NCBI GenBank assembly: GCA_963753345.1
Contig: CAVWBU010000027.1
Coordinates: 218,447 to 282,446, forward strand
DNA: 64,000 bases
Origin: an uncultured Fibrobacterota bacterium
Lineage (GTDB): Bacteria > Fibrobacterota > Chitinivibrionia > Chitinivibrionales > FEN-1185
Reading direction: 5' to 3'
Part shown: positions 1-64,000 of the stretch, piece by piece
How the letters are laid out: each line of letters starts with the position of its first letter
Position numbering within the stretch: the stretch's first letter is position 1
Program-made: the position numbers and the translations under genes
The notes under the pieces: model-generated
Databases searched by the model: none
Seen by the model: the letters and a program-made list of their open reading frames with translations, nothing else
What the model was told of the DNA's origin: nothing

Positions 1-3
1 CCA

Positions 4-978
4 TTACCCTTTATTGAAATGATCCTTGAAATAGCCATGCAGGACCGGTAAAAATCCTATCGTGCGGGGAAGATAGGCGAAGAAAAACTGGAACAAAACA
101 AAGATGCCAAACTGTTCTTTAGTGAGCCCCAGGTAGGTTGACATCGCGGCGTTGAGCATTTCTCGGACTCCCATTCCATTCGGTGTGAACGGGAATGAAA
201 CGGCAATCAACTCGATAAGCGGCACAAAGGCCGCGCATTGCCACAAAAAATAGTGACCGGTTATTCCTTTGAGCGTCATCAAACTGGAAAAGACGAGAGA
301 AACCTGGGTTAGGAGAGTGACAGCAAAGGCCAAGAGTACGTCTTTTTTCTTGTTGCGGTATAGGTAGACTCCTTCCCGTACTTGGCTGATGATCCGCGAA
401 ACCGAGACAGGTGCAATCTTTTCAATGATGAATCGGAACGGTCTGGTCAGTCGTTTTGAAAATGAGACAAGAAAGACAAGAAATGCTCCGAGATAGAATA
501 CGACTATTCCTGCTACCCAGCCGCTAGGCAGAGATGATTTATCCATTGCAACAAAGCCGTACGCGGAAAGCACTCCCAGGGCAGGTAAGCCCAGAATTCG
601 GGTCATCCATATTGCGGCCCAACTGGCGGAAGAATCGTTTCTGTTTGCAAGCATGAATGTCTTTATGACATCCTGTGCTGCGCTGGTGGGGAGCGCGGTT
701 CCGTACAATACCGCAATGAAATGATAGGAAAGGGCGCGGAAGAAAGTTACTTCGGGAATGAATGCTTTCACTAATATCCACCATCGAATTCCCTGAAGAG
801 TCATGCTTGCTATCACGATAGTCATGAGAACCGGGCCGGTCCACCATGCAACCTTGGGAAATGCGACGACCATTTTGTGAAAATCAAGGCGTGAATATAT
901 CCAGAAGAATGGAACGACCGCGAGCAAAATTCCACCGCGTCGGATCCATTTGTTGTGGAGGGAAAACAGTTGCGCCAT
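4..978 (-). CDS. Polytopic membrane protein, flippase-like (lysyl-PG-synthase TM-region type)
   Basis: 324-aa ORF with about 8 hydrophobic spans and a basic N-terminus (KWIRRGG). The family call rests on remembered sequence character only. Confidence 0.5.
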   Translation of the reverse strand: MAQLFSLHNKWIRRGGILLAVVPFFWIYSRLDFHKMVVAFPKVAWWTGPVLMTIVIASMTLQGIRWWILVKAFIPEVTFFRALSYHFIAVLYGTALPTSAAQDVIKTFMLANRNDSSASWAAIWMTRILGLPALGVLSAYGFVAMDKSSLPSGWVAGIVVFYLGAFLVFLVSFSKRLTRPFRFIIEKIAPVSVSRIISQVREGVYLYRNKKKDVLLAFAVTLLTQVSLVFSSLMTLKGITGHYFLWQCAAFVPLIELIAVSFPFTPNGMGVREMLNAAMSTYLGLTKEQFGIFVLFQFFFAYLPRTIGFLPVLHGYFKDHFNKG

Positions 979-1305
979 TGGATTACAAATACCTTGGTGT
1001 TGCTATGGCATTGCGCATGCCTGAAATCGAAACGGGGAGAATGTCAGTAAATATACCATATAGATTGGGGATGCAGAGGCGAATCTCAACCTCGTTTCTT
1101 GTGAACGGTCCTGAGTAAAACTGCCGGAATCAGTTTGCGAAGGCTGCAATCGAAAAGGCATTTTCTTTCAGAAAACACTTTTTTTAATGGCATCTTGACA
1201 AGAAAGGCCGGTTATGCTATATTGCAAAACGCAATGGCTGATTTGACAAAAGAAGGCGAATACGATACCATGCAAGGTCTCGTCGTCGGCAAGAAAGGAA
1301 GAAAT

Positions 1306-3102
1306 ATGAGAAAACAGTGGTTTATTGTCGCTGCGGCGATTTTGCTTTTCTTTCGATTTCAAGTTCAAGCAAATATGGTGGCGTATTGGGATTTCAATGA
1401 GGGAAGCGGGACCGTATTGCATGACAAAAGCGGAAACGGCAACAGCGCCACAATATACGGCCCTACGTGGGCGGCTGGCGTGAGCGGATCGTCACTTCAT
1501 TTTAATGGAACAACCGACTACGTCGAACTAGTCGACGGGTCTCCCACACATCTTCAGCAATTTACAATCACCTGTTGGGTAAGTCCCATAGACCCCTATG
1601 CTTCCCAGGAAAGGGCTTTTTTTAGTAATGTTCAGGCTGCTTCTGGTTTGGCCGACGGATTCGTCTTTGGGTTTAACCCCACCGGCCTTAACTTTTGCGC
1701 AGCAAACAGTGCGGGAAACGGCTGGTTTACGCTCGCGGTACCCGTGAATATTGCGGCCGGTTCCTATCACTTCGCGGCATGTACCTACGACGGGGCAACG
1801 ATGCGCGAATATTTTGACGGAGCCTTGGCCGGACAAATGAGTCGCAGCGGCCTTATACCCTATTCCAGCGTGAAACCTAACATAGGAGCGGCACTCAACA
1901 ATGTGGGACATCTAGGGCATTATTATGGCAACATTGACGAAATGCGTATTTATAACCAAGCGCTATCCGCATCGGATCTGGTTGCCCTTTACAACGACAA
2001 GGGAACTTCCGCAATTACAAGCGATTTTCTCATTCCGGTCCAGTCTCCCACCTATGAACGTCGCCCAGTGCTTCGCTGGCATCCGGTGGCGAATGCCAGC
2101 GGCTATAATATCCAAGTTGATTCGACAAGGGCTTTTCTTACTCCTCTCATAAATATTCCAACGGCGGACACCTTTTTCATACCGAATGCGGATCTCCCTG
2201 TCGATACAATTTTCTGGCGCGTCATTGCAGGTATCAATGACACGTCGACGTGTTTTTCGTCCATCGGGTCGTTTCTCATCCAGGATCAGAGGGTTCCGCT
2301 CCTTGTCCCCTATGAACCCAAGGTAACTTTAGAACGAAAACCTGTCTTTAAGTGGCATCCGGTGTCCGGAGCGGTTTCTTACACCTTGGAAGTCGGCAGC
2401 GATGCGCTGTTCACTAATGTTTTGCTTGTTGTTCCTGTTGCCGACACGCAATTCTCGCCGTCTGTCGGTATAAATGTTGGTCCCATCGTTTGGCGGGTAA
2501 AATCAGTCCTTAGCGAAGCGTGGTCGACCACGGACATGTTTCAGATCGTATCGGATTCGATACCCATGCTGCTTCGTTACGACGGCGCTGTTGTCGCAAC
2601 CGCGAAACCGCTGTTTGCATGGCACCCCGTGCTTGATGCTTCGGCATATACGCTGGAAATCGCCAATAATTCGTCCTTTACGAACGGTTATGTGATACCA
2701 CTTACCGACACATCATTTTCACCAGCGGCCGTTTTGGCCAATGGAAAGTGGTTCTGGCGCGTCAGTTGCAGCAGAAATCCGGCATTGTTCAGCGTCTCCG
2801 ACAGCCTCGTGGTCGCCTCCGTATTTGTGCGATTGTCAAATAATAACGACGCGTCGTTCGCCATGCCGTTCACCGTCCAGTCATGCAAAGGCACCATTCG
2901 AGTAACGGCCGACGCCCTGACAAATGGGAGTGCCACAATTACCCTGTTCACGCTTGTCGGAAAAACAGTGCTTAGCCGCCATGTCGCCTCTCGCTGCAAA
3001 ACGACCGCGATTGATGTGTCCAAGATCCCTGCGAACCTTTATCTCATTGAGATCAAGACAGGTGAAAAGCTGTTCATTCAGAAGGTGATGGTCAGAAGAT
3101 AG
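1306..3102 (+). CDS. Secreted LamG/concanavalin-like lectin-fold protein with three tandem beta-sandwich repeats and a C-terminal sorting-type domain
   Basis: Internal ATG at 1306 gives the signal peptide MRKQWFIVAAAILLFFRFQVQA. LamG-like block (LHFNGTTDYVEL..IDEMRIYNQALS). Three repeats of the pattern P-x-F/L-x-WHPV..A..Y-x-L/I-E/Q-V...FWRV. C-terminus LYLIEIKTGEKLFIQKVMVRR. Confidence 0.7.
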   Translation: MRKQWFIVAAAILLFFRFQVQANMVAYWDFNEGSGTVLHDKSGNGNSATIYGPTWAAGVSGSSLHFNGTTDYVELVDGSPTHLQQFTITCWVSPIDPYASQERAFFSNVQAASGLADGFVFGFNPTGLNFCAANSAGNGWFTLAVPVNIAAGSYHFAACTYDGATMREYFDGALAGQMSRSGLIPYSSVKPNIGAALNNVGHLGHYYGNIDEMRIYNQALSASDLVALYNDKGTSAITSDFLIPVQSPTYERRPVLRWHPVANASGYNIQVDSTRAFLTPLINIPTADTFFIPNADLPVDTIFWRVIAGINDTSTCFSSIGSFLIQDQRVPLLVPYEPKVTLERKPVFKWHPVSGAVSYTLEVGSDALFTNVLLVVPVADTQFSPSVGINVGPIVWRVKSVLSEAWSTTDMFQIVSDSIPMLLRYDGAVVATAKPLFAWHPVLDASAYTLEIANNSSFTNGYVIPLTDTSFSPAAVLANGKWFWRVSCSRNPALFSVSDSLVVASVFVRLSNNNDASFAMPFTVQSCKGTIRVTADALTNGSATITLFTLVGKTVLSRHVASRCKTTAIDVSKIPANLYLIEIKTGEKLFIQKVMVRR

Positions 3103-3286
3103 CATCCTTGGCCGCGTGTCTTGACGGAATCGGCAGGCGTGGCACCGGGCAGAAAATGTGCCGAGGTCCGCACAAACTGACCATAATAATATCCTCCTCT
3201 TGTGCTTCCGTTTAGAATCTTCTATTTTTGACTCTCCGTTTCGTGGTTGTTATTCCGACATATAACTAACAGAAGGAGTATTAACC

Positions 3287-4501
3287 GTGGCAAAACTTGT
3301 GGGAAAAGCAGTCATCGCGCAGGGCGGCGGGCCCACCGCAGTCATCAACCAGAGCCTTGTTGGCGCCGTTTTGCAGGCAAGAAAATACACGTGCATTGAA
3401 AACATTTACGGCGCGCTTCACGGCGTGAGCGGTATCGTAAAGGAGGATTTTCTCGATCTTACGCAGGCGACAACCCACAATCTGGAAAAGGTTGCCCTTT
3501 CCCCCTCGTCGGCCATGCTTTCCACCCGCGACAAACCCAACGAGGAATACTGCCAGAAAATATTCAAGGTTCTCAAGGCTCATGACGTGCGGTATTTCTA
3601 CTATGTCGGCGGCAACGACTCCGCCGACACCTGCAAGATTGTGAATGAAAACGCAAAAAAGGCCGGGTACGAATTGCGGGTGGTACACATCCCCAAGACC
3701 ATCGACAACGACCTGCGGGTCACCGACCACTGCCCGGGGTTCGGCTCGGCGGGCAGGTTCGTGAGCCTTGCCTTTGCCGGGCTCAATCTCGATAACCGCA
3801 GCCTTCCCGGCGTTTACATCGCGATTATCATGGGCCGGAACGCGGGATTTCTCACCGCGGCCTCGGTGTTCGCCAAGAAATATCCCGACGACGGCCCGCA
3901 CTGCATTTACATGCCGGAGAAACCGTTCAGCCAGGACAAATTCCTCGCCGATGTCGACAAGTACTACAAGCAGTACGGCAGGTGCGTCATCGCGGCGTCG
4001 GAAGGCATCACCGACAAGGACGGAACGCCCATCATTGCCGCGCTGACGAAAACCAGCGAGAAGGATGCGCACGGCAACGTGCAGCTCTCCGGGACCGGCG
4101 CGCTCGGCGACGCCCTGGCAGGCCTTGTCAAAGACAAGCTCAAGATCAAGCGCGTGCGCTGCGACACGTTCGGCTACCTGCAGCGGAGTTTTCTGAGCGT
4201 GGTTTCGGGAGTTGACGCACAGGAAGCGCGTGAGGTCGGGGAGAAGGCCGTTCAGTTCTCGGTATGGGCCGACGTCGACGGTAGCGTGGCCATCCGCAGG
4301 ACGGGCGACTACTCGGTTGAATATTTTCTCACGCCGCTTGAGACCGTTGCCCGCGACACGAAAAAGATGGCCGATGAGTATATCGATGTTGAGAATTCAA
4401 CGGTCACCGAGGCTTTCAAGGATTACGCGCGTCCCCTTATCGGAACCATGCCGGAGTACGAACGCATCTCCGCGCCCTTGGTGAGCAAGCTTCTCGCATA
4501 A
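3287..4501 (+). CDS. Phosphofructokinase family enzyme (ATP- versus PPi-dependence not resolved)
   Basis: GTG start 8 nt after AAGGAG. Motifs GGGPTAVINQS, YVGGNDSA and IPKTIDNDL. Confidence 0.85.
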   Translation: MAKLVGKAVIAQGGGPTAVINQSLVGAVLQARKYTCIENIYGALHGVSGIVKEDFLDLTQATTHNLEKVALSPSSAMLSTRDKPNEEYCQKIFKVLKAHDVRYFYYVGGNDSADTCKIVNENAKKAGYELRVVHIPKTIDNDLRVTDHCPGFGSAGRFVSLAFAGLNLDNRSLPGVYIAIIMGRNAGFLTAASVFAKKYPDDGPHCIYMPEKPFSQDKFLADVDKYYKQYGRCVIAASEGITDKDGTPIIAALTKTSEKDAHGNVQLSGTGALGDALAGLVKDKLKIKRVRCDTFGYLQRSFLSVVSGVDAQEAREVGEKAVQFSVWADVDGSVAIRRTGDYSVEYFLTPLETVARDTKKMADEYIDVENSTVTEAFKDYARPLIGTMPEYERISAPLVSKLLA

Positions 4502-4522
4502 GGGGAGCGGACCACGGTGCAT

Positions 4523-4553
4523 GCCGGCGTCTCAGGAAGATCGCCGGCTTATT
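4523..4553 (+). terminator. Possible intrinsic terminator after the PFK gene
   Basis: GCCGGCG-12 nt-CGCCGGC followed by TTATT. The T-tract is weak. Confidence 0.3.
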
Positions 4554-4692
4554 GGGTGATACAGAGATCAGGAGTTCCCGAAAGCCTCCGGGCGTATTTT
4601 GTTCCAAAGGATCACCAGGCCCCACCTTGAATATTTTTGCCACGCTCCACAAAAGCATTTTTTCCGGCAGTTTCTATGAGACGATTTCCGCC

Positions 4693-5466
4693 ATGCCGGT
4701 TCGCAGCGTGGCGAAGTTCTTCTTTCTGATCTGTCTGTTGACAATGCTTATTTGCGGTTTTTCTCACCTGTTTTACGCCATGAATGCAACGTCCGGCCTT
4801 GCCGCCGAAACCGCGGGGGCGTTCAGCGGCATCGAGCTCAACAACGGGGCGCTCGACCCGCACCGTCCGGTTCCCTATATTCCCGACAATACCCATGTGT
4901 CAAGAGCCTTTGAATTTGTCTTCTGGCTCCCTCATTCTTCCGCCGTGGTGCCGGATTCATTTGTTGTAGTCGACACCAATGCCAATTCCATGGCGAGGAT
5001 CGGCAACAACACCCTGTTCCTGCTTTCCGCCCGCCGCCTGGTCGTCAATCCGGGATCGTCGTTTTCCTACGGAAGATCGTATGGCGAACTCTTCGGCACA
5101 GGGCGCCTTGTCGTTGACAGGAATTCGATTCAGAAACTGCTCGTGACACAGCTGCCGCTTCTCGCGCTGTTCTACTGCGCATGGACGGCAATGGCGGACT
5201 CTGCCGTGTATTTCATGAGCGTTGTTTGTATTGCTTTCGTCGCGCTTGCGGCATATATTTTTAGTGTCAATCGGCCGCGAAGCCCGGGCGAATTCTTCAA
5301 AATGGCGTTTTTCGCCGCATCGCCGTTGTACATCGGCACCAATATCGTGGCCGTCTCCGGCACCGGCTTTGCGTGGACATGGCACGTTTTTATTCTGATT
5401 TCAACGGTTGTCATGTTACGGGGCGTTATGCATGCGTCAAGGGCCGCAAACCATCCGGACCTCTAG
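4693..5466 (+). CDS. Membrane protein of unknown function (one N-terminal TM segment plus a C-terminal TM bundle)
   Basis: ATG at 4693 begins MPVRSVAKFFFLICLLTMLICGF. Three to four further hydrophobic segments lie at the C-terminus. Confidence 0.5.
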   Translation: MPVRSVAKFFFLICLLTMLICGFSHLFYAMNATSGLAAETAGAFSGIELNNGALDPHRPVPYIPDNTHVSRAFEFVFWLPHSSAVVPDSFVVVDTNANSMARIGNNTLFLLSARRLVVNPGSSFSYGRSYGELFGTGRLVVDRNSIQKLLVTQLPLLALFYCAWTAMADSAVYFMSVVCIAFVALAAYIFSVNRPRSPGEFFKMAFFAASPLYIGTNIVAVSGTGFAWTWHVFILISTVVMLRGVMHASRAANHPDL

Positions 5467-5483
5467 AACAACAGGGCGGTATC

Positions 5484-6350
5484 GTGCTCCTCGGAATTCA
5501 GCAGAAGAAGGGAGATCCCGGCAAACTCGACGGCCGTCTTACGGTGTACGCTATTCTCGATATCGACCCTTCAGATCTGCTCTCGATGAAACACCCCATT
5601 GCGTCAATGATCCACAACGGGTTGCTTGTTGCGCAAGGCAACTATAGAGACCAGAATAACCTAAGGGATTTTCTCAAGTCCGAAATGGGGCTGTCTCTCG
5701 AGGAGGGGCTTGAGGATTTTCTCGACAAGCTCGGAGGTCTTGAGTCCGCGCTCGATCCGGATAAACTCCGGGAACGCATCGACAATATCGACGAACTGGA
5801 AGATTTTATTCCCACGCCGGCCAAGATCGTTCCATTTCCTTCCGAAACCGATGTGCTCGAGCAGGAGGGGGATGTCTATTTCGCGGGGACATTCAAAAAT
5901 GTAGGAAACGCCATTCTCAGCGTCAACTCGCTGCCGATACTGTACCAGGCAAGGTTCAGGGAACAGGAAATCCAGAAAGTTCGGTGCGAGATAGAACGGC
6001 TCGTTGCCCAAATCGAAAAGAACGCACCGCCGCGCGAAGTGCCTTCTCCCGGAGGTTCGAAAGTCGAAGAAAGGATCATGAAGGATTTTATCCCGAACAT
6101 GCTTTATTGCCGCAAGGAAAAAAAAATCTTCAGTGCGGCGGAGAAACAGTTCCGCGACTTTCTGCACGATTATAGGCGGCCCGAAGACGTGAATGCGGTG
6201 GTGGGCATCATTGCCGAGGAGCATGAACTCACCTCGCGCCACTTCAAACTGCTTGAGCTGTACGCAAAAAAGATATCCCGTGTGACCGAGGAGAACTTTA
6301 CCGAGGCGGAGAGACTCCAGAAGGATATTTCCGCGCTCGAAAACCAGTAA
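5484..6350 (+). CDS. Hypothetical acidic, coiled-coil-rich protein
   Basis: Long ORF in the frame of 5373..6350. The start is uncertain: GTG 5484 is the first start after the upstream stop, and ATG 5586 is an alternative. Confidence 0.4.
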   Translation: MLLGIQQKKGDPGKLDGRLTVYAILDIDPSDLLSMKHPIASMIHNGLLVAQGNYRDQNNLRDFLKSEMGLSLEEGLEDFLDKLGGLESALDPDKLRERIDNIDELEDFIPTPAKIVPFPSETDVLEQEGDVYFAGTFKNVGNAILSVNSLPILYQARFREQEIQKVRCEIERLVAQIEKNAPPREVPSPGGSKVEERIMKDFIPNMLYCRKEKKIFSAAEKQFRDFLHDYRRPEDVNAVVGIIAEEHELTSRHFKLLELYAKKISRVTEENFTEAERLQKDISALENQ

Positions 6351-6380
6351 ATCAATCGCCGCACAACGGAAACCTCCGCA

Positions 6381-8084
6381 ATGCTTTTCGGCAGGCGCAA
6401 CCAGTCGGGCAACATTCAAAGCGACATCACGCTCATGGCGCGTATCGTGGAACATACGCCCGTCGACATTCTCGTAACCGATGTGAACGGTTCGATCCTC
6501 TATGCCAACGCCTGTGCGGAACGCGATCTGAAGGTGCCCCGCAGCAAACTCAGGGGAACTCCGCTTGAATCTCTTCTGTCGGACACCAGCGCCGGTTCTT
6601 CATGGACCGAGTTGAGGGAACGTCTCGCACGCGAGCATACCTTCGATACCAGTGTCCATTTGCTCGGGCGGGACGCGTCGGAGATGACCTGCGCGCTGCA
6701 GGCTTTTTCCATCGATGACACGGTATCGGGCGGCAACGTGTTCGTGTTTCAGTTCAAAGACGTGACGGGCGAAGTCGAGTCCGTGGCGGAGATCGAACGC
6801 AAGAACATCGAAATGGCGAAAATCAACTCCGAGCTCATCCGTTCGAATGCGGAGCTCAAACGCGTGAGCGAGCTCAAGTCAAATTTCCTGAGCATTGCGT
6901 CGCATGAGCTCAAGACACCGCTCACCTCGATCAAGGGTTATTCCGACATCATTATCGACACCATGAAGGGCAAGCTTGAGAGCAGCGTGTTCCGGATGAT
7001 TGAGAGCATCAACCGGGCCGCAGACAGGCTGCACCGCGTGGTGAACAACATCCTTGACGTCACGCGCATCGAGCAGAAGCGTCTCAGACTCAAGCCTGAG
7101 GCCATGAACCTCGCGGCCGTGGCGTGTGAATGCATCGAGGAACTCTCCCAATTCTCGTCAAAACGGAACATTCGGTTTGAATGCGTCGCGGCGGACAACC
7201 TGCCCTTGTTTATGGGCGATACCATGCGCATGCAGCAGGTGTTCACCAACCTGTTCTCCAACGCCATCAAATTCTCTCCCGATAATTCCGCGGTGCAGGT
7301 GCGCATTGAGTTGCACGCTCCATCGGAATTCCACATCGTGGTGAAGGACCAGGGCATCGGCATCGACAAGCTGGAGCAGAAGAAGGTGTTCGATCCGTTC
7401 TACGAAATCGCCAGCGCCACTCGGCACAGCACCGATGCGTCAAAATTCATGGGGGGAGGCACGGGACTCGGCTTGTCTATTGTCAAGGGCATCGTGGAGC
7501 GCCACGGGGGGAGGATATGGATCGAAAGCGACGGGCCGTCTACGACCGTCAAGTTCCCCGGGAGCGAGTTCCACGTTGTCCTTCCCGTCAAGGCCAAAAT
7601 CGAGTGGGACGACGATGAAACCAAGACGATCAGGCTTGCCGATTTGCAGGAAGCGAAGATAAGGGAACATGATGCCGCCGCCGACAACGTGGACAAAAAA
7701 CCCGTGATCCTCCTCATCGACAGCGATCATGAGACCATTGAAATTTCGAAGATGGTTCTGGAAAGCGCATTTGACATTCTGGTGGCGGAGACCGGCGAGA
7801 TCGGACTTGCCATGGCCTTCAACCACGAGCCGTCGGTTATTCTTGTCGATTCGTTCCTTCCCGGAATAGACGGCTATCGCGTATGCCGGATTCTCCGCAG
7901 CCAGGACGAGACCAAGAACATTCCCATCGCATTTTTCTCCGCCGGATCGCAAAGCAGCGAGATCCAGAAATGCTTTGCCTCTGGCGCGGATGACTTCATT
8001 GTCAAGCCCTTCGCGGGGAAGGAGCTGGTTGACAAGATCTGGCGGCTTCTCATGAAAAAGAAAGAGCAGGAGAACTTCAAGTAG
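6381..8084 (+). CDS. Hybrid sensor histidine kinase (PAS-HisKA-HATPase_c-receiver)
   Basis: H-box SIASHELKTPLTSI. N, G1 and G2 boxes (NLFSNAIKF, DQGIGI, GGGTGLGLSIV). C-terminal REC domain (ILLIDSD..ILVDSFLPGIDG..VKPF). Confidence 0.85.
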   Translation: MLFGRRNQSGNIQSDITLMARIVEHTPVDILVTDVNGSILYANACAERDLKVPRSKLRGTPLESLLSDTSAGSSWTELRERLAREHTFDTSVHLLGRDASEMTCALQAFSIDDTVSGGNVFVFQFKDVTGEVESVAEIERKNIEMAKINSELIRSNAELKRVSELKSNFLSIASHELKTPLTSIKGYSDIIIDTMKGKLESSVFRMIESINRAADRLHRVVNNILDVTRIEQKRLRLKPEAMNLAAVACECIEELSQFSSKRNIRFECVAADNLPLFMGDTMRMQQVFTNLFSNAIKFSPDNSAVQVRIELHAPSEFHIVVKDQGIGIDKLEQKKVFDPFYEIASATRHSTDASKFMGGGTGLGLSIVKGIVERHGGRIWIESDGPSTTVKFPGSEFHVVLPVKAKIEWDDDETKTIRLADLQEAKIREHDAAADNVDKKPVILLIDSDHETIEISKMVLESAFDILVAETGEIGLAMAFNHEPSVILVDSFLPGIDGYRVCRILRSQDETKNIPIAFFSAGSQSSEIQKCFASGADDFIVKPFAGKELVDKIWRLLMKKKEQENFK

Positions 8085-8097
8085 CAGACCTTCCGAA

Positions 8098-8148
8098 GAA
8101 AACAAAGGAGGAACCGGCAGCTCTGCCCGTTCCTCCTTTGTTTCTCCG
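8098..8148. terminator. Bidirectional intrinsic terminator between convergent genes
   Basis: About 20-bp stem AAACAAAGGAGGAACCGGCAG / CTGCCCGTTCCTCCTTTGTTT (one mismatch), with A/T runs on both sides. Confidence 0.7.
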
Positions 8149-8162
8149 TTCGCAATCAGCAA

Positions 8163-8612
8163 TTACTTGGTTTGGCGTTCAACCGTTTCCCGGTCGACGT
8201 TTTCACGAAGTGCGTCGGCAAACGAGCGGTCCAGCTTGATCGGGTCGGCATTCGGATTGTCGGCGTCTATGATGTAAACCGGCGTCGGGTTATCGAGATA
8301 CCCGATGACTTCCGCGTCGTCGAACACGAAGGTCTTGCTCTTGCCCGTCGTCACCACCATGCGCTTTTCGACCCACCCGGTTTCGCCGTCCGCTTTCTGG
8401 ATTTTGTAGTGGTTTCTGGCGGTGGAAAGAATGAGGAGACGGTCATTCGTGCCGACCGTGAACAGCGGCTTTTCGTACAACTCACGGATTTCGTTCTTGA
8501 ACACGCCGACATCGTTTGCAGTGGGGGTGACATACTTCTCGGCATTCTTCTGCGCGAACGCAATGCCGACCGCCATTGTCAGGACAATCAGGACCACGGA
8601 TTTTAATCGCAT
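8163..8612 (-). CDS. Small secreted protein with an SH3b-like segment
   Basis: ATG at 8612 gives the signal peptide MRLKSVVLIVLTMAVGIAFA. SH3-like block RLLILSTARNHYKIQKADGETGWVEKRMV. Confidence 0.55.
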   Translation of the reverse strand: MRLKSVVLIVLTMAVGIAFAQKNAEKYVTPTANDVGVFKNEIRELYEKPLFTVGTNDRLLILSTARNHYKIQKADGETGWVEKRMVVTTGKSKTFVFDDAEVIGYLDNPTPVYIIDADNPNADPIKLDRSFADALRENVDRETVERQTK

Positions 8613-8761
8613 AACATTCTCCTTGCTGCTTCGATTGTAAAGAACCCTATCAATGGTAATTATAATTCTTTTTTTAAACAGAAGCAAGCGGTAAAAACGA
8701 AACGAACACGCCGAATAGCCTCCTTTTCCGCCCAAAAAAAATCGGCAAAATACCGGCATCA

Positions 8762-10222
8762 TCACTCCCCGCCTTCTGCAAAAGCGAAATCCATGTCGCG
8801 AGCCGCCTTGACCTCGTCAAGCCTGCCCACCGGCGTGGAAAGGGGAGCGTCGTGCAGCAGCGCCGGCTTGTCGCGTGCCTCGACCGCGATGGTTTCCATG
8901 GCCGCGATGAACGCGTCCATTGTTTCCTTGCTTTCGGTCTCGGTCGGCTCTATCATGAGCGCTTCCTTGACAATGAGCGGGAAGTACACCGTGGGCGGAT
9001 GAAAACCCATGTCGATAAGCCGCTTCGCTATGTCAAGCGCGCTCACGCCGTTTTTCGCCTGTCTCGCGGCCGAGATCACGCATTCGTGCATGCAGGCGCG
9101 GTCGTAGGGCACATCGAACGATTGTTTGAGACGATTCATGACGTAATTGGCGTTGAGAACGGCGTTCTCGCTCACTTCGGAAAGCCCGTTGCCGCCCAGC
9201 AGCAGGATGTATGCGTATGCCTTGAGACACACGCTGAAATTGCCGTAGAACGGTGCGATATAACCTATTGATTTCGGGTAATTGTAATTGAGCGAATAGG
9301 TGTTGTCGGACCGCTTTACCACGCGGGAAACAGGAAGGAATTCCTCAAGTTTCTTTTTGACGCCCACCGGCCCGGCACCCGGCCCGCCTCCGCCGTGCGG
9401 CGTGCCGAATGTCTTGTGGAGGTTGATGTGCATAACGTCGAAGTCCGCGTCACCCGGCCTGAACCTGCCCAGAATGGCGTTCAGATTCGCGCCGTCGTAG
9501 TAGAGCAGAGCGTCGTGCCGGTGCGCACATTCGGCGATTTTTCCTATTTGTGCATTGAAAATCCCTAGCGTATTCGGGTTCGTCATCATGATGGCGGCGG
9601 TCTGCGGCCCCACCATCGCCTCAAGCGTGGCACAATCGATGACCCCGGTTTCCGGGTTCGTGGGCACGGGCCGCACGCGGTACCCTGCAATGGCGGCGCT
9701 GGAAGGGTTGGTGCCGTGCGCTTCGTCGGGAATCAGCACTTCGTTCTTCCTGTTGCCTCTGTCTCTGTGGTACGCCGCCACCAGCATCATGCCGGTGAGT
9801 TCGCCGTGCGCGCCCGCCATGGGCTGCAGGGTAAAAGCGTCCATGCCCGATATCTCGCACAGGAAGTGTTCCAGTTCGTAAAGAACGGCGAGGGCGCCCT
9901 GGGTGAGCATGCCGCCGCGCCGGAGCTGGGGGAGCAGGGGATGGAGACCGGCAAAACCCTCGAGCTGTGCAATCTTTTCGCACACCTTCGGGTTGTATTT
10001 CATGGTGCACGAACCGAGAGGATAGAAATTGGTGTCCACGCCGAAGTTACAGCGCGACAAGGCGGTGAAATGCCTCACCACATCGAGCTCCGAAAGCTCG
10101 CACAGCTCCGCGTCGTGTGCGCGCCGGTAGGCGGCATCGATGCTCGTGTTCGTCGGCACGTCGGGAGCAGGCAGCGAAACGCCTTTTCTGTCCTTTACCG
10201 ATTTGCTGAAGATTATTTCCAT
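8762..10222 (-). CDS. gcvPB: Glycine dehydrogenase (decarboxylating) subunit 2
   Basis: 486 aa with the typical P-protein beta-subunit sequence (INLHKTFGTPHGGGGPGAGPVGV). Sits in a gcvT-H-PA-PB gene order. Confidence 0.9.
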   Translation of the reverse strand: MEIIFSKSVKDRKGVSLPAPDVPTNTSIDAAYRRAHDAELCELSELDVVRHFTALSRCNFGVDTNFYPLGSCTMKYNPKVCEKIAQLEGFAGLHPLLPQLRRGGMLTQGALAVLYELEHFLCEISGMDAFTLQPMAGAHGELTGMMLVAAYHRDRGNRKNEVLIPDEAHGTNPSSAAIAGYRVRPVPTNPETGVIDCATLEAMVGPQTAAIMMTNPNTLGIFNAQIGKIAECAHRHDALLYYDGANLNAILGRFRPGDADFDVMHINLHKTFGTPHGGGGPGAGPVGVKKKLEEFLPVSRVVKRSDNTYSLNYNYPKSIGYIAPFYGNFSVCLKAYAYILLLGGNGLSEVSENAVLNANYVMNRLKQSFDVPYDRACMHECVISAARQAKNGVSALDIAKRLIDMGFHPPTVYFPLIVKEALMIEPTETESKETMDAFIAAMETIAVEARDKPALLHDAPLSTPVGRLDEVKAARDMDFAFAEGGE

Positions 10223-10286
10223 GCTTTGTCCCGCGCTTCTATTTCGTATAGTCGTGATTCTCGGAGCAATGGTTCACCTCGCGCTA

Positions 10287-11630
10287 TTATCTTTTGTGCT
10301 TGAGCACGTGTTCAAGCGTTTCGGCAAAGGACCCGATTTCGTATTTGGTGCGTCTCTCCGTGACGGCAACAAGCAGGTAATTGTCCATGTCGGGGTAGTA
10401 CCGTCCAAGCGGGAACCCCGGCGCGAACCCCAGTTCTATCATCCCGCCTGCAACTTCGGCCGCATCAACGGGAAGGCGAACCGTAAACTCGTTGAAGGTC
10501 GGGCTCGATTCCATCACCTTCACGCCGGGAACGGCTTTGAGCCTTTCCTTTGCATAATGGGCCTTGTTGAAACACAGCGACGCCACGTCCTTGAGACCCT
10601 GTTTTCCGAGAAGGCTCAGGTAGGCGTGCGCCCGGAGCGCGCACAGGGCCTCGTTGGTGCAGATGTTGGAGGTAGCCTTTTCACGCCGGATGTGCTGCTC
10701 GCGCGCCTGCAGCGTGAGAACAAACCCCTGTCTTCCCTTGTTGTCAACCGTGCGGCCCACCAGCCGGCCGGGCATCTTGCGCACGAGTTTTTTTGACGTC
10801 GCCATGAACCCGAGGTACGGGCCGCCGAACGAAAGCGGAAGCCCGAGAGACTGCCCCTCGCCCGTCGCGATGTCCGCGCCCATTTCGCCGGGAGATTTGA
10901 GCAACGCGAGCGCGATCGGATAAACCGATTGGATGACAAGAATGCCCATCGAATGACACCGCTCCACCATATCGCTGTGGTCGTCGATGACGCCGAAAAA
11001 ATTCGGGTTCTGGAGGACGACCGCCGCGGTCCTAGCGTCCAGCGCGTCGAACACTTTGTTTCTGTCGCTCTGGCCGTGGGAAACGGGGACCTCGTGGAAG
11101 TCAATTGACAGGTTGGCGGTGTAGCAGTACAGCATCCTGCGGTAAATCGGGTTGACGCCGCCGTCCACGATTATCCGGGGACGTTCCGTTGCGCGGATTG
11201 CCATCTGGCAGGCCTCGTACAGGGCGGTGCCGCCGTCGTAGAGCGACGCGTTCGACACTTCCATGCCGGTGAGGCGGCAGATGTCCGATTGATACTCGTA
11301 AATAGCCTGGAGCGTCCCCTGCGAAAGCTCGGGCTGATACGGGGTGTAGGCCGTGTAAAACTCGCTGCGTCCGGCGATGGCGTCCACCGCCGCGGGAATG
11401 AAGTGGTCGTAGAAACCGCCGCCGATAAAGTTGATAAGATGCGAATAGTTCTGTGCCGCGAGTCCGGTCAGGGTCGACAGGACTTCCTGTTCGGACTTTC
11501 CGGCAGGCAGAGAGCTTGCGGGCGCCCGCAGCTCAGCCGGAATGTCGGCGAACAGCGAATCCACCGCGGGCACGCCGCACGCCGCGAGCATTTCCCTGCG
11601 CTGGGCTTCGGTGGTGGGTACATAACTCAT
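10287..11630 (-). CDS. gcvPA: Glycine dehydrogenase (decarboxylating) subunit 1
   Basis: True start at ATG 11630 (MSYVPTTEAQRREMLAACGV). It overlaps the gcvH stop by 4 nt. Confidence 0.9.
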   Translation of the reverse strand: MSYVPTTEAQRREMLAACGVPAVDSLFADIPAELRAPASSLPAGKSEQEVLSTLTGLAAQNYSHLINFIGGGFYDHFIPAAVDAIAGRSEFYTAYTPYQPELSQGTLQAIYEYQSDICRLTGMEVSNASLYDGGTALYEACQMAIRATERPRIIVDGGVNPIYRRMLYCYTANLSIDFHEVPVSHGQSDRNKVFDALDARTAAVVLQNPNFFGVIDDHSDMVERCHSMGILVIQSVYPIALALLKSPGEMGADIATGEGQSLGLPLSFGGPYLGFMATSKKLVRKMPGRLVGRTVDNKGRQGFVLTLQAREQHIRREKATSNICTNEALCALRAHAYLSLLGKQGLKDVASLCFNKAHYAKERLKAVPGVKVMESSPTFNEFTVRLPVDAAEVAGGMIELGFAPGFPLGRYYPDMDNYLLVAVTERRTKYEIGSFAETLEHVLKHKR

Positions 11631-12022
11631 TTTTCGGACTCCGCGAACGTTTCGTAGGCTGCACCGTCCATGAGGTCGGCGAGGTCCGAATCGCCAAAGC
11701 CCCGTATCTTGAACAGCCACGCGGAATGATACGGATCCTTGTTGATCTGTTCCGGCTTTGTATCCAGCGCAGAATTGACTTCGGCTATCTCTCCGGAAAC
11801 AGGGGCATAGATGTCGCTTGCAGCCTTCACCGATTCGATGACCGAGCAGCTTTGCCCTTTGATGACCTTCTTCCCGATTGCGGGCAATTCGATAAAGGTG
11901 ATGTCGCCAAGCGCTTTCTGGGCATGGTCCGATATGCCGACTATCGCGGCACCCGCGTCGATCTTCACCCATTCATGGGTCCTGGAATATTTTCTGTCTC
12001 CTGGTGTGCCCGCTGCAGGCAT
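11627..12022 (-). CDS. gcvH: Glycine cleavage system H protein
   Basis: Start at ATG 12022. Lipoyl-lysine context SVKAASDIYAPVSGEI. THEWVK motif. Confidence 0.9.
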   Translation of the reverse strand: MPAAGTPGDRKYSRTHEWVKIDAGAAIVGISDHAQKALGDITFIELPAIGKKVIKGQSCSVIESVKAASDIYAPVSGEIAEVNSALDTKPEQINKDPYHSAWLFKIRGFGDSDLADLMDGAAYETFAESEK

Positions 12023-12051
12023 GAGTATCCTCCTTCGATTGAGGTGCAAAA

Positions 12052-13149
12052 TCAAGATAGAAAATCGCGCATCGGCCGTCGTGCCGTTGCCGATTTGTAA
12101 AACGGCATTTCGGTGATTATGCCGGGCAATGTGTTTTTGCCTGCAACAAGCGCAACACGATTGCCCGCAGAGGCGTGCGAAACGGGACAATATCCCATGG
12201 CGATCGCGCATTCGAGAGAAGGGGAGAAACTCGCGCTGGTGACCCTGCCGATTGCATTGCCGTTTTCATCGGCCATGACGTCGCCGTTACGGGCCGTGCG
12301 CCTGCCGTCAAGTTTTATTCCGCAGAGCGCGTTGCGGGAATTCCGGACATCGCACACCGCGTCCGAACCTATAAACCGCTTGTCGGATGCAATTGCCCTG
12401 GCAAAACCGGATTCCGCGGCATTGTGGTCGCGGTCGAGTTCGTGCCCGTACAGCGGGTAACCCATTTCGAGCCTGAGCGTGTCGCGCGCTCCCAGCCCCG
12501 CGGGTTTTGCTCCACAATCGAGGCAGTCATCCCAGAATTCGACGGTCCGCTGTTCGTCAAGATATACCTCAAACCCTATTTCTCCGGTGTAGCCTGTGCG
12601 GCTCACCAGCATGCGCCTGCCGTTGTACTCATTGTTCATCCAATGGTAATATTTCAAGCCATCGATCGGGTCCTTCAAGAGCCTTGCAATTATTTTTGGC
12701 GACGTTGGACCCTGAAGATCGATCTTCCCGGTCTCCGCAGAAAGATCGACAAGCGATGAACCGGATGAGACGTTTTGCCTTATCCATTCAAAATCAGCAT
12801 CTTGCGTTGAGGCGTTGACCACCATGAAGAAATCTTGTTCGCCGAGCCTGTAGGTGATCTGATCGTCTTGCACTCCACCGCTCTCGTTGCAGATAAACCC
12901 GTATCTGCATTGACCGATGGGAAGCGTTCCGATGTCGCAGGAAACAATCCTGTCGAGGTCTGCGGCGGAAGATGGTCCCTTGACGGAGAATTCGCCCATG
13001 TGGCATGTGTCAAAAACAGCGGCTTCATTACGTGTGCAGAAATGTTCCGCAAGGATGCCCTCATACTGAATGGGCATGTCAAACCCGCCGAACGGAGCCA
13101 TGGAAGCCGAAAGGGAAAGATGTGATTTGTGAAGAAAGGTTTTTTTCAT
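12052..13149 (-). CDS. gcvT: Aminomethyltransferase (glycine cleavage T protein)
   Basis: Start at ATG 13149 (MKKTFLHKSHL..MAPFGGFDMPIQYEG). Typical GcvT sequence throughout. Confidence 0.9.
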   Translation of the reverse strand: MKKTFLHKSHLSLSASMAPFGGFDMPIQYEGILAEHFCTRNEAAVFDTCHMGEFSVKGPSSAADLDRIVSCDIGTLPIGQCRYGFICNESGGVQDDQITYRLGEQDFFMVVNASTQDADFEWIRQNVSSGSSLVDLSAETGKIDLQGPTSPKIIARLLKDPIDGLKYYHWMNNEYNGRRMLVSRTGYTGEIGFEVYLDEQRTVEFWDDCLDCGAKPAGLGARDTLRLEMGYPLYGHELDRDHNAAESGFARAIASDKRFIGSDAVCDVRNSRNALCGIKLDGRRTARNGDVMADENGNAIGRVTSASFSPSLECAIAMGYCPVSHASAGNRVALVAGKNTLPGIITEMPFYKSATARRPMRDFLS

Positions 13150-13177
13150 GGATGCACGAGGCTGCCTGCCGAGCCGT

Positions 13178-13203
13178 AAAAAATACATCGGAACACCGAT
13201 GCG
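13178..13203 (-). terminator. Probable intrinsic terminator of the upstream DJ-1 fusion gene
   Basis: Minus strand reads GCATCGG-tgtt-CCGATGT followed by ATTTTTTA, in the 100-nt gap before gcvT. Confidence 0.45.
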
Positions 13204-13249
13204 GCAAAGGAAAGAAGATCGTCAATACCGGCAATCAGGTGCCGCCACC

Positions 13250-15067
13250 TTAGTCGTAGATCCCGAGGAGCCTTATTTCGTTCACGTCGGTTATTCCCTT
13301 GCCCCGGGCCCAGGCGCAGGCAAGCCGGAGCGGCTGTGCAGCAGGCATGATGATTTCGCCGGATCGGAAAGAGCTCACCCCGTTTGGCGTTTGTTCCAGG
13401 AAACGGAAATCGAGCGGGTTTTCGACGAGCCGCACCACCGTATTCTGCCGGCTTTCTCCTAAATAGCAATCACGGGCCGTCAGCCGGAGCGCGGCGTCGT
13501 TCTCCAAGGCAAGCTCTCCCGAAATTTTTATTGGCAACCCATGGCTCAGGATTTTGATACTGTCGATCCGGTACGCCGAGGCCTCTTTCCACAGAAAGAC
13601 AACCGTCCAAACAATCGACGTAATCGCCGGTGTGCGGCAGGAATAGACGAACTTGTTTCCATCAACTTTTGGCCGATGAATGCCCATGGTCTCTGGTTGG
13701 GTGATGGGGCATATTCTTTCGCCATTTGCATATAGCGCGAGGCCGACCACATTGTCAAGTTCGAACCTGCCGAAAGGATGGGCGATTCCGGAACAGCCTC
13801 TGTTGAGCACGAAAAACCGTGAAGGGGAAACGGCATTTCCCGCAAAATATGAATGTGCAGCATTGCCCGCACTCCACTCAAAATTTGCCACACGGGAAAC
13901 GCCATCCGCAACGTCTGAGGTGTCAATTCCTTCCGTCTTCTGAGCAAAGACCCACGCGCACCACAGGTACCCGAGCGCGGTCCCAAACAGGTACGGTTCG
14001 AGGCGATAAAGACTCTTTCTGCATACGATAAAGAAGGCATGTGCAGAGCGTTTTGTCATTTTCATGGCCGATTCGTCACACCAGCCGGCATTCAACATTG
14101 CTTCCAGAAGAAAGCAATCCATGGCGGCCGCGGCAACGTCGTGTGAAAAAACATCGGTTGCCTTATCGTTCTGAACGCAGAAGCAAAGCAGCCGACAGAC
14201 TTCTCTTCCGGCGCTGCGAAATTGGTGCGTACCGGGATTTTTCCCGCTCATTACCTCGATCACGGCACCATGGGCAAGCCGGAAAAGGGACGAGAATGCA
14301 TTGTCGTGAATATCAAGAATGGCCGGGTGCGGCATTGTGGTGGTTTCCGGGGCGCCGGAAATCATGGCGAGAAAGCGGAGACAATCCACAATGGTGCATT
14401 CGGTCAAGCATACCTTTCCTTGAACGAAAGACGCCGGAAGCGCCGAAAATGATTGGTTCTTCTCTTTTTGAAGGTCCTGAATCAGGTATTTGTAGGCGGT
14501 TGAGTCCATGCGGAGGAGCGCTGAGCGATACACAATCGACTTTGCGATGGCCTCGGCTTTTTCTCTGCCTGAAAGCCAGGCAACGATTTCAAGCGAGAAT
14601 GGAACTGCGGTTCCAGCGCCGCGGCTCGTAATAATGTTTCCGTCGGCCACAACATTGTCTTCGACAAAAATGGCGCCCCCCAGTTTGTCTTCTTCTCCGG
14701 GAAAGCATGTTGCCCGTTTATTTGCGAGAATGCCGGCTTTGCCGAACACCAGGGGCGCGGCGCAGATGGCGGTGCACAGCTTGCCGGCTAAAAACATCTT
14801 CTTGACAAACTCAAGAACGACGGCAGATTGCAAAAGGGCCTTGTGTCCGGGGCCGCCCGGCAGCACCAGCGCGTCGGGAAGGGAAGAAACCTGGCCAACA
14901 AGCAGGGTGTCGGCTCGGACCATTATCCCGTGCGAGCCGCGGACTTCAAGCGTGGACAGCCCGGCAACGGTCACCGTGATGCCGGCCCGTCTGAGAAGGT
15001 CAATGGGGGTAACGGCCTCAATCTCTTCGAAACCCTCTGAAAGAACGATCAAAGCCGTCTTTTCCAT
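13250..15067 (-). CDS. DJ-1/PfpI-family domain fused to a ~420-aa uncharacterised C-terminal region
   Basis: The N-terminal 185 aa are canonical DJ-1/ThiJ (ALIVLSEGFEEIEAVTPIDLLRRAG..LCTAICAAPLVF..GGAIFVEDNVVADGNIITSRGAGTA). I recognise no clear motif in the rest. Confidence 0.7.
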   Translation of the reverse strand: MEKTALIVLSEGFEEIEAVTPIDLLRRAGITVTVAGLSTLEVRGSHGIMVRADTLLVGQVSSLPDALVLPGGPGHKALLQSAVVLEFVKKMFLAGKLCTAICAAPLVFGKAGILANKRATCFPGEEDKLGGAIFVEDNVVADGNIITSRGAGTAVPFSLEIVAWLSGREKAEAIAKSIVYRSALLRMDSTAYKYLIQDLQKEKNQSFSALPASFVQGKVCLTECTIVDCLRFLAMISGAPETTTMPHPAILDIHDNAFSSLFRLAHGAVIEVMSGKNPGTHQFRSAGREVCRLLCFCVQNDKATDVFSHDVAAAAMDCFLLEAMLNAGWCDESAMKMTKRSAHAFFIVCRKSLYRLEPYLFGTALGYLWCAWVFAQKTEGIDTSDVADGVSRVANFEWSAGNAAHSYFAGNAVSPSRFFVLNRGCSGIAHPFGRFELDNVVGLALYANGERICPITQPETMGIHRPKVDGNKFVYSCRTPAITSIVWTVVFLWKEASAYRIDSIKILSHGLPIKISGELALENDAALRLTARDCYLGESRQNTVVRLVENPLDFRFLEQTPNGVSSFRSGEIIMPAAQPLRLACAWARGKGITDVNEIRLLGIYD

Positions 15068-15297
15068 GGACGGAACCTCCCCGCCGGTCCGCGATCACCG
15101 TTGTCGTGTTCTGAAGAAAGATATATTGTGATCCGGCAATATGTCAGAATCTTGCTTATATTGTATATGGTGGTCGCTTATCCTTGCTTTTTAACAAAAA
15201 ATCTACATATTTTACGAATAGGGGACTGGACGTTCTATTGGCAGCTTTTCACAAGGTGGTTCCGCGTCACGCGGAAACGTGAAAGGTCGCGATCTAT

Positions 15298-17592
15298 TTG
15301 AAAATCAACCAGGAGTCACCAATGGTGCCACGTTCCGGATCAACCCGTTTCATGTACTGCGCCTTGATCCTTGCGGCGATTTTCTCCAGCTCCCTTTTTG
15401 CCGACGAACAATGCGCGCTCACGTTTTCCGGCTGCCCGCAGGCCTTCGACGGTGATACCCTGCGAGTTCCGAACAACGTGACCAAACTCTATTCCATGGT
15501 GCATGCCTGCAATGCGTCGCAAACGATTCACGGTCGGCGGCGGCGGCGGCACCAGTTCAATTATTTTCGTTATTGACAATACAGGAAGCATGAAGGGAGA
15601 CAGGCGGAAACGATCCCGACAGGGGCGCGCTTTACCGTAACAAAAGCTCTGCTCGATACTCTTTTTGCACATGCACCTCAGACCGAAGTCGGGCTTGTTG
15701 TATTCAGGGAACACCTGTTTTTCGATACCACCACCACAGAGTACTACACAAAGTACTTCAAAACGGTTCACCCGACTTTGGACAACCAACCGGACCAGGC
15801 ATATCTTCCATTTTTGGTTCTTAACCAAACGTATGACGGCAAGCTTGGGATCGACATCATCAAGGATATCCTCGCCACCGACCCCACGGGCGGAGACCTT
15901 CTGTATCAACCGAATTGGACTGAGCCGACCGGCGGCGAAACAAACATAAACGGCGCTTTTATCGGGGTGAAGCAGGCATTCCAGAGCGCAAAGAACCCGC
16001 CGGAGAATCAATACGTCATTTTCATGTCCGATGGCGACCCGGAAGGAACCAACCAGGCAAATCTCGATCCGCACTGGTTTGATACACCTGCCGGTTGCGC
16101 CAACATGCCCACCACGTTCACCGTGTTTTTCATCAAAAACAACGGCGCGGCGCCCGCCGACATCGTCACCATGACGACCAATATAAAAAACAACGGCTAT
16201 TCCACCTCAAATCCCAATAGCAATTACTGGTCACTGGGAAATGTGAGCTACACAAATCTCATGGCCCTCCTGATGAACAATGTCATCACGAACATTCTCT
16301 TGTCGGGCAACCCGTCAAAAATGGTTCTCAACGGCACCACGTCTACGATATACGTCGACAGCTCGTTCTTCTTTGCCGACAGCTTTGCCATCACGGACGT
16401 TCCGACACCGGTAAACATGGGCATCACCTACCGGTATGTCAATCCGAAGACGCAGATCCTCTCGGACACCGTTGTTGCGATCAATTTTTATATCCAGCGG
16501 ACTTCGCAAGCCACTACGCTTCCGGCCGGAGTGGGAGAGGTGTGTCAGCAGATTACGGGGCCGGTGGGAAGCATTCCCGTGACGGCGACGCTTCTTGACA
16601 ACAACCATGACGGTAAACTTGACGAAATAGATATAAAGTGGACGGTCGATTCAACCATCACGGGGACGCCTACGGTAGCCCAGCTTATCCAGTCGCTGGT
16701 GATCACCACGCTGGACGGAAAGAAGGACACGCTGCACGCTGCGTCCATCCAAATGGATCTGGCCAACAATACGATTCATATTATCTTGACGGAGAATACA
16801 GGAAGCACGTACGAAACCGCCTGGCAGCCGAATCCCGCAATCAGCCTCACCAATTACCCGATGACGGGATCAGGCAGCTGGTTCGTAATCACTGCGGTAA
16901 TCGACGGCGCGGCGCCGGTGATAAAAGGCGTATGTTTCCTGCCCACGCCCAGCGGGGACTCGCTGCATGTCGAGTTCAGCGAACCGCTCCTGGGACAATA
17001 TCCTTCCGTCAATAACGACACTCTCGTGATGGGGGCAGGCAACAAACAGGCGCTGTCAGCCGCCGGCGTCCCAACTGCCGCCCCGCAGGGCGACATGGCT
17101 TCCTACGGGTTTACCAAGGGTACACTTTCCAGTTCGGACACCCTTACCGTAGAGGGCGGAAGACCGCCTTTCCCCTTGGAACCGTGCGGCAGTGTTACCA
17201 TCGTGTCGAATTATATCGTAGGGCCAAGTCCGTTTAATCCGCGAATAAACGTCGTTCCGCCTGCGTTGCGAAATCCAAACAGCACTTCTCCGACAGGCAC
17301 GGTCATTGTGGTCGAAATCAACCCGGCCCTGGCGGGGCATTTGCAAACGAATGATATAACAGCCACGCTGACGATTCTTGACGCGGTTGGAAACGTGGTC
17401 GTTGACAAGACACCAATGTACACCGATGTGAAGGTAAACATTCCGCCCAAGAAGCTTATCTGGTCATGGGACGGCAAAACCAGAAGCGGCTCGTGGGCCG
17501 CGCCGGGTACGTATTTGGCAAGGATCGTCATAACGGACAGCAAAACGGGAGCCAAACAGTCGATTCATCTGAATGTCGGAGTTAGACGTTAG
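15298..17592 (+). pseudogene. Secreted vWA-domain protein with a FlgD-Ig-like/sorting-type C-terminus; reading frame interrupted near the 5' end
   Basis: The signal peptide is in frame 1 (15298-15576, ending at TGA). The MIDAS motif IIFVIDNTGSMKG is in frame 2 (15482-15639). The rest of the vWA domain (FTVTKALLDTL..VGLVVF) and 600 further aa are back in frame 1. C-terminus WDGKTRSGSWAAPGTYLARIVITD..NVGVRR. Confidence 0.55.
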
Positions 17593-17637
17593 CCGATTGC
17601 GGGTGAAGGCCCGCAGGCATGCCGCGTCCAGGAACGC

Positions 17638-18876
17638 TTACTGCGGAATTTTAATGCGGAATACGGCCTGCGGCCTGACGCGGGGAAAAAGCTGGTGAAG
17701 GGCAAGAGCCAGAAGCGTTTGCCCGTCCTGTTTTTCGGGCCGCAGCCGCCGCGCCGGAGACCCATTGACAGACACGAACGCACTTGTCTTTGACATGCCG
17801 GAGAAAGCGCAGGTCGCCGCGGCAAGACCTGCGGCGCGGACCTTCAGCGTATCGCTGTTCCAGTAGGCGTTTATTCCCGCCCTCGAAGCGTTGTTTTGCA
17901 GTTCCCAACCGATGCAGTGTGACGGAACGTTCGGAAACCCCTGTGTAAATTCCCAGGAAACCGAGTTTCTCGCCTCAGGCCTGCTCCATGTTCGAATGAT
18001 TGCGGCAAGATTCCCGTATTCCCTCTGCCGGTAATCAAAACCGTGTTCCTCGTCCGGATATTCCCGGTGTTCCACGCTCACGCCGTTCTGTTCGAGCCAG
18101 GAGAGAAACTGCAGCACCTGCTGAAGCGGATAGATGCGGTCGCGTCCGGCGTTGATGTTGAGAATCGGCCGCTGCATGAGATTCCCTGGATTGAGCGTGA
18201 TGCCGAGCGACGCCAGCATGCCGCCGTATCCGGATATGGCGATGAATCCCGCAAACGGATCGCAGATCGTATTCGCCGCGCAATAGCACCCGGTCGCGCC
18301 GTCCGAAACGCCGGCAAGAAAAATCTTGTCCGGGTTGATCGGATAGCAGAGCGTCATGAACCTTACGGTCTGCAGGATCCGGGACATTCCGGCCGGACTC
18401 CACCATGGCGCGTACCTGTTTGCCGACGGGCTTGCCAGAAACAGGTTAAAGGTGTCCGCGAGGGTGGAGAGCATGGCGTAGGCAAGTTCTCCCTTTGTGG
18501 TGAGCTCGGTGCCTGTTCCTCCATGGAGATATACAATGAGGGGATAGACCGTGTCGTACCGCACCTGTGCCGGCGTCTTCCAGCCCACGGTGTAGGATGC
18601 ATTGAACTTATCGACGAGCACGGTCGTCTTCGCACCGCAGGCGCCGCGGTATATCTGCTGCGCCGCAAGGGCGATTGAATCTTGCTTGTCAACAAAGCCC
18701 CTGTACGACAGCAGGGAATCGGCGAGGGCGGGGGAAGGGTTCAAAAACCACCGGCCGTACAGGTCGGCGGCATGCGGCGGCAGGGCCGTCTGCGCGTGGC
18801 AACCCGAAAGCAGAACACACGCCGCAAGAGAAAGAGGCGCTATGCACTGGAAAAGAAAACGGATATGGAGGATCAT
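17638..18876 (-). CDS. Secreted alpha/beta-hydrolase (esterase/peptidase-type) lipoprotein
   Basis: Lipobox LLSGC. Oxyanion-region VYLHGGTG. Nucleophile elbow GVSDG. Confidence 0.7.
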   Translation of the reverse strand: MILHIRFLFQCIAPLSLAACVLLSGCHAQTALPPHAADLYGRWFLNPSPALADSLLSYRGFVDKQDSIALAAQQIYRGACGAKTTVLVDKFNASYTVGWKTPAQVRYDTVYPLIVYLHGGTGTELTTKGELAYAMLSTLADTFNLFLASPSANRYAPWWSPAGMSRILQTVRFMTLCYPINPDKIFLAGVSDGATGCYCAANTICDPFAGFIAISGYGGMLASLGITLNPGNLMQRPILNINAGRDRIYPLQQVLQFLSWLEQNGVSVEHREYPDEEHGFDYRQREYGNLAAIIRTWSRPEARNSVSWEFTQGFPNVPSHCIGWELQNNASRAGINAYWNSDTLKVRAAGLAAATCAFSGMSKTSAFVSVNGSPARRLRPEKQDGQTLLALALHQLFPRVRPQAVFRIKIPQ

Positions 18877-18901
18877 GGAGGCGCAACTGCGGCAGAAGGC
18901 C

Positions 18902-19264
18902 TTACGAAGGGCCGGCAGTCACGCTGCGTTCGAAATCGGCGCGCGAGCGGTGAATGGGGACAAAAGAATCAAAGCCCACAATGGTGATAATTCCCATTAT
19001 GTCTTCGTTGACGCCGAAGACCGCCAATCCGCCCTGCTTTTCCTTGAGCCGATTCTGGTAGTTGAGCATGAGGGTCATGGCGCTGGAATCGAGGTGCGTT
19101 GTTTTGGTTAAGTCGAGAGCGACGTACGGCCTCGGCTTTTCCTTGAGCGGCTCAAGTTCTTTTCTGATTTCGCCGACGAATTTTATGACGAATTTTCCTT
19201 CAACAGTGACGATATTCCAGGAATTCCACGTTTCCACGGAAACTTTGATGGGTGATTCTTCCAT
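18902..19264 (-). CDS. STAS-domain anti-sigma-factor antagonist
   Basis: 120 aa of SpoIIAA-like sequence (VALDLTKTTHLDSSAMTLML). Confidence 0.8.
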   Translation of the reverse strand: MEESPIKVSVETWNSWNIVTVEGKFVIKFVGEIRKELEPLKEKPRPYVALDLTKTTHLDSSAMTLMLNYQNRLKEKQGGLAVFGVNEDIMGIITIVGFDSFVPIHRSRADFERSVTAGPS

Positions 19265-19467
19265 GTCATCCGCTTTCCCGGCATTAAGCCGCGCGACGAT
19301 GAAGGTTCCCGATCCGAAGGCAGTCGGTGCGATGCCGCACCTTTATTAAAAATAATTGTTGTCCTCTTCAAGGCAAGCGCAAAGTAACGAGCAGGGGAAA
19401 TGAGCCGGATCGGCACAACGCTGTTCTGTTTGCCGTGCAGGCGTCGCCGCCGCGCCGGTCTGCTGCG

Positions 19468-20640
19468 TCACGCGGATGCGCGCATTCCCGGGTAAAGCTC
19501 GTATTCGTACAGCCTGCATTCTATTGTTCCATTGACAAACGGTGTCTTTCTTCCCGACTTGAGGCCGATTTTCTTCACAAGGTCGAAATTTCCCGAAAAT
19601 ACATATCCCCTATATCCGGCGCAGCGGCGTTTGAGAAAGTTTCCTATTCCCGCATATACCGCGGGAAGCAGATCAGGCGAGCCCAGGCGGTGGCCGTACT
19701 CAGGATTGAAGATGACGACGCCTTTTCCCTCCGGCACCTTTGTTTCGTCGAATTTGCACTCGGCAAATTCTATCCATGAATCCACTGCGGCCCCACGCGC
19801 ATTTTCTCTGGCGTTTGCAATTGCGGACGGGGCGATGTCGGTGGCGATAATTCTGCAATCGGGAGCCGGCTTCTCGCGCTCCTTCAGGCCGGCACGAATG
19901 TGAGCATAAAAATCCCGATCATACGGCACCAGATGCATGAAACCGAAGTTGTTTCGCAGCGTGCCGGGTTTGCGGTGAACCGCACGAAGCGCCGCTTCGA
20001 TGGCAAGCGTTCCGCTGCCGCACATCGGGTTTACAAAGTGCATGGTTTCGTCCCATCGCGTGGCGCGAATGACGCCCGCGGCAAGCGTTTCCTGCATCGG
20101 AGCGCTGCCGGGACGAAGGCGGTACCCGCGACGTGCGAGTGCCTCGCCGGACGTGTCGATGTAGAGCATGCAGCGATCGTCGCGCCAGTACAAATGCACC
20201 ACCGCGCCGTCCCTGCGCGGTCCGCTGTCGCACCGGCTACCGGTTTTGGTCGCAAGCCTGTCGACGATGGCGTCTTTGCACCTGAGATTGGCAAAGCGCG
20301 TGTCGGTGATCGATGCCGTTCGAACCGTGGAGGTCACGGTGAGCGTAGTGTCGAGCGGGATCAGCCGCTCCCAATCAAGCGAAAAGACCGCGGCATACAG
20401 TTCGTCCGGCGTCGCGCACTTTTGAGCAAGAACCTGGTACAGAACATGGTGGGCCGTGGACAGAACAAGGTTGAGGCGCACGCAGTCGTTGAGCGTTCCG
20501 CGCGTCCCGACGCCGGTCGGGAATTGCGCCGCTACGGGCAGGCCGGCCTCTTTTATGTCAAGCGCAACAAAATCCGCCAGCCCCTTGGGGCAGGTTACCA
20601 GGATGTGCGACTCATCCCGCGTGAAATCGTGTGGTATCAT
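19468..20640 (-). CDS. THUMP-domain class I SAM-dependent RNA methyltransferase (RlmL/YpsC-like)
   Basis: THUMP-type N-terminus, SAM-binding block FVNPMCGSGTLAIEA, and catalytic-loop variant FNPEYG. Confidence 0.75.
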   Translation of the reverse strand: MIPHDFTRDESHILVTCPKGLADFVALDIKEAGLPVAAQFPTGVGTRGTLNDCVRLNLVLSTAHHVLYQVLAQKCATPDELYAAVFSLDWERLIPLDTTLTVTSTVRTASITDTRFANLRCKDAIVDRLATKTGSRCDSGPRRDGAVVHLYWRDDRCMLYIDTSGEALARRGYRLRPGSAPMQETLAAGVIRATRWDETMHFVNPMCGSGTLAIEAALRAVHRKPGTLRNNFGFMHLVPYDRDFYAHIRAGLKEREKPAPDCRIIATDIAPSAIANARENARGAAVDSWIEFAECKFDETKVPEGKGVVIFNPEYGHRLGSPDLLPAVYAGIGNFLKRRCAGYRGYVFSGNFDLVKKIGLKSGRKTPFVNGTIECRLYEYELYPGMRASA

Positions 20641-20713
20641 GAGACACCGCCTTCAGAAGGCAACATACCCAACGTGTCCAGCGAAAAAGACGAACCGCCG
20701 GAAGTGAGTGAGG

Positions 20714-22963
20714 TCATTGGTTACCGGATATACCTTTCTCGTCGCACATTGCCGCAACCAGCGGGTGCCACCGGGGAACGGCGTATGTCACGGCGGGTGA
20801 GTGCGATGTGCCGAACGTTGCTATCGCAGCGCCCCTGGTTACCGAGGGGGTATCGAGGAAATCGCCAAACATGATTGATGCATTTTTCATCTTCACTTCA
20901 AAACGGCGGAACACGGCGCGCTCTTCCCCGGGGACGCCGGCATCGAGAACCAGTGAGCATCCCGGTGACGGCGAAAAAGCGCATCGCGGAATTGCCGCGG
21001 AACATCGTACGCGATATTCCCGGGCGAACGCGAGAAAGTCCGGACATGATGAAAGGGTGCTTTCCGGGGCAAAAATTCTCTCAACATGATTGTCAATAAG
21101 TAAGGGCTCAACGGCCTGCACCATGGTGCAGGGGTTGTCCGAAAGAGCAATCGCGCCGATTCCCGGACCGGGCGCCTGTCTGAGCCAGGGTTCAATGACC
21201 CTGGCGTACGTTGTTCCGGTGATCGCCTTGCCGTCAAGTCCGGCTATCCACACGCTGTGGTTGGGCCAGCGGACGGCTGCGCAATGCGACTTTGCTATCT
21301 GGAAAAATACCACCTGCGACGGAGCGCTGTGCCATTGCCACAGGACAAGCACGACAAGCGCGGCGGCACAAACAATTCCCGCAACGCAAAAGTAACGTTT
21401 CACCAAGGCGGGCCGTACGGCGCAGATTCCCAGAAGAAAGACCCCGAAAAGAGCATACGCTGCGGGCAACAGGCGAGGCAGCTCGATTGCCGAGAGCTGC
21501 GAGTCCGCCGACAACGCCGCTGCGCTGCCTATCATCAATCCGACGCAGCATTCCGCCGCGGCCATCACCAACGGCACGAGGGGAGGGAACACAATCTGCA
21601 GAAGAAATCCCGCCATTGAAAACCACATAGAGACCGACATGAGGAACACCGCGAACAGGTTTACAATGATTCCCGAGAGCGAAAGCGTCCCGAAATGGTA
21701 GGCAAGAACCGGCGCAGAGGCCAGAAACGCGGCCAGCGAAACAGAGAAAGGCGCGGCCAGCGGCGAAAAAAGTTTTTTCGTGGGGAAAACCGGAACATCG
21801 CGCCAAAGCCTCAGGAAGACAGGAGAAAGCAGTACAATTCCGGCAGTTGCGCAAAAGGAAAGCTGGTAACCGGGCGTCAGAAGCGACAAAGGTGAAAACA
21901 GGAGCCAGACGATTCCCGCGATGCCCAGCGAATTGAGTACCTGCGGCCTTCTTTGAAAGAGAAACGAAACCATCACCATGGTTGTCATGACGACAGCGCG
22001 GAAAAGCGAGGGAATAGACCCTATGAAAAAAAGATACGACCAAACGAAGATAATAACAATGCCGGCTTTTGCTTCCCGTGGAATAGGCACCAGCAGAAGA
22101 AGCGCGAAAAGCGCGGCGGAAACGATGGCGACATTGAATCCGGACAAGGCAAGCAGGTGATAAATGCCCGCCTTGAAGAAAACACTTTTCATGCTGTCCG
22201 AGATATCGCTTCTGTCATTGAGGAACGAGGCGACAATAATTGCGCGGTAGTCGCTGTTTCGAATTTGCTCGGAGGCACGGTAGACCGTGCGGCGGGCAAA
22301 TCCCGTTAGCCGCTGCCACGCCCCGTGTTTTTCCCTGCATGAGACAATGGAGTCGCAATAGAACCTTCCCCAGACGCCGCGTGACATGCAGTAAAGATAG
22401 TCGTCGAATGCGCCCGGGTTGAGCGCGGGGCGCGGAGGCACGAAACGTCCTGCAAGCAAAACCTTCCCTGCAATGCAGGGCTCTTGCGCGCTTCGGCATT
22501 CAATCACCCGGTGCCGGAAAGCAGACCCTGCGTTTCTTGAAAAAAGGGAATCGCTTCTGACAAGGAATACAAAGCCTCCGCCGGAAGTTTCAGGCGAAGA
22601 AATAACCGTTCCGCTCAGCGTTGCATGCGCCACGCCGGACAAAAACGGTCGCGCCCGGAGGTATTCGGCCTGCTGGCCGCCAACGGACCATCCTGCAGCT
22701 GCCGCGCCGGCCAGGAAAAAGGCGACGCACCGCGTCTGCGGACGCGCGCACAACAGGCCGCCGCACACCGACAAAAAGATTGCAGAAGGGAAAACGACAT
22801 CATACAATATCAAGGACAAATGCACGGGCCGGAGCGCATAGTACCCAGCGAGGATGCCGGCCGAAAGTCCGGCCCATCCCACAAGACCGGGGAGCAGCAG
22901 CCAACCGTTGATGACGGGGAAGATCCCGGCGGCACGAGGCGGATGTTTCGTGGAACGGCTCAT
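20714..22963 (-). CDS. comEC: ComEC/Rec2-family DNA internalisation channel protein
   Basis: 749 aa and polytopic. Competence-domain motif GIYHLLALSGFNVAIV. Degenerate C-terminal beta-lactamase-like region. Confidence 0.8.
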   Translation of the reverse strand: MSRSTKHPPRAAGIFPVINGWLLLPGLVGWAGLSAGILAGYYALRPVHLSLILYDVVFPSAIFLSVCGGLLCARPQTRCVAFFLAGAAAAGWSVGGQQAEYLRARPFLSGVAHATLSGTVISSPETSGGGFVFLVRSDSLFSRNAGSAFRHRVIECRSAQEPCIAGKVLLAGRFVPPRPALNPGAFDDYLYCMSRGVWGRFYCDSIVSCREKHGAWQRLTGFARRTVYRASEQIRNSDYRAIIVASFLNDRSDISDSMKSVFFKAGIYHLLALSGFNVAIVSAALFALLLLVPIPREAKAGIVIIFVWSYLFFIGSIPSLFRAVVMTTMVMVSFLFQRRPQVLNSLGIAGIVWLLFSPLSLLTPGYQLSFCATAGIVLLSPVFLRLWRDVPVFPTKKLFSPLAAPFSVSLAAFLASAPVLAYHFGTLSLSGIIVNLFAVFLMSVSMWFSMAGFLLQIVFPPLVPLVMAAAECCVGLMIGSAAALSADSQLSAIELPRLLPAAYALFGVFLLGICAVRPALVKRYFCVAGIVCAAALVVLVLWQWHSAPSQVVFFQIAKSHCAAVRWPNHSVWIAGLDGKAITGTTYARVIEPWLRQAPGPGIGAIALSDNPCTMVQAVEPLLIDNHVERIFAPESTLSSCPDFLAFAREYRVRCSAAIPRCAFSPSPGCSLVLDAGVPGEERAVFRRFEVKMKNASIMFGDFLDTPSVTRGAAIATFGTSHSPAVTYAVPRWHPLVAAMCDEKGISGNQ

Positions 22964-23024
22964 CGGCTATCAAAATACGATTTTGTGCAAACCCTGAACC
23001 GATAAAAGGCGTCCGGAGACGGCG

Positions 23025-23960
23025 ATGAGCGCATTTTCAAAGACCGACAAATGCATTCTTGTGGTTGACGACGAAAAGGAAATGCGCGAGATGATCGTTG
23101 ACTACCTGGAGATGGAGGGATATGCCGTGCTGGGGGCCGCAAACGGCCGGGAGGCGCTCGATACGTTTCTGCCCAATCACGCCATCGACCTTGTTCTCTC
23201 GGACATCAACATGCCGGTGATGAAGGGTTTTGAACTGCTCAAGGAGGTGCGCGCATTGTATCCGGGCATCAAGCGGGTCCTCATTACCGCATACAATGTT
23301 GAAGACTATCTCGAACTTGCCATGAAGCACGACGTGGGAAACATCTTTGTCAAGTCAACGCCGTTTGACTTCCAAGAACTATCCGCCATCCTCGAAAGCC
23401 TTCTTTCCGGCGACATTTTCGGTTTGTCAAAGTACTTTGACAAACCGATACTGGAGAAGACCTTTGTCATTCGGAAGGGAAACAGGCTCGACGAATACGC
23501 CAGGGAAATAGTGTCGCACCTCCCCAACGTCTCCAATGCAAAGAAGATTGAGCTTGTGCTTGTCGAACTCATCGCCAATGCGGTTTTTTACGGCATCAGG
23601 AAAGAAAACTCCGAAGACAAGCAAGAATGGGTGTATAACTTTGAAATGGCGGAAAACGAAGCTCCGCGCGTCACCCTTATCGCAGATATGGAAAAGTTCG
23701 GCATATCCGTGATCGACAGCGGAGGCAGGCTGAGCAAGAACGATGTGCTGTACTGGCTCAACAGGCAGGTCACGCGCGGCGAAACCGGATTACCGCTCGG
23801 CGCGTACGACTCCCATGGAAGGGGATTATTCATCGCCAGGGAATACATCGACAGACTTATCATCAACATCGACAAAAACGTGCAAACCGAGGTCATTATC
23901 ATCAAGTATCTCACCCAGAACTACTCGGGGTATAAGCCCCTGCATATTAATGAAATATGA
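23025..23960 (+). CDS. Response regulator: receiver domain fused to a SpoIIAB/RsbW-like HATPase domain
   Basis: REC domain (ILVVDDE..DLVLSDINMPVMKG..ITAY) followed by LVELIANAVFYG and DSGGRL blocks. Confidence 0.65.
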   Translation: MSAFSKTDKCILVVDDEKEMREMIVDYLEMEGYAVLGAANGREALDTFLPNHAIDLVLSDINMPVMKGFELLKEVRALYPGIKRVLITAYNVEDYLELAMKHDVGNIFVKSTPFDFQELSAILESLLSGDIFGLSKYFDKPILEKTFVIRKGNRLDEYAREIVSHLPNVSNAKKIELVLVELIANAVFYGIRKENSEDKQEWVYNFEMAENEAPRVTLIADMEKFGISVIDSGGRLSKNDVLYWLNRQVTRGETGLPLGAYDSHGRGLFIAREYIDRLIINIDKNVQTEVIIIKYLTQNYSGYKPLHINEI

Positions 23961-24898
23961 TGCTTTCGTCAAGGGTTGCCGCAGGTCCTGCAAAACTGCC
24001 GCTGGTTGAATACCTGGCCGGCCGGTTCACCTATCTTACCAAAGAGGAATGGCGGGCCAGGATTCTTGATCAACGCGTTTTCGTCAACCAAAATCCGTCG
24101 GCGCCCGAGGCTGTTGTGGGCACGGGCGATCGGATCAGCTACATGCTGCAGGAACTTTCCGAACCGGAAGCGGATACCAACTACGCGACGTTGTACGAGG
24201 ACGATTGGATTGTTGCAATCAACAAACCGGGCAATCTTCTGGTTCACCGGGCCGGCGTATCGATTACCCGGAACCTGGTCTATCTGCTTCGTCATGCGTC
24301 GGGGAATCCAGCCTATTCATCAATCCACTCGGTGAGCAGGCTCGATCGCGAAACGTCGGGACTCGTGCTGTTCGCAAAGAGCGCAGACTCTCTGCGGACT
24401 CTGCACAGGGCCTTTGCGGCGAAAGCCGTTGAAAAGGAATATGTCGCGGTGGTCCACAACGCACCGGCCGAACAAATCATGTCGGTGAATCTGCCGATCG
24501 GTCCCGCCGTGGCTTCGGCCGTGCACTACAAGTTCGCCGTGGATTCGGCGCACGGGAAGGCCGCGAGCACCGTTATCGAGAAGGTGAGCTGCGCCGGCAA
24601 TTTTTCCCTGGTGCGTGCAAGACCGCTCACCGGAAGGACACATCAGATCCGGATCCACCTTGCCGCCATCGGCAACCCCGTGGTCGGCGACAAGCTGTAC
24701 GGCATGCCGGAATCGGATTACCTGGCATGGCGCAGCAACCCGAAGGGGCATGTGCATCTGCTCGAGTTTCCGCGTCAGGCGCTTCATTGCCGCAGGCTTG
24801 TCTTTGCGCATCCGGCAACGGGGAAGACGCTGTCGCTTGAGGCGCCGCTGCCCGAAGACATGCTCGGGCTCATCAGGAGACTTGGATTGACTTTATAG
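23957..24898 (+). CDS. RluA-family pseudouridine synthase
   Basis: Catalytic motif SRLDRETSGLVLFAK plus GRTHQIRIHLA. The start overlaps the upstream stop (ATGATG). Confidence 0.85.
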   Translation: MMLSSRVAAGPAKLPLVEYLAGRFTYLTKEEWRARILDQRVFVNQNPSAPEAVVGTGDRISYMLQELSEPEADTNYATLYEDDWIVAINKPGNLLVHRAGVSITRNLVYLLRHASGNPAYSSIHSVSRLDRETSGLVLFAKSADSLRTLHRAFAAKAVEKEYVAVVHNAPAEQIMSVNLPIGPAVASAVHYKFAVDSAHGKAASTVIEKVSCAGNFSLVRARPLTGRTHQIRIHLAAIGNPVVGDKLYGMPESDYLAWRSNPKGHVHLLEFPRQALHCRRLVFAHPATGKTLSLEAPLPEDMLGLIRRLGLTL

Positions 24899-25631
24899 AA
24901 GTTTGAGGCCGAGGCTGTTCCAAAGCCTGTCCTTCCTTTTCGCTCGCGCCATAGGGCGGGACCCGCGTGTTAAACATCACCACCATTTCGCCCCGCGGAG
25001 GTTTTTGTGCAAAATGCGCAAGCAGGGACGCCGGGGTGCCGCGAAGAAATTCCTCGTGGATTTTGGTGATCTCCCGCGCGATCACCACCGACACGGCGCC
25101 CAGGATTTCCTTCATGTCCTCAAGCACCTTAACAATGCGGAACGGCGCTTCATAGAAAACAACCGTCCGCGGCTCGCTGCGCATCCCCTCGAAGAAGCGC
25201 CGGCGCCTGCCGCTTTTCACGGGGAGAAAGTTTTCAAAAATAAACCTGTCGGTGGGAAGGCCGCCGCACGCCAGCGCCGCGATGGCCGCGCACGCTCCCG
25301 GTACCGGAACAACCGGTATGCCTTCCCGTACGGCCGCGCGCACAAGATAGAACGCCTCGTCCGCAACACCCGGCGTTCCCGCATCGCAGATGATTGCAAC
25401 GTCCTGTCCCTCCTTGAGCATGGCAATGATGCGCGGCGTGAGCTTTTCCTTGTTGAAATCATGGAACGCCAGCACCTGCGGCGCAGCGCCGATATGGTCG
25501 AGAAGCACCCGCGATCTCCGCGTGTCTTCGGCAAGAACCACACCCGCGGCGGCAAGAATTTTCTTCGCCCTGACCGTGATATCGTCAAGGTTTCCGATGG
25601 GAGTGGAAACAACGTGAAGGGCGGCCATCAT
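24873..25631 (-). CDS. rsmI: 16S rRNA (cytidine1402-2'-O)-methyltransferase
   Basis: Start at ATG 25631 (MMAALHVVSTPIGNLDDITVRA). Tetrapyrrole-methylase fold sequence. Confidence 0.85.
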   Translation of the reverse strand: MMAALHVVSTPIGNLDDITVRAKKILAAAGVVLAEDTRRSRVLLDHIGAAPQVLAFHDFNKEKLTPRIIAMLKEGQDVAIICDAGTPGVADEAFYLVRAAVREGIPVVPVPGACAAIAALACGGLPTDRFIFENFLPVKSGRRRRFFEGMRSEPRTVVFYEAPFRIVKVLEDMKEILGAVSVVIAREITKIHEEFLRGTPASLLAHFAQKPPRGEMVVMFNTRVPPYGASEKEGQALEQPRPQTSIKSIQVS

Positions 25632-25644
25632 TATCCTTCCGGTT

Positions 25645-26070
25645 TCACGATGCGGGCGGTGACTGAGTTTCCCTCTGAAATTGCTCAATGATGAGGCATG
25701 CGGCAATCCGGTCGATATTCTCTTTTTTCCTGCGCGACTTCCGCTTCCGGTAAAGCAGGATATCATTGGCCCGCATCGACGTGAAGCTCTCGTCGACAAA
25801 ATGGACCGGCTCCGGGGTTTTCTGCGCAAGCTGCAAGGCAAATGCGCGGATTTCCAGGGACATTTTCGTGTCGCCTCCGTCGGCGTCGAGCGGAAGCCCA
25901 ACCACGATTTGTGAAGCGCGCTCCTCCTTGACAATAGTCACAAGCGCATCCAGATAATTGGGGCGTGTCTTTCTGTCAATGGTGGGAAGGCTTCGAATGA
26001 ACTCACCGTTTTCGTCGGTCGTGGCGATGCCGATCCTGCGGCGCCCGTAATCAATGCCGATGAGCTTCAT
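25645..26070 (-). CDS. ruvX: Holliday-junction-resolvase-like nuclease YqgF
   Basis: Start at ATG 26070 (MKLIGIDYGRRRIGIATTD). Confidence 0.85.
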   Translation of the reverse strand: MKLIGIDYGRRRIGIATTDENGEFIRSLPTIDRKTRPNYLDALVTIVKEERASQIVVGLPLDADGGDTKMSLEIRAFALQLAQKTPEPVHFVDESFTSMRANDILLYRKRKSRRKKENIDRIAACLIIEQFQRETQSPPAS

Positions 26071-27868
26071 CAACGGTTTTGGTCCATTCCATGAGGATTT
26101 CAAGCGTCGACAGGTCGACGTTTTTCGTCTGGCTCGTCTTATCGAGAACGAAATGAAAATGTCCCTTCTTGAGATTGAGCATTTCGAACACGGCCTCGCG
26201 GCCCTGCTGCGTCTGCGTCGCAGCATAGGAGAGGCGCCCCTGCTCAAAGTAGATGAGGCCGAACGGCCTGTCGATCACCACGTACAGGCACCCCGTTTTT
26301 CTCCCGATCTCTATGAACTGCATTACCTCGATCAGGCTCCCTTGCCCGATTTCGCCGCCGAGGGCGGACGTCTCCACGCTCTTGCGAATCGCTTTTGTTC
26401 CGCTCTTTGACAAAATGATCGGGGTGACAAGCTTGAAAATATCCCTGTCGGAAAAGGCAAGGCCCAGAAAATGGGCGTTGGAAAAGGCGTCCGGTTTTCT
26501 CATCACCTCGGCGTCCGGAACGTTGTAGAAAATCACCAGGGTGTCCGTCGCGGAGCGTAGGCCCGTAAATATCGACTCCAGAAGGGGCAGCGCCCTGTTG
26601 TCGAGCTGCCAGTCCACCACGATGACGTCCGGTTCGTAATGCCCAAGCAGGTTCGCCGCGTGCTCGAACGACGACGTGCTTTGAATGTCAAACCCGATTT
26701 CCGAAAAGCACTTTGACATCGTGGTCGTGGCGTCGCTCAGCGAATACTGCATCTGCTTTTCCGATTTCGCAATGATCAGAAGGTCCTTCTTGACCGCGAC
26801 CTTGCGCGCGGACTTGTTCCTCAGCGAAATGACGACCAGCACGATCACCAGCACCAAGAGAATGACCGCCACGCCTCCCACCGAAGCGTACAGCACAATC
26901 CGGTGGATGTTCGTCACGGATGTAGGCGCGTCGACGATTCGTCCGTACCGGCGGTCGATCCAACCCGGGCTGTTTCCAAACTGAATCTTGCACCAGGAGG
27001 TTCCCGTGTACAGCAGCGGGTAACACTCGCTGTTGCGTGCGATGCCGAGAATAGGGGACTCCGGGCTCACCGAGGCCAGCACCTTTGCGGGGCTTTCGGT
27101 GATCTCAAAGTATTTTTGCTGCGCCTGCTGCTTCTGTTCTCCGGGCTGCGGCTGCGCGCCTGCTTTTTCCGCTGAAGATTTGGACGGTGATGCAGGCTTG
27201 CCGGAAACGCTCGCTGTCTCCGGCGGATACGCCGAGAGTTCTTTCGTCCCGGTAATGGGCATCACGGAGGCTGGAGGAAGATCCACCGTCACATTTTGCT
27301 GCTTCCTCTGTTTGTGAGCGACTTTCTTCTGCGCCTGTTCACCGAAAGGTTCCTGTTTCTCTTCGTAACGCTGGGCGGCCGGCTCTGCTGAAGGTTGCGG
27401 CTTGACAATTGCCGGTACCGGATTCTGCTGGACTGCCTGGGGTTTCTGCGGCGTCGCGCCGGGAGCCTGTTGCGCTGCCAAGGGAGCTGCCGACGCCGGT
27501 GCCTGCTGGGATTGGATAGGCGGAGGCGCCGTGAAGGGGGCCTGTTTCGAAGGAACTGAAGGTTGCGTCGGCTTTGCCTGCCGTGGCGGCGGGGGAGAAC
27601 CGGCTGTCTCGGCAGGCTCGACGTTGGCCTGGAATATCCAGCCTATGCTGCCGTTGAATTCTACGTTGTACCACTCGCCGTTTTTTGAAAGGACTTTGAG
27701 ATGGTCGCCTTTCCTGGCTATGCCCAGGGTTTTTGCGTCGCCATAGGGCATGAGAAGGACCCGAGCGACGTCCTTGCTTACCGTCACGGAACCGTTGTCA
27801 GCTCCATAGACCGAAAGAGCAAGGAATAAAAAGAGCGCGACTGCGCAGAAAAAGCGGGCATGCTTCAT
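26051..27868 (-). CDS. Membrane protein: signal peptide, SH3b, P/Q/A-rich linker, TM, receiver-like domain, DUF4388
   Basis: SH3b block GDHLKVLSKNGEWYNVEFNGSIGWI. About 170 aa of low-complexity linker. TM segment VAVILLVLVIVLVVI. C-terminal DUF4388-type block GSLIEVMQFIEIGRKTGCLYVV. Confidence 0.7.
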   Translation of the reverse strand: MKHARFFCAVALFLFLALSVYGADNGSVTVSKDVARVLLMPYGDAKTLGIARKGDHLKVLSKNGEWYNVEFNGSIGWIFQANVEPAETAGSPPPPRQAKPTQPSVPSKQAPFTAPPPIQSQQAPASAAPLAAQQAPGATPQKPQAVQQNPVPAIVKPQPSAEPAAQRYEEKQEPFGEQAQKKVAHKQRKQQNVTVDLPPASVMPITGTKELSAYPPETASVSGKPASPSKSSAEKAGAQPQPGEQKQQAQQKYFEITESPAKVLASVSPESPILGIARNSECYPLLYTGTSWCKIQFGNSPGWIDRRYGRIVDAPTSVTNIHRIVLYASVGGVAVILLVLVIVLVVISLRNKSARKVAVKKDLLIIAKSEKQMQYSLSDATTTMSKCFSEIGFDIQSTSSFEHAANLLGHYEPDVIVVDWQLDNRALPLLESIFTGLRSATDTLVIFYNVPDAEVMRKPDAFSNAHFLGLAFSDRDIFKLVTPIILSKSGTKAIRKSVETSALGGEIGQGSLIEVMQFIEIGRKTGCLYVVIDRPFGLIYFEQGRLSYAATQTQQGREAVFEMLNLKKGHFHFVLDKTSQTKNVDLSTLEILMEWTKTVDEAHRH

Positions 27869-27877
27869 GGCGCGCGG

Positions 27878-28243
27878 TCATACTTCAACGGCTTTTTGTT
27901 TGTAAATGTACATCGACACTCCGACAAGCGTGCCCAGCAGCAGAATAACGAAAACAAAGAACGTTCCAATCGGCAGATATTGCGGGTTGTTCACGACAAC
28001 GCCCGCCTTCTCCTCGAGCCAGCCGACCTTGTCCTTTATCTTGATCTGATACCATGCCTTTCCTTCGTAGACAAGCTCGAAATGGTCGCCCTTTTTCGCC
28101 ACGACGATAACGTTTGATTTGGGATCAAGAAATTCATACACGTTGACAAAAGGATTCTTTATTTCCACGTATTTCGTTGCGGCGTGGGAAACGGAAACCA
28201 GAAGGAAAAGAAAACTCAGAAGAGAAACTGTCAGCTGCTTCAT
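27878..28243 (-). CDS. Small SH3b-domain protein with a C-terminal membrane anchor
   Basis: Signal peptide, then GDHFELVYEGKAWYQIKIKDKVGWL, then the hydrophobic tail LPIGTFFVFVILLLGTLVGV. Confidence 0.6.
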   Translation of the reverse strand: MKQLTVSLLSFLFLLVSVSHAATKYVEIKNPFVNVYEFLDPKSNVIVVAKKGDHFELVYEGKAWYQIKIKDKVGWLEEKAGVVVNNPQYLPIGTFFVFVILLLGTLVGVSMYIYKQKAVEV

Positions 28244-28248
28244 GAAGG

Positions 28249-29316
28249 TTACCTCCTCTTTAGGATGGTTGATTGAACCGAATTGTTCAAATCTGCAAAG
28301 AAACGTTCTTGCGACGATTGGTCGGCAAAGGACAAACCTATTTTAAGATACCAAATATCCCGGCGATTTACAAGCTTTATGGTATTCAATCTGAAGGCAT
28401 CTTTTTCCGTCGTGATGATGCCGTCAAAGCCGCTCCCGCGCAATCGTTCGACCTCGTCTTTGGTGAAGGCGTGATGGTCGTCGAAGAATCGGGAAGCGCG
28501 GGCGCTTACTCCCATTGCCGCGAGCATGCTGGTGAACCGCTCCGGGCGCGCAATCCCGGATAACAGCAGGGGGCTTGTGAGATTGAGTTGCGGGACGGTT
28601 TCACCGGTTTCAAGATTGCGCCATTCGGCCGGAACCTGATAGAGGATAACCGTGGGCTTGCCTGGAAAAATGGAAGAAAGCCGTTCAAGCGTGCGGGCGC
28701 ATTCATCCGCTTCCTGGCGGGTTCCGATAACGCAAAGGCAATCAGCGCGTTTGCACGCTGCAAGCGGCTCGCGAAGCGTGCCTGCCGGCAGCAGCTTGTC
28801 GGCAAACGGCGCGGGTGGAAGACAGACAATGTCGAAGGCCCTTTTCACCTGCCGGTGCTGAAAACCGTCATCGAGCACGAATACGGTATCGGGCGGAACT
28901 TCTTCGCAGAGTCGTCGCGCGCTTTCGCGCCTGTCAGGAGAAATTCCAAGCCACGACTGCGGCAGCGCATGGTGCAGCAGTGCCGGTTCGTCTCCCACAA
29001 ACTCCCAGGAAACTTCCGCGCCTGGTTTAGAAATGACCATACGGCTATCCGACCTTCCGTAGCCCCGGCTCAAAAAGGCAACACAACGCCCCTTCCCGGC
29101 GAAATGCCTGCCCACCAGCAGCGACACAGGCGTCTTGCCCGTGCCTCCTGCATGAATCGCGCCCACGCTTACGACAGGGCGACCGATCTCATGGGAGAGC
29201 GCCGGCACGTTGTCGTAGAGGAAGTTTCGCAGCGACACACCGCTTGTGAAGATTGACGACAGGATTAGTGGAACCATTCCGTCGCCAAGAGGTTGTCGGG
29301 GAATTGTGAGTGACAT
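28249..29316 (-). CDS. lpxK: Tetraacyldisaccharide 4'-kinase
   Basis: P-loop GAIHAGGTGKTPV. The start is ambiguous (ATG 29316, 29277 or 29370). Confidence 0.8.
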   Translation of the reverse strand: MSLTIPRQPLGDGMVPLILSSIFTSGVSLRNFLYDNVPALSHEIGRPVVSVGAIHAGGTGKTPVSLLVGRHFAGKGRCVAFLSRGYGRSDSRMVISKPGAEVSWEFVGDEPALLHHALPQSWLGISPDRRESARRLCEEVPPDTVFVLDDGFQHRQVKRAFDIVCLPPAPFADKLLPAGTLREPLAACKRADCLCVIGTRQEADECARTLERLSSIFPGKPTVILYQVPAEWRNLETGETVPQLNLTSPLLLSGIARPERFTSMLAAMGVSARASRFFDDHHAFTKDEVERLRGSGFDGIITTEKDAFRLNTIKLVNRRDIWYLKIGLSFADQSSQERFFADLNNSVQSTILKRR

Positions 29317-29429
29317 ATTCGTTTGGCGCTGTGCAGATGAAAATGTGATCGGCGTGCAATCATTAAACAATACAAAAATATGTGATGAACAGGTCGGCAG
29401 GTCTGTGGACCGCGGAGTGTTTACCCTGT

Positions 29430-30335
29430 TCAGGCTTTGGCCATCACAATTCGCGTCCTGCCTGCAAGATCAGGGAAAGTCCTGATACTATTCCACCCAT
29501 GACCGGCCAGGAGCCTGGAAACTTTTTCTTCCTGCGATGCTCCTATCTCGCAATAGAACCTGCCTCCGGGAATAAGAACGTTTTTCGCTTGGGTCGCGAG
29601 CAATTCGTAAAAATCAAGTCCGTCCTCACCGCCCGCCAGGGCGACAAGGGGCTCAAAAAGCCTCACGCTTTCATCAAGTTTTTGCATTTCATCGTCGGAA
29701 ACATACGGAGGATTGCTCACGACAAAATCAAATTTGTGCCTTGATTTGTCATCATTACTTGATGTGCCGCCGACCATAGAGCGGGGAGATGCGGTGGTGC
29801 TTACCGCACTCAGGTTCTTGACAGCCGAAAACATATCGCAGCACAACATATTCACTCGTGCCTTGGGGCAATTATTTCTCGCAATGCGCAATGCCGCTAG
29901 GGAACAGTCTGTCGCGATTCCATGCCATTGCGGCCTGCGACTGACAAGTGCCGCACTTATTGCCCCGCTGCCCGTGCATAAATCGATAAACCGACATGGT
30001 TGTGAATGCTCATGTGCGAGTATTGTTTCGACCAGTATTTCTGTCTCGGCACGCGGAATCAGGACATCGGGCGTAACCACAAGATCAACTGAATGAAAAT
30101 GTGTAACACCGAGCACATAGGGGAGCGGTTCGCCGGTGAGCCGTTGCCTGATTAAATTCTCTATGGAGGCATTTTCCCGTTCGCTCGTTTTTCTTGCCGA
30201 AAGGTACAGTTCGCTCCTGGTGCATTGCAGGACATGCTGAAGTATCTCTTCCGCTTCCGGCAAGGAAGTGTCACCGGCAACAGGTGCAAGCTTGTCCCTT
30301 GCGGAACGGAGCAGTGTGAGAAGGTCTGCGGCCAT
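29430..30335 (-). CDS. prmC: Release-factor glutamine N5-methyltransferase
   Basis: NPPY motif (VVSNPPYV), SAM motif DLCTGSGAI, and position immediately after prfA. Confidence 0.85.
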   Translation of the reverse strand: MAADLLTLLRSARDKLAPVAGDTSLPEAEEILQHVLQCTRSELYLSARKTSERENASIENLIRQRLTGEPLPYVLGVTHFHSVDLVVTPDVLIPRAETEILVETILAHEHSQPCRFIDLCTGSGAISAALVSRRPQWHGIATDCSLAALRIARNNCPKARVNMLCCDMFSAVKNLSAVSTTASPRSMVGGTSSNDDKSRHKFDFVVSNPPYVSDDEMQKLDESVRLFEPLVALAGGEDGLDFYELLATQAKNVLIPGGRFYCEIGASQEEKVSRLLAGHGWNSIRTFPDLAGRTRIVMAKA

Positions 30336-30395
30336 TATGTGACAGTGGGTGAGGCAGGAAACAGTTACGACGTTCCCGATAGTCGAATCCGTTCG

Positions 30396-31439
30396 TCAAG
30401 GTCCGCTGCAGCCGAGCGCGTCGACGACCTCCTGCAGGTCGCCGTTCATGACTGCGTCAAGTTTGTAGAGCGTCAAGTTGATTCTGTGATCGCTCAGGCG
30501 GTTCTGCGGGAAGTTATAGGTTCGGATTTTTTCGCTCCTGTCGCCGGAGCCGACCATGCTCTTGCGGTTCGCGGATTCCGCGGCCTGTTTTTGAGACGTA
30601 CGCAAATCAAACAGCCGTGAGGACAGGATCTTCATGGCACGTGCCTTGTTCTTGTGCTGCGACTTTTCATCCTGGCATATTACGGTAAGGCCCGTCGGAA
30701 GGTGCACGATTCTCACCGCGGATTCCGTCTTGTTCACGTGCTGGCCGCCCTTGCCGCCGGCCCGGAAAACGTCAATCCGGATTTCAGACGGGTCGATATT
30801 CACTTCGACGTCGTCCGCCTCGGGGAAAACCGCCACCGAAGCGGCTGAGGTGTGAATGCGCCCCTGCGCTTCGGTCTGCGGCACGCGCTGAACACGGTGA
30901 ACGCCGGATTCATACTTGAAAGCGCCGTATGCTTCCTCGCCTTTGACAAGAAAAATAATCTCCTTGACTGCGCCGATATCGCCGTAGCTGGAGCTGAAGA
31001 CTTCAATGGCCCACCCTTTATTTTCAATATAATGAGTGTACATTCTGTAAAGATCGGCTGCAAAAATCCCCGCCTCGATTCCCCCCGTGCCGGCCCGGAT
31101 CTCCACAAGCGCATTCTTGAAATCGTTTGGGTCTTTGGGCACGAGGTAGTACTTGATTTTCTGCTCGATTTTCGGAATGTCCATTCCGATCCGTTCGTTT
31201 TCTTCCTTCGCGAGCTGCCGCAACTCGGGGTCGGTCTCGGTTGCGAGCAATTCAATGTTCGCGGCAATGGCCTCCACCAAGGCAAGATACCTCTGGTATT
31301 CCGGCATGTTCCGCTTAAGAACATTGTATTCCCTGCCCAGTTTTTCGAGCAGGCCAGGATTGGACGAAACGGCAGCGGAGGCGAGTTCCTCTTCGAGCGC
31401 TTTCTGGCGTGAGATAAGCTCCCGGATTCTTTCGATCAT
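30396..31439 (-). CDS. prfA: Peptide chain release factor 1
   Basis: Start at ATG 31439 ([12 protein letters not shown]). GGQ motif [20 protein letters not shown]1-type tripeptide region [14 protein letters not shown]. Confidence 0.9.
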
Positions 31440-32392
31440 AGGGATGCCTTGAGCGCGGCGGAAGCAACACCGAGCTGTTCGTCGCTCGGCTGTCTGGTGG
31501 TGATCTTCTGAAGCCACAGCCCCGGCATGATAAGCAACTTTACAGGCAAGAAATGCTGGAACCGGTCGGAGAATCTGAGGACTTCGTAGGAGGACCCTGC
31601 CACAAGGGGCAGAAGCGCCAGGTGAACGCAGAGCCGTGCAAGCACATTTGGGTAGGGGCCTGCGAACGATACGACAATGGTGTCGATAACGGAAAAGAGA
31701 ACAATGCAAATCATCGCGACAAGAAGCAGAAAACTGGTGCCGCAACGCGGATGCAATGTGGAATAACCGCGCATGTTTTCCAATGTCAATTCCTTGCCGT
31801 CCTCGAAGGCGAAGATTGCCTTGTGCTCGGCCCCGTGATATTCGAAAACTCGTCGGATGTCCTTCCAGAGGCTGATAGCAGCCAGATAGGCGAGAAACAG
31901 GGCTATGCGAATGGCGCCGGCGGCACCATTGAACGCCAGGGACGAATCTTTGAAGAATGCCTGCGAAATGAGCATCGGAAGATACATGAACAGACCAAGA
32001 CAGACAACGAGGGCGATAAAAAGACTTGCAAGGAATGCACCCCGGTCAGAAGGTTCGATTTTCTGTCCGCTTTCGCGGCGTTCGCCGGAAGCGATTTGGG
32101 CCGAACGTGCGAGCGCTGCGTATCCGATTTTTAAAGATTCGTAGACACTTATTGCACCCCTCACGATGGGCACTGCGAGGAAGCGATGTCTCTTGAGAAG
32201 CGAAATAAAAGGCAGCCGCTCGATTATTGTTTCGCCGCTGGGATTTTTAACGGCCCATGAGATACGATGCTTACTTCGAATCATTACGCCTTCAATAACG
32301 GCCTGACCGCCGACCCTGGTTTTCTTTGCGACCATTGAGGCAAGTAAATGGGGAAGAAGAGCGGTTGCGAAAAGAAAAGGATTTCTTTTCAT
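31436..32392 (-). CDS. DUF1385-family membrane protein (YqhQ-like)
   Basis: [13 protein letters not shown] and EYHGAEHK motifs. Lies in the usual position upstream of prfA. The start may be the internal ATG at M20. Confidence 0.75.
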
Positions 32393-32410
32393 CGTTAACA
32401 GCCTTTGCGG

Positions 32411-32453
32411 TAAAAAGAAACGGGCAGGAAAGGAAAATGCCTTTCTGCCCGTT
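32411..32453 (-). terminator. Intrinsic terminator of rpmE
   Basis: Minus strand reads AAACGGGCAGAAAGG-loop-CCTTTCCTGCCCGTTT followed by CTTTTTA. Confidence 0.75.
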
Positions 32454-32471
32454 TGTACACCATGCGAGGAA

Positions 32472-32684
32472 CTACGATTCCTTTTTTACTCCAGCATACC
32501 TTTTCTGGAACCGTTCAACACGTCCGGCACTGTCGATAAGCTTCTGTTTGCCGGTGTAGAATGGATGACACTTATTGCAAATGTCGATGTGCGTGCTCTT
32601 AATGGTAGATCTTGTTTCAATTATGTTTCCACATGAGCAGGTGAACGTTGCAGGCTCGTACTTTGGATGGATTTTTTCCTTCAC
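32472..32684 (-). CDS. rpmE: 50S ribosomal protein L31
   Basis: GTG start 6 nt after GGAGG. Sequence [25 protein letters not shown]. Confidence 0.9.
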
Positions 32685-32935
32685 GTGATTCCTCCGAAAC
32701 AAGGTTCGACTATGCTATTTTGACAATAAAATAGTTCAGGGACTGGGAAGCTGTCAAATAGAGTATTCCGTTCAACACAGTTTCATGGCGAGTGGGGGAA
32801 AAGAGGTTGTGATTTTCGAAATCGTGAACGTTGAAAATGAAGTTCAAATCCTAGATGGCATAGTTTACATAATATATATTATGCGTCATTAGTTATCATT
32901 TTACTTCCTCAGAGCTGTGCCACTCAACATCAACC

Positions 32936-33472
32936 TCAGTATTCAATTCCCCTTCTTGCGACAACGCCAGAGCTGTAATAGTGCCGAATTTCCTTCATTT
33001 CAGTAACCAAATCAGCCATTTTTATAATTGCGGGTGGAGCATTTCGTCCAGTCAAAACAATTTCAACTTCTTTGGGTTTACCCGCAAGGAGCATTTGCAC
33101 CAATCTTATGTCTATAATTTTTAGTGAAATAGCACAGCATAACTCATCAAGAATAACAAGATCATATTTTCCACTGAGAACAGCCTTTCTTGATGCGTCG
33201 AGTCCTTTTGCAGCAAATTCAATATCCTTGCGCGATGGACATTCTTTTACGAAGCGTCCTGACCCGAACTGTCGTACCGTGATGCATCTGCCTAACCTTG
33301 CAAGCGAGCGAAGCTCCGAACATTTGGCGGCCTTGAGAAACTGCGCCATAAAAACCCTCAGACCTCCACCGGCAGCTCTTACTGCCAGACCAATGGCCGC
33401 AGTGGTCTTACCCTTTCCGTTGCCGGTATAAACGTGCACGAATCCCCTTTCCAGTCGCCGCTTCTTCCCCAT
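32936..33472 (-). CDS. cobO: Cob(I)yrinic acid a,c-diamide / cob(I)alamin adenosyltransferase
   Basis: VHVYTGNGKGKTTAAIGLAVRAAG P-loop, DELCCAI, and 178 aa length. Confidence 0.85.
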   Translation of the reverse strand: MGKKRRLERGFVHVYTGNGKGKTTAAIGLAVRAAGGGLRVFMAQFLKAAKCSELRSLARLGRCITVRQFGSGRFVKECPSRKDIEFAAKGLDASRKAVLSGKYDLVILDELCCAISLKIIDIRLVQMLLAGKPKEVEIVLTGRNAPPAIIKMADLVTEMKEIRHYYSSGVVARRGIEY

Positions 33473-33525
33473 TTATTTCCCCATTGTTAATGCAAGTCTT
33501 CCGACCGCCCGCGCCATGCCCCAGA

Positions 33526-34662
33526 TTATCCGCTCGTCTTTCTGATCCGCTTCACGACTCTTTCCAGAATGTCAACGGCGGTCCGAACCTCATCAGCCGT
33601 ATTTTCTCTTCCCAGCGAGAATCGCACGGCGCACACGGCGTCTGCCTTCCTTCTACCGATGGCCAACAGTGTCCGTGACGCGCTTATCGAACCTGACGAA
33701 CAAGCGGCTCCGCCCGAAGCGCAGATTCCTTCCTGGTCAAGCGAGCCCAGCAGCGATTCTGTTTCAGCTCCCGGAATGCAGAGATTGAGCGTGCCCGGAA
33801 TTCTCTTGTCAGAATGACCATTTCGCAATACGTTCTCGATTTTTCCCGTGATTTCCCGGAACATCAGTTCCGTGAGATCGAAGAGTCTTTTTGCCTCTGA
33901 TTCCATTGTCTGGTGCGAAATCTCAGCTGCCTGGACGAATCCGAGGATAGCAGGAAGATTTTCGGTACCTGTTCGTAGGTGACGCTCCTGGCTCCCGCCG
34001 AATGTTCTCGGATTGATGGTTGTTCCCTGCCGAATAAACAATGCGCCGCACCCTTTTGGCCCATAGATTTTATGCGATGAAATGGACATGAGCGAAACAA
34101 GACTTTTCCGCATGTCCAGCGGCACTTTTCCGAACGCCTGTACTGCATCGCTATGGAAAACAATCTTTCGCTCATTCAGAACAGCACCAATTTCCGATAT
34201 TGGCTGGATGGTTCCGATTTCATTGTTCGCATACATGACAGAGACCAGCCGCGTATCCGCGGTCAGCCGCTTTACAAGCTCAGCCTGTTCAATCACTCCA
34301 TCACTTCCAACAGGAATTTCCCTTACAACGAAACCATGAGGCGCAAGGGAATGCGCGGCATCATGCACTGCCGGATGCTCAATCGATGAGATAAGTACTT
34401 CTCCGCTTTTGTGGCGTTCAATTGCTCCGAGGATTGCAAGATTGTCTGCCTCAGTGCCGCCCGATGTGAAGAAAATCTCCTTTGCGGATGCGCCAATGAG
34501 CGCGGCCAGCCGTTCGCGCGCCTGTTCGAGCAGCGCAAACGCCTTTCTGCCCATTGCATGGGTTGATGATGCATTTCCCCAATATTCCTGCATTGCTTTA
34601 CGGACAACGTCCTGAACCTCGGGAAGGATCGGCGTTGTGGCGTTGTGATCGAGATAAATCAT
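33526..34662 (-). CDS. NifS/IscS-type cysteine desulfurase (class V aminotransferase)
   Basis: Start at ATG 34662 (MIYLDHNATTP). PLP lysine context SSHKIYGPKGCGALF. Catalytic-Cys loop SGGAACSSGS. Confidence 0.85.
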   Translation of the reverse strand: MIYLDHNATTPILPEVQDVVRKAMQEYWGNASSTHAMGRKAFALLEQARERLAALIGASAKEIFFTSGGTEADNLAILGAIERHKSGEVLISSIEHPAVHDAAHSLAPHGFVVREIPVGSDGVIEQAELVKRLTADTRLVSVMYANNEIGTIQPISEIGAVLNERKIVFHSDAVQAFGKVPLDMRKSLVSLMSISSHKIYGPKGCGALFIRQGTTINPRTFGGSQERHLRTGTENLPAILGFVQAAEISHQTMESEAKRLFDLTELMFREITGKIENVLRNGHSDKRIPGTLNLCIPGAETESLLGSLDQEGICASGGAACSSGSISASRTLLAIGRRKADAVCAVRFSLGRENTADEVRTAVDILERVVKRIRKTSG

Positions 34663-34704
34663 GAGGGGAAAATAGCAGTTGGGATTGCAGAAACAGCGCA
34701 AAAA

Positions 34705-35700
34705 CTAGTCCAGACTTATTCCACGCGCCTTCCTGACAAACAGTAACCACAGGAAAAACGGTCCACCGAGCATTGCCGTGATGACGCCGACGGGCATTTC
34801 GGCAGGGGCAACCACGACCCTTGCAACCGTGTCGCACAAAACCAGAAAAATGCCGCCCGCCAGAAATGAGGCGGGGCCGAGAATAATGTGCCTTGCCCGA
34901 AACAGCATTCTGCAAATGTGCGGAATAATGAGGCCCACAAACCCAATGGGGCCGCACACGGCCACGATGCTTCCCACAATGAGTGTTGCGGCAAGGAGAA
35001 GCAGGTTCTTGGTTCCGGCAACGGCCACGCCCCTGCTTGCCGCCAGATCATCGCCGGTGAGCAGGTGATCCAGTTCGGGAAGTTTGACGGCCAGAAGAGC
35101 AATGCCGGTTCCGGCAAACACCAGCATGGTGAGGACCTGCCTGTACCCGAACACTTCGATGCCGCCCATCAGCCACCGCACAATCTGAAAGGAATCCCGG
35201 AGCGAACTCAGGTATTGCATGAACATGAGCACGCTGGAGAAAAGGAAGCTGATTGCAATACCGGCAAGGAGCATGGTAAGGCTTGTAGTCGTGCGCAGCA
35301 TATTTGACAAGAGGTACACGCATGCGATGGAGGCCGCCGCACCGGCGAATGCCCCCAGGGATATTAATGGAATCCCTGCGATCGCGCCTGAAAGTCCCAG
35401 GAGGATGGTTGCGGCGGCCCCGCAGGATGCGCCGCTTGATATCCCGAGCGTGAAAGGATCTGCAAGCGCATTGCGGAACATTGCCTGAAACATCATGCCG
35501 CACAGGGCAAGGCCCGAACCGGCTATGAATGCCGCCAGGACCCGTGGAACCCTCAGCGTCCAGAAAACGGTTGCCTGCAAATTCTTTCCAAAGACGTCTG
35601 CAGGCGAGATAAACTCCATGCCTGCAAAAGGGGCAGCCGCCACCACGGCAATTGCAAGAATGAAAAGCAGCGCGATAGAAGCGGCGCCTGATTTACCCAT
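34705..35700 (-). CDS. FecCD-family ABC permease (BtuC-like)
   Basis: 331 aa, about 9 TM segments, typical FecCD sequence (LRVPRVLAAFIAGSGLALCG..TGDDLAASRG). Confidence 0.85.
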   Translation of the reverse strand: MGKSGAASIALLFILAIAVVAAAPFAGMEFISPADVFGKNLQATVFWTLRVPRVLAAFIAGSGLALCGMMFQAMFRNALADPFTLGISSGASCGAAATILLGLSGAIAGIPLISLGAFAGAAASIACVYLLSNMLRTTTSLTMLLAGIAISFLFSSVLMFMQYLSSLRDSFQIVRWLMGGIEVFGYRQVLTMLVFAGTGIALLAVKLPELDHLLTGDDLAASRGVAVAGTKNLLLLAATLIVGSIVAVCGPIGFVGLIIPHICRMLFRARHIILGPASFLAGGIFLVLCDTVARVVVAPAEMPVGVITAMLGGPFFLWLLFVRKARGISLD

Positions 35701-36497
35701 CAGTCAACCTCGCTTGAAATCATGACCGAACGGCCGGAATTTTCCACCGTTGCCCGTGCGAAGGTAACATTGAAAATTTCATCGAGCAGGTGCGGGCAGC
35801 GATTCCGGAAATCCGAAACCGGTCCGGCATAGAAAACCTTTCCTTCAACCAGCGCCAACACATTGGAAAACCCCGTCATTGCAGCATTGACATCGTGCGT
35901 TATGGTAAGTATGGCAGTTCCATGTTCATCGTGAATCCGCGACAGGCTTTTTGCAACGAGTTGCTGATGCTGTGGGTCGAGAAACGTGGCCGGCTCATCC
36001 AGAAGCAGGATTCTTCCTTGCTGCGCCACTGCTCCGGCGAGAAATACCCTTTGCAATTCGCCGCCCGACAGCGTGGTGAGAAGACGGTCGCGCAAGTCCT
36101 GAACATCGGCAAGATCCAGCGCCGCTGAAACGATTCGAATGTCCTCGGAAGTGGGAATCGCCATGAATCCCTGGTACGGAAAACGGCCGAGCATGACGAA
36201 CTCTTTTGCCGTGTATGCCGGAACGCCGCGGCTTGCCGCCTGCGGAACGTATGAAATTATTCTGGCCCGTTCCCGTGGTTTGATCTGCCCCGCATCTTCG
36301 CCGTTTATGAGCACGGTCCCGCGAGGGACCGGCAGAAGACCGGCAAGGCATTTCACCAGCGTCGACTTGCCCGTGCCGTTTTTGCCGATAACAGACCAGG
36401 TGTCGCCGTTGGCAATGGAAAACGAAACGTCTGAAAGAACCGTTTTTTCTCCGTACGAAAACGACAGATTGCGAATATCAATAAGTGATGGGCTCAT
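35700..36497 (-). CDS. ABC transporter ATP-binding protein (BtuD/FecE-like)
   Basis: ATG 36497 overlaps the upstream stop (ATGA). Walker A GKNGTGKST, signature LSGGELQR, Walker B ILLLDEP. Confidence 0.85.
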   Translation of the reverse strand: MSPSLIDIRNLSFSYGEKTVLSDVSFSIANGDTWSVIGKNGTGKSTLVKCLAGLLPVPRGTVLINGEDAGQIKPRERARIISYVPQAASRGVPAYTAKEFVMLGRFPYQGFMAIPTSEDIRIVSAALDLADVQDLRDRLLTTLSGGELQRVFLAGAVAQQGRILLLDEPATFLDPQHQQLVAKSLSRIHDEHGTAILTITHDVNAAMTGFSNVLALVEGKVFYAGPVSDFRNRCPHLLDEIFNVTFARATVENSGRSVMISSEVD

Positions 36498-37408
36498 CGG
36501 AAGCTCCGCGCCCGGTACGCTGCCAGGGTTTTCTTGATGCATTCCACAATCAGGCCGATACGCGGTCCGGGAATCGTCATGAAGTCGTCGCTTGGGCAGA
36601 ACACAAGGCCGTTCTTCACCGCCGGGACTATGGTGAGGTTCTTCCAGTCTTCTTTCGCGGCGTCCGGTGCCAGGGCCGAGGCTGAACTCATGAGATCGAT
36701 AACAATGTCCGGGGCAAGGCGGATGATTCCCTCTGCCGAGATAGAAGGGTACACAAATGACGAATCGGAATACGCATTAGTTCCGCCGGCATATCGTATG
36801 AGGGAGTTGTAGAAGCTTTTTGGCCCCGCCGCATAGACCTTTGCTATCGCGCCAGCGCCCGGGTTGTCCCTGCCGATGCAGAGAAGAATGCGCGGACGGT
36901 TCTTTTCCGCCACGGTGTCGGACATCGCGGATCGAATTGCCGCTGCCATTGAATCGGCCTCTCTTGTCCTGCCGAAAAGTGCGCCGATTATCCTGAACGA
37001 TGCCAGAATCGCGTCGAGGTCCTCGTTGTCAACCACCTTCATGCCGATGCCGTTCTTCTGCAGGAATACGGAAAGGGACGAATGCTCCTTAAGCAAAAAT
37101 ACCATGTCCGGCTTCAGCGAAAGAATCATCTCGAAATTGGGGTCGGTGTACCCGCCGACGCGAGGGAGGTTCCTCACTTGCGGCGGATAGTTGCAGTATC
37201 GCGTGACCCCCACTACCCTGTCGCCCACCCCAAGCGCAAAAAGCGTTTCGGTGATGCTCGGCGCAAAGGAGATAACGCGCTTCGGCGTTGCGGAAGAAGA
37301 GCGTTTTTCAAGACCTCGGCCGCATCCGCCTGCGATTGCAATCAGGATGATGCCAATGCCCGCCAGCAAGGTTTGCAGGATTCGAGAATCTCCCCTATTG
37401 AGATACAT
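36494..37408 (-). CDS. Periplasmic substrate-binding protein, class III (BtuF/FhuD-like)
   Basis: Signal/lipobox IAGGC. RVISFAPSITETLFALG motif typical of this family. Confidence 0.8.
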   Translation of the reverse strand: MYLNRGDSRILQTLLAGIGIILIAIAGGCGRGLEKRSSSATPKRVISFAPSITETLFALGVGDRVVGVTRYCNYPPQVRNLPRVGGYTDPNFEMILSLKPDMVFLLKEHSSLSVFLQKNGIGMKVVDNEDLDAILASFRIIGALFGRTREADSMAAAIRSAMSDTVAEKNRPRILLCIGRDNPGAGAIAKVYAAGPKSFYNSLIRYAGGTNAYSDSSFVYPSISAEGIIRLAPDIVIDLMSSASALAPDAAKEDWKNLTIVPAVKNGLVFCPSDDFMTIPGPRIGLIVECIKKTLAAYRARSFR

Positions 37409-37433
37409 TCATCATCCTTGTGTCTGCGCAATC

Positions 37434-38555
37434 CTAGTTCGACGTTTGCAGCAATGCCAAGGAATTTGGCGGCAATCCTACGTTCTTGGTTGTACCGATT
37501 TTCGTATCCGTCACTGGATCGATGACAACTATTCCTGGATTTGTATTGCTTCGGTCTCCCACATATACATAGGTGCCGTCAAATGCCATGTGCCCGCTGC
37601 ATGGCGCGTCGATGCCGGCGATTTTAGCGCCCACTGTTTTTGCCTGGGGATTAAAGGAGTACAATGATGGTGCGAAGGTGGTCAGGTCCGAAATGACCGC
37701 GTATCCCTTTGTGTCGCTCACCACGATAATTGATGCTATGTCGCCTGAAAATGCCGATTCGGCAACCACCGACCCGGCATTCACCTCTGTCGCCAGATCG
37801 ATTTGCTCGATACCTGCATCGCTCATGCCCCATATTCCCACGCTGGCGACATAGAGCTTTCCATTGAAAATGGACAACTCCTGCGGATTTTTGTATAGCA
37901 GATTGATGGCCTTTTCCACGCTGTCGTTTGTCGCATTGATCACGACGATTTTGCTCGTATCGGCCGCCTGAATATATCCACCGGCTGGCGCCTTGAGCCG
38001 CTGACAGGCAATATAAACCTTGCCGTTGTAATACAACTCTTTTCCCATGTACGGAAGAACGTCGGCACTGTCGGTTCCGGCATAGGTGTCAAAAGCGGAC
38101 AGATCAATTGTTCTGCTTAGTCGTAACCCTGTTCGCGGATCAACAATGGCCACGTTGGAACTGGCGTACTGGGTGACATAGGCTTTTGTCGGGCTGACAA
38201 GAGCTATGTCCTGTATGTTGACGGCTGCGCCGATATTCTTTTCGTAGGCCACGGTTGATTCCGTAATAATTGATCCGTTGATTTTGAGCAGATTGTCTTT
38301 TCCGGAACGTTCAAGGACATAGATGGCCCCGTCATTCGTCCGTATATCATTGTCGGTCCAGATCGAAAGCAGGTTCTTGTAGGCAACGGTGTCCGAAATA
38401 CTGTAGAGGCCCATGTTGCCCGCATCGTAGGCATACGACAAACTCACCGCTACAATTGACTTGGCCGACGTGGTTTGCAATACCGGATTGCTCTTTGGAG
38501 AACAGCCGGCCAGGCAGATGAAGAGGACGCTTGATACTGCAAGAACCTTTTCCAT
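37434..38555 (-). CDS. Beta-propeller surface lipoprotein (YncE-like; possible BtuG analogue)
   Basis: Lipobox LAGC. Repeated blade-like units (..KAYVTQYASSNVAIVDPRTG.., ..GKLYVASVG.., ..GTYVYVGDRS..GIVVIDPVT..). Lies between the TonB receptor and the binding protein. Confidence 0.55.
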   Translation of the reverse strand: MEKVLAVSSVLFICLAGCSPKSNPVLQTTSAKSIVAVSLSYAYDAGNMGLYSISDTVAYKNLLSIWTDNDIRTNDGAIYVLERSGKDNLLKINGSIITESTVAYEKNIGAAVNIQDIALVSPTKAYVTQYASSNVAIVDPRTGLRLSRTIDLSAFDTYAGTDSADVLPYMGKELYYNGKVYIACQRLKAPAGGYIQAADTSKIVVINATNDSVEKAINLLYKNPQELSIFNGKLYVASVGIWGMSDAGIEQIDLATEVNAGSVVAESAFSGDIASIIVVSDTKGYAVISDLTTFAPSLYSFNPQAKTVGAKIAGIDAPCSGHMAFDGTYVYVGDRSNTNPGIVVIDPVTDTKIGTTKNVGLPPNSLALLQTSN

Positions 38556-38687
38556 TGAATATCTCCTTGCGTGAGGGTTGATTGTTCACGAGCGTCAGTA
38601 TAAAATCGGTATTCTTGATGGGGCGTTAGCATACGAGTAAACGGGTCATGATAGATTCTAAGGCATGACCTTGTGGCGTTACCTCCT

Positions 38688-40803
38688 TCAGAACTTGCAT
38701 TTCAAGACGACATACTGAGAAAGGCCGGGCAGCGGCCTTTGAAAATCGTAATCCTTAACGTTAAGGTAATTTTCGATCCTGTAGGAAAGGTCGAAATGCT
38801 CCCCTATCGTACAACCGATGCTCGCATTCAATTGAGGCCTGGGTTGCTGTATGGGCGGCAGGTTGTCAAAGTTGGTAAAATAGCTGGAGACGAGTCGGGC
38901 CGAATGACCTGCATACCAATTCCTGTACATGAATTTGATGTTGAGATTATCCGTGAATCGCGGCTGCAGCGGTTCGTCCTTCCCATTCCATGATGAAAAC
39001 GTGTCGGAATGCATAATATTTTCCATGTAGGTCATCGAATTGACGACCGACAACCATGGAAACGGGCTCAGGGTGGCGTCGTTTTCCAGCCCCCACGCAT
39101 TGACATCGGACACATTCGTCGGCGTAAACATGGTTGAATGCCCTATGTAAACTATTTTGTCTTTTGTTGTGCTCGCGAATACAGCTCCGGATACGGCGAT
39201 CCATGATTTAACAAAAGAGAACCCCAGGTCGCCTTCCAGCCGGGTCTCGGGACGGAGGGCCGGATTACTTGTTATATGCGCTCCTTCTGAATACTTTTCG
39301 GAAAATCCCGGACTTCGACTACTGTATTGAATACTCGCCAAAATGCCAAGACAATCAAACGGCTGGTAACGTAATTCGGAAAAACCACCGGGAAACCCTT
39401 TCTTTGTTAACCCGCCCCCCGACACCGGGCCAACCAAAGTCATGCTGTCGTTTGTTGAATCAATCTCGTATCGGTAAAGACCGCAAAGTCGTGCCGTTAC
39501 CTCCTTGCAAAAATAGACCTTAGCCTCCATCCCCACCTTCCCGGTAAGGCGGAAATAATGCGGTTGTACTTGCCCCGCTGGCGACAGGAGATTGTCGTCG
39601 TCAAACCCGTCATAGCTCGCGTCAAGGATTCCCTTAAGGAGCAGATGATTTCCGATGCCGTCTTGAAGTATGCCTTCCAATGATCCGTACGGTTGATTGA
39701 AATTGTGCAAGTCGGGCGTCGTGAGATAATATTTTTGGAACCTCCGGAATCCCTCATCCCGGGTTTGCCCTGCTGCCGTTACGGTCATGGAAATGTTTTG
39801 AGCAAGCGCCGCAGAATATGATTCCAGCAATGAAACTCTGCTTTCCCTCACCGTTCCGTCGTTGAGACCCGCCGTTGGGAAGTAATAGATGCCTTCATCC
39901 GTAATGAGCATCGAAAATTGCGAAGTAAGTTTGCTGCGGTTGTCAATCTTGAACGTGTTTTCGTACATTGAAGACAATGTCGAAAAGAAGTTGTTATCCA
40001 TGGTTTTCTGAGAATCATCGGTTGCCACGCTCGGCCCAAGCGTCACAACGCGGTCGGTATACGGATAATTATTGTCCGCCCACCCGTAATTTATGGAAAA
40101 GCGATGGGTCATCCGACCCGAAGTTTTGCTGACTATTGCATTGCCTTCGCGATACCCGAATGAACCGACTTCCAGGGAGGCGGCCGTTGCATCGCCGGCG
40201 CCGTCCGAGGTGAGATTAATGACCCCTGCGGCATTGGCTCCGAAAATCTCAATGGGTGGGGTGGTTTTGTAAATGGTGATGCTTTGCAAGGCGGAAATCG
40301 GAATCTTTGAGATATCAACCGCATTCCCGGTTGAACCATTTAAGGGTATTCCGTCAAGATAGACCTGCACCTGACTCGGCGAGCTGCCCCGGATCGACAC
40401 GTCTGAATAATGGCCGAAACCGCCTCTGTCGCAGATGAACACGCCGGAAACGGTTTCGAGCACCGATTGCAAGTCTACGTATTTGCCCGAAAAGTCCTTT
40501 GCATCCACGATCACTGTTGAAGGGGTATACTCCCTGATACTCTTGCCGGTAACAACCATTTTGTCAATGACGACGCCGGAATCGGAAGTCCGTGCCGGTC
40601 TCGGGATACTGTGGCTTGGAATTGGAGGGCTTAGCATCTTTCGGCGGGGAATTTATCGTGTTGGCGTCGGGATTTGAAATCGAACCCGGAGATTGTGCAG
40701 GCTGGGCAACACCAGTGCTATCCGTTCCCATGGTCAGCGAATCGGATTTCGCTTCCGCAAATACACAAGAGCACAAGCAAATCAACACGAATAGGATGCG
40801 CAC
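38688..40803 (-). pseudogene. TonB-dependent receptor (BtuB-like) with signal peptide and plug/barrel in different frames
   Basis: The barrel ORF 38688..40637 ends in ..YVVLKCKF and begins at the TonB-box-like DSGVVIDKMVVTG, but its frame is closed by TAA at 40653-40655. The signal peptide (V)RILFVLICLCSCVFAEA and a P/S/T/Q linker are in another frame (GTG 40803 to stop 40564). Confidence 0.65.
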
Positions 40804-40892
40804 AGATCGGAATTCCTTGACCCCATCCCTCGGGGATCGTCGGTACAAACGCGAAAATGAATGTTCAGGTAGGTCTCCTGGCTTCCCCAAAG

Positions 40893-41032
40893 ATCATGCC
40901 GGCCTTCCCATTCCGCTTTCGGAACAGTGGCTGAGGCTACATTGCCCTTTGCTTTTCGCAACGGGCCGGGGTCACAGTGGCGGGTCCGCTCCCGATTTTA
41001 ACGGGATTCCCTTGGCACCTGGACATGAGAAA
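40893..41032 (-). promoter_or_regulatory. Cobalamin (B12) riboswitch
   Basis: Minus strand reads GGTGCCAAGGGAATCCCGTTAAAATCGGGAGCGGACCCGCCACTGTGA ... AGCCACTG ... GGGAAGGCCGG. This covers the conserved core and the B12 box, directly upstream of the receptor. Confidence 0.9.
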
Positions 41033-41117
41033 GAACTGCAATAGAATTTAATAAAGATTCGGTGAAGAGGCAAGGAAAAACAGCTGGAAATACCCGGTCA
41101 ACGAGTCTTCCCCGTCA

Positions 41118-41981
41118 TCAAAAGCCAATTATCTTGATTTCACCATCCAAATGATGTTCAAAATCGGTTTCCCATCGGGTGGGATTGTTGCGGATATACC
41201 GCCGAATTTGGAACAACGATTTGTCGTCGCGGATGATGTGATCGTAATAATTGCGTTGCCATATTTTTTCAACCCCGCGTTGTCGGGCGACGTTGATTTG
41301 TTTCGTGGATTGGTATTTGAAATATGCAACGATGTTTCCCAACGTCGTGGTTTTCGTGGTTGGTTTTCCCGTGGTGGTTGCATTCGTGTCCGTTGCATTC
41401 GTATCCCCGATTGTTGCATTTGTAGGGGCGTGGTCATCACGCCCCATTTTATGGGCGCGGGTGTCGCGCCCCATATTTTGGTCGCCGCGCCCCGGGAATT
41501 CCGTCCGGGGAAATTCCATTGGGCGGGATAACCCCGCCGTTTCGGATTCAATCGCGCCGGATGATGGCATGATGGGGCGGGATAACCCAATGGGGCGCGA
41601 TGACCGCGCATACGTGGGCCCGTCGGTTTTCAGAATGGGGCGCGATGACCGCGCCCCTACGAATGTCGAATCCCGGATGACGATAATGCCGTGAATATGA
41701 TTCGGCATGATGATGAATTCGTCCAACCGGATATGCGGATAATGCGCCGGCAAATCGTTCCAACATTGACGAACAATAATCCCATAATCGTTTTCGACCA
41801 TTGCGCCGCCAACAACGTCCCCGAATAATTTTTGTTTGCGATCCTGAATGCAAACCGTGACAAAATACGCGCCGGGAAGGGAATAATCGTAGCCGGGCAG
41901 ACGGATGGATTTGCGATTGCCTGCCCTGAGCGAGGTCGAAGGGTGATAACCGGTGTATTTGTTGAAGATGCCAGTGGACAT
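41118..41981 (-). CDS. REP-associated tyrosine transposase (RAYT) / IS200-like Y1 transposase with an expanded repeat linker
   Basis: RLPGYDYSLPGAYFVTVCIQDR, HUH-type MPNHIHGIIVI, and C-terminal LGNIVAYFKYQSTKQI..WQRNYYDHIIR (catalytic Tyr region). Confidence 0.85.
   Translation of the reverse strand: MSTGIFNKYTGYHPSTSLRAGNRKSIRLPGYDYSLPGAYFVTVCIQDRKQKLFGDVVGGAMVENDYGIIVRQCWNDLPAHYPHIRLDEFIIMPNHIHGIIVIRDSTFVGARSSRPILKTDGPTYARSSRPIGLSRPIMPSSGAIESETAGLSRPMEFPRTEFPGRGDQNMGRDTRAHKMGRDDHAPTNATIGDTNATDTNATTTGKPTTKTTTLGNIVAYFKYQSTKQINVARQRGVEKIWQRNYYDHIIRDDKSLFQIRRYIRNNPTRWETDFEHHLDGEIKIIGF
41425..41657. repeat. Cluster of 6-8 bp-stem GC hairpins inside the RAYT coding sequence
   Basis: GGGGCGTG-gtcat-CACGCCCC (41425-41445), GGGCGCG-ggtgt-CGCGCCC (41453-41471), GGCGGG-ataac-CCCGCC (41522-41538), GGGGCGCG-atgac-CGCGC(CCC) (41592-41609 and 41637-41657). 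Confidence 0.75.
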
Positions 41982-42142
41982 TGTTCCGCCTTAAGCACTA
42001 GGATCAGGAAAAAGATAGTACTACGGATTGCCGAGCCCGTGCGGCGTGGGCGTGCCCGTGCAAGGCCGAACCTTCCGTTGCGCGCACGGTAGAAGCACCC
42101 GATTAATAAATTCTTGACGGAACATACCGACGATTGAGCCCA

Positions 42143-42556
42143 CCTGCTGGCATCCCCCGTTCGTCTCGATACAGCCCGTGCTCCGCCCAGGCCACTCGAC
42201 GAACGGTGTACCGTCCCGCCGGTCATCGAGTAGACGCTTTAGGGTCGTATCGAGATGCCGGCCACCCCCGTTCGTCTCGATACAGCCCGTGCTCCGCCCG
42301 GGCCACTCGACGAACGGTGTACCGTCCCGCCGGTCATCGAGTAGACGCTTTAGGGTCGTATCGAGATGCCGGCCACCCCCGTTCGTCTCGATACAGCCCG
42401 TGCTCCGCCCAGGCCACTCGACGAACGGTGCACCGTCCCGCCGGTCATCGAGTAGACGCTTTAGGGTCGTATCGAGATGCCGGCCACCCCCGTTCGTCTC
42501 GATACAGCCCGTGCTCCGCCCGGGCCACTCGACGAACGGTTACCGCCCCGAGAAAT
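42143..42556. repeat. Tandem array, 111-nt unit, about 3.7 copies, each with conserved inverted repeats
   Basis: Unit starts at 42154, 42265, 42376 and 42487, with 2-3 substitutions among copies. IR CCGTTCGTC-32 nt-GACGAACGG within each unit. GTATCGAGA/TCTCGATAC pairs across unit junctions. Confidence 0.9.
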
Positions 42557-42845
42557 CCTTCTTCGCCAGCGAATGCAGCTCATTGTTCCGTTTTTCGATC
42601 AGCGCTTTCTTTTTCGCGTGGCTCCAGCCCTGTACCTGCTTCTCACGATAAAATGCTTCATCGATTCTCGAATATTCTTCGTTGTACACCAACTTTACAG
42701 GGTGCTTCTTTCTCGTGTAATTGGCGCCAAGAAAATTATTGTGTTCCCAAATTCGTCTTTCGAGATTCTTCGTGCTGCCGGTGTAAAATGTGCCATCGGC
42801 ACATTGAAGAATGTACATCCACCCTTTCATACCATTATCCTTCAA
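42540..42845 (-). CDS. Small GIY-YIG nuclease-family protein (YhbQ/UPF0213-like)
   Basis: 101 aa with GWMYILQCADGTFYTGSTKNLERRIWEHN (GIY..YTG motifs and the R..EH region). Confidence 0.85.
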   Translation of the reverse strand: MKDNGMKGWMYILQCADGTFYTGSTKNLERRIWEHNNFLGANYTRKKHPVKLVYNEEYSRIDEAFYREKQVQGWSHAKKKALIEKRNNELHSLAKKDFSGR

Positions 42846-42871
42846 GCTGGATTATTCAGGAATTACAGTTG

Positions 42872-42996
42872 CCGCCCGACGAGTGCCGCTCGCCTCGATA
42901 CATTCCTCCGGAACACTCGGCGAGCGGTATTCGACGAACGAGCTACTTCCCCGCCGGTCATCGAGTAGACGCTTTAGCGTCGTATCGAGATGCCGG
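42872..42996. repeat. Diverged extra copy of the 111-nt unit
   Basis: Keeps the hairpin with compensatory changes (CCGCTCGCC-24 nt-GGCGAGCGG, 42886-42927). The 3' half is almost identical (CCGCCGGTCATCGAGTAGACGCTTTAGCGTCGTATCGAGATGCCGG). Confidence 0.75.
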
Positions 42997-44187
42997 CACC
43001 CGGCCCAAATCCAATTCGCCTGCAAACGCGCGCTGACTGAGGGAAGAATAGAGGTTTTCGAGGGAGGTGAGGCTTTGGGTGTAGAGGGATTTGAGGGATT
43101 CGAGTTTGAGGACGAGGGAGGAGAAATTTTTCTGGAGCGAGAGAGGGGGAATCGGAACAAATATTTTTTCCATTGCGTCTGTATCGAATTTCTTTGTTCC
43201 ATGACCAGCCGTTGTGATTGCCGCAAGAATCTGACGATCCATATTGTCTACACAGTTCTTTAGATAATGTACTGTGACTTCCTTGACAGGAAGTATGGCC
43301 TTCATGTCCTGATTGATGGAAACGTCAACGGTGTTTATTGCAGTTGGAAAGGTATGCGCCAAGATCATTCCGCGAACTACAATAAGCAAATGACCTGAAC
43401 CTATCTTTTTGAGATTTGTTTCGTCAAATACTTTTTCAGAGAGGTAGTCTTGCGCCTTTGAAATATATGGTACCTTCATATCCTTTGGGCTAATCCAGGG
43501 AAACTTTCCAATCCAGAAATCATTTCGTTCTTTACTTGGTGTACCACCGCTGATGAATGTGCCAACCTCATGCATTGGAAGTGTCTTCCACCCCTTCTCA
43601 TTCCTCACCGGGTCCCCAAACATCTCCAGAAACGCGCTCTTCGCCAATTCATCCAGCGCCTTGATGCTCTCTTTGCGTTTGGCAATCAGCTTTTCCGCGC
43701 GGGTGAGAAGGGCGGCGATGCGGATTTGGTCGGCGAGCGATTCAGGAAGGGCAATTCTTATTTGGGCCACATCCGAGGGATACAAATGGATGCCTTTTAC
43801 CTTTGACTTTAGCCATTTCAGGCCTTGCGGTGATTTGATGAACTGGTTAACAAAATCCTTATCCGCCTTTATTGGTCTAATTATCAACCATTCTCCTGTG
43901 GCAATCACACCGTCTATGGCTTCAGGTACTAGCGCGGTCTTGCTGCCAACGTAAGCAGAATTATGGGCAGCATTCAATACAATCGTATCACCTGTGCGCA
44001 ATCTTTTGTTTTCAAATCTCCTATAGAAGTCTGCATCAACGAACGATTCAAACAAGCCCTTGAAATTACCATTCTCGTCAATGTCACGTATTTTTAAAAT
44101 TGGAAGCCCCGAAGACCTTTGCTCGTTTTTTGAGGGCGTTTTGCCATTGAAAACATTTGCAACAGTGCTTAGGAGTTCCTTCTTCAT
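42958..44187 (-). CDS. hsdS: Type I restriction-modification specificity subunit
   Basis: 409 aa with two target-recognition halves separated by conserved helices (..IAALLTRAEKLIAKRKESIKALDEL.. / ..SLYTQSLTSLENLYSSLSQRAFAGEL). ATGA overlap with hsdM. Confidence 0.9.
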   Translation of the reverse strand: MKKELLSTVANVFNGKTPSKNEQRSSGLPILKIRDIDENGNFKGLFESFVDADFYRRFENKRLRTGDTIVLNAAHNSAYVGSKTALVPEAIDGVIATGEWLIIRPIKADKDFVNQFIKSPQGLKWLKSKVKGIHLYPSDVAQIRIALPESLADQIRIAALLTRAEKLIAKRKESIKALDELAKSAFLEMFGDPVRNEKGWKTLPMHEVGTFISGGTPSKERNDFWIGKFPWISPKDMKVPYISKAQDYLSEKVFDETNLKKIGSGHLLIVVRGMILAHTFPTAINTVDVSINQDMKAILPVKEVTVHYLKNCVDNMDRQILAAITTAGHGTKKFDTDAMEKIFVPIPPLSLQKNFSSLVLKLESLKSLYTQSLTSLENLYSSLSQRAFAGELDLGRVPASRYDAKASTR

Positions 44188-45776
44188 CCCACCATCCCCT
44201 CCATCTCCCCCAGCTCCCCCGCAATCTCCTTCTCCATCTTCCTCAATTTTTCCAGAATCTTCCCCGGCTTCTCATACTCAACCTCTTCAAACACATCCTC
44301 TTTATATTTACTCATGCTCAAGTCATAGTTTTCCTTAACGACCTCGGCCTTGGGCACAAAGAAGAATTTCTCCTTCCTGTCGCTCTTCTTTTTCTGGTCC
44401 CGTTTCTTAAATTGCGTCACAATGTCCTGCAAATCTCCGTAGCCTTCCAGCTTTGTCCGTTTGTCGTCCAGGCTGTACCCGTCGCTTTGCATATCGTAGA
44501 ACCAGATGTTCTCGGTTTCTCCGCCTTTGGTAAAGACCAGGATTGCGGTGCTTACTCCTGCGTAGGGCTTGAACACGCCGCTGGGCATGGTAACGACCGC
44601 CTTGAGTTCGCATTTTTCAACGAGGATCTTTCGCGCTTCCACAAAGGCGTTGCCGCTGCCGAACAACACGCCCTGCGGGACAATAACGCCGGCCGTGCCG
44701 CCCATCTTGAGCAGGTTGTAAATGTTCTCCACAAAGAGCAGTTCCGTTTTGGTGGTCCCCAGCTTGAGCGACTCGTTGATGTCGCCTTTGTCTATGCTGC
44801 CCGTAAACGGCGGGTTGGCCATTACAATCTGGTACTTGTTCTGCTCGATAAACGTTTTGCTCAGGGTGTCTTTGTAGTCCACGTGCGGCGTGTCCACGCC
44901 GTGCATCATGAGGTTCATGAGGCCCAGGCGCACCATGGTCACGTCGAAATCGTAGCCGTTGAGGCCCGCGTTGAGGATGTCGCTCACCTTTTTGTTAAGG
45001 CGGCTGCTCACCGAGCTGCGGACAAACCCGTCTTCGTCGGGCCTGGGCTTCTTCTTGTCTTTGTCGAGCTGCGTCACAATGTACTGGTACGCGCCGAGCA
45101 AGAACCCGCCGGTGCCGCACGCCGGGTCGCAAATATGGTTCCCAAGCTGCGGGTCTACAAGCTCGGTAATAAGCTTGATGATATGACGCGGGGTCCTGAA
45201 TTGCCCGTTCTTGCCAGCCGTGGCTATTTCGGAGAGCAGCATTTCGTACACGTCGCCCTGAATGTCCTGGAACGCGTGCCCGCCGGTCTTGGAATCTTTT
45301 TCGATCTCCGCGAATATCTCCTCAATGGTGGACATGGCCTCGACAAGCAGACTGGGCTTGGGAATGATAAAGACCGCGTTCGACATGTGATGGCTGAACG
45401 GCGATTCGTTGCCGTTGAGCGTTTTGAGGAACGGGAACACTTTGGTTTGCACATGCGAAAGCATTTCTTCCGCCTGCATCCGCTTGAACCGGCTCCATCG
45501 AAGCGTCTTCTTGTCCACCTTCTGCTTTGTTCCGGGTATTGTAAACGTGCCGCTGAACCTGGAGACGTACTTCTCGCCGGTGAATTCGGCGTCCGATGTC
45601 CGCTTCAGGTCGAGGTCGTCGAGCCGCTTCATAAAGAGCAGATAGGTTATCTGCTCGATTGCGGTGAGCGGGTTGGCAATGCCGCCGCTCCAGAACTTGT
45701 CCCAGAGCTTGTCGATTTTGCTTTTGAGCGCGGAGTTGTTTTGAAGCACTATTTGTCCTTTTCTAATATCTGCCAA
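44184..45776 (-). CDS. hsdM: Type I R-M N6-adenine DNA methyltransferase subunit
   Basis: HsdM N-terminal domain (LWDKFWSGGIANPLTAIEQITYLLFMKRL), SAM motif DPACGTGGFL, catalytic NPPF. Confidence 0.9.
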   Translation of the reverse strand: MADIRKGQIVLQNNSALKSKIDKLWDKFWSGGIANPLTAIEQITYLLFMKRLDDLDLKRTSDAEFTGEKYVSRFSGTFTIPGTKQKVDKKTLRWSRFKRMQAEEMLSHVQTKVFPFLKTLNGNESPFSHHMSNAVFIIPKPSLLVEAMSTIEEIFAEIEKDSKTGGHAFQDIQGDVYEMLLSEIATAGKNGQFRTPRHIIKLITELVDPQLGNHICDPACGTGGFLLGAYQYIVTQLDKDKKKPRPDEDGFVRSSVSSRLNKKVSDILNAGLNGYDFDVTMVRLGLMNLMMHGVDTPHVDYKDTLSKTFIEQNKYQIVMANPPFTGSIDKGDINESLKLGTTKTELLFVENIYNLLKMGGTAGVIVPQGVLFGSGNAFVEARKILVEKCELKAVVTMPSGVFKPYAGVSTAILVFTKGGETENIWFYDMQSDGYSLDDKRTKLEGYGDLQDIVTQFKKRDQKKKSDRKEKFFFVPKAEVVKENYDLSMSKYKEDVFEEVEYEKPGKILEKLRKMEKEIAGELGEMEGMVG

Positions 45777-47086
45777 CGGCCTTTTCTTGTTGCACCAATA
45801 TGTTTTATTAGGCCTAATTTTGTAAGGTTCCTAAGATGATATTTCACGCCATCCGGCGTAATAGCCAATTTGTTTGCAAGTTCGTTTCTCGTTATGTGCG
45901 GGTCTACACTTATCAGGGAAAGAATTTTTTCTTGGGTAGTTTTCCCCTGTTCTTGGGTAGTTTCTTGGGTAGTCCGCTTAAACGTAACGGTGAAAAAGGA
46001 ATCGAATTTAAAAACCGGCTCCGGATCTCCGGCGGCGGCAAGGGCGTTTTTTATCCGGTTGATTCCGGTGCCCATTTTCTCGATATAGCCGGTGCGATGT
46101 AAAAGCGACGCGATCAACGGGTTTCGCGAAACGCTCAGCGTTCCGAATTTTTCCGGTGAAAGCCCTTTGGGAAGCCCGCCGGGATTGGAAATGTGTATCC
46201 GGTCGTCAAAAATTTCGACCATGATATTGGCGCCTTTTTCAAAATAATCCCGATGACAGGCTGCATTAACAATCGCCTCGCGCAAGGCGACTTCGGGTAT
46301 TTCGAGAATTTCCGCGCGCTGCATTGTCTTGATTTCGTACCGTAGGTTTAAATGTTTTTTCAAGAAAAGGATGGTATCTTCGATGTTGGAAATTAAATCG
46401 GCGGAGAAATCTTTTCTATCAAGAATTGTAATCTTTTCAATGCCTTTGTACAGCGCGCAGGTTATGGTCGCAAAAAATAGATGGGGCGGCAAGTTCCGGC
46501 AGAAAAAAAGGAGTCCTGCATTATTAAGATACAGCTTGTGGCGCCTATGAAGCAAAACCCCCAAATTTTCAAGGACAGCATGGTCGCCAAGGGTCTTCGT
46601 GATTTTTGCGGCGTTTACAAATCGAGTGAGAACCGAGGGATCCAAAACTTTGTTAAGGTCAACATTCTCGTCGACGATTTCATCAAACCGCACTTTGCCT
46701 TCGGATTGGATGAATTCAGTTATTTCCCGAGTGGACATCTTTTGTGAGTTCGCGCCGCTGCGCAAATAGAACCCTTTTGAACAACGATACGGTTTGTTCA
46801 AGCCTTCTTTAACCTGTATAATTAATATGTTTTCGAAATGGGTTATTTCGATTGGGACCGGAGGATCGCAATGGGTGGCCATGTCTTGTATTTGAGAGAG
46901 GATAGTATTGTTCTTTGCAATTCCGGTCTGTACATTGTGGTCATTGATGCCGATAAATATTCTTCCGCCAATGGAATTTGCCATGGCGACAAGTTCTTTC
47001 GAAAGATCGGAATTCACATTTTCCTTAAATTCAAGGGTGAGGCCTTCGCCTTCCTCCAAAATGAGAGCCAATTCCTTCTTGTTCAT
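45749..47086 (-). CDS. AlbA_2 (Schlafen-type) / HATPase_c_4 / winged-HTH protein embedded in the R-M operon
   Basis: N-terminus EGEGLTLEFKENVNSDLSKELVAMANSIGGRIFIG. Middle region REAIVNAACHRDY. C-terminal wHTH ITRNELANKLAITPDGVKYHLRNLTKLGLI. Overlaps both hsdR (1 nt) and hsdM (28 nt). Confidence 0.8.
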   Translation of the reverse strand: MNKKELALILEEGEGLTLEFKENVNSDLSKELVAMANSIGGRIFIGINDHNVQTGIAKNNTILSQIQDMATHCDPPVPIEITHFENILIIQVKEGLNKPYRCSKGFYLRSGANSQKMSTREITEFIQSEGKVRFDEIVDENVDLNKVLDPSVLTRFVNAAKITKTLGDHAVLENLGVLLHRRHKLYLNNAGLLFFCRNLPPHLFFATITCALYKGIEKITILDRKDFSADLISNIEDTILFLKKHLNLRYEIKTMQRAEILEIPEVALREAIVNAACHRDYFEKGANIMVEIFDDRIHISNPGGLPKGLSPEKFGTLSVSRNPLIASLLHRTGYIEKMGTGINRIKNALAAAGDPEPVFKFDSFFTVTFKRTTQETTQEQGKTTQEKILSLISVDPHITRNELANKLAITPDGVKYHLRNLTKLGLIKHIGATRKGRWQILEKDK

Positions 47087-49884
47087 TAAGCCGCCAACTT
47101 TCTTGTTAATTCGAGAATTTCGTTGATTTCGCGTGGAGTAAACAGGCCGCGAATGCCTTCGGGATGCAACACCGTAAAAGGTGATTCTATCAAATCGCGT
47201 TTTTCCACCGTTTCTCTTTGCAGTATGAAATCCTTGAGCAGGTCCAGAAAATCCAATTGCCGTGAGCTGAGGTTCGTGTGGTCGTGGATGAATTGTTCAA
47301 ACGCCTTGCTCACCGTGTCCGGAAAGCTTTCCAGTTTTTCGATGCCCAGGATATGTTTGATAAATTGGATGAACTTTGCCTTCCGGTTCCTGTAAACAGT
47401 CTTGAGCAAGTCTTCGGTGATGTGCGGGTGTTCGTTGTTCAGCAGTTCCGCAAGCTCATGTATCTCTTTTTCGGACACTTGCCTGCCCTCTCTGATCTTC
47501 CGCAGTATCGGATTGCTTTCCGTCAATTCCTTGACAAGCTTCTCCACCATTTCCCGGTATTTGGAAACGCTCACCGCCGAATGTTCCGGCCCAAACTCCA
47601 CTGTCTCCTTTGTTTTCACCAAATCGGCAAAATCGAACTTTGCGGGTCCAAGAGGCACGTCACCGCCATCCCGGTATTTCTGGAGCGGCGAGAGCTTTGC
47701 GCTAAGCTCGTCGAATGTCTCATCCGTTGCCGTGGCCCAAAAGTGATTTGTCTGGGCCGCCCTAATCGTTGTTTCTTCCCTGGCGACAATGTTCACCGAC
47801 AGCGGCAACCCCCCCGCAATCTCAACGATATTGTCTTTGAGCGTCTCGAATTTGTTTTCTTCGCCCGCAAGCTTGGCCAGGGATGCTTCGAGCAAATCCT
47901 TTTCAAACCGCATGGCCTTGAAATCGGTCTGTGAAACGGTCCTGAAAAGCGGCTTGATGCTCGTGCGCATGAATTCGATCTTATCGTGGGTAAGCTTTGT
48001 CCAGAAGTTGTCGTCCTCAATCTTGCGCAGGTCCGTTGCCGCATCGTGAATGGTGACGGAGTTTTTCGGGAGTTCCGAAATCTGTTTGCGGAGCCGGGCA
48101 ATTTCCTTTTTGGCAATGCCGTCGTTGTCCAAGTCAATTGCCTTTTCGATCTTGTCGAGCCGAATGCCCACAAACCGCACGGGAAGCGGAATTTGCGCGG
48201 CTGGCTCCTTGCCTCTGGGATTGAGCTTGAAATATTCGAAGTTGTCCCAGCAATCCAGAATAAGGAACTTGTCTTTTGCAGGGCACCAGGGCTTTATCTT
48301 GTGCGGTTCCAGAAGGCGCGTGCCCCTGCCGATCATCTGCCAGAACTTCGTGTAGGAATACACCGGCTTGGCAAAGACCAGGTTGACTATTTCCCTTATA
48401 TCAATTCCCGTGTCGAGCATGTCCACGCTCAAGGCTATGCGCGGCATGTCGTTCTTGGAAAACTGGTCCAGCAGCCCGCCTTTGCCGTACACGCGCGGAT
48501 CGTCGGAAACAAGGACCTTGGCAAGCTCGCCGCGATACTCCGGGTACAGAGTGTCGAAGATCTGCTCAAGCCGTCGCGCATGCGACATGGAAGAACAGAA
48601 GAATATCGTTTTGCCCGGAAGAACCCCGTTTGAATCCTTGATGCACTCTTCCATGTACTCTCTCACGATGAGAGCGTTTGTGCCTTTGTTGATGACCGTC
48701 TTTTCAATCTCCGTGCCCTCAAAATTGATTTCCTCAACGTCCTTGCCTTCGAGGATCAATTTCTTCTGGTCTTCAAGGGAAATGGTCCGCTTGCTGATGC
48801 CTTCGGCCTGAAACTTTGTATGGATCTTGGTCACCACAAAGTTGCACAAATACGGCGGAACGTTGGCCACCGCTTCCTCGTAGGTATACGCAAACGTGGG
48901 TACGCCGTCGTCGCAGTTGAAAAGCTTGAACGTGTTATGGTCGATAACATCCGTTGGCGTGGCGGTAAGCCCGATGCTTATGGCCTTGAAATAATCGAGC
49001 ACCTCTCCGTATGTATTGTAAATGGACCGGTGACTCTCGTCGATTACAACGAGATCAAAGAAGTGGGGCGAAAGGTTGTTGCCTTCATCACGAATGATAT
49101 TCAGCATCGTGGGATAGGTGGAAACGTAGATGCGCCTGTCCTTGGCGATTTCGATGTCTCCCTGCCTGGGCCAACGCGGCTCGTTGGGCAGGTGCTCCTT
49201 GAAAGCATCCAATGCCTGTTCGCGCAACGCAATCCTGTCAACCAGGAAAAGCACCCGCTCCACGTGGCCTGCGCGCATGAGCGCGTCGACAAGGGCAATG
49301 CACGTTCTGGTTTTGCCCGTTCCAGTGGCCATAACAAGCAGAAAATTTCGCTGTTTCTTTTCGATCCCTTCCATTACCGCGCGGATCGCGCGGATCTGGT
49401 AGTCTCTTCCGGCGATCTTCGTATTAATAAGCTCGTCGGCAAGCCGCTTCCTGTTTTCACGAATGTACTGAAACCGCTCCAGGTCGTCCCGCGTTGGGAA
49501 CCCCACCACTTTTCGCGGCGGGTAATTGTCCAAATCCCAGAAGTGAATTTCAAGTCCGTTGGTGTAAAAACAAAACGGCAGGGCGCAGCCGTACTGCTTC
49601 TTAATGTTATGGCAATACTGCTTTGCCTGTTCCCTCCCTATCTCCGCGTCCTTTGAAGTCTTCTTGGCTTCCACAACCGCCAGCGGCTTTGCATCCCTGC
49701 CAAACAAAACATAGTCGCTGAACTGATGCCCCTCGTACGGCGTTCGCGGCTCGGAAACGCCATCGGGCAAAGGAACGGAAATATCGAATTCCTGGGAGAC
49801 CTGGGTAAGGTTGTTTACGTCCCAGCCCGCGGCGAGGAGCTTTTTGTCGATGAGGTCTTTACGGGTTTGGGATTCGGATGTCAT
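47086..49884 (-). CDS. hsdR: Type I restriction endonuclease/translocase subunit
   Basis: N-terminus TRKDLIDKKLLAAGW, Walker A MATGTGKTRT, DEAH-box VVIDESHRS. The C-terminal helical region resembles the EcoEI-type R C-terminus. Confidence 0.9.
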   Translation of the reverse strand: MTSESQTRKDLIDKKLLAAGWDVNNLTQVSQEFDISVPLPDGVSEPRTPYEGHQFSDYVLFGRDAKPLAVVEAKKTSKDAEIGREQAKQYCHNIKKQYGCALPFCFYTNGLEIHFWDLDNYPPRKVVGFPTRDDLERFQYIRENRKRLADELINTKIAGRDYQIRAIRAVMEGIEKKQRNFLLVMATGTGKTRTCIALVDALMRAGHVERVLFLVDRIALREQALDAFKEHLPNEPRWPRQGDIEIAKDRRIYVSTYPTMLNIIRDEGNNLSPHFFDLVVIDESHRSIYNTYGEVLDYFKAISIGLTATPTDVIDHNTFKLFNCDDGVPTFAYTYEEAVANVPPYLCNFVVTKIHTKFQAEGISKRTISLEDQKKLILEGKDVEEINFEGTEIEKTVINKGTNALIVREYMEECIKDSNGVLPGKTIFFCSSMSHARRLEQIFDTLYPEYRGELAKVLVSDDPRVYGKGGLLDQFSKNDMPRIALSVDMLDTGIDIREIVNLVFAKPVYSYTKFWQMIGRGTRLLEPHKIKPWCPAKDKFLILDCWDNFEYFKLNPRGKEPAAQIPLPVRFVGIRLDKIEKAIDLDNDGIAKKEIARLRKQISELPKNSVTIHDAATDLRKIEDDNFWTKLTHDKIEFMRTSIKPLFRTVSQTDFKAMRFEKDLLEASLAKLAGEENKFETLKDNIVEIAGGLPLSVNIVAREETTIRAAQTNHFWATATDETFDELSAKLSPLQKYRDGGDVPLGPAKFDFADLVKTKETVEFGPEHSAVSVSKYREMVEKLVKELTESNPILRKIREGRQVSEKEIHELAELLNNEHPHITEDLLKTVYRNRKAKFIQFIKHILGIEKLESFPDTVSKAFEQFIHDHTNLSSRQLDFLDLLKDFILQRETVEKRDLIESPFTVLHPEGIRGLFTPREINEILELTRKLAA

Positions 49885-49931
49885 GGATTGTTAAGTCTCA
49901 TGCTTGCCGCCAAGCACAAATCTTGCGCGCC

Positions 49932-50087
49932 CTACCGGGCAAATTGCATGTCGTCGGGTATGCCCATTTTCCTGTTCTCTTCAATTGCCTTTTGAACGGC
50001 CCTATTGGCAAGACGCCTGTTTTCGGTGAACTGCCTCAGGGCCCGATCGCTGATCTTCTTTTTTTCTGCCGTCTTCTTCTTGTTCAT
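49932..50087 (-). CDS. Possible 51-aa basic protein (antitoxin-like?)
   Basis: GGGAGA RBS followed by ATG. Translation MNKKKTAEKKKISDRALRQFTENRRLANRAVQKAIEENRKMGIPDDMQFAR. It is preceded by a start-less ORF fragment whose stop overlaps its ATG. Confidence 0.3.
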   Translation of the reverse strand: MNKKKTAEKKKISDRALRQFTENRRLANRAVQKAIEENRKMGIPDDMQFAR

Positions 50088-50310
50088 GCGGAAATCTCCC
50101 TGAATATCCGGTAAAATTCATCGTCCAGCACCACGGTTTGCCCATCTTCGCTATATGCAACTTCCAACGGTCGACCCTCGTAAGCCGTTTCGGTCCTCTG
50201 CGGGAAAGCGAAGGAAACGCCGCATCCTTCAGAATCAAAATAGTATTTACCGTGAGGTCAAGGCGAGGGCGTGAGAGGTGAGGTCAATGGTCAGGAGCAC
50301 TACCGAGGAC

Positions 50311-50368
50311 GGCAGTGGCACACTATTGTGATTATTGATCACACGGGGCACCCGTGCGCCAAGATTCT
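50311..50368. repeat. Copy 1 of a ~57-nt module found immediately 3' of three different ORFs
   Basis: GGCAGTGGCACACTATTGTGATTATTGATCACACGGGGCACCCGTGCGCCAAGATTCT. Compare 58500-58556 and 61491-61548. Confidence 0.75.
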
Positions 50369-50406
50369 ATTAGTTTCCAACTTGGAAATAAATGAAACCG
50401 CTCAAA

Positions 50407-52167
50407 TCACTTTTTCAAAACATCCTCAAACGCATTATTGATCGCATCCATCCATGTGGTTGGGACCTCACTAAGTGATGCCCACTGTGACACATGGTTG
50501 TACGCATGAAAAGGCTTGTCGTTGCCGGGCGGAGAGTATCCAAGAGCTTCTTCGAGACACTTGTTTAGTACAATCACATTCTTGGGTTCACCAACCGCAT
50601 CGAAAATAGGTTTGTTAAACTTCTCTGCTCCAGCAACACCATAATCGCCGTCATGAACTACAATCGGCTCAATACTCAACGCCCGCAGGTACTTCACAAG
50701 CGATATTATTGCTGCCTTCCCCCTTGCTTTTACTAATTGATACCGTGCAGCAATCTGCTTTTGTACCGCGTCTGGCAGCAACTTGAGGGTTTGCCTAATT
50801 GCCAATACTTCAGAGTCGCCTTCAACTACTATAACCTTCTCCGCAAAGAAGACACGCGACAGTTCATCGTCAAATGCCTGTACTATTTTTACCCGCGTCT
50901 TGTCCTCCGGAGGCAACTTGGCAAGCGCGGTGGAAACAACGTAATTGCATGCAACGACATTATCGGAGTCTTGTATTGCCATCCTGGTAATACTCTGTGG
51001 GTTTCGACTCAAATCGATCATCCATGGTGAATGCGTGGTACAAATGATCTGGTCAGATTCCCCTAAAGCATAGATTGTATCTCTAAGCATATTTGCCGCA
51101 GACGGATGGAGAAAAAGTTCAGGTTCCTCGAAGGCAACAAGCACAGGCCGCGTTTGAAGTTCCTTTTGTATTTTTAACCGTGCGTGGTAGCGAAGCATAG
51201 CGAACGCACATGTCCGAATCAGACCAGTCCCCTGCCGAGACACACCGGTTCGAATGTTGGAGAAGACTTTGATGTCGTATTTTGGGCGAAGAATCTCAAG
51301 CAAATCCTGCAAGGACGGTTCGATAGAAATGCCGCACTTTGGAAATACATCGGCAATAATAGTATTTATCTCGTTGACCAAACCATGGACAAGTGAGGCC
51401 TCATCAGCCGGATCCATTTGTTTTTCGAGTTGTTTAAGTCTACTTGTTATTTCACCTGCTATCGGAGTTGTGCCGATTAAGTCCTCAAAAAGCAGTGACA
51501 GACACTCACCAAGAGCATATTTTTTCTCGTCTGATTCAATTTCTCGCGCCTCTGTTAGAGCGGGAATGTGAATTAACCGAGGCAGACGGGACAGAACGTT
51601 TTGCGGTATGCCACCTGGGTTCGGCATCCAAGCCGGTTGTGCAGCCGTGTCAAAGTCAAGTACGTCTGGAATAGACTTCTCCCAGTCCCTTCCCAATTTG
51701 GCGTCGACTTCGTTTATGCCCAGCCCGTCTTCTACGATATCCACTGGGATACCCCCGTCGAGCAAATCCTTCACCTTCTTTGCCTTTTGGAACGCTGGCT
51801 TTAAAGTTGAGGGATACTCTTGAGTCTCAATCTTCGGCTTGGTTGTATCAGTTGTGAGCGTCTTGCGGTAGACGAACCTGTTGTTAACAACCCGTCCTCG
51901 AAAGCCGCGACTTGCCGCCACATCAGTCGGAATGTTCCCGAAGTGCGCAGTGATGATTGTTTGATCTGCGCGTGAGCCATCCTGCCGCTCTTGTATATCC
52001 TGTTGCGACAGTTTCTCTCTCTCAAGAGAAAGAAGGGCTTCTATCGCGGCAACGATGGAGCTTTTTGAAGTATTGTTCGGCCCAACAATGAATGTGGAGG
52101 GTTCAAAGCAAACGGTTGCTTTCTTAATGCGGCGAAAGTTTTCCAAGTCAAGCTGCAATAATCTCAT
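50407..52167 (-). CDS. OLD-family nuclease (ABC-type ATPase plus C-terminal TOPRIM)
   Basis: Walker A-like GPNNTSKSS, signature-like RQGTGLIR, Walker B VLVAFEEPELFLHP, H-loop TTHSP. TOPRIM motifs VIVVEGDSE and VHDGD. Confidence 0.8.
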   Translation of the reverse strand: MRLLQLDLENFRRIKKATVCFEPSTFIVGPNNTSKSSIVAAIEALLSLEREKLSQQDIQERQDGSRADQTIITAHFGNIPTDVAASRGFRGRVVNNRFVYRKTLTTDTTKPKIETQEYPSTLKPAFQKAKKVKDLLDGGIPVDIVEDGLGINEVDAKLGRDWEKSIPDVLDFDTAAQPAWMPNPGGIPQNVLSRLPRLIHIPALTEAREIESDEKKYALGECLSLLFEDLIGTTPIAGEITSRLKQLEKQMDPADEASLVHGLVNEINTIIADVFPKCGISIEPSLQDLLEILRPKYDIKVFSNIRTGVSRQGTGLIRTCAFAMLRYHARLKIQKELQTRPVLVAFEEPELFLHPSAANMLRDTIYALGESDQIICTTHSPWMIDLSRNPQSITRMAIQDSDNVVACNYVVSTALAKLPPEDKTRVKIVQAFDDELSRVFFAEKVIVVEGDSEVLAIRQTLKLLPDAVQKQIAARYQLVKARGKAAIISLVKYLRALSIEPIVVHDGDYGVAGAEKFNKPIFDAVGEPKNVIVLNKCLEEALGYSPPGNDKPFHAYNHVSQWASLSEVPTTWMDAINNAFEDVLKK

Positions 52168-52272
52168 TCATGTCTCCAGGTTAATAATCATCATTAAAAA
52201 CGCGCGCTCTCGCTTAACATTCTTCCTAATCGCCAACACATTAATGACATTCCCGGCGGCAATCTATTCTGG

Positions 52273-53547
52273 TCATACCGTACTATTCTCGTCGTGGTCC
52301 AACTCAAGCAAGGTCAGCCCTTCAATTTCCTGCAGTGTCTTCCCAGCTATTCCCTGCAAATCCCCATACATTCCTACAGTTGCCTGCATGACGTGCTCTA
52401 TTTGTTGTTGACGTTTTGCCCATTGTTTTGTAATCGCTTTTTTCTCTTTATCAAGGTCTTCCTGCATTGAGGTAAACGCTTCTATTATAGCCTGCACACG
52501 CTGACGAAAACGGGGACCTGTAAGGTACTGGTAAATCATCTCCGTTTTCGTCTGCTGACCTTCAGACACACGGCGAGCCGACGAGATTTCAAGTAACATA
52601 TGTCGAAGTGCAAATGCAACGGGTATTGTTGCTGTTGGGTGCGAAACCCACACCCCTTCGACAAACCCAAAGGTTTCCACACTTTTCGGGAGAACTTGAG
52701 TGATAATAACAGCTATCTCGCCCTTTGCATTTCGCAGATCATCCCGCAACTTGGCAAGCCAGCCGTCGCTCCAATTCTTCGTTCTTTTTGATTCCCACAA
52801 TATCGTGCCGCAAATTTGCCCGCTAGAATCATTCACTCGTTGCAACACATCTCCCCCGAATTCGCCCTTGGGTACCGGTTCTATTGTATCGCGTGGAAAG
52901 TTCGTTCTCAATAGCGCTTCAAGCTCAATTTCCTGAACTTCCCCTTGAAGTTGCTCGGAACCTTGTTCTGCCTTACGTTTGAGTTCTTCAATCTGTCTCT
53001 GCATTGACGAAATGGTCTGCTCCTTTTCCATCACTTTGAGCTTCATTTGCTCTTCAGTTTCTTTGCGAGCCTGTTCGCGTATTGCATCCAGTCCCTCCTG
53101 GACGCGCTTTTCAATATTCAAATTCATTTCTCTCTTCGCATCGTCAAGCTCGCGTTGTTTTCGGATTAACTCAGCTTGCGCTTCCTGGGCTTCGGAAAGC
53201 TTCTTGTCGCGCTGCAGAAGAACTTCTTGAAGTTCAGCAAGCTGTTTGTCTTTGCTCTCCAGGTCGTTGGAGAGAATCGTTCTTGCTTTCTTTAGTTCTT
53301 CCGCGGCTATTTTTGAGCGCTCTTGTTCTATTTTCTCTGTGACTTGTTGTTGAATAGTCTCTTTTTCCCTGCCGATGGCTTCCTCGCGAGCCTTAAGTGC
53401 CTTTTCCTGAGCAGCAATATCCACGTCCTTCTTAGCAATCCGATCCTCATAATCACGTTTAGTTGCCTCGATAAGTGGCGCAGCAAGAGATTCGGTAAGC
53501 CTTATTTCATTCTTGCATTTCGGACAGATTATGGTCGGTTCATTCAT
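52273..53547 (-). CDS. DUF2130-type protein: N-terminal zinc ribbon, long coiled coil, C-terminal PD-(D/E)xK-like domain
   Basis: CPKCKNEI. About 200 aa of E/K/Q-rich heptad-like sequence. GGDVLQRV..GTILWESKRTKNW block. Confidence 0.7.
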   Translation of the reverse strand: MNEPTIICPKCKNEIRLTESLAAPLIEATKRDYEDRIAKKDVDIAAQEKALKAREEAIGREKETIQQQVTEKIEQERSKIAAEELKKARTILSNDLESKDKQLAELQEVLLQRDKKLSEAQEAQAELIRKQRELDDAKREMNLNIEKRVQEGLDAIREQARKETEEQMKLKVMEKEQTISSMQRQIEELKRKAEQGSEQLQGEVQEIELEALLRTNFPRDTIEPVPKGEFGGDVLQRVNDSSGQICGTILWESKRTKNWSDGWLAKLRDDLRNAKGEIAVIITQVLPKSVETFGFVEGVWVSHPTATIPVAFALRHMLLEISSARRVSEGQQTKTEMIYQYLTGPRFRQRVQAIIEAFTSMQEDLDKEKKAITKQWAKRQQQIEHVMQATVGMYGDLQGIAGKTLQEIEGLTLLELDHDENSTV

Positions 53548-53629
53548 TGCTTACTCCCCACCAGGGCCAGATAAGTTGAATAGATTGCAAGTTCGTGAGC
53601 AGATGTTTTTTGTTCTTTGTCCCTAGGTT

Positions 53630-53923
53630 TCATACATGGCAATGAATAATCTTCATTGCTTTATCATTTGGATTATAGAAAGGTCTGTCCTGAGCGAATA
53701 TCTTCTCAGTAATCGAAAGCGAAGATATTTTTGATACATCAAAGAGTTTCCATTCAACAGGCCTGCCAGATTCACTATAACCCCCTGTTTGGTAACCGCG
53801 CAGGACTTCATTGCCAGCGGTACTAATCCCGTGGCAATGTGGTTCAACTGTACGCATTCCGCCGTCGTAATCAAACTGGATTATCGCTCTTTTAGCTATT
53901 GCATCGCAAATTAGTGCGTTCAT
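53630..53923 (-). CDS. Stand-alone WYL-like (SH3-barrel) small protein
   Basis: 97 aa: IIQFDYDGGMRTVEPHCHGISTAGNEVLRGYQTGGYSESGRPVEWKLFDVSKISSL. This fits the WYL-domain pattern as I recall it. Confidence 0.5.
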   Translation of the reverse strand: MNALICDAIAKRAIIQFDYDGGMRTVEPHCHGISTAGNEVLRGYQTGGYSESGRPVEWKLFDVSKISSLSITEKIFAQDRPFYNPNDKAMKIIHCHV

Positions 53924-54021
53924 GATCCCTCCTTATGATAATGCCGGTAAGTAGTGGAGAATTCCTAACAAGACATGTTTCAAACAACTTGCTTGCACCC
54001 GGGGCACATTTATCGATAAAA

Positions 54022-54312
54022 TCATTTGCCGCACGTCTCACTGACATTTGCCGACGCGAGTTTGGTGGCATCTCTAATTTGCAGGGTTTTGCCTGTTTCT
54101 CCATTATGCGCCTTGCACATCGGAACAATGTACCAACCACTGTCCGTGGTGCCTTCTTTCTGGACATGCGCTCCAACTTCTGGCTTCTCATAGCAGGTAA
54201 GTACTGTGCAATAAGGTGGTAATGATTGACCGCTGTAATTCTCCCAATGCTCAAGCCAGCTGCCGCATTTGCATGTGTTGTCACTGGTACCATTGATGTT
54301 CTTTACCTTCAT
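54022..54312 (-). CDS. Small Cys-rich protein with an HNH-like/treble-clef signature
   Basis: ATG 54312 follows a strong RBS (AAGGAGGG). Sequence CKCGSWLEHW..CTVLTC..GAHV..WYIVPMCKAHN. Confidence 0.45.
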   Translation of the reverse strand: MKVKNINGTSDNTCKCGSWLEHWENYSGQSLPPYCTVLTCYEKPEVGAHVQKEGTTDSGWYIVPMCKAHNGETGKTLQIRDATKLASANVSETCGK

Positions 54313-54417
54313 AAAGCCCTCCTTAGGATTGGTTAGACGATTAAATTGTGCCACAAATACGATATCAATACAGCCCAGACATAAAAATCCGTGCCCAAGA
54401 ATACCCAGATAGATAGT

Positions 54418-54789
54418 TCACCCCGCAATCCTCCCCATCTCCTCCTCAATAATCTTCCCCAGCACTTTCAGCGGCACCGGTTTTCCCAGCACGGTCACGT
54501 TGAGCGCCTTCATTTCCTTTTCCGCAATTTCCGGAACAAACCCTGAGAGCAACACTTTCCTCACGTGGGCGGGCGCGGCCGCGGCGAGTTGCATGCCGTC
54601 AATATATGGCATCCTGTAGTCGGTTACAAGAAGATCGATGGGATTGTTCTGCACGAAATCGCGCGCGGTTTGGGCATTGGTGAAGCTATGGACTTGCGCC
54701 TGGGGAGCTTCAAGGTTTATGAAGCTTGTCAGGATGTCTGTGATGAACTGTTCGTCGTCCACGACCACTACTTCGAGTTCGAGTTTCAT
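54418..54789 (-). CDS. Single-domain (CheY-like) response regulator, orphan
   Basis: VVVVDDE, LLVTDYRMPYIDG and LGKPV motifs. No kinase gene is nearby. Confidence 0.8.
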   Translation of the reverse strand: MKLELEVVVVDDEQFITDILTSFINLEAPQAQVHSFTNAQTARDFVQNNPIDLLVTDYRMPYIDGMQLAAAAPAHVRKVLLSGFVPEIAEKEMKALNVTVLGKPVPLKVLGKIIEEEMGRIAG

Positions 54790-54858
54790 AATTCTCCTTG
54801 GAGGCGGCTGCCTTTGGCGCCGGAAGCGGACATGTTCATTATACTATAAAGGGGTTCT

Positions 54859-54887
54859 CAAGAACGGAACCTTATGTTCCGTTCTTG
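54859..54887. promoter_or_regulatory. Perfect 12-bp-arm palindrome next to a TATAAT upstream of the orphan receiver gene
   Basis: CAAGAACGGAAC-cttat-GTTCCGTTCTTG. The minus strand continues ..GAGAACCCCTTTATAGTATAATGAAC about 50 nt before the ATG at 54789. Confidence 0.35.
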
Positions 54888-54903
54888 CATGTGCAGATAG
54901 CAA

Positions 54904-55152
54904 GAATCTGGGCGTTCCCCCGCTTCGCATGAAGACACAAGACTTGGGCGCCCCGCCGAGTACGGCGGCGGCCCTCGCTCCGGTCCACCCCTTCGGGTGC
55001 TTCCAAGGGTCGTCGGCCTTCGGCCTCCGGCCGCCACGGCCCAATGCCGCGGCAGCGGCGGGTCCGGGCGTCACCGCGTTCCAACGCGGCCTCCGTTCCG
55101 GCCTGGCGCTGGGCATAGGACACTACCCAACGTCAATAGTCGCCTGCGCATA
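54904..55152. repeat. GC-rich structured repeat X
   Basis: Shares its 5' end GAAT(C)TGGGCGTTCCC and its 3' ~75 nt (hairpin, CCTCC, CGCTGGGCA.AGG.ACA.TACCCA..GTCAATA...GC.TGCGCA) with 58098-58296. Confidence 0.75.
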
Positions 55153-55370
55153 TTTGGTTTGTCTTGGCCTTCCTGCCGCCATCAGTGGCGCAGCCGCGCA
55201 CGGAGTTGTTGAGAACGAGTTGTTTTTGGTTTTTCTTATCGCCATCAGCGCCGCTCCATGGGACCGGCGGATTGGTCCGCTCGCGTCGTTCAAGGCCGGC
55301 ATCTTTTGAGGATTGGAAAAATGTCCTGCCGGACGCGTTCGCGAGCGGCCTGCCGGCCACATGGGTATCG

Positions 55371-55647
55371 GCGGCGCTGCAGGCGCGGCATGGGGATGCA
55401 AGGGGTGCTTGCTGAAGAGCACCCCTTGCTCGGGGTTCGGGGCTGAAGGCCCCGACCCGTTTGTACGCGGCCCGCAGGCCGCGGGACCGGGCGGAGCTGC
55501 AGGCGCGGCACGGGGGTCCAGGGGGCGCTTGCTGCAGACAAGGCAAACGACACAATATCTGGCGCGGAGCGCCAACTACTTCTCCTTGGGGAACGGAAGT
55601 GACAACGCCCCTTGGTCGGGGTTCGGGGGCGACCCTCCGACCCCGTT
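55371..55647. repeat. Two copies of a double-hairpin module, the second with a ~70-nt insert in its first loop
   Basis: Copy 55371-55462 has GCAAGGGGTGC-loop-GCACCCCTTGC then CGGGGTTCGGGGC..GCCCCGACCCG. Copy 55491-55647 has CCAGGGGGCGC..GCGCCCCTTGG then CGGGGTTCGGGGGC..CCGACCCCG. Confidence 0.75.
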
Positions 55648-55711
55648 CTACCGCAGCGCGAGGGTGCCGGGCGCCTCGGATTTATTGAGCCAGTCGAGAA
55701 GGGGCATTTGT
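55648..55711 (-). pseudogene. Stub of a gene 5' end (MPLLDWLNKSEAPGTLALR*), duplicate of 57841-57880
   Basis: ATG at 55707. 37 of about 39 nt are identical to the start of the methyltransferase fragment at 57876. It runs into repeat DNA after 19 codons. Confidence 0.5.
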
Positions 55712-55775
55712 CCTATTTATTCCTGCTGGTTTGCGAACCTGGATACTTGTTTCCCTTGCGAGGTCCGCGAAAGAT

Positions 55776-56216
55776 TTACAGATGCTTTACCGTAAGGCCG
55801 CTAAATTGCTTTTGCAGGTATTCGGCAGCCAATCGCCTGTGGCATTTGTCGGGCGTTGACTCGGAGCACAAGAGACATGACATATTAAGTTGTTCAATCG
55901 ACATCGTTTTGTGTGGAGCCCTCAGGTTAATCAGCGCATTGTACTTCGTTTCGTATTCGGCCCAGGAGATCAGCTTCTTATGATAGCCATCCAGCAGTTC
56001 TTTTGATGGCGCGAAATCCGGGATATGCCTGTATGAACAATGACAAACGACCTCAAGGAAAAACTGCAAGTCCTCCCTTTTTGAATATCCTGCAAGTTGA
56101 GAGGAGTTGTTAAGCCTTACGTCAATTAATTGAACAACACGATTTTGATTGAGGATAGTGAAAAACGTGCGGGCAGGCTTCTTAGTAAACCCTATTGTGT
56201 ACAGTACTGCTTCCAT
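55776..56216 (-). CDS. DUF488-family protein (short form)
   Basis: MEAVLYTIGFTKK N-terminus and LLCSESTPDKCHRRLAAEYL (C-x-E..CHR motif). Confidence 0.75.
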   Translation of the reverse strand: MEAVLYTIGFTKKPARTFFTILNQNRVVQLIDVRLNNSSQLAGYSKREDLQFFLEVVCHCSYRHIPDFAPSKELLDGYHKKLISWAEYETKYNALINLRAPHKTMSIEQLNMSCLLCSESTPDKCHRRLAAEYLQKQFSGLTVKHL

Positions 56217-56820
56217 TGCTTGCTTCCTCGGGATTAGAGAATGATTCATCTACATAAGCGATGGAATCGCCTTGAATGCGATACGCCTCCTCAACAAGCT
56301 GGGCGTGAGTCCTAAGAAGATCTGGTCCGTCAAGGTGAACCATTGAGAGAAGACGTTCTTCAATATGGTCTTGAGGTTCGATATCTCCATCGCACAGTAT
56401 GTGTTCTATTTCCTTAACATCATTCCGCAAGTTCTTGCAAATCAGAATGGTCCTATGGCACATTATAGGGTCTTTCTCGGCGCACATCAGAGCGATGTTA
56501 TGATTTAAAAGGCCATCCACAATGCGCTTGAGACCTTTTCTGAAGAGCGGGTGTCTGGAAATAAGAGCATAATCGGCCTTACCATCGATGTAGCATTCAG
56601 GTGCACTAATCCTCGCTCCACATTCATTACCGAGGAAAACATAGTAGATTCCGTTATCGCGCAGAAATGCTTTTATGGTTTCACGATTGTAGTCGGGCTT
56701 AAATTTGCTGAATGGTTGTGAGCGGACATCCGCAACAGCTGAAATACCGTATTGTCTAATCGCATGCAAGAAATCTGCATTGGTGAAGCAGGAATAGCCA
56801 ATTGTGAAGAGCTTGTGCAT
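56182..56820 (-). CDS. DUF488-family protein (long form with a ~60-aa C-terminal extension)
   Basis: MHKLFTIGYS, VADVRSQPFSK, and LMCAEKDPIMCHRTILI. Confidence 0.75.
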   Translation of the reverse strand: MHKLFTIGYSCFTNADFLHAIRQYGISAVADVRSQPFSKFKPDYNRETIKAFLRDNGIYYVFLGNECGARISAPECYIDGKADYALISRHPLFRKGLKRIVDGLLNHNIALMCAEKDPIMCHRTILICKNLRNDVKEIEHILCDGDIEPQDHIEERLLSMVHLDGPDLLRTHAQLVEEAYRIQGDSIAYVDESFSNPEEASNGSSTVHNRVY

Positions 56821-56829
56821 GCTTGCGGT

Positions 56830-57531
56830 CTATTTCTCTATGATTGTGGCTGCCAACTTATAGTGATACCCGTTGAAGGGCTTCGTCAAACTGATGCAGA
56901 GCAAACAACCCTTTGACTTTAGAAGTACCTTTCGCGCCGGACTACCCGGTCCTGGAAACGGCTTGAAGTACTTGATGTCAATATCCGGGTCAGTAATGGC
57001 AAGATCAAAATCCGACCCGCCATAGGAAAATAGTGCACGCCGTCGTTTCTGGTCATGGCCTTCAAATTCGTTGTAAATTGTTGATATTTGCATGCGAAAA
57101 TTCGCAGGTTCCACGATGCAAAGAGATGACTTTGATTTTTGTGAAAGGAAGAAGGTTGATGAAACCCTATCGGACATCCTACGCGGTTCAATCCAAAGAT
57201 TCTGAGGATGTTCAGTAAGAACAGCTAGTGATTCTTTTCGCAAAGTCCCGATTCTTTCCCAGCGGCCGGGCGAAATCAGCCAGTTCTCCGGCTGGGTTTC
57301 GGACGGGGCAGGTTCAATGCAGGGAAGTTTGACGATGTCCAATATGCCGGGAGTGTTACCGTTTGAATATGAAATGTCATGAAGTGACAGAGCGCCATCA
57401 TCATGTTGTGAGACCGGTCTTATCCAGACCCCAGCCACAAGACGGCCCGTTTTCCGGATAATTTCCTTTCCTGCCACGCAGTATTGTCCGTGCTTGACAG
57501 ACCTTGCAAGAATCACTATTTCCTTTTGCAT
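56830..57531 (-). CDS. Hypothetical 233-aa protein, first gene of the DUF488 cassette
   Basis: N-terminus MQKEIVILARSVKHGQYCVAGKEI..GVWIRPVS. Its stop lies 10 nt before the next ATG. It may match a dual-OB-fold family I recall only vaguely. Confidence 0.55.
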   Translation of the reverse strand: MQKEIVILARSVKHGQYCVAGKEIIRKTGRLVAGVWIRPVSQHDDGALSLHDISYSNGNTPGILDIVKLPCIEPAPSETQPENWLISPGRWERIGTLRKESLAVLTEHPQNLWIEPRRMSDRVSSTFFLSQKSKSSLCIVEPANFRMQISTIYNEFEGHDQKRRRALFSYGGSDFDLAITDPDIDIKYFKPFPGPGSPARKVLLKSKGCLLCISLTKPFNGYHYKLAATIIEK

Positions 57532-57635
57532 TTAGCCACCCGCCACGACAGAAGATAATGGCGCCTCAGAGAAAAATGCATAATGCAGCTGTCAAAAGCA
57601 CGATTTTGGTGCAAGGTTTCTACATCCAGTTGCCG

Positions 57636-57876
57636 CTACAGAACATGTAATGTCTTTCGCCTCGGTTTTTCCGCGCGGGGCTCGTCCACCTGCTCGATAA
57701 CCTGGAACGGCAATACAATGTTCGTAACTTCGTTGGTCTTGCCGTTCCACACAAGCTCGACCTCGCGCTTGTCTTCGAACAACAGGAAACGGTACTTGTC
57801 CGGAAGCGGCTTGTCCGCTTCGATGCGGCGGCTTTGAGGGCTTCGGATTTATTGTGAGCCAGTCGAGAAGGGGCAT
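57636..57876 (-). pseudogene. N-terminal fragment of an adenine-specific DNA methyltransferase (type III Mod / stand-alone type), frameshifted and truncated
   Basis: ATG 57876 gives MPLLDWL... A second frame reads IEADKPLPDKYRFLLFEDKREVELVWNGKTNEVTNIVLPFQVIEQVDEPRAEK then stops. The W-x-GK ... LPFQ-x-IE ... EPR pattern is typical of the N-terminus of such methylases, and no catalytic part follows. Confidence 0.5.
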
Positions 57877-58097
57877 TTGTGAAGAGGTCTCCTATTGCGG
57901 CTTCAGAAAGGTGCGACTTTGAACGATCAATCTTAAAATAGGATTTGAGAAGGGGGGTGGCGTGGGATTTCGGAGAACCAGAGTCGAATGCCGTGGGAAT
58001 AATGATGCGATAACTAAATAAATCAAATTCAATTTTGGATTGCTGAGCCGGTGCGGCGCGGATGTACCCGTGGCAAGACCAGCAACAAGATAAGAAA

Positions 58098-58296
58098 GAA
58101 TTGGGCGTTCCCCTCCCCCTCGACTTCGCTCGGGGTCGGGTCGGCCGTCCTTACGGTCTCGGCTTCGCCTCGGGCTGCCTGCCACATAGGCCCTGCGGGC
58201 CGTGGTCAGGCAGCACCGTGCTCCAGCACGGCCTCCAGTCCTGCCTAACGCTGGGCAGAGGGACATTACCCATCTGTCAATAACTGCTGCGCAAAT
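58098..58296. repeat. GC-rich structured repeat X' (direct copy of X)
   Basis: GAATTGGGCGTTCCCC ... CCGTGCT-cc-AGCACGG-CCTCCAGTCC..CGCTGGGCAGAGGGACATTACCCATCTGTCAATAACTGCTGCGCAAAT. Confidence 0.75.
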
Positions 58297-58426
58297 ACAA
58301 ATGAGGAAATGTCTTTAGCAATCCACATTCCGCATTCCGCAATCTACAATTCTTCCCATCTCCCCCGCGATCAGTTCCGCCTGCTTCATCCTTGATTGTG
58401 CGCCGACGGTAAAGAATACTGTTGAG

Positions 58427-58556
58427 GCCTGCACTGAGCCCTTCGACAGCGCTTCGTCAAGCTCAGCACGAGGCTCAGGACAAGCTTCGTCGAAGTGACG
58501 ACAGTGGCACACGGTTGGGATTCTCGGTGATGCAACTCACCCGTGCGGATGCTAGT
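58427..58556. repeat. Composite repeat: GAGGCCTGCACTGAG, a variable hairpin, then copy 2 of the 57-nt module; overlaps the helicase stop codon
   Basis: CTTCGAC..GTCGAAG inverted repeat, then GTCGAAGTGACGACAGTGGCACACGGTTGGGATTCTCGGTGATGCAACTCACCCGTGCGGATGCTAG. Confidence 0.7.
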
Positions 58557-61284
58557 GTGCATACTGGTTCAGGATGGATTTGAGTCTATGATCCTCACCG
58601 GATTCGTTCGTTTTGAATCTATAGAGCGGAATTCCACACAGCGCAAACGCTTTGTTTTTGATCGTGTCCCGTACCGATTGTTCGATATTTTGCTCGTGAT
58701 GCCTTATCCCATCCACTTCAAGAGCAAATAATGGTTTCCTGCTTGTGCTGTTATAAAACAAAAAGTCCACATGCGTCCACGGATGGGTTATGTACTGCTT
58801 TTCCCTCTGATCCAGTCCTGTTAAATCGGTGATGAGTTTCCCCACTCTCGCATGCATTGTAAATGAAATGTATGGATAGTTCTTAAGCATGGCCGATATG
58901 AGTTGGTTCATCAGGAGCTCGGTAAAGTGTTCCCGGCTTTTTTTCCGATATTGCGCAATCAATTCATCCCTGTGTTCACCATAGAGCTTATCGAATATCG
59001 ATGTGATTACCGATTCCCTCGTTACCGAATGGCCATACAGATACTCGATGTAATCGATAAGGTCTTTTATGGTGTTGTTTGATGAATGATAAACCTTGTC
59101 CGATACGACAATGGTGACCTTTTTGATTCCCCTCGATATTGCCACATTCAAAAGTTCTTTATTGGTTATGAAATCATACAATCGGTTCTCAGTTGCAATA
59201 TCACTTTTGTCCAATGAGTTAACCACAAACGACAAAACGACTTCTTCCTTCTGCCGGCCCTGATATTTATGGACGGTGTCGGCTTCGATTCCAGTCTCTT
59301 TGAATTTTTTACGAATCATGTCCGCCTGACATCTGAACGGCGTTATCACACCGGTGTCTTTTAATGGGGCGCCCTGCAACAAAACGCCTATTTCATCAAT
59401 CTCCCGCTCATTGTATTGACCCCTGCCATTGGGGTTTCTTCTTGCATGATTGCCTGGAACGGTTTTGATGACGTTTAAATGTATACCATCGTTTTTCGTC
59501 ATGACAATCAATTCATTATCGTAGAACATTTTATTGCAGAAACCTATGATGTCGGGAGCACAGCGATAATGTTCTTTGAGCAAAGTCGTCGGTACGTGGG
59601 GAATCGCGGTTTTCACGGACCTAAGGATGGAATTGGATTCATACCGGAAGCAGAAGTCTATACCGAATTTTTTCGACAACTCCCTCGAATGTGGAACCAA
59701 ACTTTCGTCTTCGATTTCCTGGAGTTGTTTTGAGTCACCGACGACCACAAGGTTTCTTGCGCAACTGATGGCCAAAATACTGCTCAGCAGGTCACCCTGG
59801 GACGCTTCATCGATGATCAGATAGTCGAGCAGAAGTCTTTGCCCGACATTGTTAAGCAACGAATGCGACGTACTTAAAATGACAGGATAGCGCTTTACAA
59901 AGTGAGCGAAATCCGTTTTGTAGTTTTTAGGAGTGAATGATGCCGTATCTTCGTTCTTATATCGCTGATACAGCAAACCGGAAAAAACCCGGAGGGACAG
60001 ATTTTGAAGTTCTTCCTTGAGCTCGGCACCTTTGTTCTTGACAATATATTTTTGATGTTCTTTAATCAGGTTCCTAATCTCACGCCTTTTCGCAACATAG
60101 AACAATCTTTCCGCCGCATCCAGAAGTTTCCCATTGGCTTCCCTCCTGACCCGGGTTTTGAATTTTCTTTTTATCAGGTAACGTGCAAACACTCCGAGCG
60201 GCTTGCCCGATTCGAGTTTGATTTTCAACTTCAGATATTCTTCCGACGCAAGATCGGGTTTTATTTGACAACCTTCCGTCATGCCGGCCCTGAGATGTTC
60301 CAATTCTTTTTCGAGCTCGGCCAGCTCAACCCTCTTTTTTGCCACCACGTTCTCGGCTTCATGCACTTGTTTTAAAATGCTTCCGAGTTTGTCGATTCTC
60401 GCGCCGATGGTTTCCGGGAGGGGTTTGAAATCGCCGTCAAGGAAGGCGGTCAGTTCACTCTCGCCCGCCGACGAGAAAAAAGCGTCAACGCGTTCTTTGC
60501 TGCCTAACAACGCAACGAAGAACGCGTGCTTTTCCTCGTTGAGTTTGTCATACACATTTTGGATCGCAGCGTTATTGTTCGATACAACGGCGCACGTATA
60601 TCCGTTTGCCACGATATTGGCGATCAGGTTCAATATCGTCTGTGTTTTTCCCGTTCCGGGTGGGCCTTCGATGACGGATATGTTATTGCCCAATGCATTT
60701 TCGATTGCCGCTCTTTGACTTTGATTGAAACTGAACGGGAGTATGATAGAACACTGCTTCCCGATGTCCCGGCAACGTCCCTTGAAGTAGTCAAAAAGAC
60801 ACGAATTCTCGCTAAAGGAAATTCTCTTGAAGTTTTTCGAAAGATAATGCAGCGGAGATTTTTCTTCCGCTATTTCCAATCCCTTTTCCGCGAGCGCGGT
60901 ATAATATTGCCGGATCTTTCTGTATCTATCGCTTTCGAACCGGACCTGATCGGTCAGGAAGTCTTTATCTCCGATATATACGCGATAGTATCCTTTTTCA
61001 AATTCGTCAACCCGGACCGCATCTACGACTTTATGGTCGACAAGGACCTCAATATTTTCAAGCGGGACCGTTCTCAGGCAGTCGAGGACATTAACGCGAT
61101 CTTGCGTGTAAAAATACTTTTGCTTGCCCCCTCTGAAGTATATGGCATAACCTGTAAATCTGCCATGCGAAAAGGCCTCATACATTGCCGATATTTGCTT
61201 TGTTTTGTCTTCCCATGCACCCGTCTCACATTTACAGAGAAGAATTCTCCTCTTTTGCGGGTCGATATTGACTCTTTCAGACAA
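58552..61284 (-). CDS. SF1 (Upf1/DNA2-like) helicase fused to a C-terminal DUF2726/Vsr-like nuclease-fold domain
   Basis: TTG start after GAGGAG. Walker A GPPGTGKTQT, motif II LIIDEASQ. C-terminus HPWTHVDFLFY..LFALEVDGIRHH. The N-terminal ~190 aa are unassigned. Confidence 0.8.
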   Translation of the reverse strand: MSERVNIDPQKRRILLCKCETGAWEDKTKQISAMYEAFSHGRFTGYAIYFRGGKQKYFYTQDRVNVLDCLRTVPLENIEVLVDHKVVDAVRVDEFEKGYYRVYIGDKDFLTDQVRFESDRYRKIRQYYTALAEKGLEIAEEKSPLHYLSKNFKRISFSENSCLFDYFKGRCRDIGKQCSIILPFSFNQSQRAAIENALGNNISVIEGPPGTGKTQTILNLIANIVANGYTCAVVSNNNAAIQNVYDKLNEEKHAFFVALLGSKERVDAFFSSAGESELTAFLDGDFKPLPETIGARIDKLGSILKQVHEAENVVAKKRVELAELEKELEHLRAGMTEGCQIKPDLASEEYLKLKIKLESGKPLGVFARYLIKRKFKTRVRREANGKLLDAAERLFYVAKRREIRNLIKEHQKYIVKNKGAELKEELQNLSLRVFSGLLYQRYKNEDTASFTPKNYKTDFAHFVKRYPVILSTSHSLLNNVGQRLLLDYLIIDEASQGDLLSSILAISCARNLVVVGDSKQLQEIEDESLVPHSRELSKKFGIDFCFRYESNSILRSVKTAIPHVPTTLLKEHYRCAPDIIGFCNKMFYDNELIVMTKNDGIHLNVIKTVPGNHARRNPNGRGQYNEREIDEIGVLLQGAPLKDTGVITPFRCQADMIRKKFKETGIEADTVHKYQGRQKEEVVLSFVVNSLDKSDIATENRLYDFITNKELLNVAISRGIKKVTIVVSDKVYHSSNNTIKDLIDYIEYLYGHSVTRESVITSIFDKLYGEHRDELIAQYRKKSREHFTELLMNQLISAMLKNYPYISFTMHARVGKLITDLTGLDQREKQYITHPWTHVDFLFYNSTSRKPLFALEVDGIRHHEQNIEQSVRDTIKNKAFALCGIPLYRFKTNESGEDHRLKSILNQYAH

Positions 61285-61435
61285 AGATGTATCTCCTCAA
61301 AGATCAATAGGCCCAATTTTATTCAGTTTCCATGCAACCGCCCTCCGTGTCCGTCTATAATCTCGCCATCTGACGCAATGCACAACGGAGTCTTGAAGGC
61401 TGCCTGGGCGACAACAAACGGGAAGGGGCACTGCC

Positions 61436-61548
61436 GAGGCCTGCACTGAGCAGCGCGCTGCACTGAGCTTCGCCGAAGGGTCGAAGTGATGGCAGTGGCA
61501 ATCGATTGTGATTCATTATAACACGAGGCACCCGTGCGACAAAATCTG
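61436..61548. repeat. Composite repeat containing copy 3 of the 57-nt module
   Basis: GAGGCCTGCACTGAGCAGCGCGCTGCACTGAGCTTCGCCGAAGGGTCGAAGTGATGGCAGTGGCAATCGATTGTGATTCATTATAACACGAGGCACCCGTGCGACAAAATCT. Confidence 0.75.
61515..61542 (-). promoter_or_regulatory. Sigma70-like promoter candidate inside repeat copy 3
   Basis: Minus strand reads TTGTCG-16 nt-TATAAT, about 230 nt upstream of the helicase start. Confidence 0.3.
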
Positions 61549-61552
61549 GTAG

Positions 61553-62410
61553 CTACGCTAACCGCACATTGCCGCCGAACAATTTCTTTGGATCAAAGCC
61601 CGGACCCGTTAATTTCTGTCTTGTTGCCATCATGTCATATAGGGGAAACAGATAGACCAAGTTCTGTTTCATTTCTTCAACGATGTTCTCGACACTGATT
61701 CTTGGGTCATCCTGCTCATATAATTTTCTAATTCCGGAATACCCTTCGGTGTGACTCTTCTTTATGAACTGAAATAGATCCTTCTTGTCAATTCCGGTAT
61801 CTAACGGAAAATTCTCATCGTTCACCACGTAATTGAATCCTTGACCAAGAAGCGGCTGGAGCCTCGTCCAATAACTGTCTCCAAAGTTGGGGTTTTTTCT
61901 CAAATTCTTTAAAAACTCCGACTTATCATATCTGTTCTTATCGGTAAAAATGAGGTAAGCCCCAAAGTCGGCGTTGCTTATGTAGAACTGGATCCTGGTA
62001 TGAACGTAAAAGGCGTTGTAGTAATCTGCGTCATCTCTTTGACTGAATTGGTATACGCCGGGCAAATCTCTGTAGAAGTTGAGTTGCTCTTTGCTCTTTC
62101 CATAATGGAGCCACAACCATCCGATTTGCTTGACAATAGGTTGCCAGCGCCCGACGGGTCCTTCTTTGTCGTCGGTTTCTCCGGTATCAACTCTTATCCA
62201 AATGAAATGGGTTGAGGAGGTGTAATGCTGTTTTTGATGGTGCCGGTGAAGGTCCCACCCTTGGGATTCAATAAACTTGAACAGCGGAGCATCTAGCCAC
62301 AGGAATTCATCGCGGACTCTTTCTCTTTCCAAGCGTATTTGAGGAGTGTCATTCTCGTCCTTAGGCGGAGTAAAAGCATCGTAGTGTTTTTTGGTAAAGA
62401 GTTGAGACAT
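61553..62410 (-). CDS. Hypothetical 285-aa protein
   Basis: Uninterrupted ORF with ordinary composition. I recognise no motif. Confidence 0.55.
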   Translation of the reverse strand: MSQLFTKKHYDAFTPPKDENDTPQIRLERERVRDEFLWLDAPLFKFIESQGWDLHRHHQKQHYTSSTHFIWIRVDTGETDDKEGPVGRWQPIVKQIGWLWLHYGKSKEQLNFYRDLPGVYQFSQRDDADYYNAFYVHTRIQFYISNADFGAYLIFTDKNRYDKSEFLKNLRKNPNFGDSYWTRLQPLLGQGFNYVVNDENFPLDTGIDKKDLFQFIKKSHTEGYSGIRKLYEQDDPRISVENIVEEMKQNLVYLFPLYDMMATRQKLTGPGFDPKKLFGGNVRLA

Positions 62411-62593
62411 ACCCTTGCTCCTTTCGAATGAAATGAACTGAATTACCTTTTACAAACATTTCCTTTGTCCGCGCGTTTGGGGAACGCAACCACCCCTGCA
62501 AATCACCATCGTTTTGTAACAAATTGGCACTGTTATCCGCGTATGCCGCGTTACCATGGGCTCATTTCAGATGTGATTGCGACGCCGTGAGCT

Positions 62594-63211
62594 CTACCTC
62601 GGTATCCTTGATCGTGTGTGGTCTGTGACAAGCACTGGCTGAACGACAGGCGGCAGATTGACCGGCTCTTGCAGGCGAAGGTACCATTGAATGCATCTAA
62701 CCGTCCCCCCGAATTGCAAGCGCGCATATTGAACGACACTGCCTTTTTCCCTGGCTGAAGCAAGGAGGTCCTTCGCATCGAGTGCATGCGCTTGCCGCGG
62801 ACCGCCGAAGTGCGGCATGTATCCTTCGTAAAGGATCAAACGGTAATCCGCACCCGCTTTCAGGAGTTCGTGAAGCAAATTGACCGCAGCGAAAGCCATA
62901 GCAATCCCAGCCCCAAGGTACCAATAATGGGTAGGATCCTCAAACGGCAAGCGGCCAGCCGGGTTGTTCCTTTCATCAAAGACAAAGAACAACGGCGCCT
63001 CAACAATCAAATGCAATTCGGGGAGCGACCACTTGGCGAGGAAGGAAACCATGTCGCCGTAAGTCGAATCCTGGCTCTCGAAAGTATCCCCCTGACGCTT
63101 CGAGATACCGCAGGAAGGGTTCTTTCCGGCGGCGAAACCGATGTCAAGAGCGACAAGGCTGTCGTCGGGAGCGGAGGTGAGAAGAGGAATGGTGCCGTTA
63201 GTGATTTGCAT
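62594..63211 (-). CDS. Hypothetical 205-aa protein, possibly RNase H-like fold
   Basis: SLVALDIGFAAG near the N-terminus and LHLIVEAPLFF further in are reminiscent of the D..E pattern of RuvC/DUF429-type nucleases. The resemblance is weak. Confidence 0.45.
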   Translation of the reverse strand: MQITNGTIPLLTSAPDDSLVALDIGFAAGKNPSCGISKRQGDTFESQDSTYGDMVSFLAKWSLPELHLIVEAPLFFVFDERNNPAGRLPFEDPTHYWYLGAGIAMAFAAVNLLHELLKAGADYRLILYEGYMPHFGGPRQAHALDAKDLLASAREKGSVVQYARLQFGGTVRCIQWYLRLQEPVNLPPVVQPVLVTDHTRSRIPR

Positions 63212-63404
63212 GGGATTGAATCTCCGTTACAATGAAAATGGCCCGACCGTAGAAGGAGCGCTTCGGCTTCCGCGCCTGAGAATTATCCTGAAAAGTAGAA
63301 TGTCTGGCAACGTTTCGGCCCCGATGCCGATGCTCGTCAAGGGCGCCCCCTGGCATGTTGTAGACACTTGGGACCTGCTTCTCGGTCACCTTCTGAACCC
63401 CGAG

Positions 63405-63743
63405 CTAACCAGCTGCGTCATGGTCCTCAACTTGAGCGTCTTTTTGCGATGATTGCTTCCAATATCTTTCGTATTCTGGCAAGTATAGTCGTTCGGATTC
63501 GTCTATGAATTCCTTCCTTCTTCCTTTGAGATCTCGTAACTTCTCGTAAATCATCTTGTAGACGATTTGATGTGCCTGGTTCTTGATTAAATCATCGGTA
63601 TACTCGTCGAACTCAACATCCTCGTGCAACGTCAAATCCACAAGCCTAAGCAGATCCTCCTTTGAGATCTTGCTGACATCCGCGTATGCACCATGTTCTT
63701 TGAGATAGGAACCCAAATTGTTCTCAATCCTTAGTAGCTTCAT
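63405..63743 (-). CDS. Hypothetical 112-aa helical, acidic protein
   Basis: ATG 63743 (MKLLRIENNLGSY..) overlaps the 3' end of the upstream ATPase gene by 20 nt. Confidence 0.45.
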   Translation of the reverse strand: MKLLRIENNLGSYLKEHGAYADVSKISKEDLLRLVDLTLHEDVEFDEYTDDLIKNQAHQIVYKMIYEKLRDLKGRRKEFIDESERLYLPEYERYWKQSSQKDAQVEDHDAAG

Positions 63744-64000
63744 ATATCCGCCTCCTGTCATCGTAGGTATCTTGGCCAGCTTCAAGCGAGTTCATCACCA
63801 CCTCATGATTGCCCTTTGTTTTGCCGTCTGTGGAAAACAGCTTCTTGTCCGTGGGCCGACCCGAATAGAGCCTGTATACCAAATTGCCACCTTCACGCTC
63901 CTTGCTTGCATATAGCAAGTAGTCCGCGCCGATGGAGGCTCCGACCGTGCTGTTGTGCGTTACAACAACAACTGGCATTGATTTCGAGATGTCTCTAATA
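63724..64000 (-). CDS. C-terminal part of an ABC/SMC-type (AAA_15/21-like) ATPase; the gene continues beyond the window
   Basis: PVVVVTHNSTVGASIGADYLLY looks like the H-loop region of such ATPases. The ORF is open to the window edge. Confidence 0.45.
   Translation of the reverse strand, partial: IRDISKSMPVVVVTHNSTVGASIGADYLLYASKEREGGNLVYRLYSGRPTDKKLFSTDGKTKGNHEVVMNSLEAGQDTYDDRRRIYEATKD

Follow-up and report, generated by a model that had tools for sequence, protein, structure and literature searches.

The repeats around the short GIY-YIG gene of this window (the whole stretch of DNA that was analysed, 64,000 nt) probably form an Ssn-type module, in which a gene for a 96-aa GIY-YIG nuclease is bracketed by its cognate two-tier hairpins. 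Each hairpin is built from a covarying outer stem, the fixed bases GAGTRG (5' side) and YGTATCGA (3' side), which are unpaired or partly paired, and a variable inner hairpin. On the downstream side of the gene the hairpins are arranged in a tandem array with the following elements.

42154-42552, no strand assigned: tandem array of three full 111-nt units and a partial fourth (TRF, BLAST)
42157-42206, minus strand: hairpin A, copy 1, CCGTTCGTC-GAGTGG-inner hairpin-TGTATCGA-GACGAACGG
42268-42317, 42379-42428 and 42490-42539, minus strand: other copies of hairpin A
42219-42261, plus strand: hairpin B, copy 1, CCGGTCATC-GAGTAG-ACGC TTTA GGGT-CGTATCGA-GATGCCGG, from the ssDNA fold
42330-42372 and 42441-42483, plus strand: other copies of hairpin B

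TRF reported the 111-nt repeat at 42154-42550 with 3.6 copies and 97% matches (score 759). A BLAST search with unit 1 across the 64-kb window returned full copies at 42154, 42265 and 42376 (99-100% identity), a partial fourth unit with a 54-nt match (42487-42540) and a 48-nt match at 42950-42997 (97.9%); there were no further copies elsewhere in the window. The preliminary description had listed four near-identical units. The array itself was recovered by both programs, but only three of its units are complete, and after its 54 nt the fourth passes into ~12 nt of degenerate similarity encoding the C-terminus of the GIY-YIG protein. As described there, the array ends at the stop codon of the GIY-YIG gene (TAA, the reverse complement of 42540-42542), and the last hairpin A (42490-42539) begins immediately past this stop.

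Each 111-nt unit consists of two copies of one motif in opposite orientation. The motif reads outer stem-GAGTRG-inner hairpin-YGTATCGA-outer stem', and within a unit hairpin A (minus) is separated from hairpin B (plus) by a 12-nt spacer, with a 6-nt spacer following B. The core pattern GAGTRK-N6-30-GTATCGA was matched 9 times in the window compared to 0.08 matches expected from shuffles, and in a scan of all 64 kb we found ten two-tier hairpins, which form a single 1.1-kb cluster within 41923-42996. The ssDNA folds give the two-tier structure on the forward strand, with hairpin A at -15.6 kcal/mol (z -3.65), and for both A and B the forward strand folded better than the reverse. The inverted repeat with a 32-nt gap (CCGTTCGTC-32 nt-GACGAACGG) noticed earlier is indeed found in 4 of 4 units, and the hexamer CTCGAT/ATCGAG can be read from the sequence three times per unit. 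A second pairing, GTATCGAGA/TCTCGATAC, had been described as a bridge between units. It exists and spans adjacent units with 19 nt separating its arms, but the anatomy is that of two inverted copies of one two-tier motif and not of a hairpin plus a bridge: the bridging pairing and the triple hexamer both arise because the two motif copies have the same core.

Two other interpretations of the array were ruled out. The plus-strand ORF of 300 aa, which had already been called spurious, is without a Pfam match and shares its DNA with the conserved GIY-YIG gene of the opposite strand, and thus is not a repeat protein. The array is not CRISPR-like either, as its units are near-identical across their full length and there are no spacers.

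The hairpins continue on the other side of the GIY-YIG gene.

42540-42830, minus strand: gene for a single-domain GIY-YIG nuclease, which has 96 aa if translation starts at the ATG (42830) and 101 aa if it starts at the TTG (42845)
42886-42927, minus strand: hairpin A', CCGCTCGCC-GAGTGT-TCC GGAG GGA-ATGTATCGA-GGCGAGCGG, from the fold
42928-42941: truncated start of a hairpin A, CGTTCGTCGAATA, adjoining hairpin A'
42954-42996, plus strand: copy of hairpin B with a perfect inner stem GACGC/GCGTC, overlapping the 3' end of hsdS
42958-44187, minus strand: hsdS, type I restriction specificity subunit, with a C-terminal tail GRVPASRYDAKASTR encoded by hairpin B

Hairpin A' ends 55 nt upstream of the GIY-YIG ATG. 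Its stem CCGCTCGCC...GGCGAGCGG differs by two compensatory pairs and its loop is shorter with unchanged ends, in agreement with the earlier view that the diverged copy preserves the hairpin. The form GAGTGTTCC...GGAATGTAYCGA of hairpin A' also adjoins GIY-YIG genes at three other loci (L139, L140 and L149). The hairpin B copy folds as ssDNA with -13.2 kcal/mol (z -4.03). It supplies the last 12 codons and the stop of hsdS, as had been proposed, and the stop (42958-42960) lies within the repeat.

The GIY-YIG protein matches the Pfam GIY-YIG family over residues 7-79 (E 2.1e-17) and has no second domain. We retrieved 4296 homologues, the top ones with 70-83% identity and the best 120 with ~67-83%; the few named sources among these 120 were MAGs of Spirochaetales/Spirochaetota, Latescibacterota, Calditrichota and Ignavibacteriales. 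The GIY-YIG core is conserved across 31 aligned homologues. The gene at locus L158 shows 86% nucleotide identity to the window gene, with 25 synonymous and 11 non-synonymous codon differences. The best relatives in the PDB are the UPF0213 proteins 1zg2 (6e-13) and 1ywl (3.4e-11), and the identity is 39% to a rhizobial GIY-YIG protein (S. meliloti) and 30% to E. coli YhbQ. Exact-sequence look-ups of the window GIY-YIG protein (three start choices) and the hsdS protein gave no identical record, and a literature search for COG2827/YhbQ gave nothing relevant. E. coli YhbQ was also considered as a REP partner and dropped, as yhbP and yhbS closely adjoin yhbQ on either side and there is no annotated REP near.

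To quantify the linkage between hairpins and gene we defined the hairpin class as a stem of at least 5 bp enclosing GAG-N2-36-TCGA and set a proximity limit of 350 bp from the GIY-YIG gene. Hairpins of this class occur within the limit in 9 of 12 independent loci with GIY-YIG homologues. For six independent homologous genes the density within 350 bp was 4.8/kb, compared to 0.09/kb elsewhere in the same loci and 1 per 103 kb in unrelated sequence. The class was absent at the three remaining loci (S. meliloti, a Sphingomonas pseudogene and a phage contig), and it was present on both sides of homologues with 42-46% identity on Methylobacterium and Sphingomonas replicons. In the window the hairpins occupy both flanks of the gene (≤500 bp), with hairpins B (42954-42996) and A' upstream and four A and three B downstream; both flanks are also occupied in L139, L140, L142, L149, L158, L154 and L155. 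In viral contigs a search with the single GIY-YIG protein found no related locus, and a search with the GIY-YIG alignment found one distant phage homologue with no hairpins. Type I restriction genes adjoin the cassette in 3 of the 9 hairpin-bearing loci.

At four loci the hairpins make direct repeats that bracket the GIY-YIG gene: in the window, in L139 (171 nt, 98.8%), in L142 (71 nt, 94%) and in L158 (185 nt, 97%). In L158 the gene lies between IS transposases, of the DDE_Tnp_1 type only, and methyltransferase genes, and a hairpin A identical to that of the window is located directly 3' of its stop. The near-identical dimer or array copies around the gene in L139, L142 and L158 could mean that the hairpins are landing sites only: the GIY-YIG gene would encode a free-standing homing-type endonuclease and would insert via break repair into hairpin dimers already in place, while the hairpins spread by another agent or by slippage alone. 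The presence of the gene in several contexts and the many solo hairpins without a gene would suit such a scenario. However, the hairpin density drops ~50-fold past 350 bp, which suggests that the hairpins travel with the gene or arise near it and were not there beforehand, and a single-domain GIY-YIG protein of 96 aa has none of the DNA-binding domains of known homing enzymes (PMC11893778). We consider this scenario unlikely, though it overlaps with the Ssn-type module and does not exclude it.

We then looked at the motif in other genomes. Exact-pattern matches were obtained in Treponema bryantii, Herbaspirillum, an Actinomycetota MAG, Latescibacteria UBA6620 and metagenomes, and their outer stems vary (GGTT/AACC, CCCT/AGGG, GGTC/GGCC, GATT/AATC and CATC/GATG). 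Across 32 instances 82% of the stem cells are paired compared to 62% in shuffles, and the covariation score is 0.54 compared to 0.21 in shuffles (0 of 500 reach 0.54) and at most 0.16 in slid controls. The four innermost pairs of the outer stem are paired in 88-100% of cases with three or four pair types each. The bases of GAGTRG and GTATCGA do not vary, in contrast to the covarying stems. Both stems are present in 23 of the 129 core matches from viral contigs, whereas we estimate that ~0.4 would be expected; the loose core pattern is mostly matched by chance in these contigs (an estimated ~1900 matches expected) and we used only the 23 two-stem matches. For the solo copies in other genomes there was no GIY-YIG gene within the flanks retrieved. 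Such copies are what would be expected of dispersed repeats and do not prove a link to the GIY-YIG gene.

The preliminary description had envisaged further copies associated with RAYT or GIY-YIG genes. The motif does recur in several phyla and is linked to GIY-YIG genes, but no linkage to RAYT genes was seen at the loci compared. The anatomy of the hairpins, their covariation, their linkage to this GIY-YIG family and the differing contexts of the module are established. Of the readings offered at the outset, an ssDNA element tied to the GIY-YIG gene is the one favoured by the hairpins at most of the loci, by covarying stems with fixed unpaired bases and by the Ssn-like layout. Protein-binding iterons had been suggested as well and are unsupported: the hairpins are strand-asymmetric, with a conserved GTA/GTA internal loop and with G-T pairs confined to one strand, and the neighbourhood contains no replication genes.

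Ssn enzymes are single-domain GIY-YIG proteins of ~94 aa which cut ssDNA beside hairpin repeats that flank their own genes (Chenal et al., Nat Commun 2025, PMC11893778). At least one flanking repeat was reported for 71% of the Ssn homologues and repeats on both sides for 42% (PMC11893778). The Ssn family was defined by CDD cd10448 (GIY-YIG_unchar_3), or by BLASTP against N. meningitidis SsnA CAX49033.1 with E<1e-10 and 75% coverage (PMC11893778). The window resembles the arrangement NTS-ssnA-NTS in the small single-domain nuclease (96 aa), in the flanking of the gene on both sides by oriented hairpin repeats of 20-50 nt with a conserved non-palindromic part, and in repeats that also occur solo and clustered, mostly in intergenic positions, with an insertion-sequence-like layout. 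It differs from it in the hairpins themselves, which are of the two-tier GAG...TCGA type and not the CGTC-AT-stem of NTS, and in the 111-nt tandem dimer array. The window protein is thus a candidate member of the Ssn family. We searched for the published SRM consensus HGTCWYN(0-2)YYVSBRHN(0-5)WNVSBRGN(0-2)RNCYNB (PMC11893778) with a regular expression which matches the NTS consensus as a positive control. It gave 0 matches in the 64-kb window, both strands included, and 0 matches in L139, L140, L142, L143, L149 and L154-L157. A comparable case are the CGTC-tagged REPs and neisserial dRS3 (Di Nocera 2013), now known to be Ssn targets, which were likewise orphan hairpin repeats later tied to a GIY-YIG nuclease. 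The outer stem of hairpin A also has CGTC next to the core, but stem-loop architecture and conserved bases differ from those repeats.

A RAYT-like gene is located 172 bp from the array.

41118-41981, minus strand: RAYT-like Y1 transposase gene, with its own GTAG-tagged perfect palindromes at 41422-41445 (plus) and 41637-41660 (minus)
41923-41944, plus strand: mini hairpin of the same class, gccctGAGCGAGGTCGAagggt, in an in-frame insertion of 24 nt which encodes PSTSLRAG, towards the 5' end of the RAYT-like ORF

The RAYT call stays below the thresholds, with 59.3 bits for NCBIfam REP_Tyr_transpos (cut-off 80) and 18.3 for Pfam Y1_Tnp (cut-off 23), but it is a reasonable one; homologues carry the JGI name RayT. 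The 8-aa insertion PSTSLRAG is present only in the window protein and in P0131 (alignment A4).

The array had been read as a possible REP/BIME cluster serviced by this gene. In such a REPtron the RAYT would bind the GTAG hairpins as ssDNA, cleave and disseminate them, and the GIY-YIG gene would be a passenger. Several features resemble the GTAG REPs and REP/BIME systems of Di Nocera et al. (2013, PMC3733652): the hairpins are GC-rich imperfect palindromes, hairpin B has GTAG and hairpin A has GTGG (a variant in some GTAG REP families, PMC3733652), the tandem dimers of alternating orientation are typical of REP clusters, and copies lie after stop codons and occasionally within ORFs, as the mini hairpin at the 5' end of the adjacent RAYT ORF does. 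Moreover, part of an E. coli REP found in 5426 of 5426 E. coli genomes has the same sequence as the inner stem-loop GACGCGCCAGCGTCG of the actinobacterial copies. The position of the tag is different, however. GTAG or GTGG is located in the internal loop between the outer and inner stems and does not form an unpaired 5' tag at one end of the hairpin. The RAYT ORF contains another REP type, a canonical one in which GTAG is combined with the perfect palindrome GGGGCGYGGTCATCRCGCCCC. Furthermore hairpins flank the RAYT on its 5' side only, and there are none between its 3' end and a cobalamin riboswitch. Linkage in other genomes also speaks against this role, as the hairpins co-occur with GIY-YIG and not with RAYT genes. 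A Y1_Tnp gene was found within 4-6 kb of the GIY-YIG gene in 0 of 5 Pfam-annotated metagenome loci and there was none in L158. A RAYT homologue with 60% identity (L159-L162) has no hairpin of the GAG...TCGA class, and tblastn with the RAYT gave no match in 1.2 Mb around 138 motif-bearing loci. A recurrent link between RAYT and GIY-YIG had seemed indicated by a PF01541 match in the HsdR of L159 and was ruled out: in L159 tblastn with the window GIY-YIG protein detects no relative, and hairpins are absent. A REP/BIME cluster driven by the RAYT is therefore quite improbable, and the adjacent gene is probably a bystander outside the hairpin system.

The hairpins could also function as RNA in the hsdS and GIY-YIG transcripts, for example by stabilising 3' ends, terminating transcription or forming regulatory structures, with the association to the GIY-YIG gene being one of regulation. 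Many copies are located just past stop codons, the G-T pairs on one strand would be G-U pairs in RNA, the RNA folds are stable, and Di Nocera et al. suggest an RNA function for many REPs (PMC3733652). Against this, forward and reverse copies alternate in the array, so that half of them would be in the non-conserved sense on any transcript. No terminators or T-tracts were found in 41900-43100. Rfam 15 gave no match at the hairpins (40500-44500 at E≤5), Rfam searches gave no hairpin match in 16 loci at the gathering score or in 6 loci at E≤10, and a tRNA/tmRNA scan was negative. Hairpins have also inserted into ORFs, at the tail of hsdS and in the N-terminal part of the RAYT, which favours spread at the DNA level, and the characterised Ssn enzymes do not bind RNA (PMC11893778). 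We regard a function as RNA as highly improbable.

For the Ssn-type module a mechanism can be outlined by analogy with SsnA and NTS of Neisseria. Whenever the DNA becomes single-stranded, during replication, transformation or conjugation, each hairpin would fold. Binding of the nuclease to the stem junction and the fixed bases would be limited to one strand, and the enzyme would then cut the ssDNA nearby; Ssn enzymes are inactive on dsDNA, RNA and the reverse strand (PMC11893778). As hairpins A and B are on opposite strands, there would be sites on both strands. From this analogy we infer both the binding and cleavage by the GIY-YIG protein and its preference for ssDNA over RNA. The array may have arisen from an A+B dimer amplified ~3.5-fold by slippage, unequal recombination or break repair. 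The gene-plus-hairpin module and single hairpins behave as mobile DNA, with the module found in differing genomic contexts and with in-frame additions of hairpins at the end of hsdS and within the RAYT ORF. This route to the array and the insertions is likewise one that we infer. The in-frame units (PSTSLRAG in the RAYT, the HsdS tail) are reminiscent of Rickettsia palindromic elements and other intragenic REPs, short palindromic units in coding sequence, although they belong to another sequence family and adjoin a candidate nuclease partner.

A wider interpretation is possible but in our opinion rather doubtful. The clade of more than 4000 GIY-YIG proteins and the GAG...TCGA hairpins might be a second nuclease-hairpin partnership beyond the published Ssn/SRM pair, ranging from Alphaproteobacteria to Spirochaetota and Actinomycetota, in which the nuclease and not the RAYT makes and spreads the hairpins, including the in-frame insertions in hsdS and RAYT. 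If so, an undescribed REP-like class would gain its missing enzyme and a new ssDNA cutting specificity would be added.

The first description of site-specific ssDNA nucleases dates from 2025 (Chenal et al., PMC11893778), and each pair of nuclease and hairpin is a potential new tool. The locus pairs a very conserved GIY-YIG protein of 96 aa with a structurally constrained hairpin outside the published consensus. As this consensus misses the GAG...TCGA hairpin, motif surveys related to Ssn probably under-count the family. The locus would also explain a REP-like repeat class of several phyla which has no Rfam entry and, from literature searches with the hairpin sequences, no description in the searchable literature. 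The hairpins remodel the ends of genes, as seen in the new C-terminal tail of HsdS, the in-frame insertion in the transposase and the spurious long ORFs, and through them annotated GIY-YIG proteins have variable extensions at both termini. Finally, the type I restriction neighbourhood may bear on defence islands and on the control of incoming ssDNA.

The tandem array of 111-nt units reported for the window was recovered by Tandem Repeats Finder as its single strong array (42154-42550, period 111, 3.6 copies, 97% matches). Four near-identical units had been counted; a BLAST comparison of unit 1 against the window supported three full copies, whereas the fourth was only 54 nt long. A further match of 48 nt (42950-42997, 97.9%) lies across the GIY-YIG gene from the array and no others were found in the 64 kb window. 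Two sites vary between the units, position 36 (A/G) and position 56 (T/C), which argues for distinct copies, their number being that of the assembly. The whole gene neighbourhood lies on the minus strand.

Genes in order of transcription, followed by the riboswitch and the hairpins
First in order, minus strand: hsdR, inferred from contig L001 (ERZ25039473:contig_9092)
45749-47086, minus strand: Schlafen/AlbA_2 gene
44184-45776, minus strand: hsdM
42958-44187, minus strand: hsdS
42540-42830/42845, minus strand: GIY-YIG gene, 96/101 aa
41118-41981, minus strand: RAYT-like gene
40851-41037, minus strand: full-length cobalamin riboswitch (RF00174 at 80.6 bits), with a 649-aa ORF downstream
42157-42206 and three more copies, minus strand: hairpin A, CCGTTCGTC-GAGTGG-...-TGTATCGA-GACGAACGG
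42219-42261 and two more copies, plus strand: hairpin B, CCGGTCATC-GAGTAG-ACGCTTTAGSGT-CGTATCGA-GATGCCGG
42954-42996, plus strand: fourth copy of hairpin B, B sequence with a perfect inner stem
42886-42927, minus strand: hairpin A', CCGCTCGCC-GAGTGT-TCCGGAGGA-ATGTATCGA-GGCGAGCGG
41923-41944, 5' part of the RAYT ORF: tenth, minimal hairpin, gccctGAGCGAGGTCGAagggt

Reading both strands, we found that a single motif occurs twice in the unit, in inverted orientation: outer stem, GAGTRG, inner hairpin, YGTATCGA and complementary outer stem. Each inverted repeat listed in the preliminary description was found and its pairings are present, but its model of one hairpin plus a bridging pairing has to be replaced; the TCGA/GAG core, shared in opposite orientations, accounts for the second pairing and for the threefold occurrence of the hexamer CTCGAT/ATCGAG. 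The diverged copy described beyond the GIY-YIG gene corresponds to hairpin A', and the last 12 codons and stop of hsdS are indeed encoded by the repeat, namely by the fourth B copy. The core pattern GAGTRK-N6-30-GTATCGA occurs nine times in the window compared to 0.08 expected occurrences. When the hairpins are folded as ssDNA, their forward strands form two tiers (z-scores -2.1 to -4.0), with the outer stem followed by two GA/TC pairs, a 3x3 internal loop (GTR/GTA) and an inner stem. Neither these hairpins nor the copies elsewhere matched an Rfam family.

Copies elsewhere were sought with one exact-pattern scan per large collection, using GAGTAGACGCNNNNGSGTCGTATC with unconstrained flanks. 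We detected 11 loci in metagenomes and 5 in genomes, the latter including Treponema bryantii, two Herbaspirillum species, an Actinomycetota MAG and Latescibacteria UBA6620. Despite the flank-free pattern every match has a complementary outer stem, and these stems vary from lineage to lineage (GGTT/AACC, CCCT/AGGG, GGTC/GGCC). Neighbouring copies differ in the inner hairpin, and inverted or tandem arrangements are frequent among them. Outside the window copies are intergenic, often directly 3' of stop codons; in viral contigs both stems were present in 23 of 129 core matches compared to an estimated ∼0.4 expected. We scored 32 distinct instances after excising the variable centre of the inner hairpin; the proposed structure was 82% paired versus 62% for shuffles, and the covariation score was 0.54 versus 0.21, a value attained by none of 500 shuffles; with the partners slid it was at most 0.16. 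The four core-proximal pairs of the outer stem were 88-100% paired with 3-4 pair types each. For 16 of the loci the inner stem was already set by the search pattern, so the unbiased evidence is the outer stem. Both copies elsewhere and covariation, which the preliminary description had suggested looking for, were found.

The dispersed solo copies have neither a RAYT nor a GIY-YIG gene nearby. The decisive test was to start from GIY-YIG homologues and then to check their flanks for hairpins. The window protein has 4296 homologues, the best being 70-83% identical, and same-class hairpins lie beside the GIY-YIG gene in all six independent homologue loci fetched.

Hairpins at the six homologue loci
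L139: a B-type hairpin, a ∼40-nt tandem array and, 26 nt ahead of the ATG, a hairpin of the form GAGTGTTCC...GGAATGTACCGA; the entire block recurs after the gene
L140: B-like and A'-like hairpins upstream; a minimal pair (stem, GAGCTTGTCGA, complementary stem) downstream
L142: gene flanked on either side by minimal dimers
L143: one minimal dimer, upstream of the gene
L149: both kinds, before and after the gene
L158: gene 86% nt-identical to the window gene (codon changes: 25 synonymous, 11 non-synonymous), in a different context among IS transposases and methyltransferases; hairpin A identical to that of the window, directly after the stop; cluster period ∼173 nt

With the class defined generically (stem of at least 5 bp, GAG, N2-36, TCGA, complementary stem), we observed 4.8 hairpins/kb within 350 bp of the GIY-YIG genes of these loci, compared to 0.09/kb elsewhere in those loci and a single hairpin per 103 kb of unrelated sequence. 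This bears out the proposed linkage to GIY-YIG genes. Homologues with 42-46% identity on Methylobacterium and Sphingomonas replicons have the same hairpin class in their flanks; none was found beside the S. meliloti gene (39% identical), a Sphingomonas pseudogene or a phage homologue. Same-strand direct repeats of hairpins bracket the gene in the window, L139, L142 and L158. By plain count, type I restriction genes adjoin three of nine hairpin-bearing GIY-YIG loci (window 42958-47086, L139 4226-12120, L149 4865-8285), and the L139 cassette lies between hsdM and a truncated hsdS start.

Many GIY-YIG homologues have odd, variable N- or C-terminal extensions, which are probably annotation artefacts. 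Those in P0002-P0120 (95-168 aa) contain strings such as RY..LLDDR, SAPLSDR, RQAQ and STSSATG, which correspond to translated flanking hairpin repeats. The ∼40-nt-period arrays of L139 (5690-5940 and 6320-6540) consist of truncated hairpins, each repeat beginning directly after TCGATA of a reverse-oriented motif; this constant breakpoint within the conserved loop might be a point of cleavage or recombination. The interval from the array to the start of the RAYT gene contains an element of ∼80 nt (42025-42110, minus strand) that is 78% identical to L158 8176-8257, a stretch likewise ∼100 nt downstream of a solo hairpin; the element has no Rfam or tRNA match. In L001 (11311-12901) hsdM occupies two reading frames relative to the window and is otherwise 99.8-100% identical, which could reflect a frameshift or a sequencing error. 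The 649-aa ORF (38688-40637, minus strand) looks from its sequence like a TonB-dependent receptor.

The repeats had also been read as a REP/BIME cluster serviced by the adjacent RAYT. Judged by homology this neighbour is a genuine RAYT-family protein; it scores under the curated family cut-offs. The ∼100-aa linker between its HUH and Tyr motifs (41380-41680) is built from canonical GTAG-tagged perfect palindromes, of another sequence type than the array hairpins, and from degenerate copies, translated as VGARSSRP and GRDDRAP modules.

Perfect palindromes in the RAYT linker
41422-41445, plus strand: GTAGGGGCGTGGTCATCACGCCCC
41637-41660, minus strand: GTAGGGGCGCGGTCATCGCGCCCC

VGA..P is invariant across the family, the linker ranges from ∼0 to 100 aa among homologues, and the RAYT gene seems to have in-frame REP-like palindromes of its own. 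A homologue with 60% identity was sampled in four contigs (L159-L162); it directly follows a type I hsdR gene, and hairpins of the GAG...TCGA class are absent there. Pfam-annotated gene calls were available for five metagenome GIY-YIG loci, and none of the five has an annotated Y1 transposase nearby. The minimal hairpin, complete and of the GAG...TCGA class, lies inside a 24-nt in-frame insertion, PSTSLRAG (41921-41944), in the N-terminal region; among 11 aligned homologues it is restricted to the window protein and P0131, the closest relative. Because of its own palindrome type, the hairpin-free homologue, the lack of Y1 near these five GIY-YIG loci and this insertion, the RAYT looks like a target of hairpin insertion and not the enzyme of the hairpins. 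The homologue and the five loci speak against the RAYT-serviced reading.

Ssn are single-domain GIY-YIG proteins of ∼94 aa (CDD cd10448) which cut ssDNA site-specifically beside hairpin repeats, termed NTS in Neisseria and SRM generally, and leave dsDNA, RNA and the reverse strand uncut (Chenal et al., Nat Commun 2025, PMC11893778). At least one repeat flanks 71% of ssn genes and 42% are flanked on both sides; the authors drew a parallel between NTS-ssnA-NTS and insertion sequences, and another with RAYT/REP/BIME (PMC11893778). The proposed host role in Neisseria is to limit recombination of incoming ssDNA. The window has the same architecture of repeats flanking a small GIY-YIG gene, but its hairpins do not match the published SRM degenerate sequence, for which we found no matches in the window or beside the examined homologues (the NTS consensus matched as a positive control). 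The best solved relatives of the window protein are UPF0213 proteins; the window protein shares 39% identity with a rhizobial GIY-YIG protein and 30% with E. coli YhbQ; no REPs were found around yhbQ. GTAG-tagged REPs (Di Nocera et al. 2013) share the GTAG/GTGG motif, inverted dimers in tandem and occurrence within genes as well as at their 3' ends, whereas window-type hairpins place GTAG between two stems. Some hairpin copies also share a 15-nt identity with an E. coli REP that is present in all 5426 E. coli genomes.

A cognate nuclease-hairpin module is the best-supported explanation, and we consider it likely. The linkage and the Ssn-like architecture support the earlier GIY-YIG/ssDNA reading; that of protein-binding iterons found no support. 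The GIY-YIG protein would bind the folded forward strand via the fixed GAGTRG/GTATCGA bases and nick ssDNA nearby, and the array and flanking direct repeats may stem from slippage, unequal recombination or break repair. By architecture the system would be a variant of the Ssn kind, its protein subfamily being putative. Systems of this kind were already described in 2025; this instance has a hairpin class outside the published consensus. It may serve the host, along the lines proposed for Neisseria, or be purely selfish. The hairpins are oriented, structurally constrained and tightly linked to this GIY-YIG clade; the module is present in unrelated contexts, and hairpin-derived coding sequence is found in hsdS and the RAYT ORF.

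Follow-up and report, generated by a model that had tools for sequence, protein, structure and literature searches.

Direct repeats on either side of a DUF488 cassette

Two direct repeats, X and X', lie 3.2 kb apart in the 64-kb window (the whole stretch of 64,000 nucleotides of DNA that we analysed), one on either side of a cassette of three genes, DuOB and two DUF488 genes. A sequence-only reading had placed these repeats at 54904-55152 and 58098-58296 in the same orientation, and both their positions and their orientation were borne out. X, X' and the cassette are located in a defence island, where the neighbouring genes encode a receiver domain, DUF488/DuOB and a helicase. The smaller repeats that had been noticed between X and X' were also recovered: two methylase 5' stubs share an exact 26-nt repeat at 55686 and 57855 (41 nt at 92.7% when extended), and two hairpin modules share a 49-nt repeat at 55370 and 55490 (86%), with module M1 giving a folding z of -5 to -6.7. 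It is these 41-nt methylase 5' stubs, and not X and X', that directly abut the DuOB-DUF488 cassette.

We compared X and X' across the window and found exactly two occurrences of TGGGCGTTCCCC in the 64 kb. The two repeats have in common a 53-nt block (77% identity) together with flanking blocks, and after re-registration 54938-55160 aligned to 58094-58304 with 76% column identity. X is a composite, in which a 29-nt 5' stub (54903-54931) stands directly 5' of a full copy (54940-55137; these and all coordinates below for X, X' and their parts refer to the + strand). Because X is composite, the true counterpart of X' begins at about 54940; MAFFT likewise placed the 5' end of X' against the copy inside X at 54945 rather than against the stub. 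The shared 5' end originally quoted for X (GAATCTGGGCGTTCCC, from 54904) is part of the truncated extra copy, while the full X does have a 5' end of its own, AAGACTTGGGCGCCCC, at 54939.

A family of relatives in peat and wetland metagenomes

One metagenome scan yielded six true matches, representing five independent loci (L021, L022, L024, L036 and L062) in peat and wetland contigs. Together with X and X', these form a small family alignment of seven distinct sequences. We built model R3 from the five metagenomic relatives alone, without X or X', and searched it against the 64-kb window; it found X' (123.6 bits, E = 1e-32) and X (103 bits, E = 4.6e-27) and no further match. With model R2, X scored 142.9 bits and X' 138.4 bits. 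The similarity of X and X' to these relatives is far above chance.

The family comprises two subtypes, and the window has one copy of each. The X core (54940-55137) is a full-length copy of subtype A (GGGCGCC...GGCGC) and X' (58097-58279) is a full-length copy of subtype B (GGGCGTT...AACGC); X, L022 and L036 have C-G as the last two pairs of helix P1, where X', L021, L062 and L024 have U-A. The stub 5' of X (54903-54931) is a truncated subtype-B copy: it comprises the A-rich leader, GCGTT as the 5' strand of P1, and P2 as far as its 5' half and loop, and ends after GCTTCGC. It equals the 5' end of L024 at 19/20 positions (TGGGCGTTCCCCCGCTT[C/T]GC) and diverges thereafter. A 3' extension, GTCAATA-N5-CTGCGCA in X (55132-55150) and GTCAATA-N4-CTGCGCA in X' (58276-58293), is common only to X, X' and L062, and is absent from L021, L022, L024 and L036.

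We then consider where these elements are found. The relatives occur as one copy per locus, flank no cassette and sit in unrelated gene contexts, namely GH30, GntR, an epimerase, a nitroreductase and a T9SS C-terminal sorting domain protein. Copies are positioned 20-100 nt beyond stop codons or between convergent genes. The 64-kb window contains two copies and a single stub, and approximately 190 kb of related but redundant loci contained none. The spacer between GH30 and GntR is 481 nt long with the element in L021 and 5 nt long without it in L069-L074; the contrast is between sister species and not strains, with GH30 82% identical and junctions that are not mappable at that identity.

A common fold supported by covariation

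The unit is a self-contained, GC-rich, multi-hairpin intergenic module of approximately 175-200 nt. It starts with a purine- and A-rich leader, followed by P1 (GCGYY/RRCGC), which closes a multi-branch fold and is fully paired in 7/7 sequences. In X, the P1 5' strand GCGCC (54948-54952) pairs with GGCGC (55105-55109), and in X', GCGTT (58105-58109) pairs with AACGC (58247-58251; pairs 12-223 and 13-222). Within P1 lie P2 (a variable hairpin), P3, P4 (a small UUCG-type hairpin), the long arm P5/P5b/P6, whose tip is variable and whose P5b helix contains a bulged, conserved U, and P7. The peripheral hairpins vary in length and have stable loop caps; X carries an extra hairpin, CACCCCTTCGGGTG (54985-54998), between P3 and P4, and in X' the inner P5b helix is shifted in register yet compensated (UGCCAC / GUGG-U-CA). 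Junction nucleotides are invariant, and the segment 3' of P7 is near-invariant (CCUCCAGUCCKGCCU-RRCGC-UGGGCAKARG...RCCA). In X this most conserved segment spans 55090-55131 and consists of CCUCCGUUCCGGCCU, the P1 3' strand and UGGGCAUAGG...ACCCA, with columns that are invariant or nearly so in 7/7 sequences. Most relatives end in a U-rich trailer, but X and X' do not.

To this fold of seven or more helices, in which all supported helices are nested, 91.7% of cells in the alignment conform by pairing. Twelve both-side pair changes were observed, compared with 1-4 when partners were slid, and 0/500 shuffles reached the observed value, a signal drawn from seven distinct sequences that in part follows the subtype split. 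RNAalifold recovered P1-P7 from the five relatives alone. The hairpin originally singled out as covarying is P7 (CCGCGU-UCCA-ACGCGG at 55074-55089 in X; CCGUGC-UCCA-GCACGG at 58216-58231 in X'), and its two stem differences are indeed both compensatory (C-G to U-A and U-A to C-G). The earlier drawing with 7 bp and a 2-nt loop is better replaced by 6 bp and a conserved UCCA tetraloop; P7 is 100% paired in the seven sequences, and its pairs 194-203 and 196-201 (alignment A9) are maintained through both-side changes. The interiors of X and X' do differ in sequence, as had been described, but they are not unrelated, having equal helices at equal positions.

We also assessed whether this region could encode a protein. 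The reading frame is not kept between X and X', which differ by indels of 1, 6 and 9 nt, and the compensatory stem substitutions are non-synonymous in the sole shared frame; on these grounds we rejected a protein-coding gene.

Comparison with known classes

Scanning the window with Rfam 15 at the gathering threshold resulted in a single match, a cobalamin riboswitch at 40851-41037. No match was obtained for X or X', in agreement with the initial failure to recognise tmRNA, RNase P, SRP or 6S RNA in them. Rfam scans by E value of 54700-58500 and of the relatives L022, L039 and L036 gave chance-level matches only (E of at least 0.25, with scores far below gathering). Ribozyme models in Rfam gave none at E <= 1, the only one listed being Twister-sister (E = 2.1), which was seen for X alone and on its opposite strand. 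ARAGORN predicted 0 tRNA or tmRNA genes in the window, and no similar sequence was found in plasmids, phages or viral contigs. With five independent relatives, a common covarying fold and no explanation from Rfam or tRNA searches, the proposal that X and X' belong to a family of structured elements holds.

Two further classes were rejected from the neighbouring genes. Ends of the IS200/IS605 type and TnpB/IscB guide RNAs were dismissed, as the neighbouring ORFs contain no TnpA, TnpB or IscB domains and there is no HEARO match. A retron non-coding RNA was also rejected: the neighbours are a receiver domain, DUF488/DuOB, helicase, GH30, GntR and similar genes, with no reverse transcriptase among them.

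Alternative readings

It is possible, though on balance unlikely, that X and X' are free-standing genes for trans-acting or "sibling" sRNAs, each with its own promoter, read from the + strand and ending at the U-rich trailer. Sibling or multicopy sRNAs such as Qrr, PrrF and RsmX/Y/Z are paralogous in one genome, and their sequence diverges while the fold and single-stranded motifs stay. X and X' are similarly paralogues in one genome that have diverged to 76% identity with the fold kept, which suggests selection on each copy. Unpaired segments are strongly conserved while helices are compensated, and UCC motifs (+ strand; GGA on the - strand) recur in loops and linkers, as in sibling sRNAs. 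The locations of two relatives agree with this reading, since the L062 element lies 3' of the upstream gene's intrinsic terminator, and in L024 a divergent start codon lies 29 nt from the start of the element, which terminates in UUCUUUUUU. However, the X family is larger and more branched than sibling sRNAs, and its loci are non-syntenic between relatives. A scan for sigma-70 promoters was negative upstream of X and X', and no promoter motif keeps a constant spacing, although AAGA recurs 1-16 nt from GGGCG. X and X' show no clear + strand U-tract, and none right after RCCA. In this reading the conserved, single-stranded C/U-rich segments (CCUCCAGUCC, CUCCUUCC in the loop of P3 and UCCA in that of P7) might pair with Shine-Dalgarno-like, purine-rich mRNA or hold a protein, but this anti-Shine-Dalgarno idea is pattern-matching only and so counts against the reading.

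The choice of strand bears on the same question. Alifold energies on the two strands are near equal (-57.3 vs -57.9) and single-sequence MFEs show no strand preference, which weakens the case for an sRNA and also counts against the preferred reading given below. G.U pairs outnumber A.C pairs 13 to 5, with seven of the G.U from one invariant pair; the + strand is consistent with the invariant G.U in P3 and with the U.G that L036 has in P5, and P9, a candidate 3' hairpin, would favour the opposite strand. Read directly, the - strand would carry about five GGA motifs, located in the P7 loop, the P3 loop and the P7-P1 linker; several GGA motifs in loops are a mark of protein sponges of the CsrB/RsmZ type, which also call for a CsrA/RsmA protein in the genome.

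We consider it unlikely that the family is non-autonomous mobile DNA. In that case a transposase or recombinase from another locus would act on the folded single strand of DNA, in the way known for REP/RAYT, IS200/IS605 ends and attC. A non-autonomous mobile element family was one of the two options put forward in the sequence-only reading, and part of it survives: the family is structured, occupies unrelated contexts, is missing from one orthologous site and has a truncated copy abutting X, so that mobility is plausible. Conservation of structure equally on both strands, a truncated copy beside a full one, two subtypes in one genome, and CAAGATA/CAATA-like words seen by eye on either side of X, X' and L062 all favour this reading. 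Neither a clean target duplication nor element-specific terminal inverted repeats were found, nor was a transposase or integrase among the neighbouring ORFs scanned with Pfam. Specifically, the outer closing stem P0, formed by the A-rich 5' flank and the U-rich 3' flank, is no more complementary when both flanks come from the same copy than when they come from different copies (-6.4 vs -6.5 kcal/mol), and MITE terminal inverted repeats were rejected on this basis. Furthermore, the 64 kb contain only two copies, which at 76% identity with compensated stems appear old and constrained, unlike a recent burst.

A third reading makes the family a novel class of functional RNA with a complex structure (ribozyme or ribonucleoprotein scaffold) that is multi-copy by chance; this appears very unlikely. 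It would account for the seven to nine helices, the invariant junctions, the bulged U of P5b and the peripheral hairpins with stable caps. There is also a local resemblance to the HDV core: P1 is possibly G.U-initiated, a C-rich loop precedes the P1 3' strand, and that strand is followed by GGGCA. The topology is nested, unlike the double pseudoknot of HDV-like ribozymes, and there is no equivalent of P4 or J4/2. An HDV-like ribozyme was rejected given this nesting of all supported helices and the lack of a match to any HDV-type Rfam model, and the absence of any Rfam ribozyme model at E <= 1 counts against ribozymes more generally. In a bolder form, which we regard as quite unlikely, such a new class of RNA (ribozyme or ribonucleoprotein scaffold) would be confined to Chitinivibrionia and would be a mobile or duplicating RNA gene, with copies accumulating in variable regions such as defence islands.

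Finally, the other original option, that X and X' are att- or attC-like recombination or packaging boundaries of a swapped DuOB-DUF488 cassette, is scarcely credible: direct repeats 3.2 kb apart around a cassette in a defence island would suit it, but 5/5 relatives are solitary and flank no cassette, the 41-nt methylase-stub repeats abut the cassette instead, and no allelic swap is documented because the closest DuOB homologues are only 54% identical. X and X' do resemble attC sites as structured repeats in direct orientation between co-directional cassettes and with structure conserved above sequence. They differ in being 180-200 nt, roughly twice the usual attC length, in their long invariant primary sequence and in having no IntI in view. 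The core sites that attC has at its two ends, R'' (RYYYAAC) and R' (GTTRRRY), are not conserved: RYYYAAC is present in X (ACCCAAC) and not in X' (ACCCATC) or the relatives (TACCATT, TGCCAAT and similar). An attC array was likewise rejected, as the relatives stand alone in ordinary gene neighbourhoods and scanning of the ORFs around X and X' and in the last 1.6 kb of the window, which ends at 64000, revealed no integrase domain.

A proposed dispersed, structured element of wetland Chitinivibrionales

Our tentative preference is that X and X' are paralogous copies of an uncatalogued, lineage-specific, dispersed structured element of RNA type that serves as terminator-like punctuation. The nearest comparison is with bacterial interspersed repeats. 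REP/BIME, ERIC, BOX/RUP, Correia and bcr are short (100-250 nt), intergenic, non-coding repeats that frequently lie at the 3' ends of genes and fold into stable hairpins; they are lineage-specific and vary in presence, and some are terminators or mRNA stabilisers. The bcr repeats of the Bacillus cereus group, in which RNA structure is reportedly preserved by compensatory changes, are an especially close kind. The X family differs from these repeats, which form one long hairpin, in having a multi-branch fold with at least seven helices and long invariant junctions. Its count in the 64 kb is two copies and a stub, and neither terminal inverted repeats nor a target duplication came to light.

The flanks of the units are biased in composition: A makes up 53% of the 15 nt on the upstream side and T 43% of the 15 nt on the downstream side, compared with 23% and 25% in the window. 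These A-rich and U-rich flanks are bidirectional-terminator-like. A simple terminator scan found none at X or X', and the two copies show no clear U-tract on the + side. With seven or more helices and invariant junctions, the fold far exceeds what a terminator needs, which speaks against a terminator reading. Against dispersal stand the pairing energies of P0, the low number of copies in 64 kb and in the related loci, a presence/absence contrast drawn between species, and the small set of seven sequences.

If X and X' are such dispersed, punctuation-like elements, the fold would be selected as a single-stranded nucleic acid, most likely RNA, and units would be duplicated or dispersed through the genome. 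Units that have landed may then act as very stable punctuation between operons, in the manner of a 3'-end module resembling a bidirectional terminator. X' would end the helicase transcription unit and X would end the DuOB-DUF488 unit, and these roles as unit ends would explain the apparent bracketing of the cassette; the placement of X and X' on either side of it looks incidental rather than a mark of cassette boundaries. The GcvPB and GH30 relatives are named Chitinivibrionales, and the tetranucleotide compositions of the window, L021 and L024 correlate at 0.87-0.89. Our best reading is that the element is specific to one lineage, the wetland Chitinivibrionales (Fibrobacterota).

Location and anatomy of the two copies

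X and X' belong to a family of elements with a conserved, compensated multi-helix fold that is non-coding, uncatalogued, dispersed at unrelated sites and variably present between related species. Reading positions 54500-58700, together with a repeat finder, confirmed that X and X' are homologous and lie on the same strand. The sequence TGGGCGTTCCCC is common to both and is present at just these two places in the 64 kb, and the shared blocks include 53 nt at 77% identity and others ending GTCAATA...CTGCGCA. The sequence-only reading had placed the 5' end of X at 54904; the elements and their common blocks are real, but this position is not the counterpart of the X' 5' end, which MAFFT repeatedly paired with an internal TTGGGCGCCCC at 54944. 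X is therefore composite: a truncated 5' stub (54903-54931, TGGGCGTTCCCCCGCTTCGC), which agrees with the 5' end of the metagenomic relative L024 in 19 of 20 positions before diverging from it, is directly followed by a full copy with its own leader (the X core, 54940-55137). The X core and the X' core (58097-58279) align over about 200 nt with 76% column identity, and this alignment places the same helices at the same positions in interiors of differing sequence. The covarying hairpin (55074-55089 in X, 58216-58231 in X') does differ at two stem positions, both compensatory, and is best drawn with 6 bp and a conserved UCCA loop (helix P7 below).

A 3' extension, GTCAAKA-N3-5-GCCTGCG(G)CA, is found only in X (55132-55150), X' (58276-58293) and the relative L062 (~2268-2290). 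The remaining four relatives lack this extension, which may be either a sub-lineage marker or a neighbouring module. Logan contig ends at 58125 and 55650 were set aside as evidence of repeats, as GC-rich coverage dips explain them equally well.

Metagenomic relatives and covariance models

A single pattern scan of metagenomes with TCCANNNNGGCCTCCN{10,14}CGCTGGGCA returned 45 loci, 39 of them chance matches in coding sequence, mostly ilvD. The remaining six (L022, L021, L039, L062, L024 and L036) were true relatives, scoring 74-102 bits against a two-sequence model, and all lie on JGI contigs of peat or wetland type. L021 and L039 are one locus in two samples, resulting in five independent loci. 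From these five alone, leaving out X and X', we built an independent covariance model with its structure taken from RNAalifold and searched the whole window with filters off. X' scored 123.6 bits (E = 1e-32) and X 103 bits (E = 4.6e-27), with the next-best match at E = 0.09. Because a model built only from relatives scores both strongly, X and X' are bona fide family members; they are the only full copies in the 64 kb.

Other searches returned no further members. Genome-collection contigs scanned with the 3' block GCTGGGCAN{2,3}GGACANTACCCA, which turned out to be variable across the family, gave one chance match only, in a beta-galactosidase-like gene. Four pattern scans of viral contigs found chance or coding matches only, and blastn of X, X' and L024 against plasmids and phages found no match. 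Relatives of the gcv locus, which are redundant core genome, were scanned for additional copies and held none.

Consensus fold

The fold was derived from a MAFFT alignment of the seven distinct sequences. P1 (GCGYY/RRCGC) closes the entire unit and is followed by P2, a hairpin of 6 to ~20 bp; P3 (GGCC...GGUC); P4, a small hairpin written GGCC/GGCC, GGGC/GCCC, GCC/GGC or GGC/GCC; P5 (GCYGCC/GGCRGC), which runs into P5b (CGGCCC/GGG-U-CCG, with a bulged U); P6, a 3-16 bp hairpin capping the P5/P5b arm; and P7 (CCGCGC-UCCA-GCGCGG). Beyond P7 come a near-invariant CCUCCAGUCCKGCCU, the 3' strand of P1 and then UGGGCAKARG...RCCA. In this alignment, from which the structure itself was derived, 91.7% of cells paired, compared with 34-46% when partners were slid by 1-3 columns; 12 pairs changed on both sides, compared with 1-4 in the slid controls, and 0 of 500 shuffles reached the observed values. 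Part of this covariation (P1 and the base of P2) is, among only seven sequences, a split between subtype A (GGGCGCCCCGC; X, L022 and L036) and subtype B (GGGCGUUCCCC; X', L021, L062 and L024). The fold has backing from three independent observations: RNAalifold recovered P1-P7 from the five relatives alone; X and X', though outside the training set of the relatives-only model, fit it with few non-canonical pairs; and P5b of X', read directly from the alignment, is a re-registered variant that is fully compensated. We discarded a candidate outer stem, P0, joining the A-rich leader to the U-rich trailer, as cognate pairs were no stabler than non-cognate ones.

Consensus energies were equal on both strands and single-sequence energies showed no preference, and strand assignment by energy was dropped for this lack of difference. 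On the strand as drawn, there are 13 G.U pairs versus 5 A.C mismatches, with 7 of the G.U pairs being the invariant P3 pair. A predicted 3' hairpin would point to the opposite strand.

Genomic context of the family

The window comes from the genome of a Chitinivibrionales (Fibrobacterota) bacterium. Its GcvPB shares 72-83% identity with proteins labelled Chitinivibrionales or Chitinispirillaceae, the GH30 glycosidase of L021 likewise has Chitinivibrionales relatives, and tetranucleotide composition correlates at 0.87-0.89 among the window, L021 and L024. Each relative is present as one copy per locus, beside unrelated neighbours: GH30 glycosidases (mutual identity only 28%), a GntR regulator, an epimerase, a nitroreductase and a protein with a T9SS C-terminal sorting domain. 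Some copies lie 20-100 nt beyond stop codons; others lie between convergent genes or a short way ahead of a divergent start. Upstream flanks contain 53% A and downstream flanks 43% T, where the background is ~24%; this composition resembles that of a bidirectional terminator, although a simple terminator scan found nothing at X or X'. In L021, the element occupies a 481-nt spacer between GH30 and GntR genes. In a sister species whose genes there are arranged identically (GH30 82% identical), six contigs have a 5-nt spacer and lack the element throughout the locus; the element was therefore gained or lost between related genomes, and it is not a syntenic housekeeping gene.

The DUF488 cassette and the defence island

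X and X' had been proposed as possible recombination or packaging boundaries of a cassette, and its three genes were confirmed as DuOB and two DUF488 genes. X' occupies the intergenic spacer that follows the helicase unit, and X the one that follows the DuOB-DUF488 unit. What actually touches the cassette is a pair of methylase 5' stubs (55673-55711 and 57840-57880, the second continuing to ~57592), which directly flank DuOB-DUF488-DUF488; the two reported copies were borne out, with 26 nt repeated exactly inside a 41-nt match at 92.7%. This arrangement suggests that a methylase gene was interrupted or displaced by the cassette. Even the closest DuOB homologues are only 54% identical, and a synteny test through them was dropped. 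No integrase was found among the scanned ORFs, which covered the surroundings of X and X' and the final 1.6 kb of the window. With relatives that are single and bracket no cassette, methylase stubs touching the cassette, and no integrase in the ORFs scanned, the boundary reading is not supported. We conclude that the bracketing is incidental. X and X' are best read as two separate members of a dispersed intergenic family, each lying between transcription units.

The second stub carries the frameshifted N-terminus (~95 codons) of an adenine methyltransferase, and a related sequence lies on the other strand at 31315-31353. The surrounding defence island (~43000-64000; minus strand, co-directional) has a G+C of 0.44-0.50, compared with 0.53-0.59 elsewhere in the window. 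Its order is type I R-M genes, accompanied by an AlbA_2/Schlafen-like gene; an OLD-family ATPase-nuclease; DUF2130; DuOB-DUF488; and an SF1 helicase with DUF2726.

Other repeats and features of the window

The GC-rich hairpin modules between X and X' were verified by the repeat finder and by folding against shuffles. They are tandem (M1, 55370-55489; M2, 55490-55665), with 49 nt in common at 86% identity. M1 folds far better than its shuffles (z = -5.0 on the plus strand, -6.7 on the minus strand), and M2 corresponds to M1 carrying ~80 nt of inserted sequence in the loop of the first hairpin, with compensatory stem differences. Neither module had relatives in the fetched loci or an Rfam match.

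A separate repeat family, R (50308-50365, 58406-58554 and 61418-61545), directly follows the stops of three minus-strand defence genes (OLD, the helicase-DUF2726 gene and a 285-aa ORF). Its copies are 64-81% identical with small internal hairpins and are probably terminator- or REP-like. Weak similarity to R containing CAGTGGC lies downstream of X and of the copies in L021 and L024; a link between the families through this word was rejected, with only a 7-14-mer in common (E = 0.03).

A 111-bp tandem unit is present in three and a half copies at 97-99% identity (42145-42540), and a diverged copy (42916-42997) overlaps the 3' end of a putative hsdS gene; these repeats could be the variable specificity-subunit region of a type I restriction system. 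A perfect 11-bp inverted repeat, AAGAACGGAAC-N5-GTTCCGTTCTT (54860-54886), between X and the start of a receiver-domain gene (54418-54789, minus strand), is a possible operator or terminator.

Comparison with known families

The earlier failure to match the element to known RNAs was upheld by Rfam scanning, in which no family fits. At the gathering thresholds of Rfam 15, the window yielded only a cobalamin riboswitch away from X and X' (40851-41037, minus strand, 80.6 bits; upstream of a TonB-dependent receptor gene at 38688-40637), and permissive scans of the X/X' region and three relatives gave chance-level matches only. ARAGORN found nothing. A protein-coding gene was rejected, as no frame survives the indels that separate X from X', and stem changes are compensatory, not synonymous. 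An HDV-like ribozyme has the wrong topology, and the element failed the tests for an attC site, a retron RNA, an omega RNA, MITE terminal repeats and all Rfam families. Full-text literature searches with core 12-13-mers returned unrelated primers only, and a search on Chitinivibrionia found no non-coding RNA papers. The nearest working likeness we take to be the interspersed structured repeats REP/BIME, BOX, ERIC, Correia and bcr, from which the element differs by its branched architecture and invariant junctions. We rate it as one of a known broad kind, the orphan lineage-specific structured non-coding elements.

Interpretation

What is selected is probably a folded single-stranded molecule, most likely RNA; the units may have spread by duplication or mobilisation, and between operons they may provide very stable punctuation or act as 3'-end modules. 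We hold this whole package tentatively, at somewhat less than an even chance. It overlaps with the other readings, and transcript and copy-number data are what separate them. A free-standing sRNA family is unlikely, though the leading rival. A non-autonomous mobile DNA element, recognised as folded single-stranded DNA, is also unlikely and comes just after it; presence at one locus and absence from its sister-species counterpart is compatible with such an element, and the lack of element-specific terminal inverted repeats speaks against it. A new functional RNA, for example a ribozyme or ribonucleoprotein scaffold, is improbable; the invariant junctions suit it, and the topology is not HDV-like. 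That X and X' are cassette boundaries is very improbable.

For annotation, the locus cautions that direct repeats around a defence-island cassette are not necessarily recombination boundaries. To our knowledge, almost no non-coding RNAs have been described in Chitinivibrionia (Fibrobacterota). The models and seven sequences are enough to seed a family-wide search. At ~180 nt, with at least seven helices, invariant junctions and compensatory changes, the fold exceeds ordinary repeats and terminators in complexity. Candidates with so elaborate a conserved fold have sometimes proved to be ribozymes or ribonucleoprotein RNAs, and interest in this family would rise if a discrete RNA with activity were demonstrated.

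Follow-up and report, generated by a model that had tools for sequence, protein, structure and literature searches.

Gene-by-gene assembly of defence islands is understood only where the machine is known, as in integrons, Tn7-like elements and integrases acting at tRNA genes. The locus studied here belongs to an uncultured lineage in which the joints between units are marked by a dedicated structured repeat with the hallmarks of neither attC sites, REP sequences nor MITEs, and the question that it raises is what this repeat is and how it came to stand behind unrelated genes. Our study covered a window of 64 kb (the whole stretch of DNA analysed, 64 000 nucleotides), in which three copies of the repeat, hereafter the module, were found on the minus strand, in one orientation, 3′ of three unrelated genes. 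All credible genes between 42 and 64 kb of the window lie on the minus strand, and four features frame the copies.

42958-49884, minus strand: type I restriction-modification (RM) operon with an inserted SLFN/AlbA-HTH gene
50407-52167, minus strand: OLD-family nuclease gene (AAA_15 plus OLD-like TOPRIM; PADLOC Old, 9e-66), upstream of copy 1
58552-61284, minus strand: SF1 helicase gene with DUF2726, with copy 3 upstream and copy 2 downstream
61553-62410, minus strand: gene for a 285-aa protein with a predicted DUF1054-like fold, upstream of copy 3

The other genes of the island comprise a DUF2130 gene, small ORFs, a response regulator gene, two DUF488 genes, DuOB and a PDC-M49B-like gene. The first-pass annotation had called the three genes that precede the module defence-type. 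This description suits the OLD gene, on the strength of its PADLOC match, and is plausible for the helicase, but it is unproven for the 285-aa protein, which had no match in Pfam, NCBIfam or PADLOC. Nor is the module specific to defence genes, as copies in other contigs follow a GGDEF gene and the gene of a probable T9SS-sorted protein.

Two other contigs were used for comparison throughout, L001, from a Fibrobacteres metagenome-assembled genome (MAG) from a fen, and L008, a sister contig that shares the helicase region and holds three module copies of its own (L008a, L008b and L008c). The copies in the window are listed below, with distances from stop codons counted to the first base conserved among copies, which is the C of CGCACGGGTG.

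50283-50358, minus strand: copy 1, short form, 76 nt, 48 nt past the OLD stop codon (50407-50409); the blastn similarity to the L001 copy (87 %) is bounded here
58398-58547, minus strand: copy 2, long form, about 150 nt, head 4 nt past the helicase stop codon (58552-58554), tail ATTCTTTACCGTCGGCGCAC ending at about 58398
61413-61538, minus strand: copy 3, long form, 126 nt, head 14 nt past the stop codon of the 285-aa gene (61553-61555), tail CCCCTTCCCGTTTG ending at the breakpoint of homology to L008

Three approaches agreed on these places, as the first-pass annotation had given them. A repeat search grouped 50308-50365, 58497-58554 and 61488-61545, with identities of 64-81 %. The consensus CAGTGGCA-N5-TTG-N-GATT had exactly three matches, compared to a mean of 0.17 in shuffled sequence and no shuffle out of 100 reaching three, and CACCCGTGCG followed 15 nt further on, at fixed spacing, in all three copies. 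Finally, a covariance model (R1), based upon copy 1 and two copies from other contigs (all short forms), scored copy 1 at 91.6 bits, copy 3 at 38.8 bits and copy 2 at 37 bits, with E values from about 2e-22 to 6e-8 over the copies (about 1.6e-8 and 4.5e-8 for copies 3 and 2). On the shuffles and the covariance model, a chance origin of the three copies is excluded. With its filters off, R1 detected no fourth copy in the 64 kb, the next best score being 12.5 bits. The copies are spaced 8189 and 2991 nt apart. R1 placed three within 11 kb of the island, and the 42 kb of housekeeping DNA yielded none.

The uniform orientation relative to the gene, which had also been reported at first pass, was confirmed for the window, where every copy is 3′ of, and co-oriented with, a minus-strand gene. 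As a rule it has one exception beyond the window, an inverted partner copy in L008. The distances reported earlier (38 nt, an overlap and 4 nt) had been taken from wider bounds; the nearness to stop codons stands, the distances from the conserved base are 48, 4 and 14 nt, and the supposed overlap with the helicase stop codon is lost, as homology between copies stops short of it.

Read along the gene strand, a unit consists of the head CGCACGGGTG, hairpin 1, a linker, hairpin 2 and a tail. Similarity starts at CGCAC in all copies. The head, 10 nt long and invariant, pairs with a nearby CCGTGTG to form hairpin 1; the linker of about 20 nt holds GAAT and a second (C)CGTGTG; and CCACTGCC opens hairpin 2, whose stem, CACTGCC/GGCAGTG, bears a top ranging from a 4-nt loop to about 70 nt. 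The tail, of about 17 nt, is CAGTG-YYCYT-NN-CCGT-like and ends in CCGT, that of copy 1 being GCTCCTGACCATTGAC. The blocks that are identical among copies amount to only 10 nt and 6-8 nt, and two size classes were seen, a short form of 76 nt (copy 1) and a long form of 126-150 nt (copies 2 and 3). The elements within the copies are as follows.

50340-50358, minus strand: hairpin 1 of copy 1, CGCACGGG / CCCGTGTG, loop of 3 nt; the invariant head makes up the 5′ arm, with an invariant G.T pair
50298-50317, minus strand: hairpin 2 of copy 1, CACTGCCG-TCCT-CGGTAGTG, one of its pairs being G.T on the gene strand
58418-58505, minus strand: hairpin 2 of copy 2, ACTGTCG (58505-58499), loop TCACTT, CGAC (58492-58489) and ACAGT (58422-58418)
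61429-61497, minus strand: hairpin 2 of copy 3, CACTGCC (61497-61491) with GGCAGTG (61435-61429), as folded
61515-61542, minus strand: sigma-70-like TTGTCG-16-TATAAT (10/12, with TG), inside copy 3 only

In L001, hairpin 2 is perfectly paired (CACTGCCG-CCCT-CGGCAGTG). The stem base of copy 1 recurs in copies 2 and 3, where some 45-68 nt are inserted in the 3′ arm after TCACTTCGAC. These inserts look like expansions rather than foreign DNA, because extra GCTCAGTGCAG copies of the arm lie inside them. The expansion of copy 2 covers 66-68 nt (58488-58423) and is absent from L008, and the R1 alignment of this copy places the inner stem of hairpin 2. In copy 3, TCACTTCGAC, a small hairpin and two additional copies of GCTCAGTGCAG lie within hairpin 2, which is given an alternative pairing in the covariance-model alignment. 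Several details recorded at first pass were recovered, namely that copies 2 and 3 are longer, reaching about 120-150 nt by our measure, and share TCACTTCGAC and GCTCAGTGCAGGCCTC, that copies 1 and 3 have a CACGG/CCGTG hairpin, which was seen in the folds, and that copy 3 carries TTGTCG-16-TATAAT, which is present on the gene strand. By direct reading, the other copies have no equivalents of its −35 and −10 elements, and a conserved sigma-70 promoter was rejected, the site being confined to copy 3; the tail shared by copy 1 and L001 contains TTGAC without a matching −10 element. A CRP-like palindrome, TGTGA-N7-TCACA, was likewise rejected, being present in copy 1 only.

The evidence that the fold is kept is modest. 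In pair counts for hairpin 1 of copy 1, 95 % of cells were paired and changes were one-sided only. Among the short forms, every one-sided pair change results in G.U on the gene strand, and one G.U, in hairpin 1, is invariant. Copy 2 shows one compensatory change, from CACTGCC/GGCAGTG to ACTGT/ACAGT (C-to-T plus G-to-A, pair kept), and the divergent L008b and L008c carry unrelated stems at the same position. Folding energies were not distinctive (z −2.4 to +0.8). These patterns suggest that hairpin 2 is conserved by structure.

Does the module belong to the genes that it follows, as a conserved 3′ tag? The homologues of these genes indicate that it does not. The helicase family consists of widespread, single-gene proteins of 910 aa. 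A relative in L008 that is 96 % identical has a short-form module 4 nt past its stop codon, whereas in homologues from L027 (77 %) and L009 (75 %) the homology ends at the stop codon and no module follows. A homologue of the 285-aa protein with 74 % identity is encoded between a WYL regulator gene and cas3, where the gene map leaves only 59 nt spare, which is no room for a module. Because homologues of 74-77 % identity go without it, the module is not part of the flanking genes, and the 3′ tag of the first-pass annotation was set aside. The comparison of copy 1 with the L001 copy supports a discrete unit: the two are 87 % identical over exactly 76 nt and their flanks are unrelated on both sides. 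The gene upstream is OLD in one case and the probable T9SS-sorted protein gene in the other, and the type I RM operons that lie downstream of both are not homologous in DNA. The L001 copy follows a probable core gene at the edge of the island.

A structured sequence just past stop codons may be an RNA-level 3′-UTR element, that is, a U-tract-independent terminator, an exonuclease barrier, or a processing or protein-binding site that insulates units and owes its spread, through duplication and recombination, to its usefulness. Five of the six independent copies are co-oriented with an ORF and lie 0-78 nt past its stop codon, although only five independent loci are known and rules of position and orientation rest on these small numbers. 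The wobble pairs, all of them G.U on the sense strand and A.C mismatches on the other, and the structural conservation suggested for the second hairpin would also be expected of an RNA. However, a scan of 49800-62500 for intrinsic terminators (hairpin plus T-run) flagged none inside any copy and no U-tract follows, which removes a canonical terminator from the options of the first-pass annotation, and the folding z-scores are weak. No Rfam family matched the module in the window at the gathering threshold, and a search of 50-62 kb at E values up to 10 gave only noise, with nothing over the conserved head-linker core. The same gathering-threshold scan identified a cobalamin riboswitch elsewhere in the window. 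An RNA function leaves unexplained the sequence-specific recognition and spread that an invariant head and sharp ends call for; L008b runs antisense to the genes on either side; and the closest gene homologues work without the module. We therefore consider an RNA-level element unlikely as the primary explanation.

A second candidate is the canonical integron attC array without an integrase (CALIN). The module resembles attC sites in lying directly 3′ of co-oriented ORFs in consecutive intergenic regions (three copies, 4-48 nt past stop codons), in conserving the bases of a stem while the length of the central hairpin top varies, in having a 3′ edge that is a unit boundary, and in the likeness of copies within one array. 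Integrons are also known to carry defence cassettes (bioRxiv 10.1101/2024.07.02.601719). Against this, a regular-expression search of every copy with 30 nt on either side found no RYYYAAC or GTTRRRY (R″/R′) core site on either strand. The module does not form the single long, imperfect, end-to-end hairpin of an attC site; it has two separate, independent local hairpins and the invariant 10-nt head, and its ends are complementary over 4-5 bp. No IntI, other tyrosine recombinase or integrase was found among the 44 ORFs scanned in the parts of the window before 13 kb and after 38 kb. The units are large, at 3-8 kb, and sometimes multigenic, the stretch from copy 2 to copy 1 holding about 11 genes, some of them non-defence. 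An attC site recombines via its bottom strand, whereas the wobble pairs of the module favour the sense strand. A canonical attC array is thus refuted on the core-site criterion, and we give it practically no weight.

If the module is a junction, its edges should be visible where islands are compared, and two edges were testable. The window and L008 are 96 % collinear from 61412 to 58478, through the helicase gene and copy 2, and the collinearity runs on past copy 2 to 58358. Its start, at 61412, lies 1-2 nt beyond the copy 3 tail, and the sequences upstream of 61412 are unrelated. Upstream of this joint L008 has the native distal helicase leader, also seen in L009, and no clear module; what may be a degenerate relic ahead of the L008 helicase (at about 9690-9760) was not picked up by the covariance model and was left out of the count. 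The 3′ edge of copy 2 abuts a fragment of another gene.

58356-58397, minus strand: remnant of an hsdR 3′ coding end (type I, T1RH-like_C), abutting the 3′ edge of copy 2; 58356-58388 is 97 % identical to the hsdR end of L011 (blastn)

This remnant is also supported by alignment with the hsdR ends of L018 and L011. At both testable edges, on the 3′ side of copies 2 and 3, blocks of different ancestry thus meet. Together with the discrete 76-nt unit and its unrelated flanks, these joints uphold the central claim made at first pass, that of a boundary element and not a chance similarity. The comparison of breakpoints with the module that had been put forward as a check gave a divided result: joints fall at the 3′ edge of copy 2 and of copy 3, but no module is present at three other breakpoints (58358, 42119 and 54417). 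In L008, the sister contig, the helicase gene and the copy 2 that follows it have remained together.

Direct repeats are known to mark the joints of successive units at one hotspot, examples being tycheposon arrays and the partial tRNA repeats of genomic islands, and the module could similarly represent att-site scars left when islands integrated in tandem through a conventional integrase, of the tyrosine or serine type, whose gene lies outside the window. The direct orientation at unit joints, the mosaic make-up of copy 3 and the position of the L001 module after a probable core gene at an island edge are all in keeping with this, and the same lineage shows such a pattern with hsdR 3′-end repeats, which play this role in related contigs. 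Yet no integrase was seen in or beside the units, of which the helicase unit is a single gene, and L008 lacks the expected copy upstream of its helicase. The module has no demonstrable origin in a target gene, its copies are far more diverged than att cores, with identical blocks of only 10 nt and 6-8 nt, and an inverted doublet exists. A tRNA or tmRNA att site was rejected, as ARAGORN found no tRNA or tmRNA fragment. Scars of a conventional integrase appear very improbable to us.

The copies show mosaic relationships to one another and turn over much faster than neutral sites. When the window is compared with L008, 7.1 % of four-fold degenerate sites in the helicase gene differ (24/337), as does 10 % of the 5′ UTR, compared to 40 % of the 30 non-invariant positions inside copy 2 (P = 4e-7). 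The interior of copy 2 has thus diverged about five-fold faster than neutral sites, and in hairpin 2 a 68-nt indel separates it from L008a. Copy 3 is a mosaic, its 5′ half being 83 % identical to copy 1 and 70 % to copy 2, whereas in hairpin 2 it is like copy 2. These data are better explained by exchange between copies, or by local hypervariability, than by neutral drift. Strain-level variability between the window and L003 was rejected as evidence, because the indel-type differences in L003 are typical of assembly error. A DGR variable region was also rejected, as no reverse transcriptase lies nearby and the differences between copy 2 and L008a are not adenine-specific. No small ORF is conserved across the copies, because indels break all frames.

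The only enzyme in view that might act on such a sequence is encoded at the downstream end of the island.

41118-41981, minus strand: RAYT-like Y1 (HUH) transposase gene (Pfam Y1_Tnp below cut-off; NCBIfam NF047646, REP_Tyr_transpos, 59 bits against a cut-off of 80), at the downstream island end

The ORF has the HIH and YYDH motifs and is interrupted in frame by GTAGGGGCG-type palindromes. No such palindromes were found outside RAYT ORFs, and the idea that they are the dispersed partner family of the RAYT was rejected, as they are confined to these ORFs. In L008 the RAYT-like gene starts 213 nt past L008a and no module copy was seen on its 3′ flank. Compared to L008, the window has an insertion of about 16 kb between module and RAYT-like gene. 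In four other contig families, co-oriented defence islands end at a homologue of the RAYT-like gene, and there direct repeats of the hsdR 3′ end, 120-175 nt long, bound successive units, the RAYT gene included. The hotspot is thereby shown to grow one unit at a time between direct repeats, with no indication of the acting enzyme. No module was found near the RAYT-like genes of L011-L019, and L001, of which 8 kb were seen, has the module and no RAYT. We regard the RAYT-like enzyme as a speculative candidate for acting on the module in trans, the link between the two being circumstantial.

A RAYT-like gene next to a module copy brings in the REP/REPIN-RAYT systems (PMC3116915, PMC5581495) and with them the alternative that the module is a non-autonomous selfish repeat of REP/REPIN or MITE type, perhaps mobilized by the RAYT and surviving just past stop codons. 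Its coincidence with joints would then be secondary, because repeats promote homologous rearrangements. The discrete unit with unrelated flanks, the extragenic position of all copies and the existence of short and long size classes agree with such a repeat. REPs, too, are extragenic hairpin repeats often found just past stop codons, where they affect termination and translation (PMC5581495), and REPINs have been described in RAYT flanks (PMC5581495), which recalls the module 213 nt upstream of the single-copy RAYT-like gene of L008. The same contig contains one REPIN-like doublet, and its copies are located as follows.

L008 12738-12812: L008a, short form, 4 nt past the helicase stop codon, orthologue of copy 2
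L008 7050-7125 (plus) and 7221-7142 (minus): L008c and L008b, a tail-to-tail doublet in one intergenic region, 12-13 bits each

L008c starts directly past the stop codon of the GGDEF gene and L008b is the inverted partner; the strong copies are all singlets. The differences from REPs are nevertheless considerable. The module has no GT(A/G)G (GTAG-type) head, its head being CGCACGGGTG, and it is a unit of at least 76 nt (76-150 nt) with two hairpins, compared to roughly 20-40 nt for a REP. Its copies are mostly single and in direct orientation, its copy number looks low and confined to islands as far as seen, and the RAYT-like ORFs bear palindromes of their own, of a different family that is not dispersed either. 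The terminal inverted repeats of a MITE, of about 10 bp or more, are absent, the complementarity of the ends being 4-5 bp (ACGG...CCGT), and direct reading of the flanks revealed no consistent direct repeat and hence no target-site duplication; the option of a MITE end, raised at first pass, falls on these two points. In none of the loci compared were both flanks of a copy contiguous. Copy 3 is no simple insertion into a leader, as the distal leader is missing and 14 nt separate the copy from the stop codon of the 285-aa gene before it, and the RAYT homologues of L011-L019 lack the module. A selfish repeat of this type is the most serious of the alternatives, less likely than not but not far behind the reading that we prefer.

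The module is no described repeat family, as it lacks the defining features of attC sites, REPs, MITEs, terminators and Rfam families, and we found no other described family that fits it. The DUF1874 motif (Weinberg et al. 2017, PMC5737381) offers a parallel in arrangement, being multistem and alternating with ORFs (motif-ORF-motif-ORF) in consecutive intergenic regions with no integrase nearby, and its authors suspected an unusual attC-like single-stranded DNA site (PMC5737381). Its sequence and lineage differ from those of the module, and it is a different family, as no model of Rfam, where the motifs of that study should be represented, matched the module at E values up to 10.

Among the mechanisms listed in the first-pass annotation, a recombination site is the best fit. 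Our preferred reading, which we hold tentatively and at somewhat less than an even chance, is that of a recombinogenic, hairpin-forming junction repeat, restricted to one lineage and low in copy number, that stands between REP/REPIN and attC in its behaviour. Under this reading the module, which belongs to none of the genes that it follows, would be the sequence at which gene units of the island are joined and re-joined. One strand, taken to be the gene-sense strand because of the G.T pairs, would fold into the two hairpins, and an enzyme supplied in trans, recognizing structure and head, would cut and join at or near the tail, by analogy with the handling of attC sites and of REP/REPIN sequences by HUH enzymes. 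The RAYT-like Y1 transposase that closes the island, the only one in view, could speculatively be that enzyme. The module would also form the 3′ UTR of the transcript of the upstream gene and may there have a secondary, putative role as a 3′-end barrier. The lack of a clear module upstream of the L008 helicase unit speaks against a strict array model.

Whether the junction-repeat reading is correct matters beyond this island. The host function of RAYTs is a long-standing puzzle (PMC5581495), and if the module is a substrate of the RAYT-like enzyme, RAYTs gain a role and a second hairpin-based cassette system would come into view. Should it prove no more than a local REP-like repeat, it would be a minor curiosity of one lineage, though still useful as a marker of island boundaries in these genomes. 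The most far-reaching form of the idea would be an IntI-independent, integron-like cassette system in Fibrobacterota, in which a two-hairpin single-stranded DNA site, or the hsdR 3′-end repeats, would be processed by a domesticated RAYT-type HUH enzyme that always closes the array, and in which the 3′ end of a type I restriction locus would be the place where defence and other accessory units are captured and shuffled. We consider this extension a long shot.

The distribution of the module is narrow. Its exact pattern was found in one contig, L001, of a single GTDB genome among 185 579 species genomes (one genome per species) and once among 241 million metagenome records, in L002, a record of the same population as L001. 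These counts overstate its rarity, because the exact pattern is too strict and would miss diverged copies such as L008a. Two scans of viral contigs gave nothing or chance matches, blastn against plasmids gave noise only, and exact-protein look-ups for orthologous loci led back to the same genome only (L003-L007). When 27 loci were examined with a profile search and with the covariance model, the module was found only in the genome of the window, in L001/L002 and in L008. A T9SS sorting domain lies beside the L001 copy and Fib_succ_major domains occur in related loci, and the module is probably limited to a narrow lineage within the Fibrobacterota.

In at least five contig families, co-oriented defence islands were found to have a RAYT-like Y1 transposase gene at their downstream end, i.e. 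an HUH transposase gene that resembles REP-associated transposases, with profile matches below cut-offs for the window gene. The gene and its homologues were located as follows.

RAYT-like Y1 transposase gene and homologues
Window 41118-41981, minus strand: RAYT-like Y1 transposase gene
L008 (sister contig with a 96 % identical helicase gene) 13013-13735: homologue
L011 (related contig) 9580-10278: homologue
L015 (related contig) 10001-10792: homologue
L018 (related contig) 4379-5173: homologue

All of the RAYT-like homologues harboured GTAGGGGCG...CGCCCCTAC palindromes, arranged as an inverted pair and in frame within the ORF, a layout that is REPIN-like. Outside the RAYT-like ORFs, neither the window nor any of the fetched loci yielded such palindromes, except for one bare 9-mer match in L009, a contig with a 75 % helicase homologue. 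The core-genome edge of the island is marked by a cobalamin riboswitch (40851-41037, minus strand, 80.6 bits), which sits upstream of a TonB-dependent receptor gene (38688-40637).

Direct repeats of the T1RH-like_C coding end of a type I hsdR gene, its final 120-175 nt, were seen to bound successive small units, among them ones that hold a PIN gene, a DUF1439-like gene and the RAYT-like gene. The pattern resembles tandem accretion at the 3' end of hsdR.

hsdR 3'-end repeats
L011: 9358-9515, 10289-10446, 11209-11366
L018: 3-116, 1751-1927, 4248-4367, 5353-5431
L001 (contig of a fen Fibrobacteres MAG): 5373-5439, 6874-6916
Window: 58356-58397

In L001, hsdR-end fragments stand on either side of a GC-rich, hairpin-dense, non-coding repeat (5135-5365, 6588-6758), which is 92 % identical across 171 nt to its counterpart in the window and had no Rfam match above noise. 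The window counterpart occupies 54850-55750, and pieces of it recur at 57840-57880 and 58214-58296. Two ORFs of 94 and 124 aa (57592-58266) overlap such pieces and may be spurious.

Beside hsdS, a 111-nt repeat occurs in between three and four tandem copies (42145-42550), and a further copy (42916-43001; 83-89 % identical) overlaps the hsdS 3' end. These copies flank an ORF of 96 aa on the minus strand (42543-42830), which is GIY-YIG-like and matches TIGR01453 weakly. Within the type I RM operon, hsdR and hsdM are separated by an inserted gene (45749-47086, minus strand) whose product has SLFN/AlbA_2, HATPase_c_4 and winged-HTH domains. Between hsdR and copy 1 of the two-hairpin repeat module, two tiny ORFs of about 27 aa (TTG start) and 51 aa overlap at ATGA (49932-50166, minus strand); the pair looks translationally coupled, in a toxin-antitoxin-like arrangement. 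The 51-aa product had no family match. Copies 2 and 1 enclose a block in which a DuOB (dual OB) gene precedes two DUF488 genes (56182-57531 and 55776-56249, minus strand); these three may be a defence-associated trio.

Upstream of copy 3, the 285-aa protein (61553-62410, minus strand) had no family match. Its predicted structure, which was confident (pLDDT 83), resembles DUF1054/YktB (PDB 2a8e, 3mqz), and a 74 % homologue has a WYL regulator gene on one side and cas3, part of a type I-E CRISPR-Cas locus, on the other.
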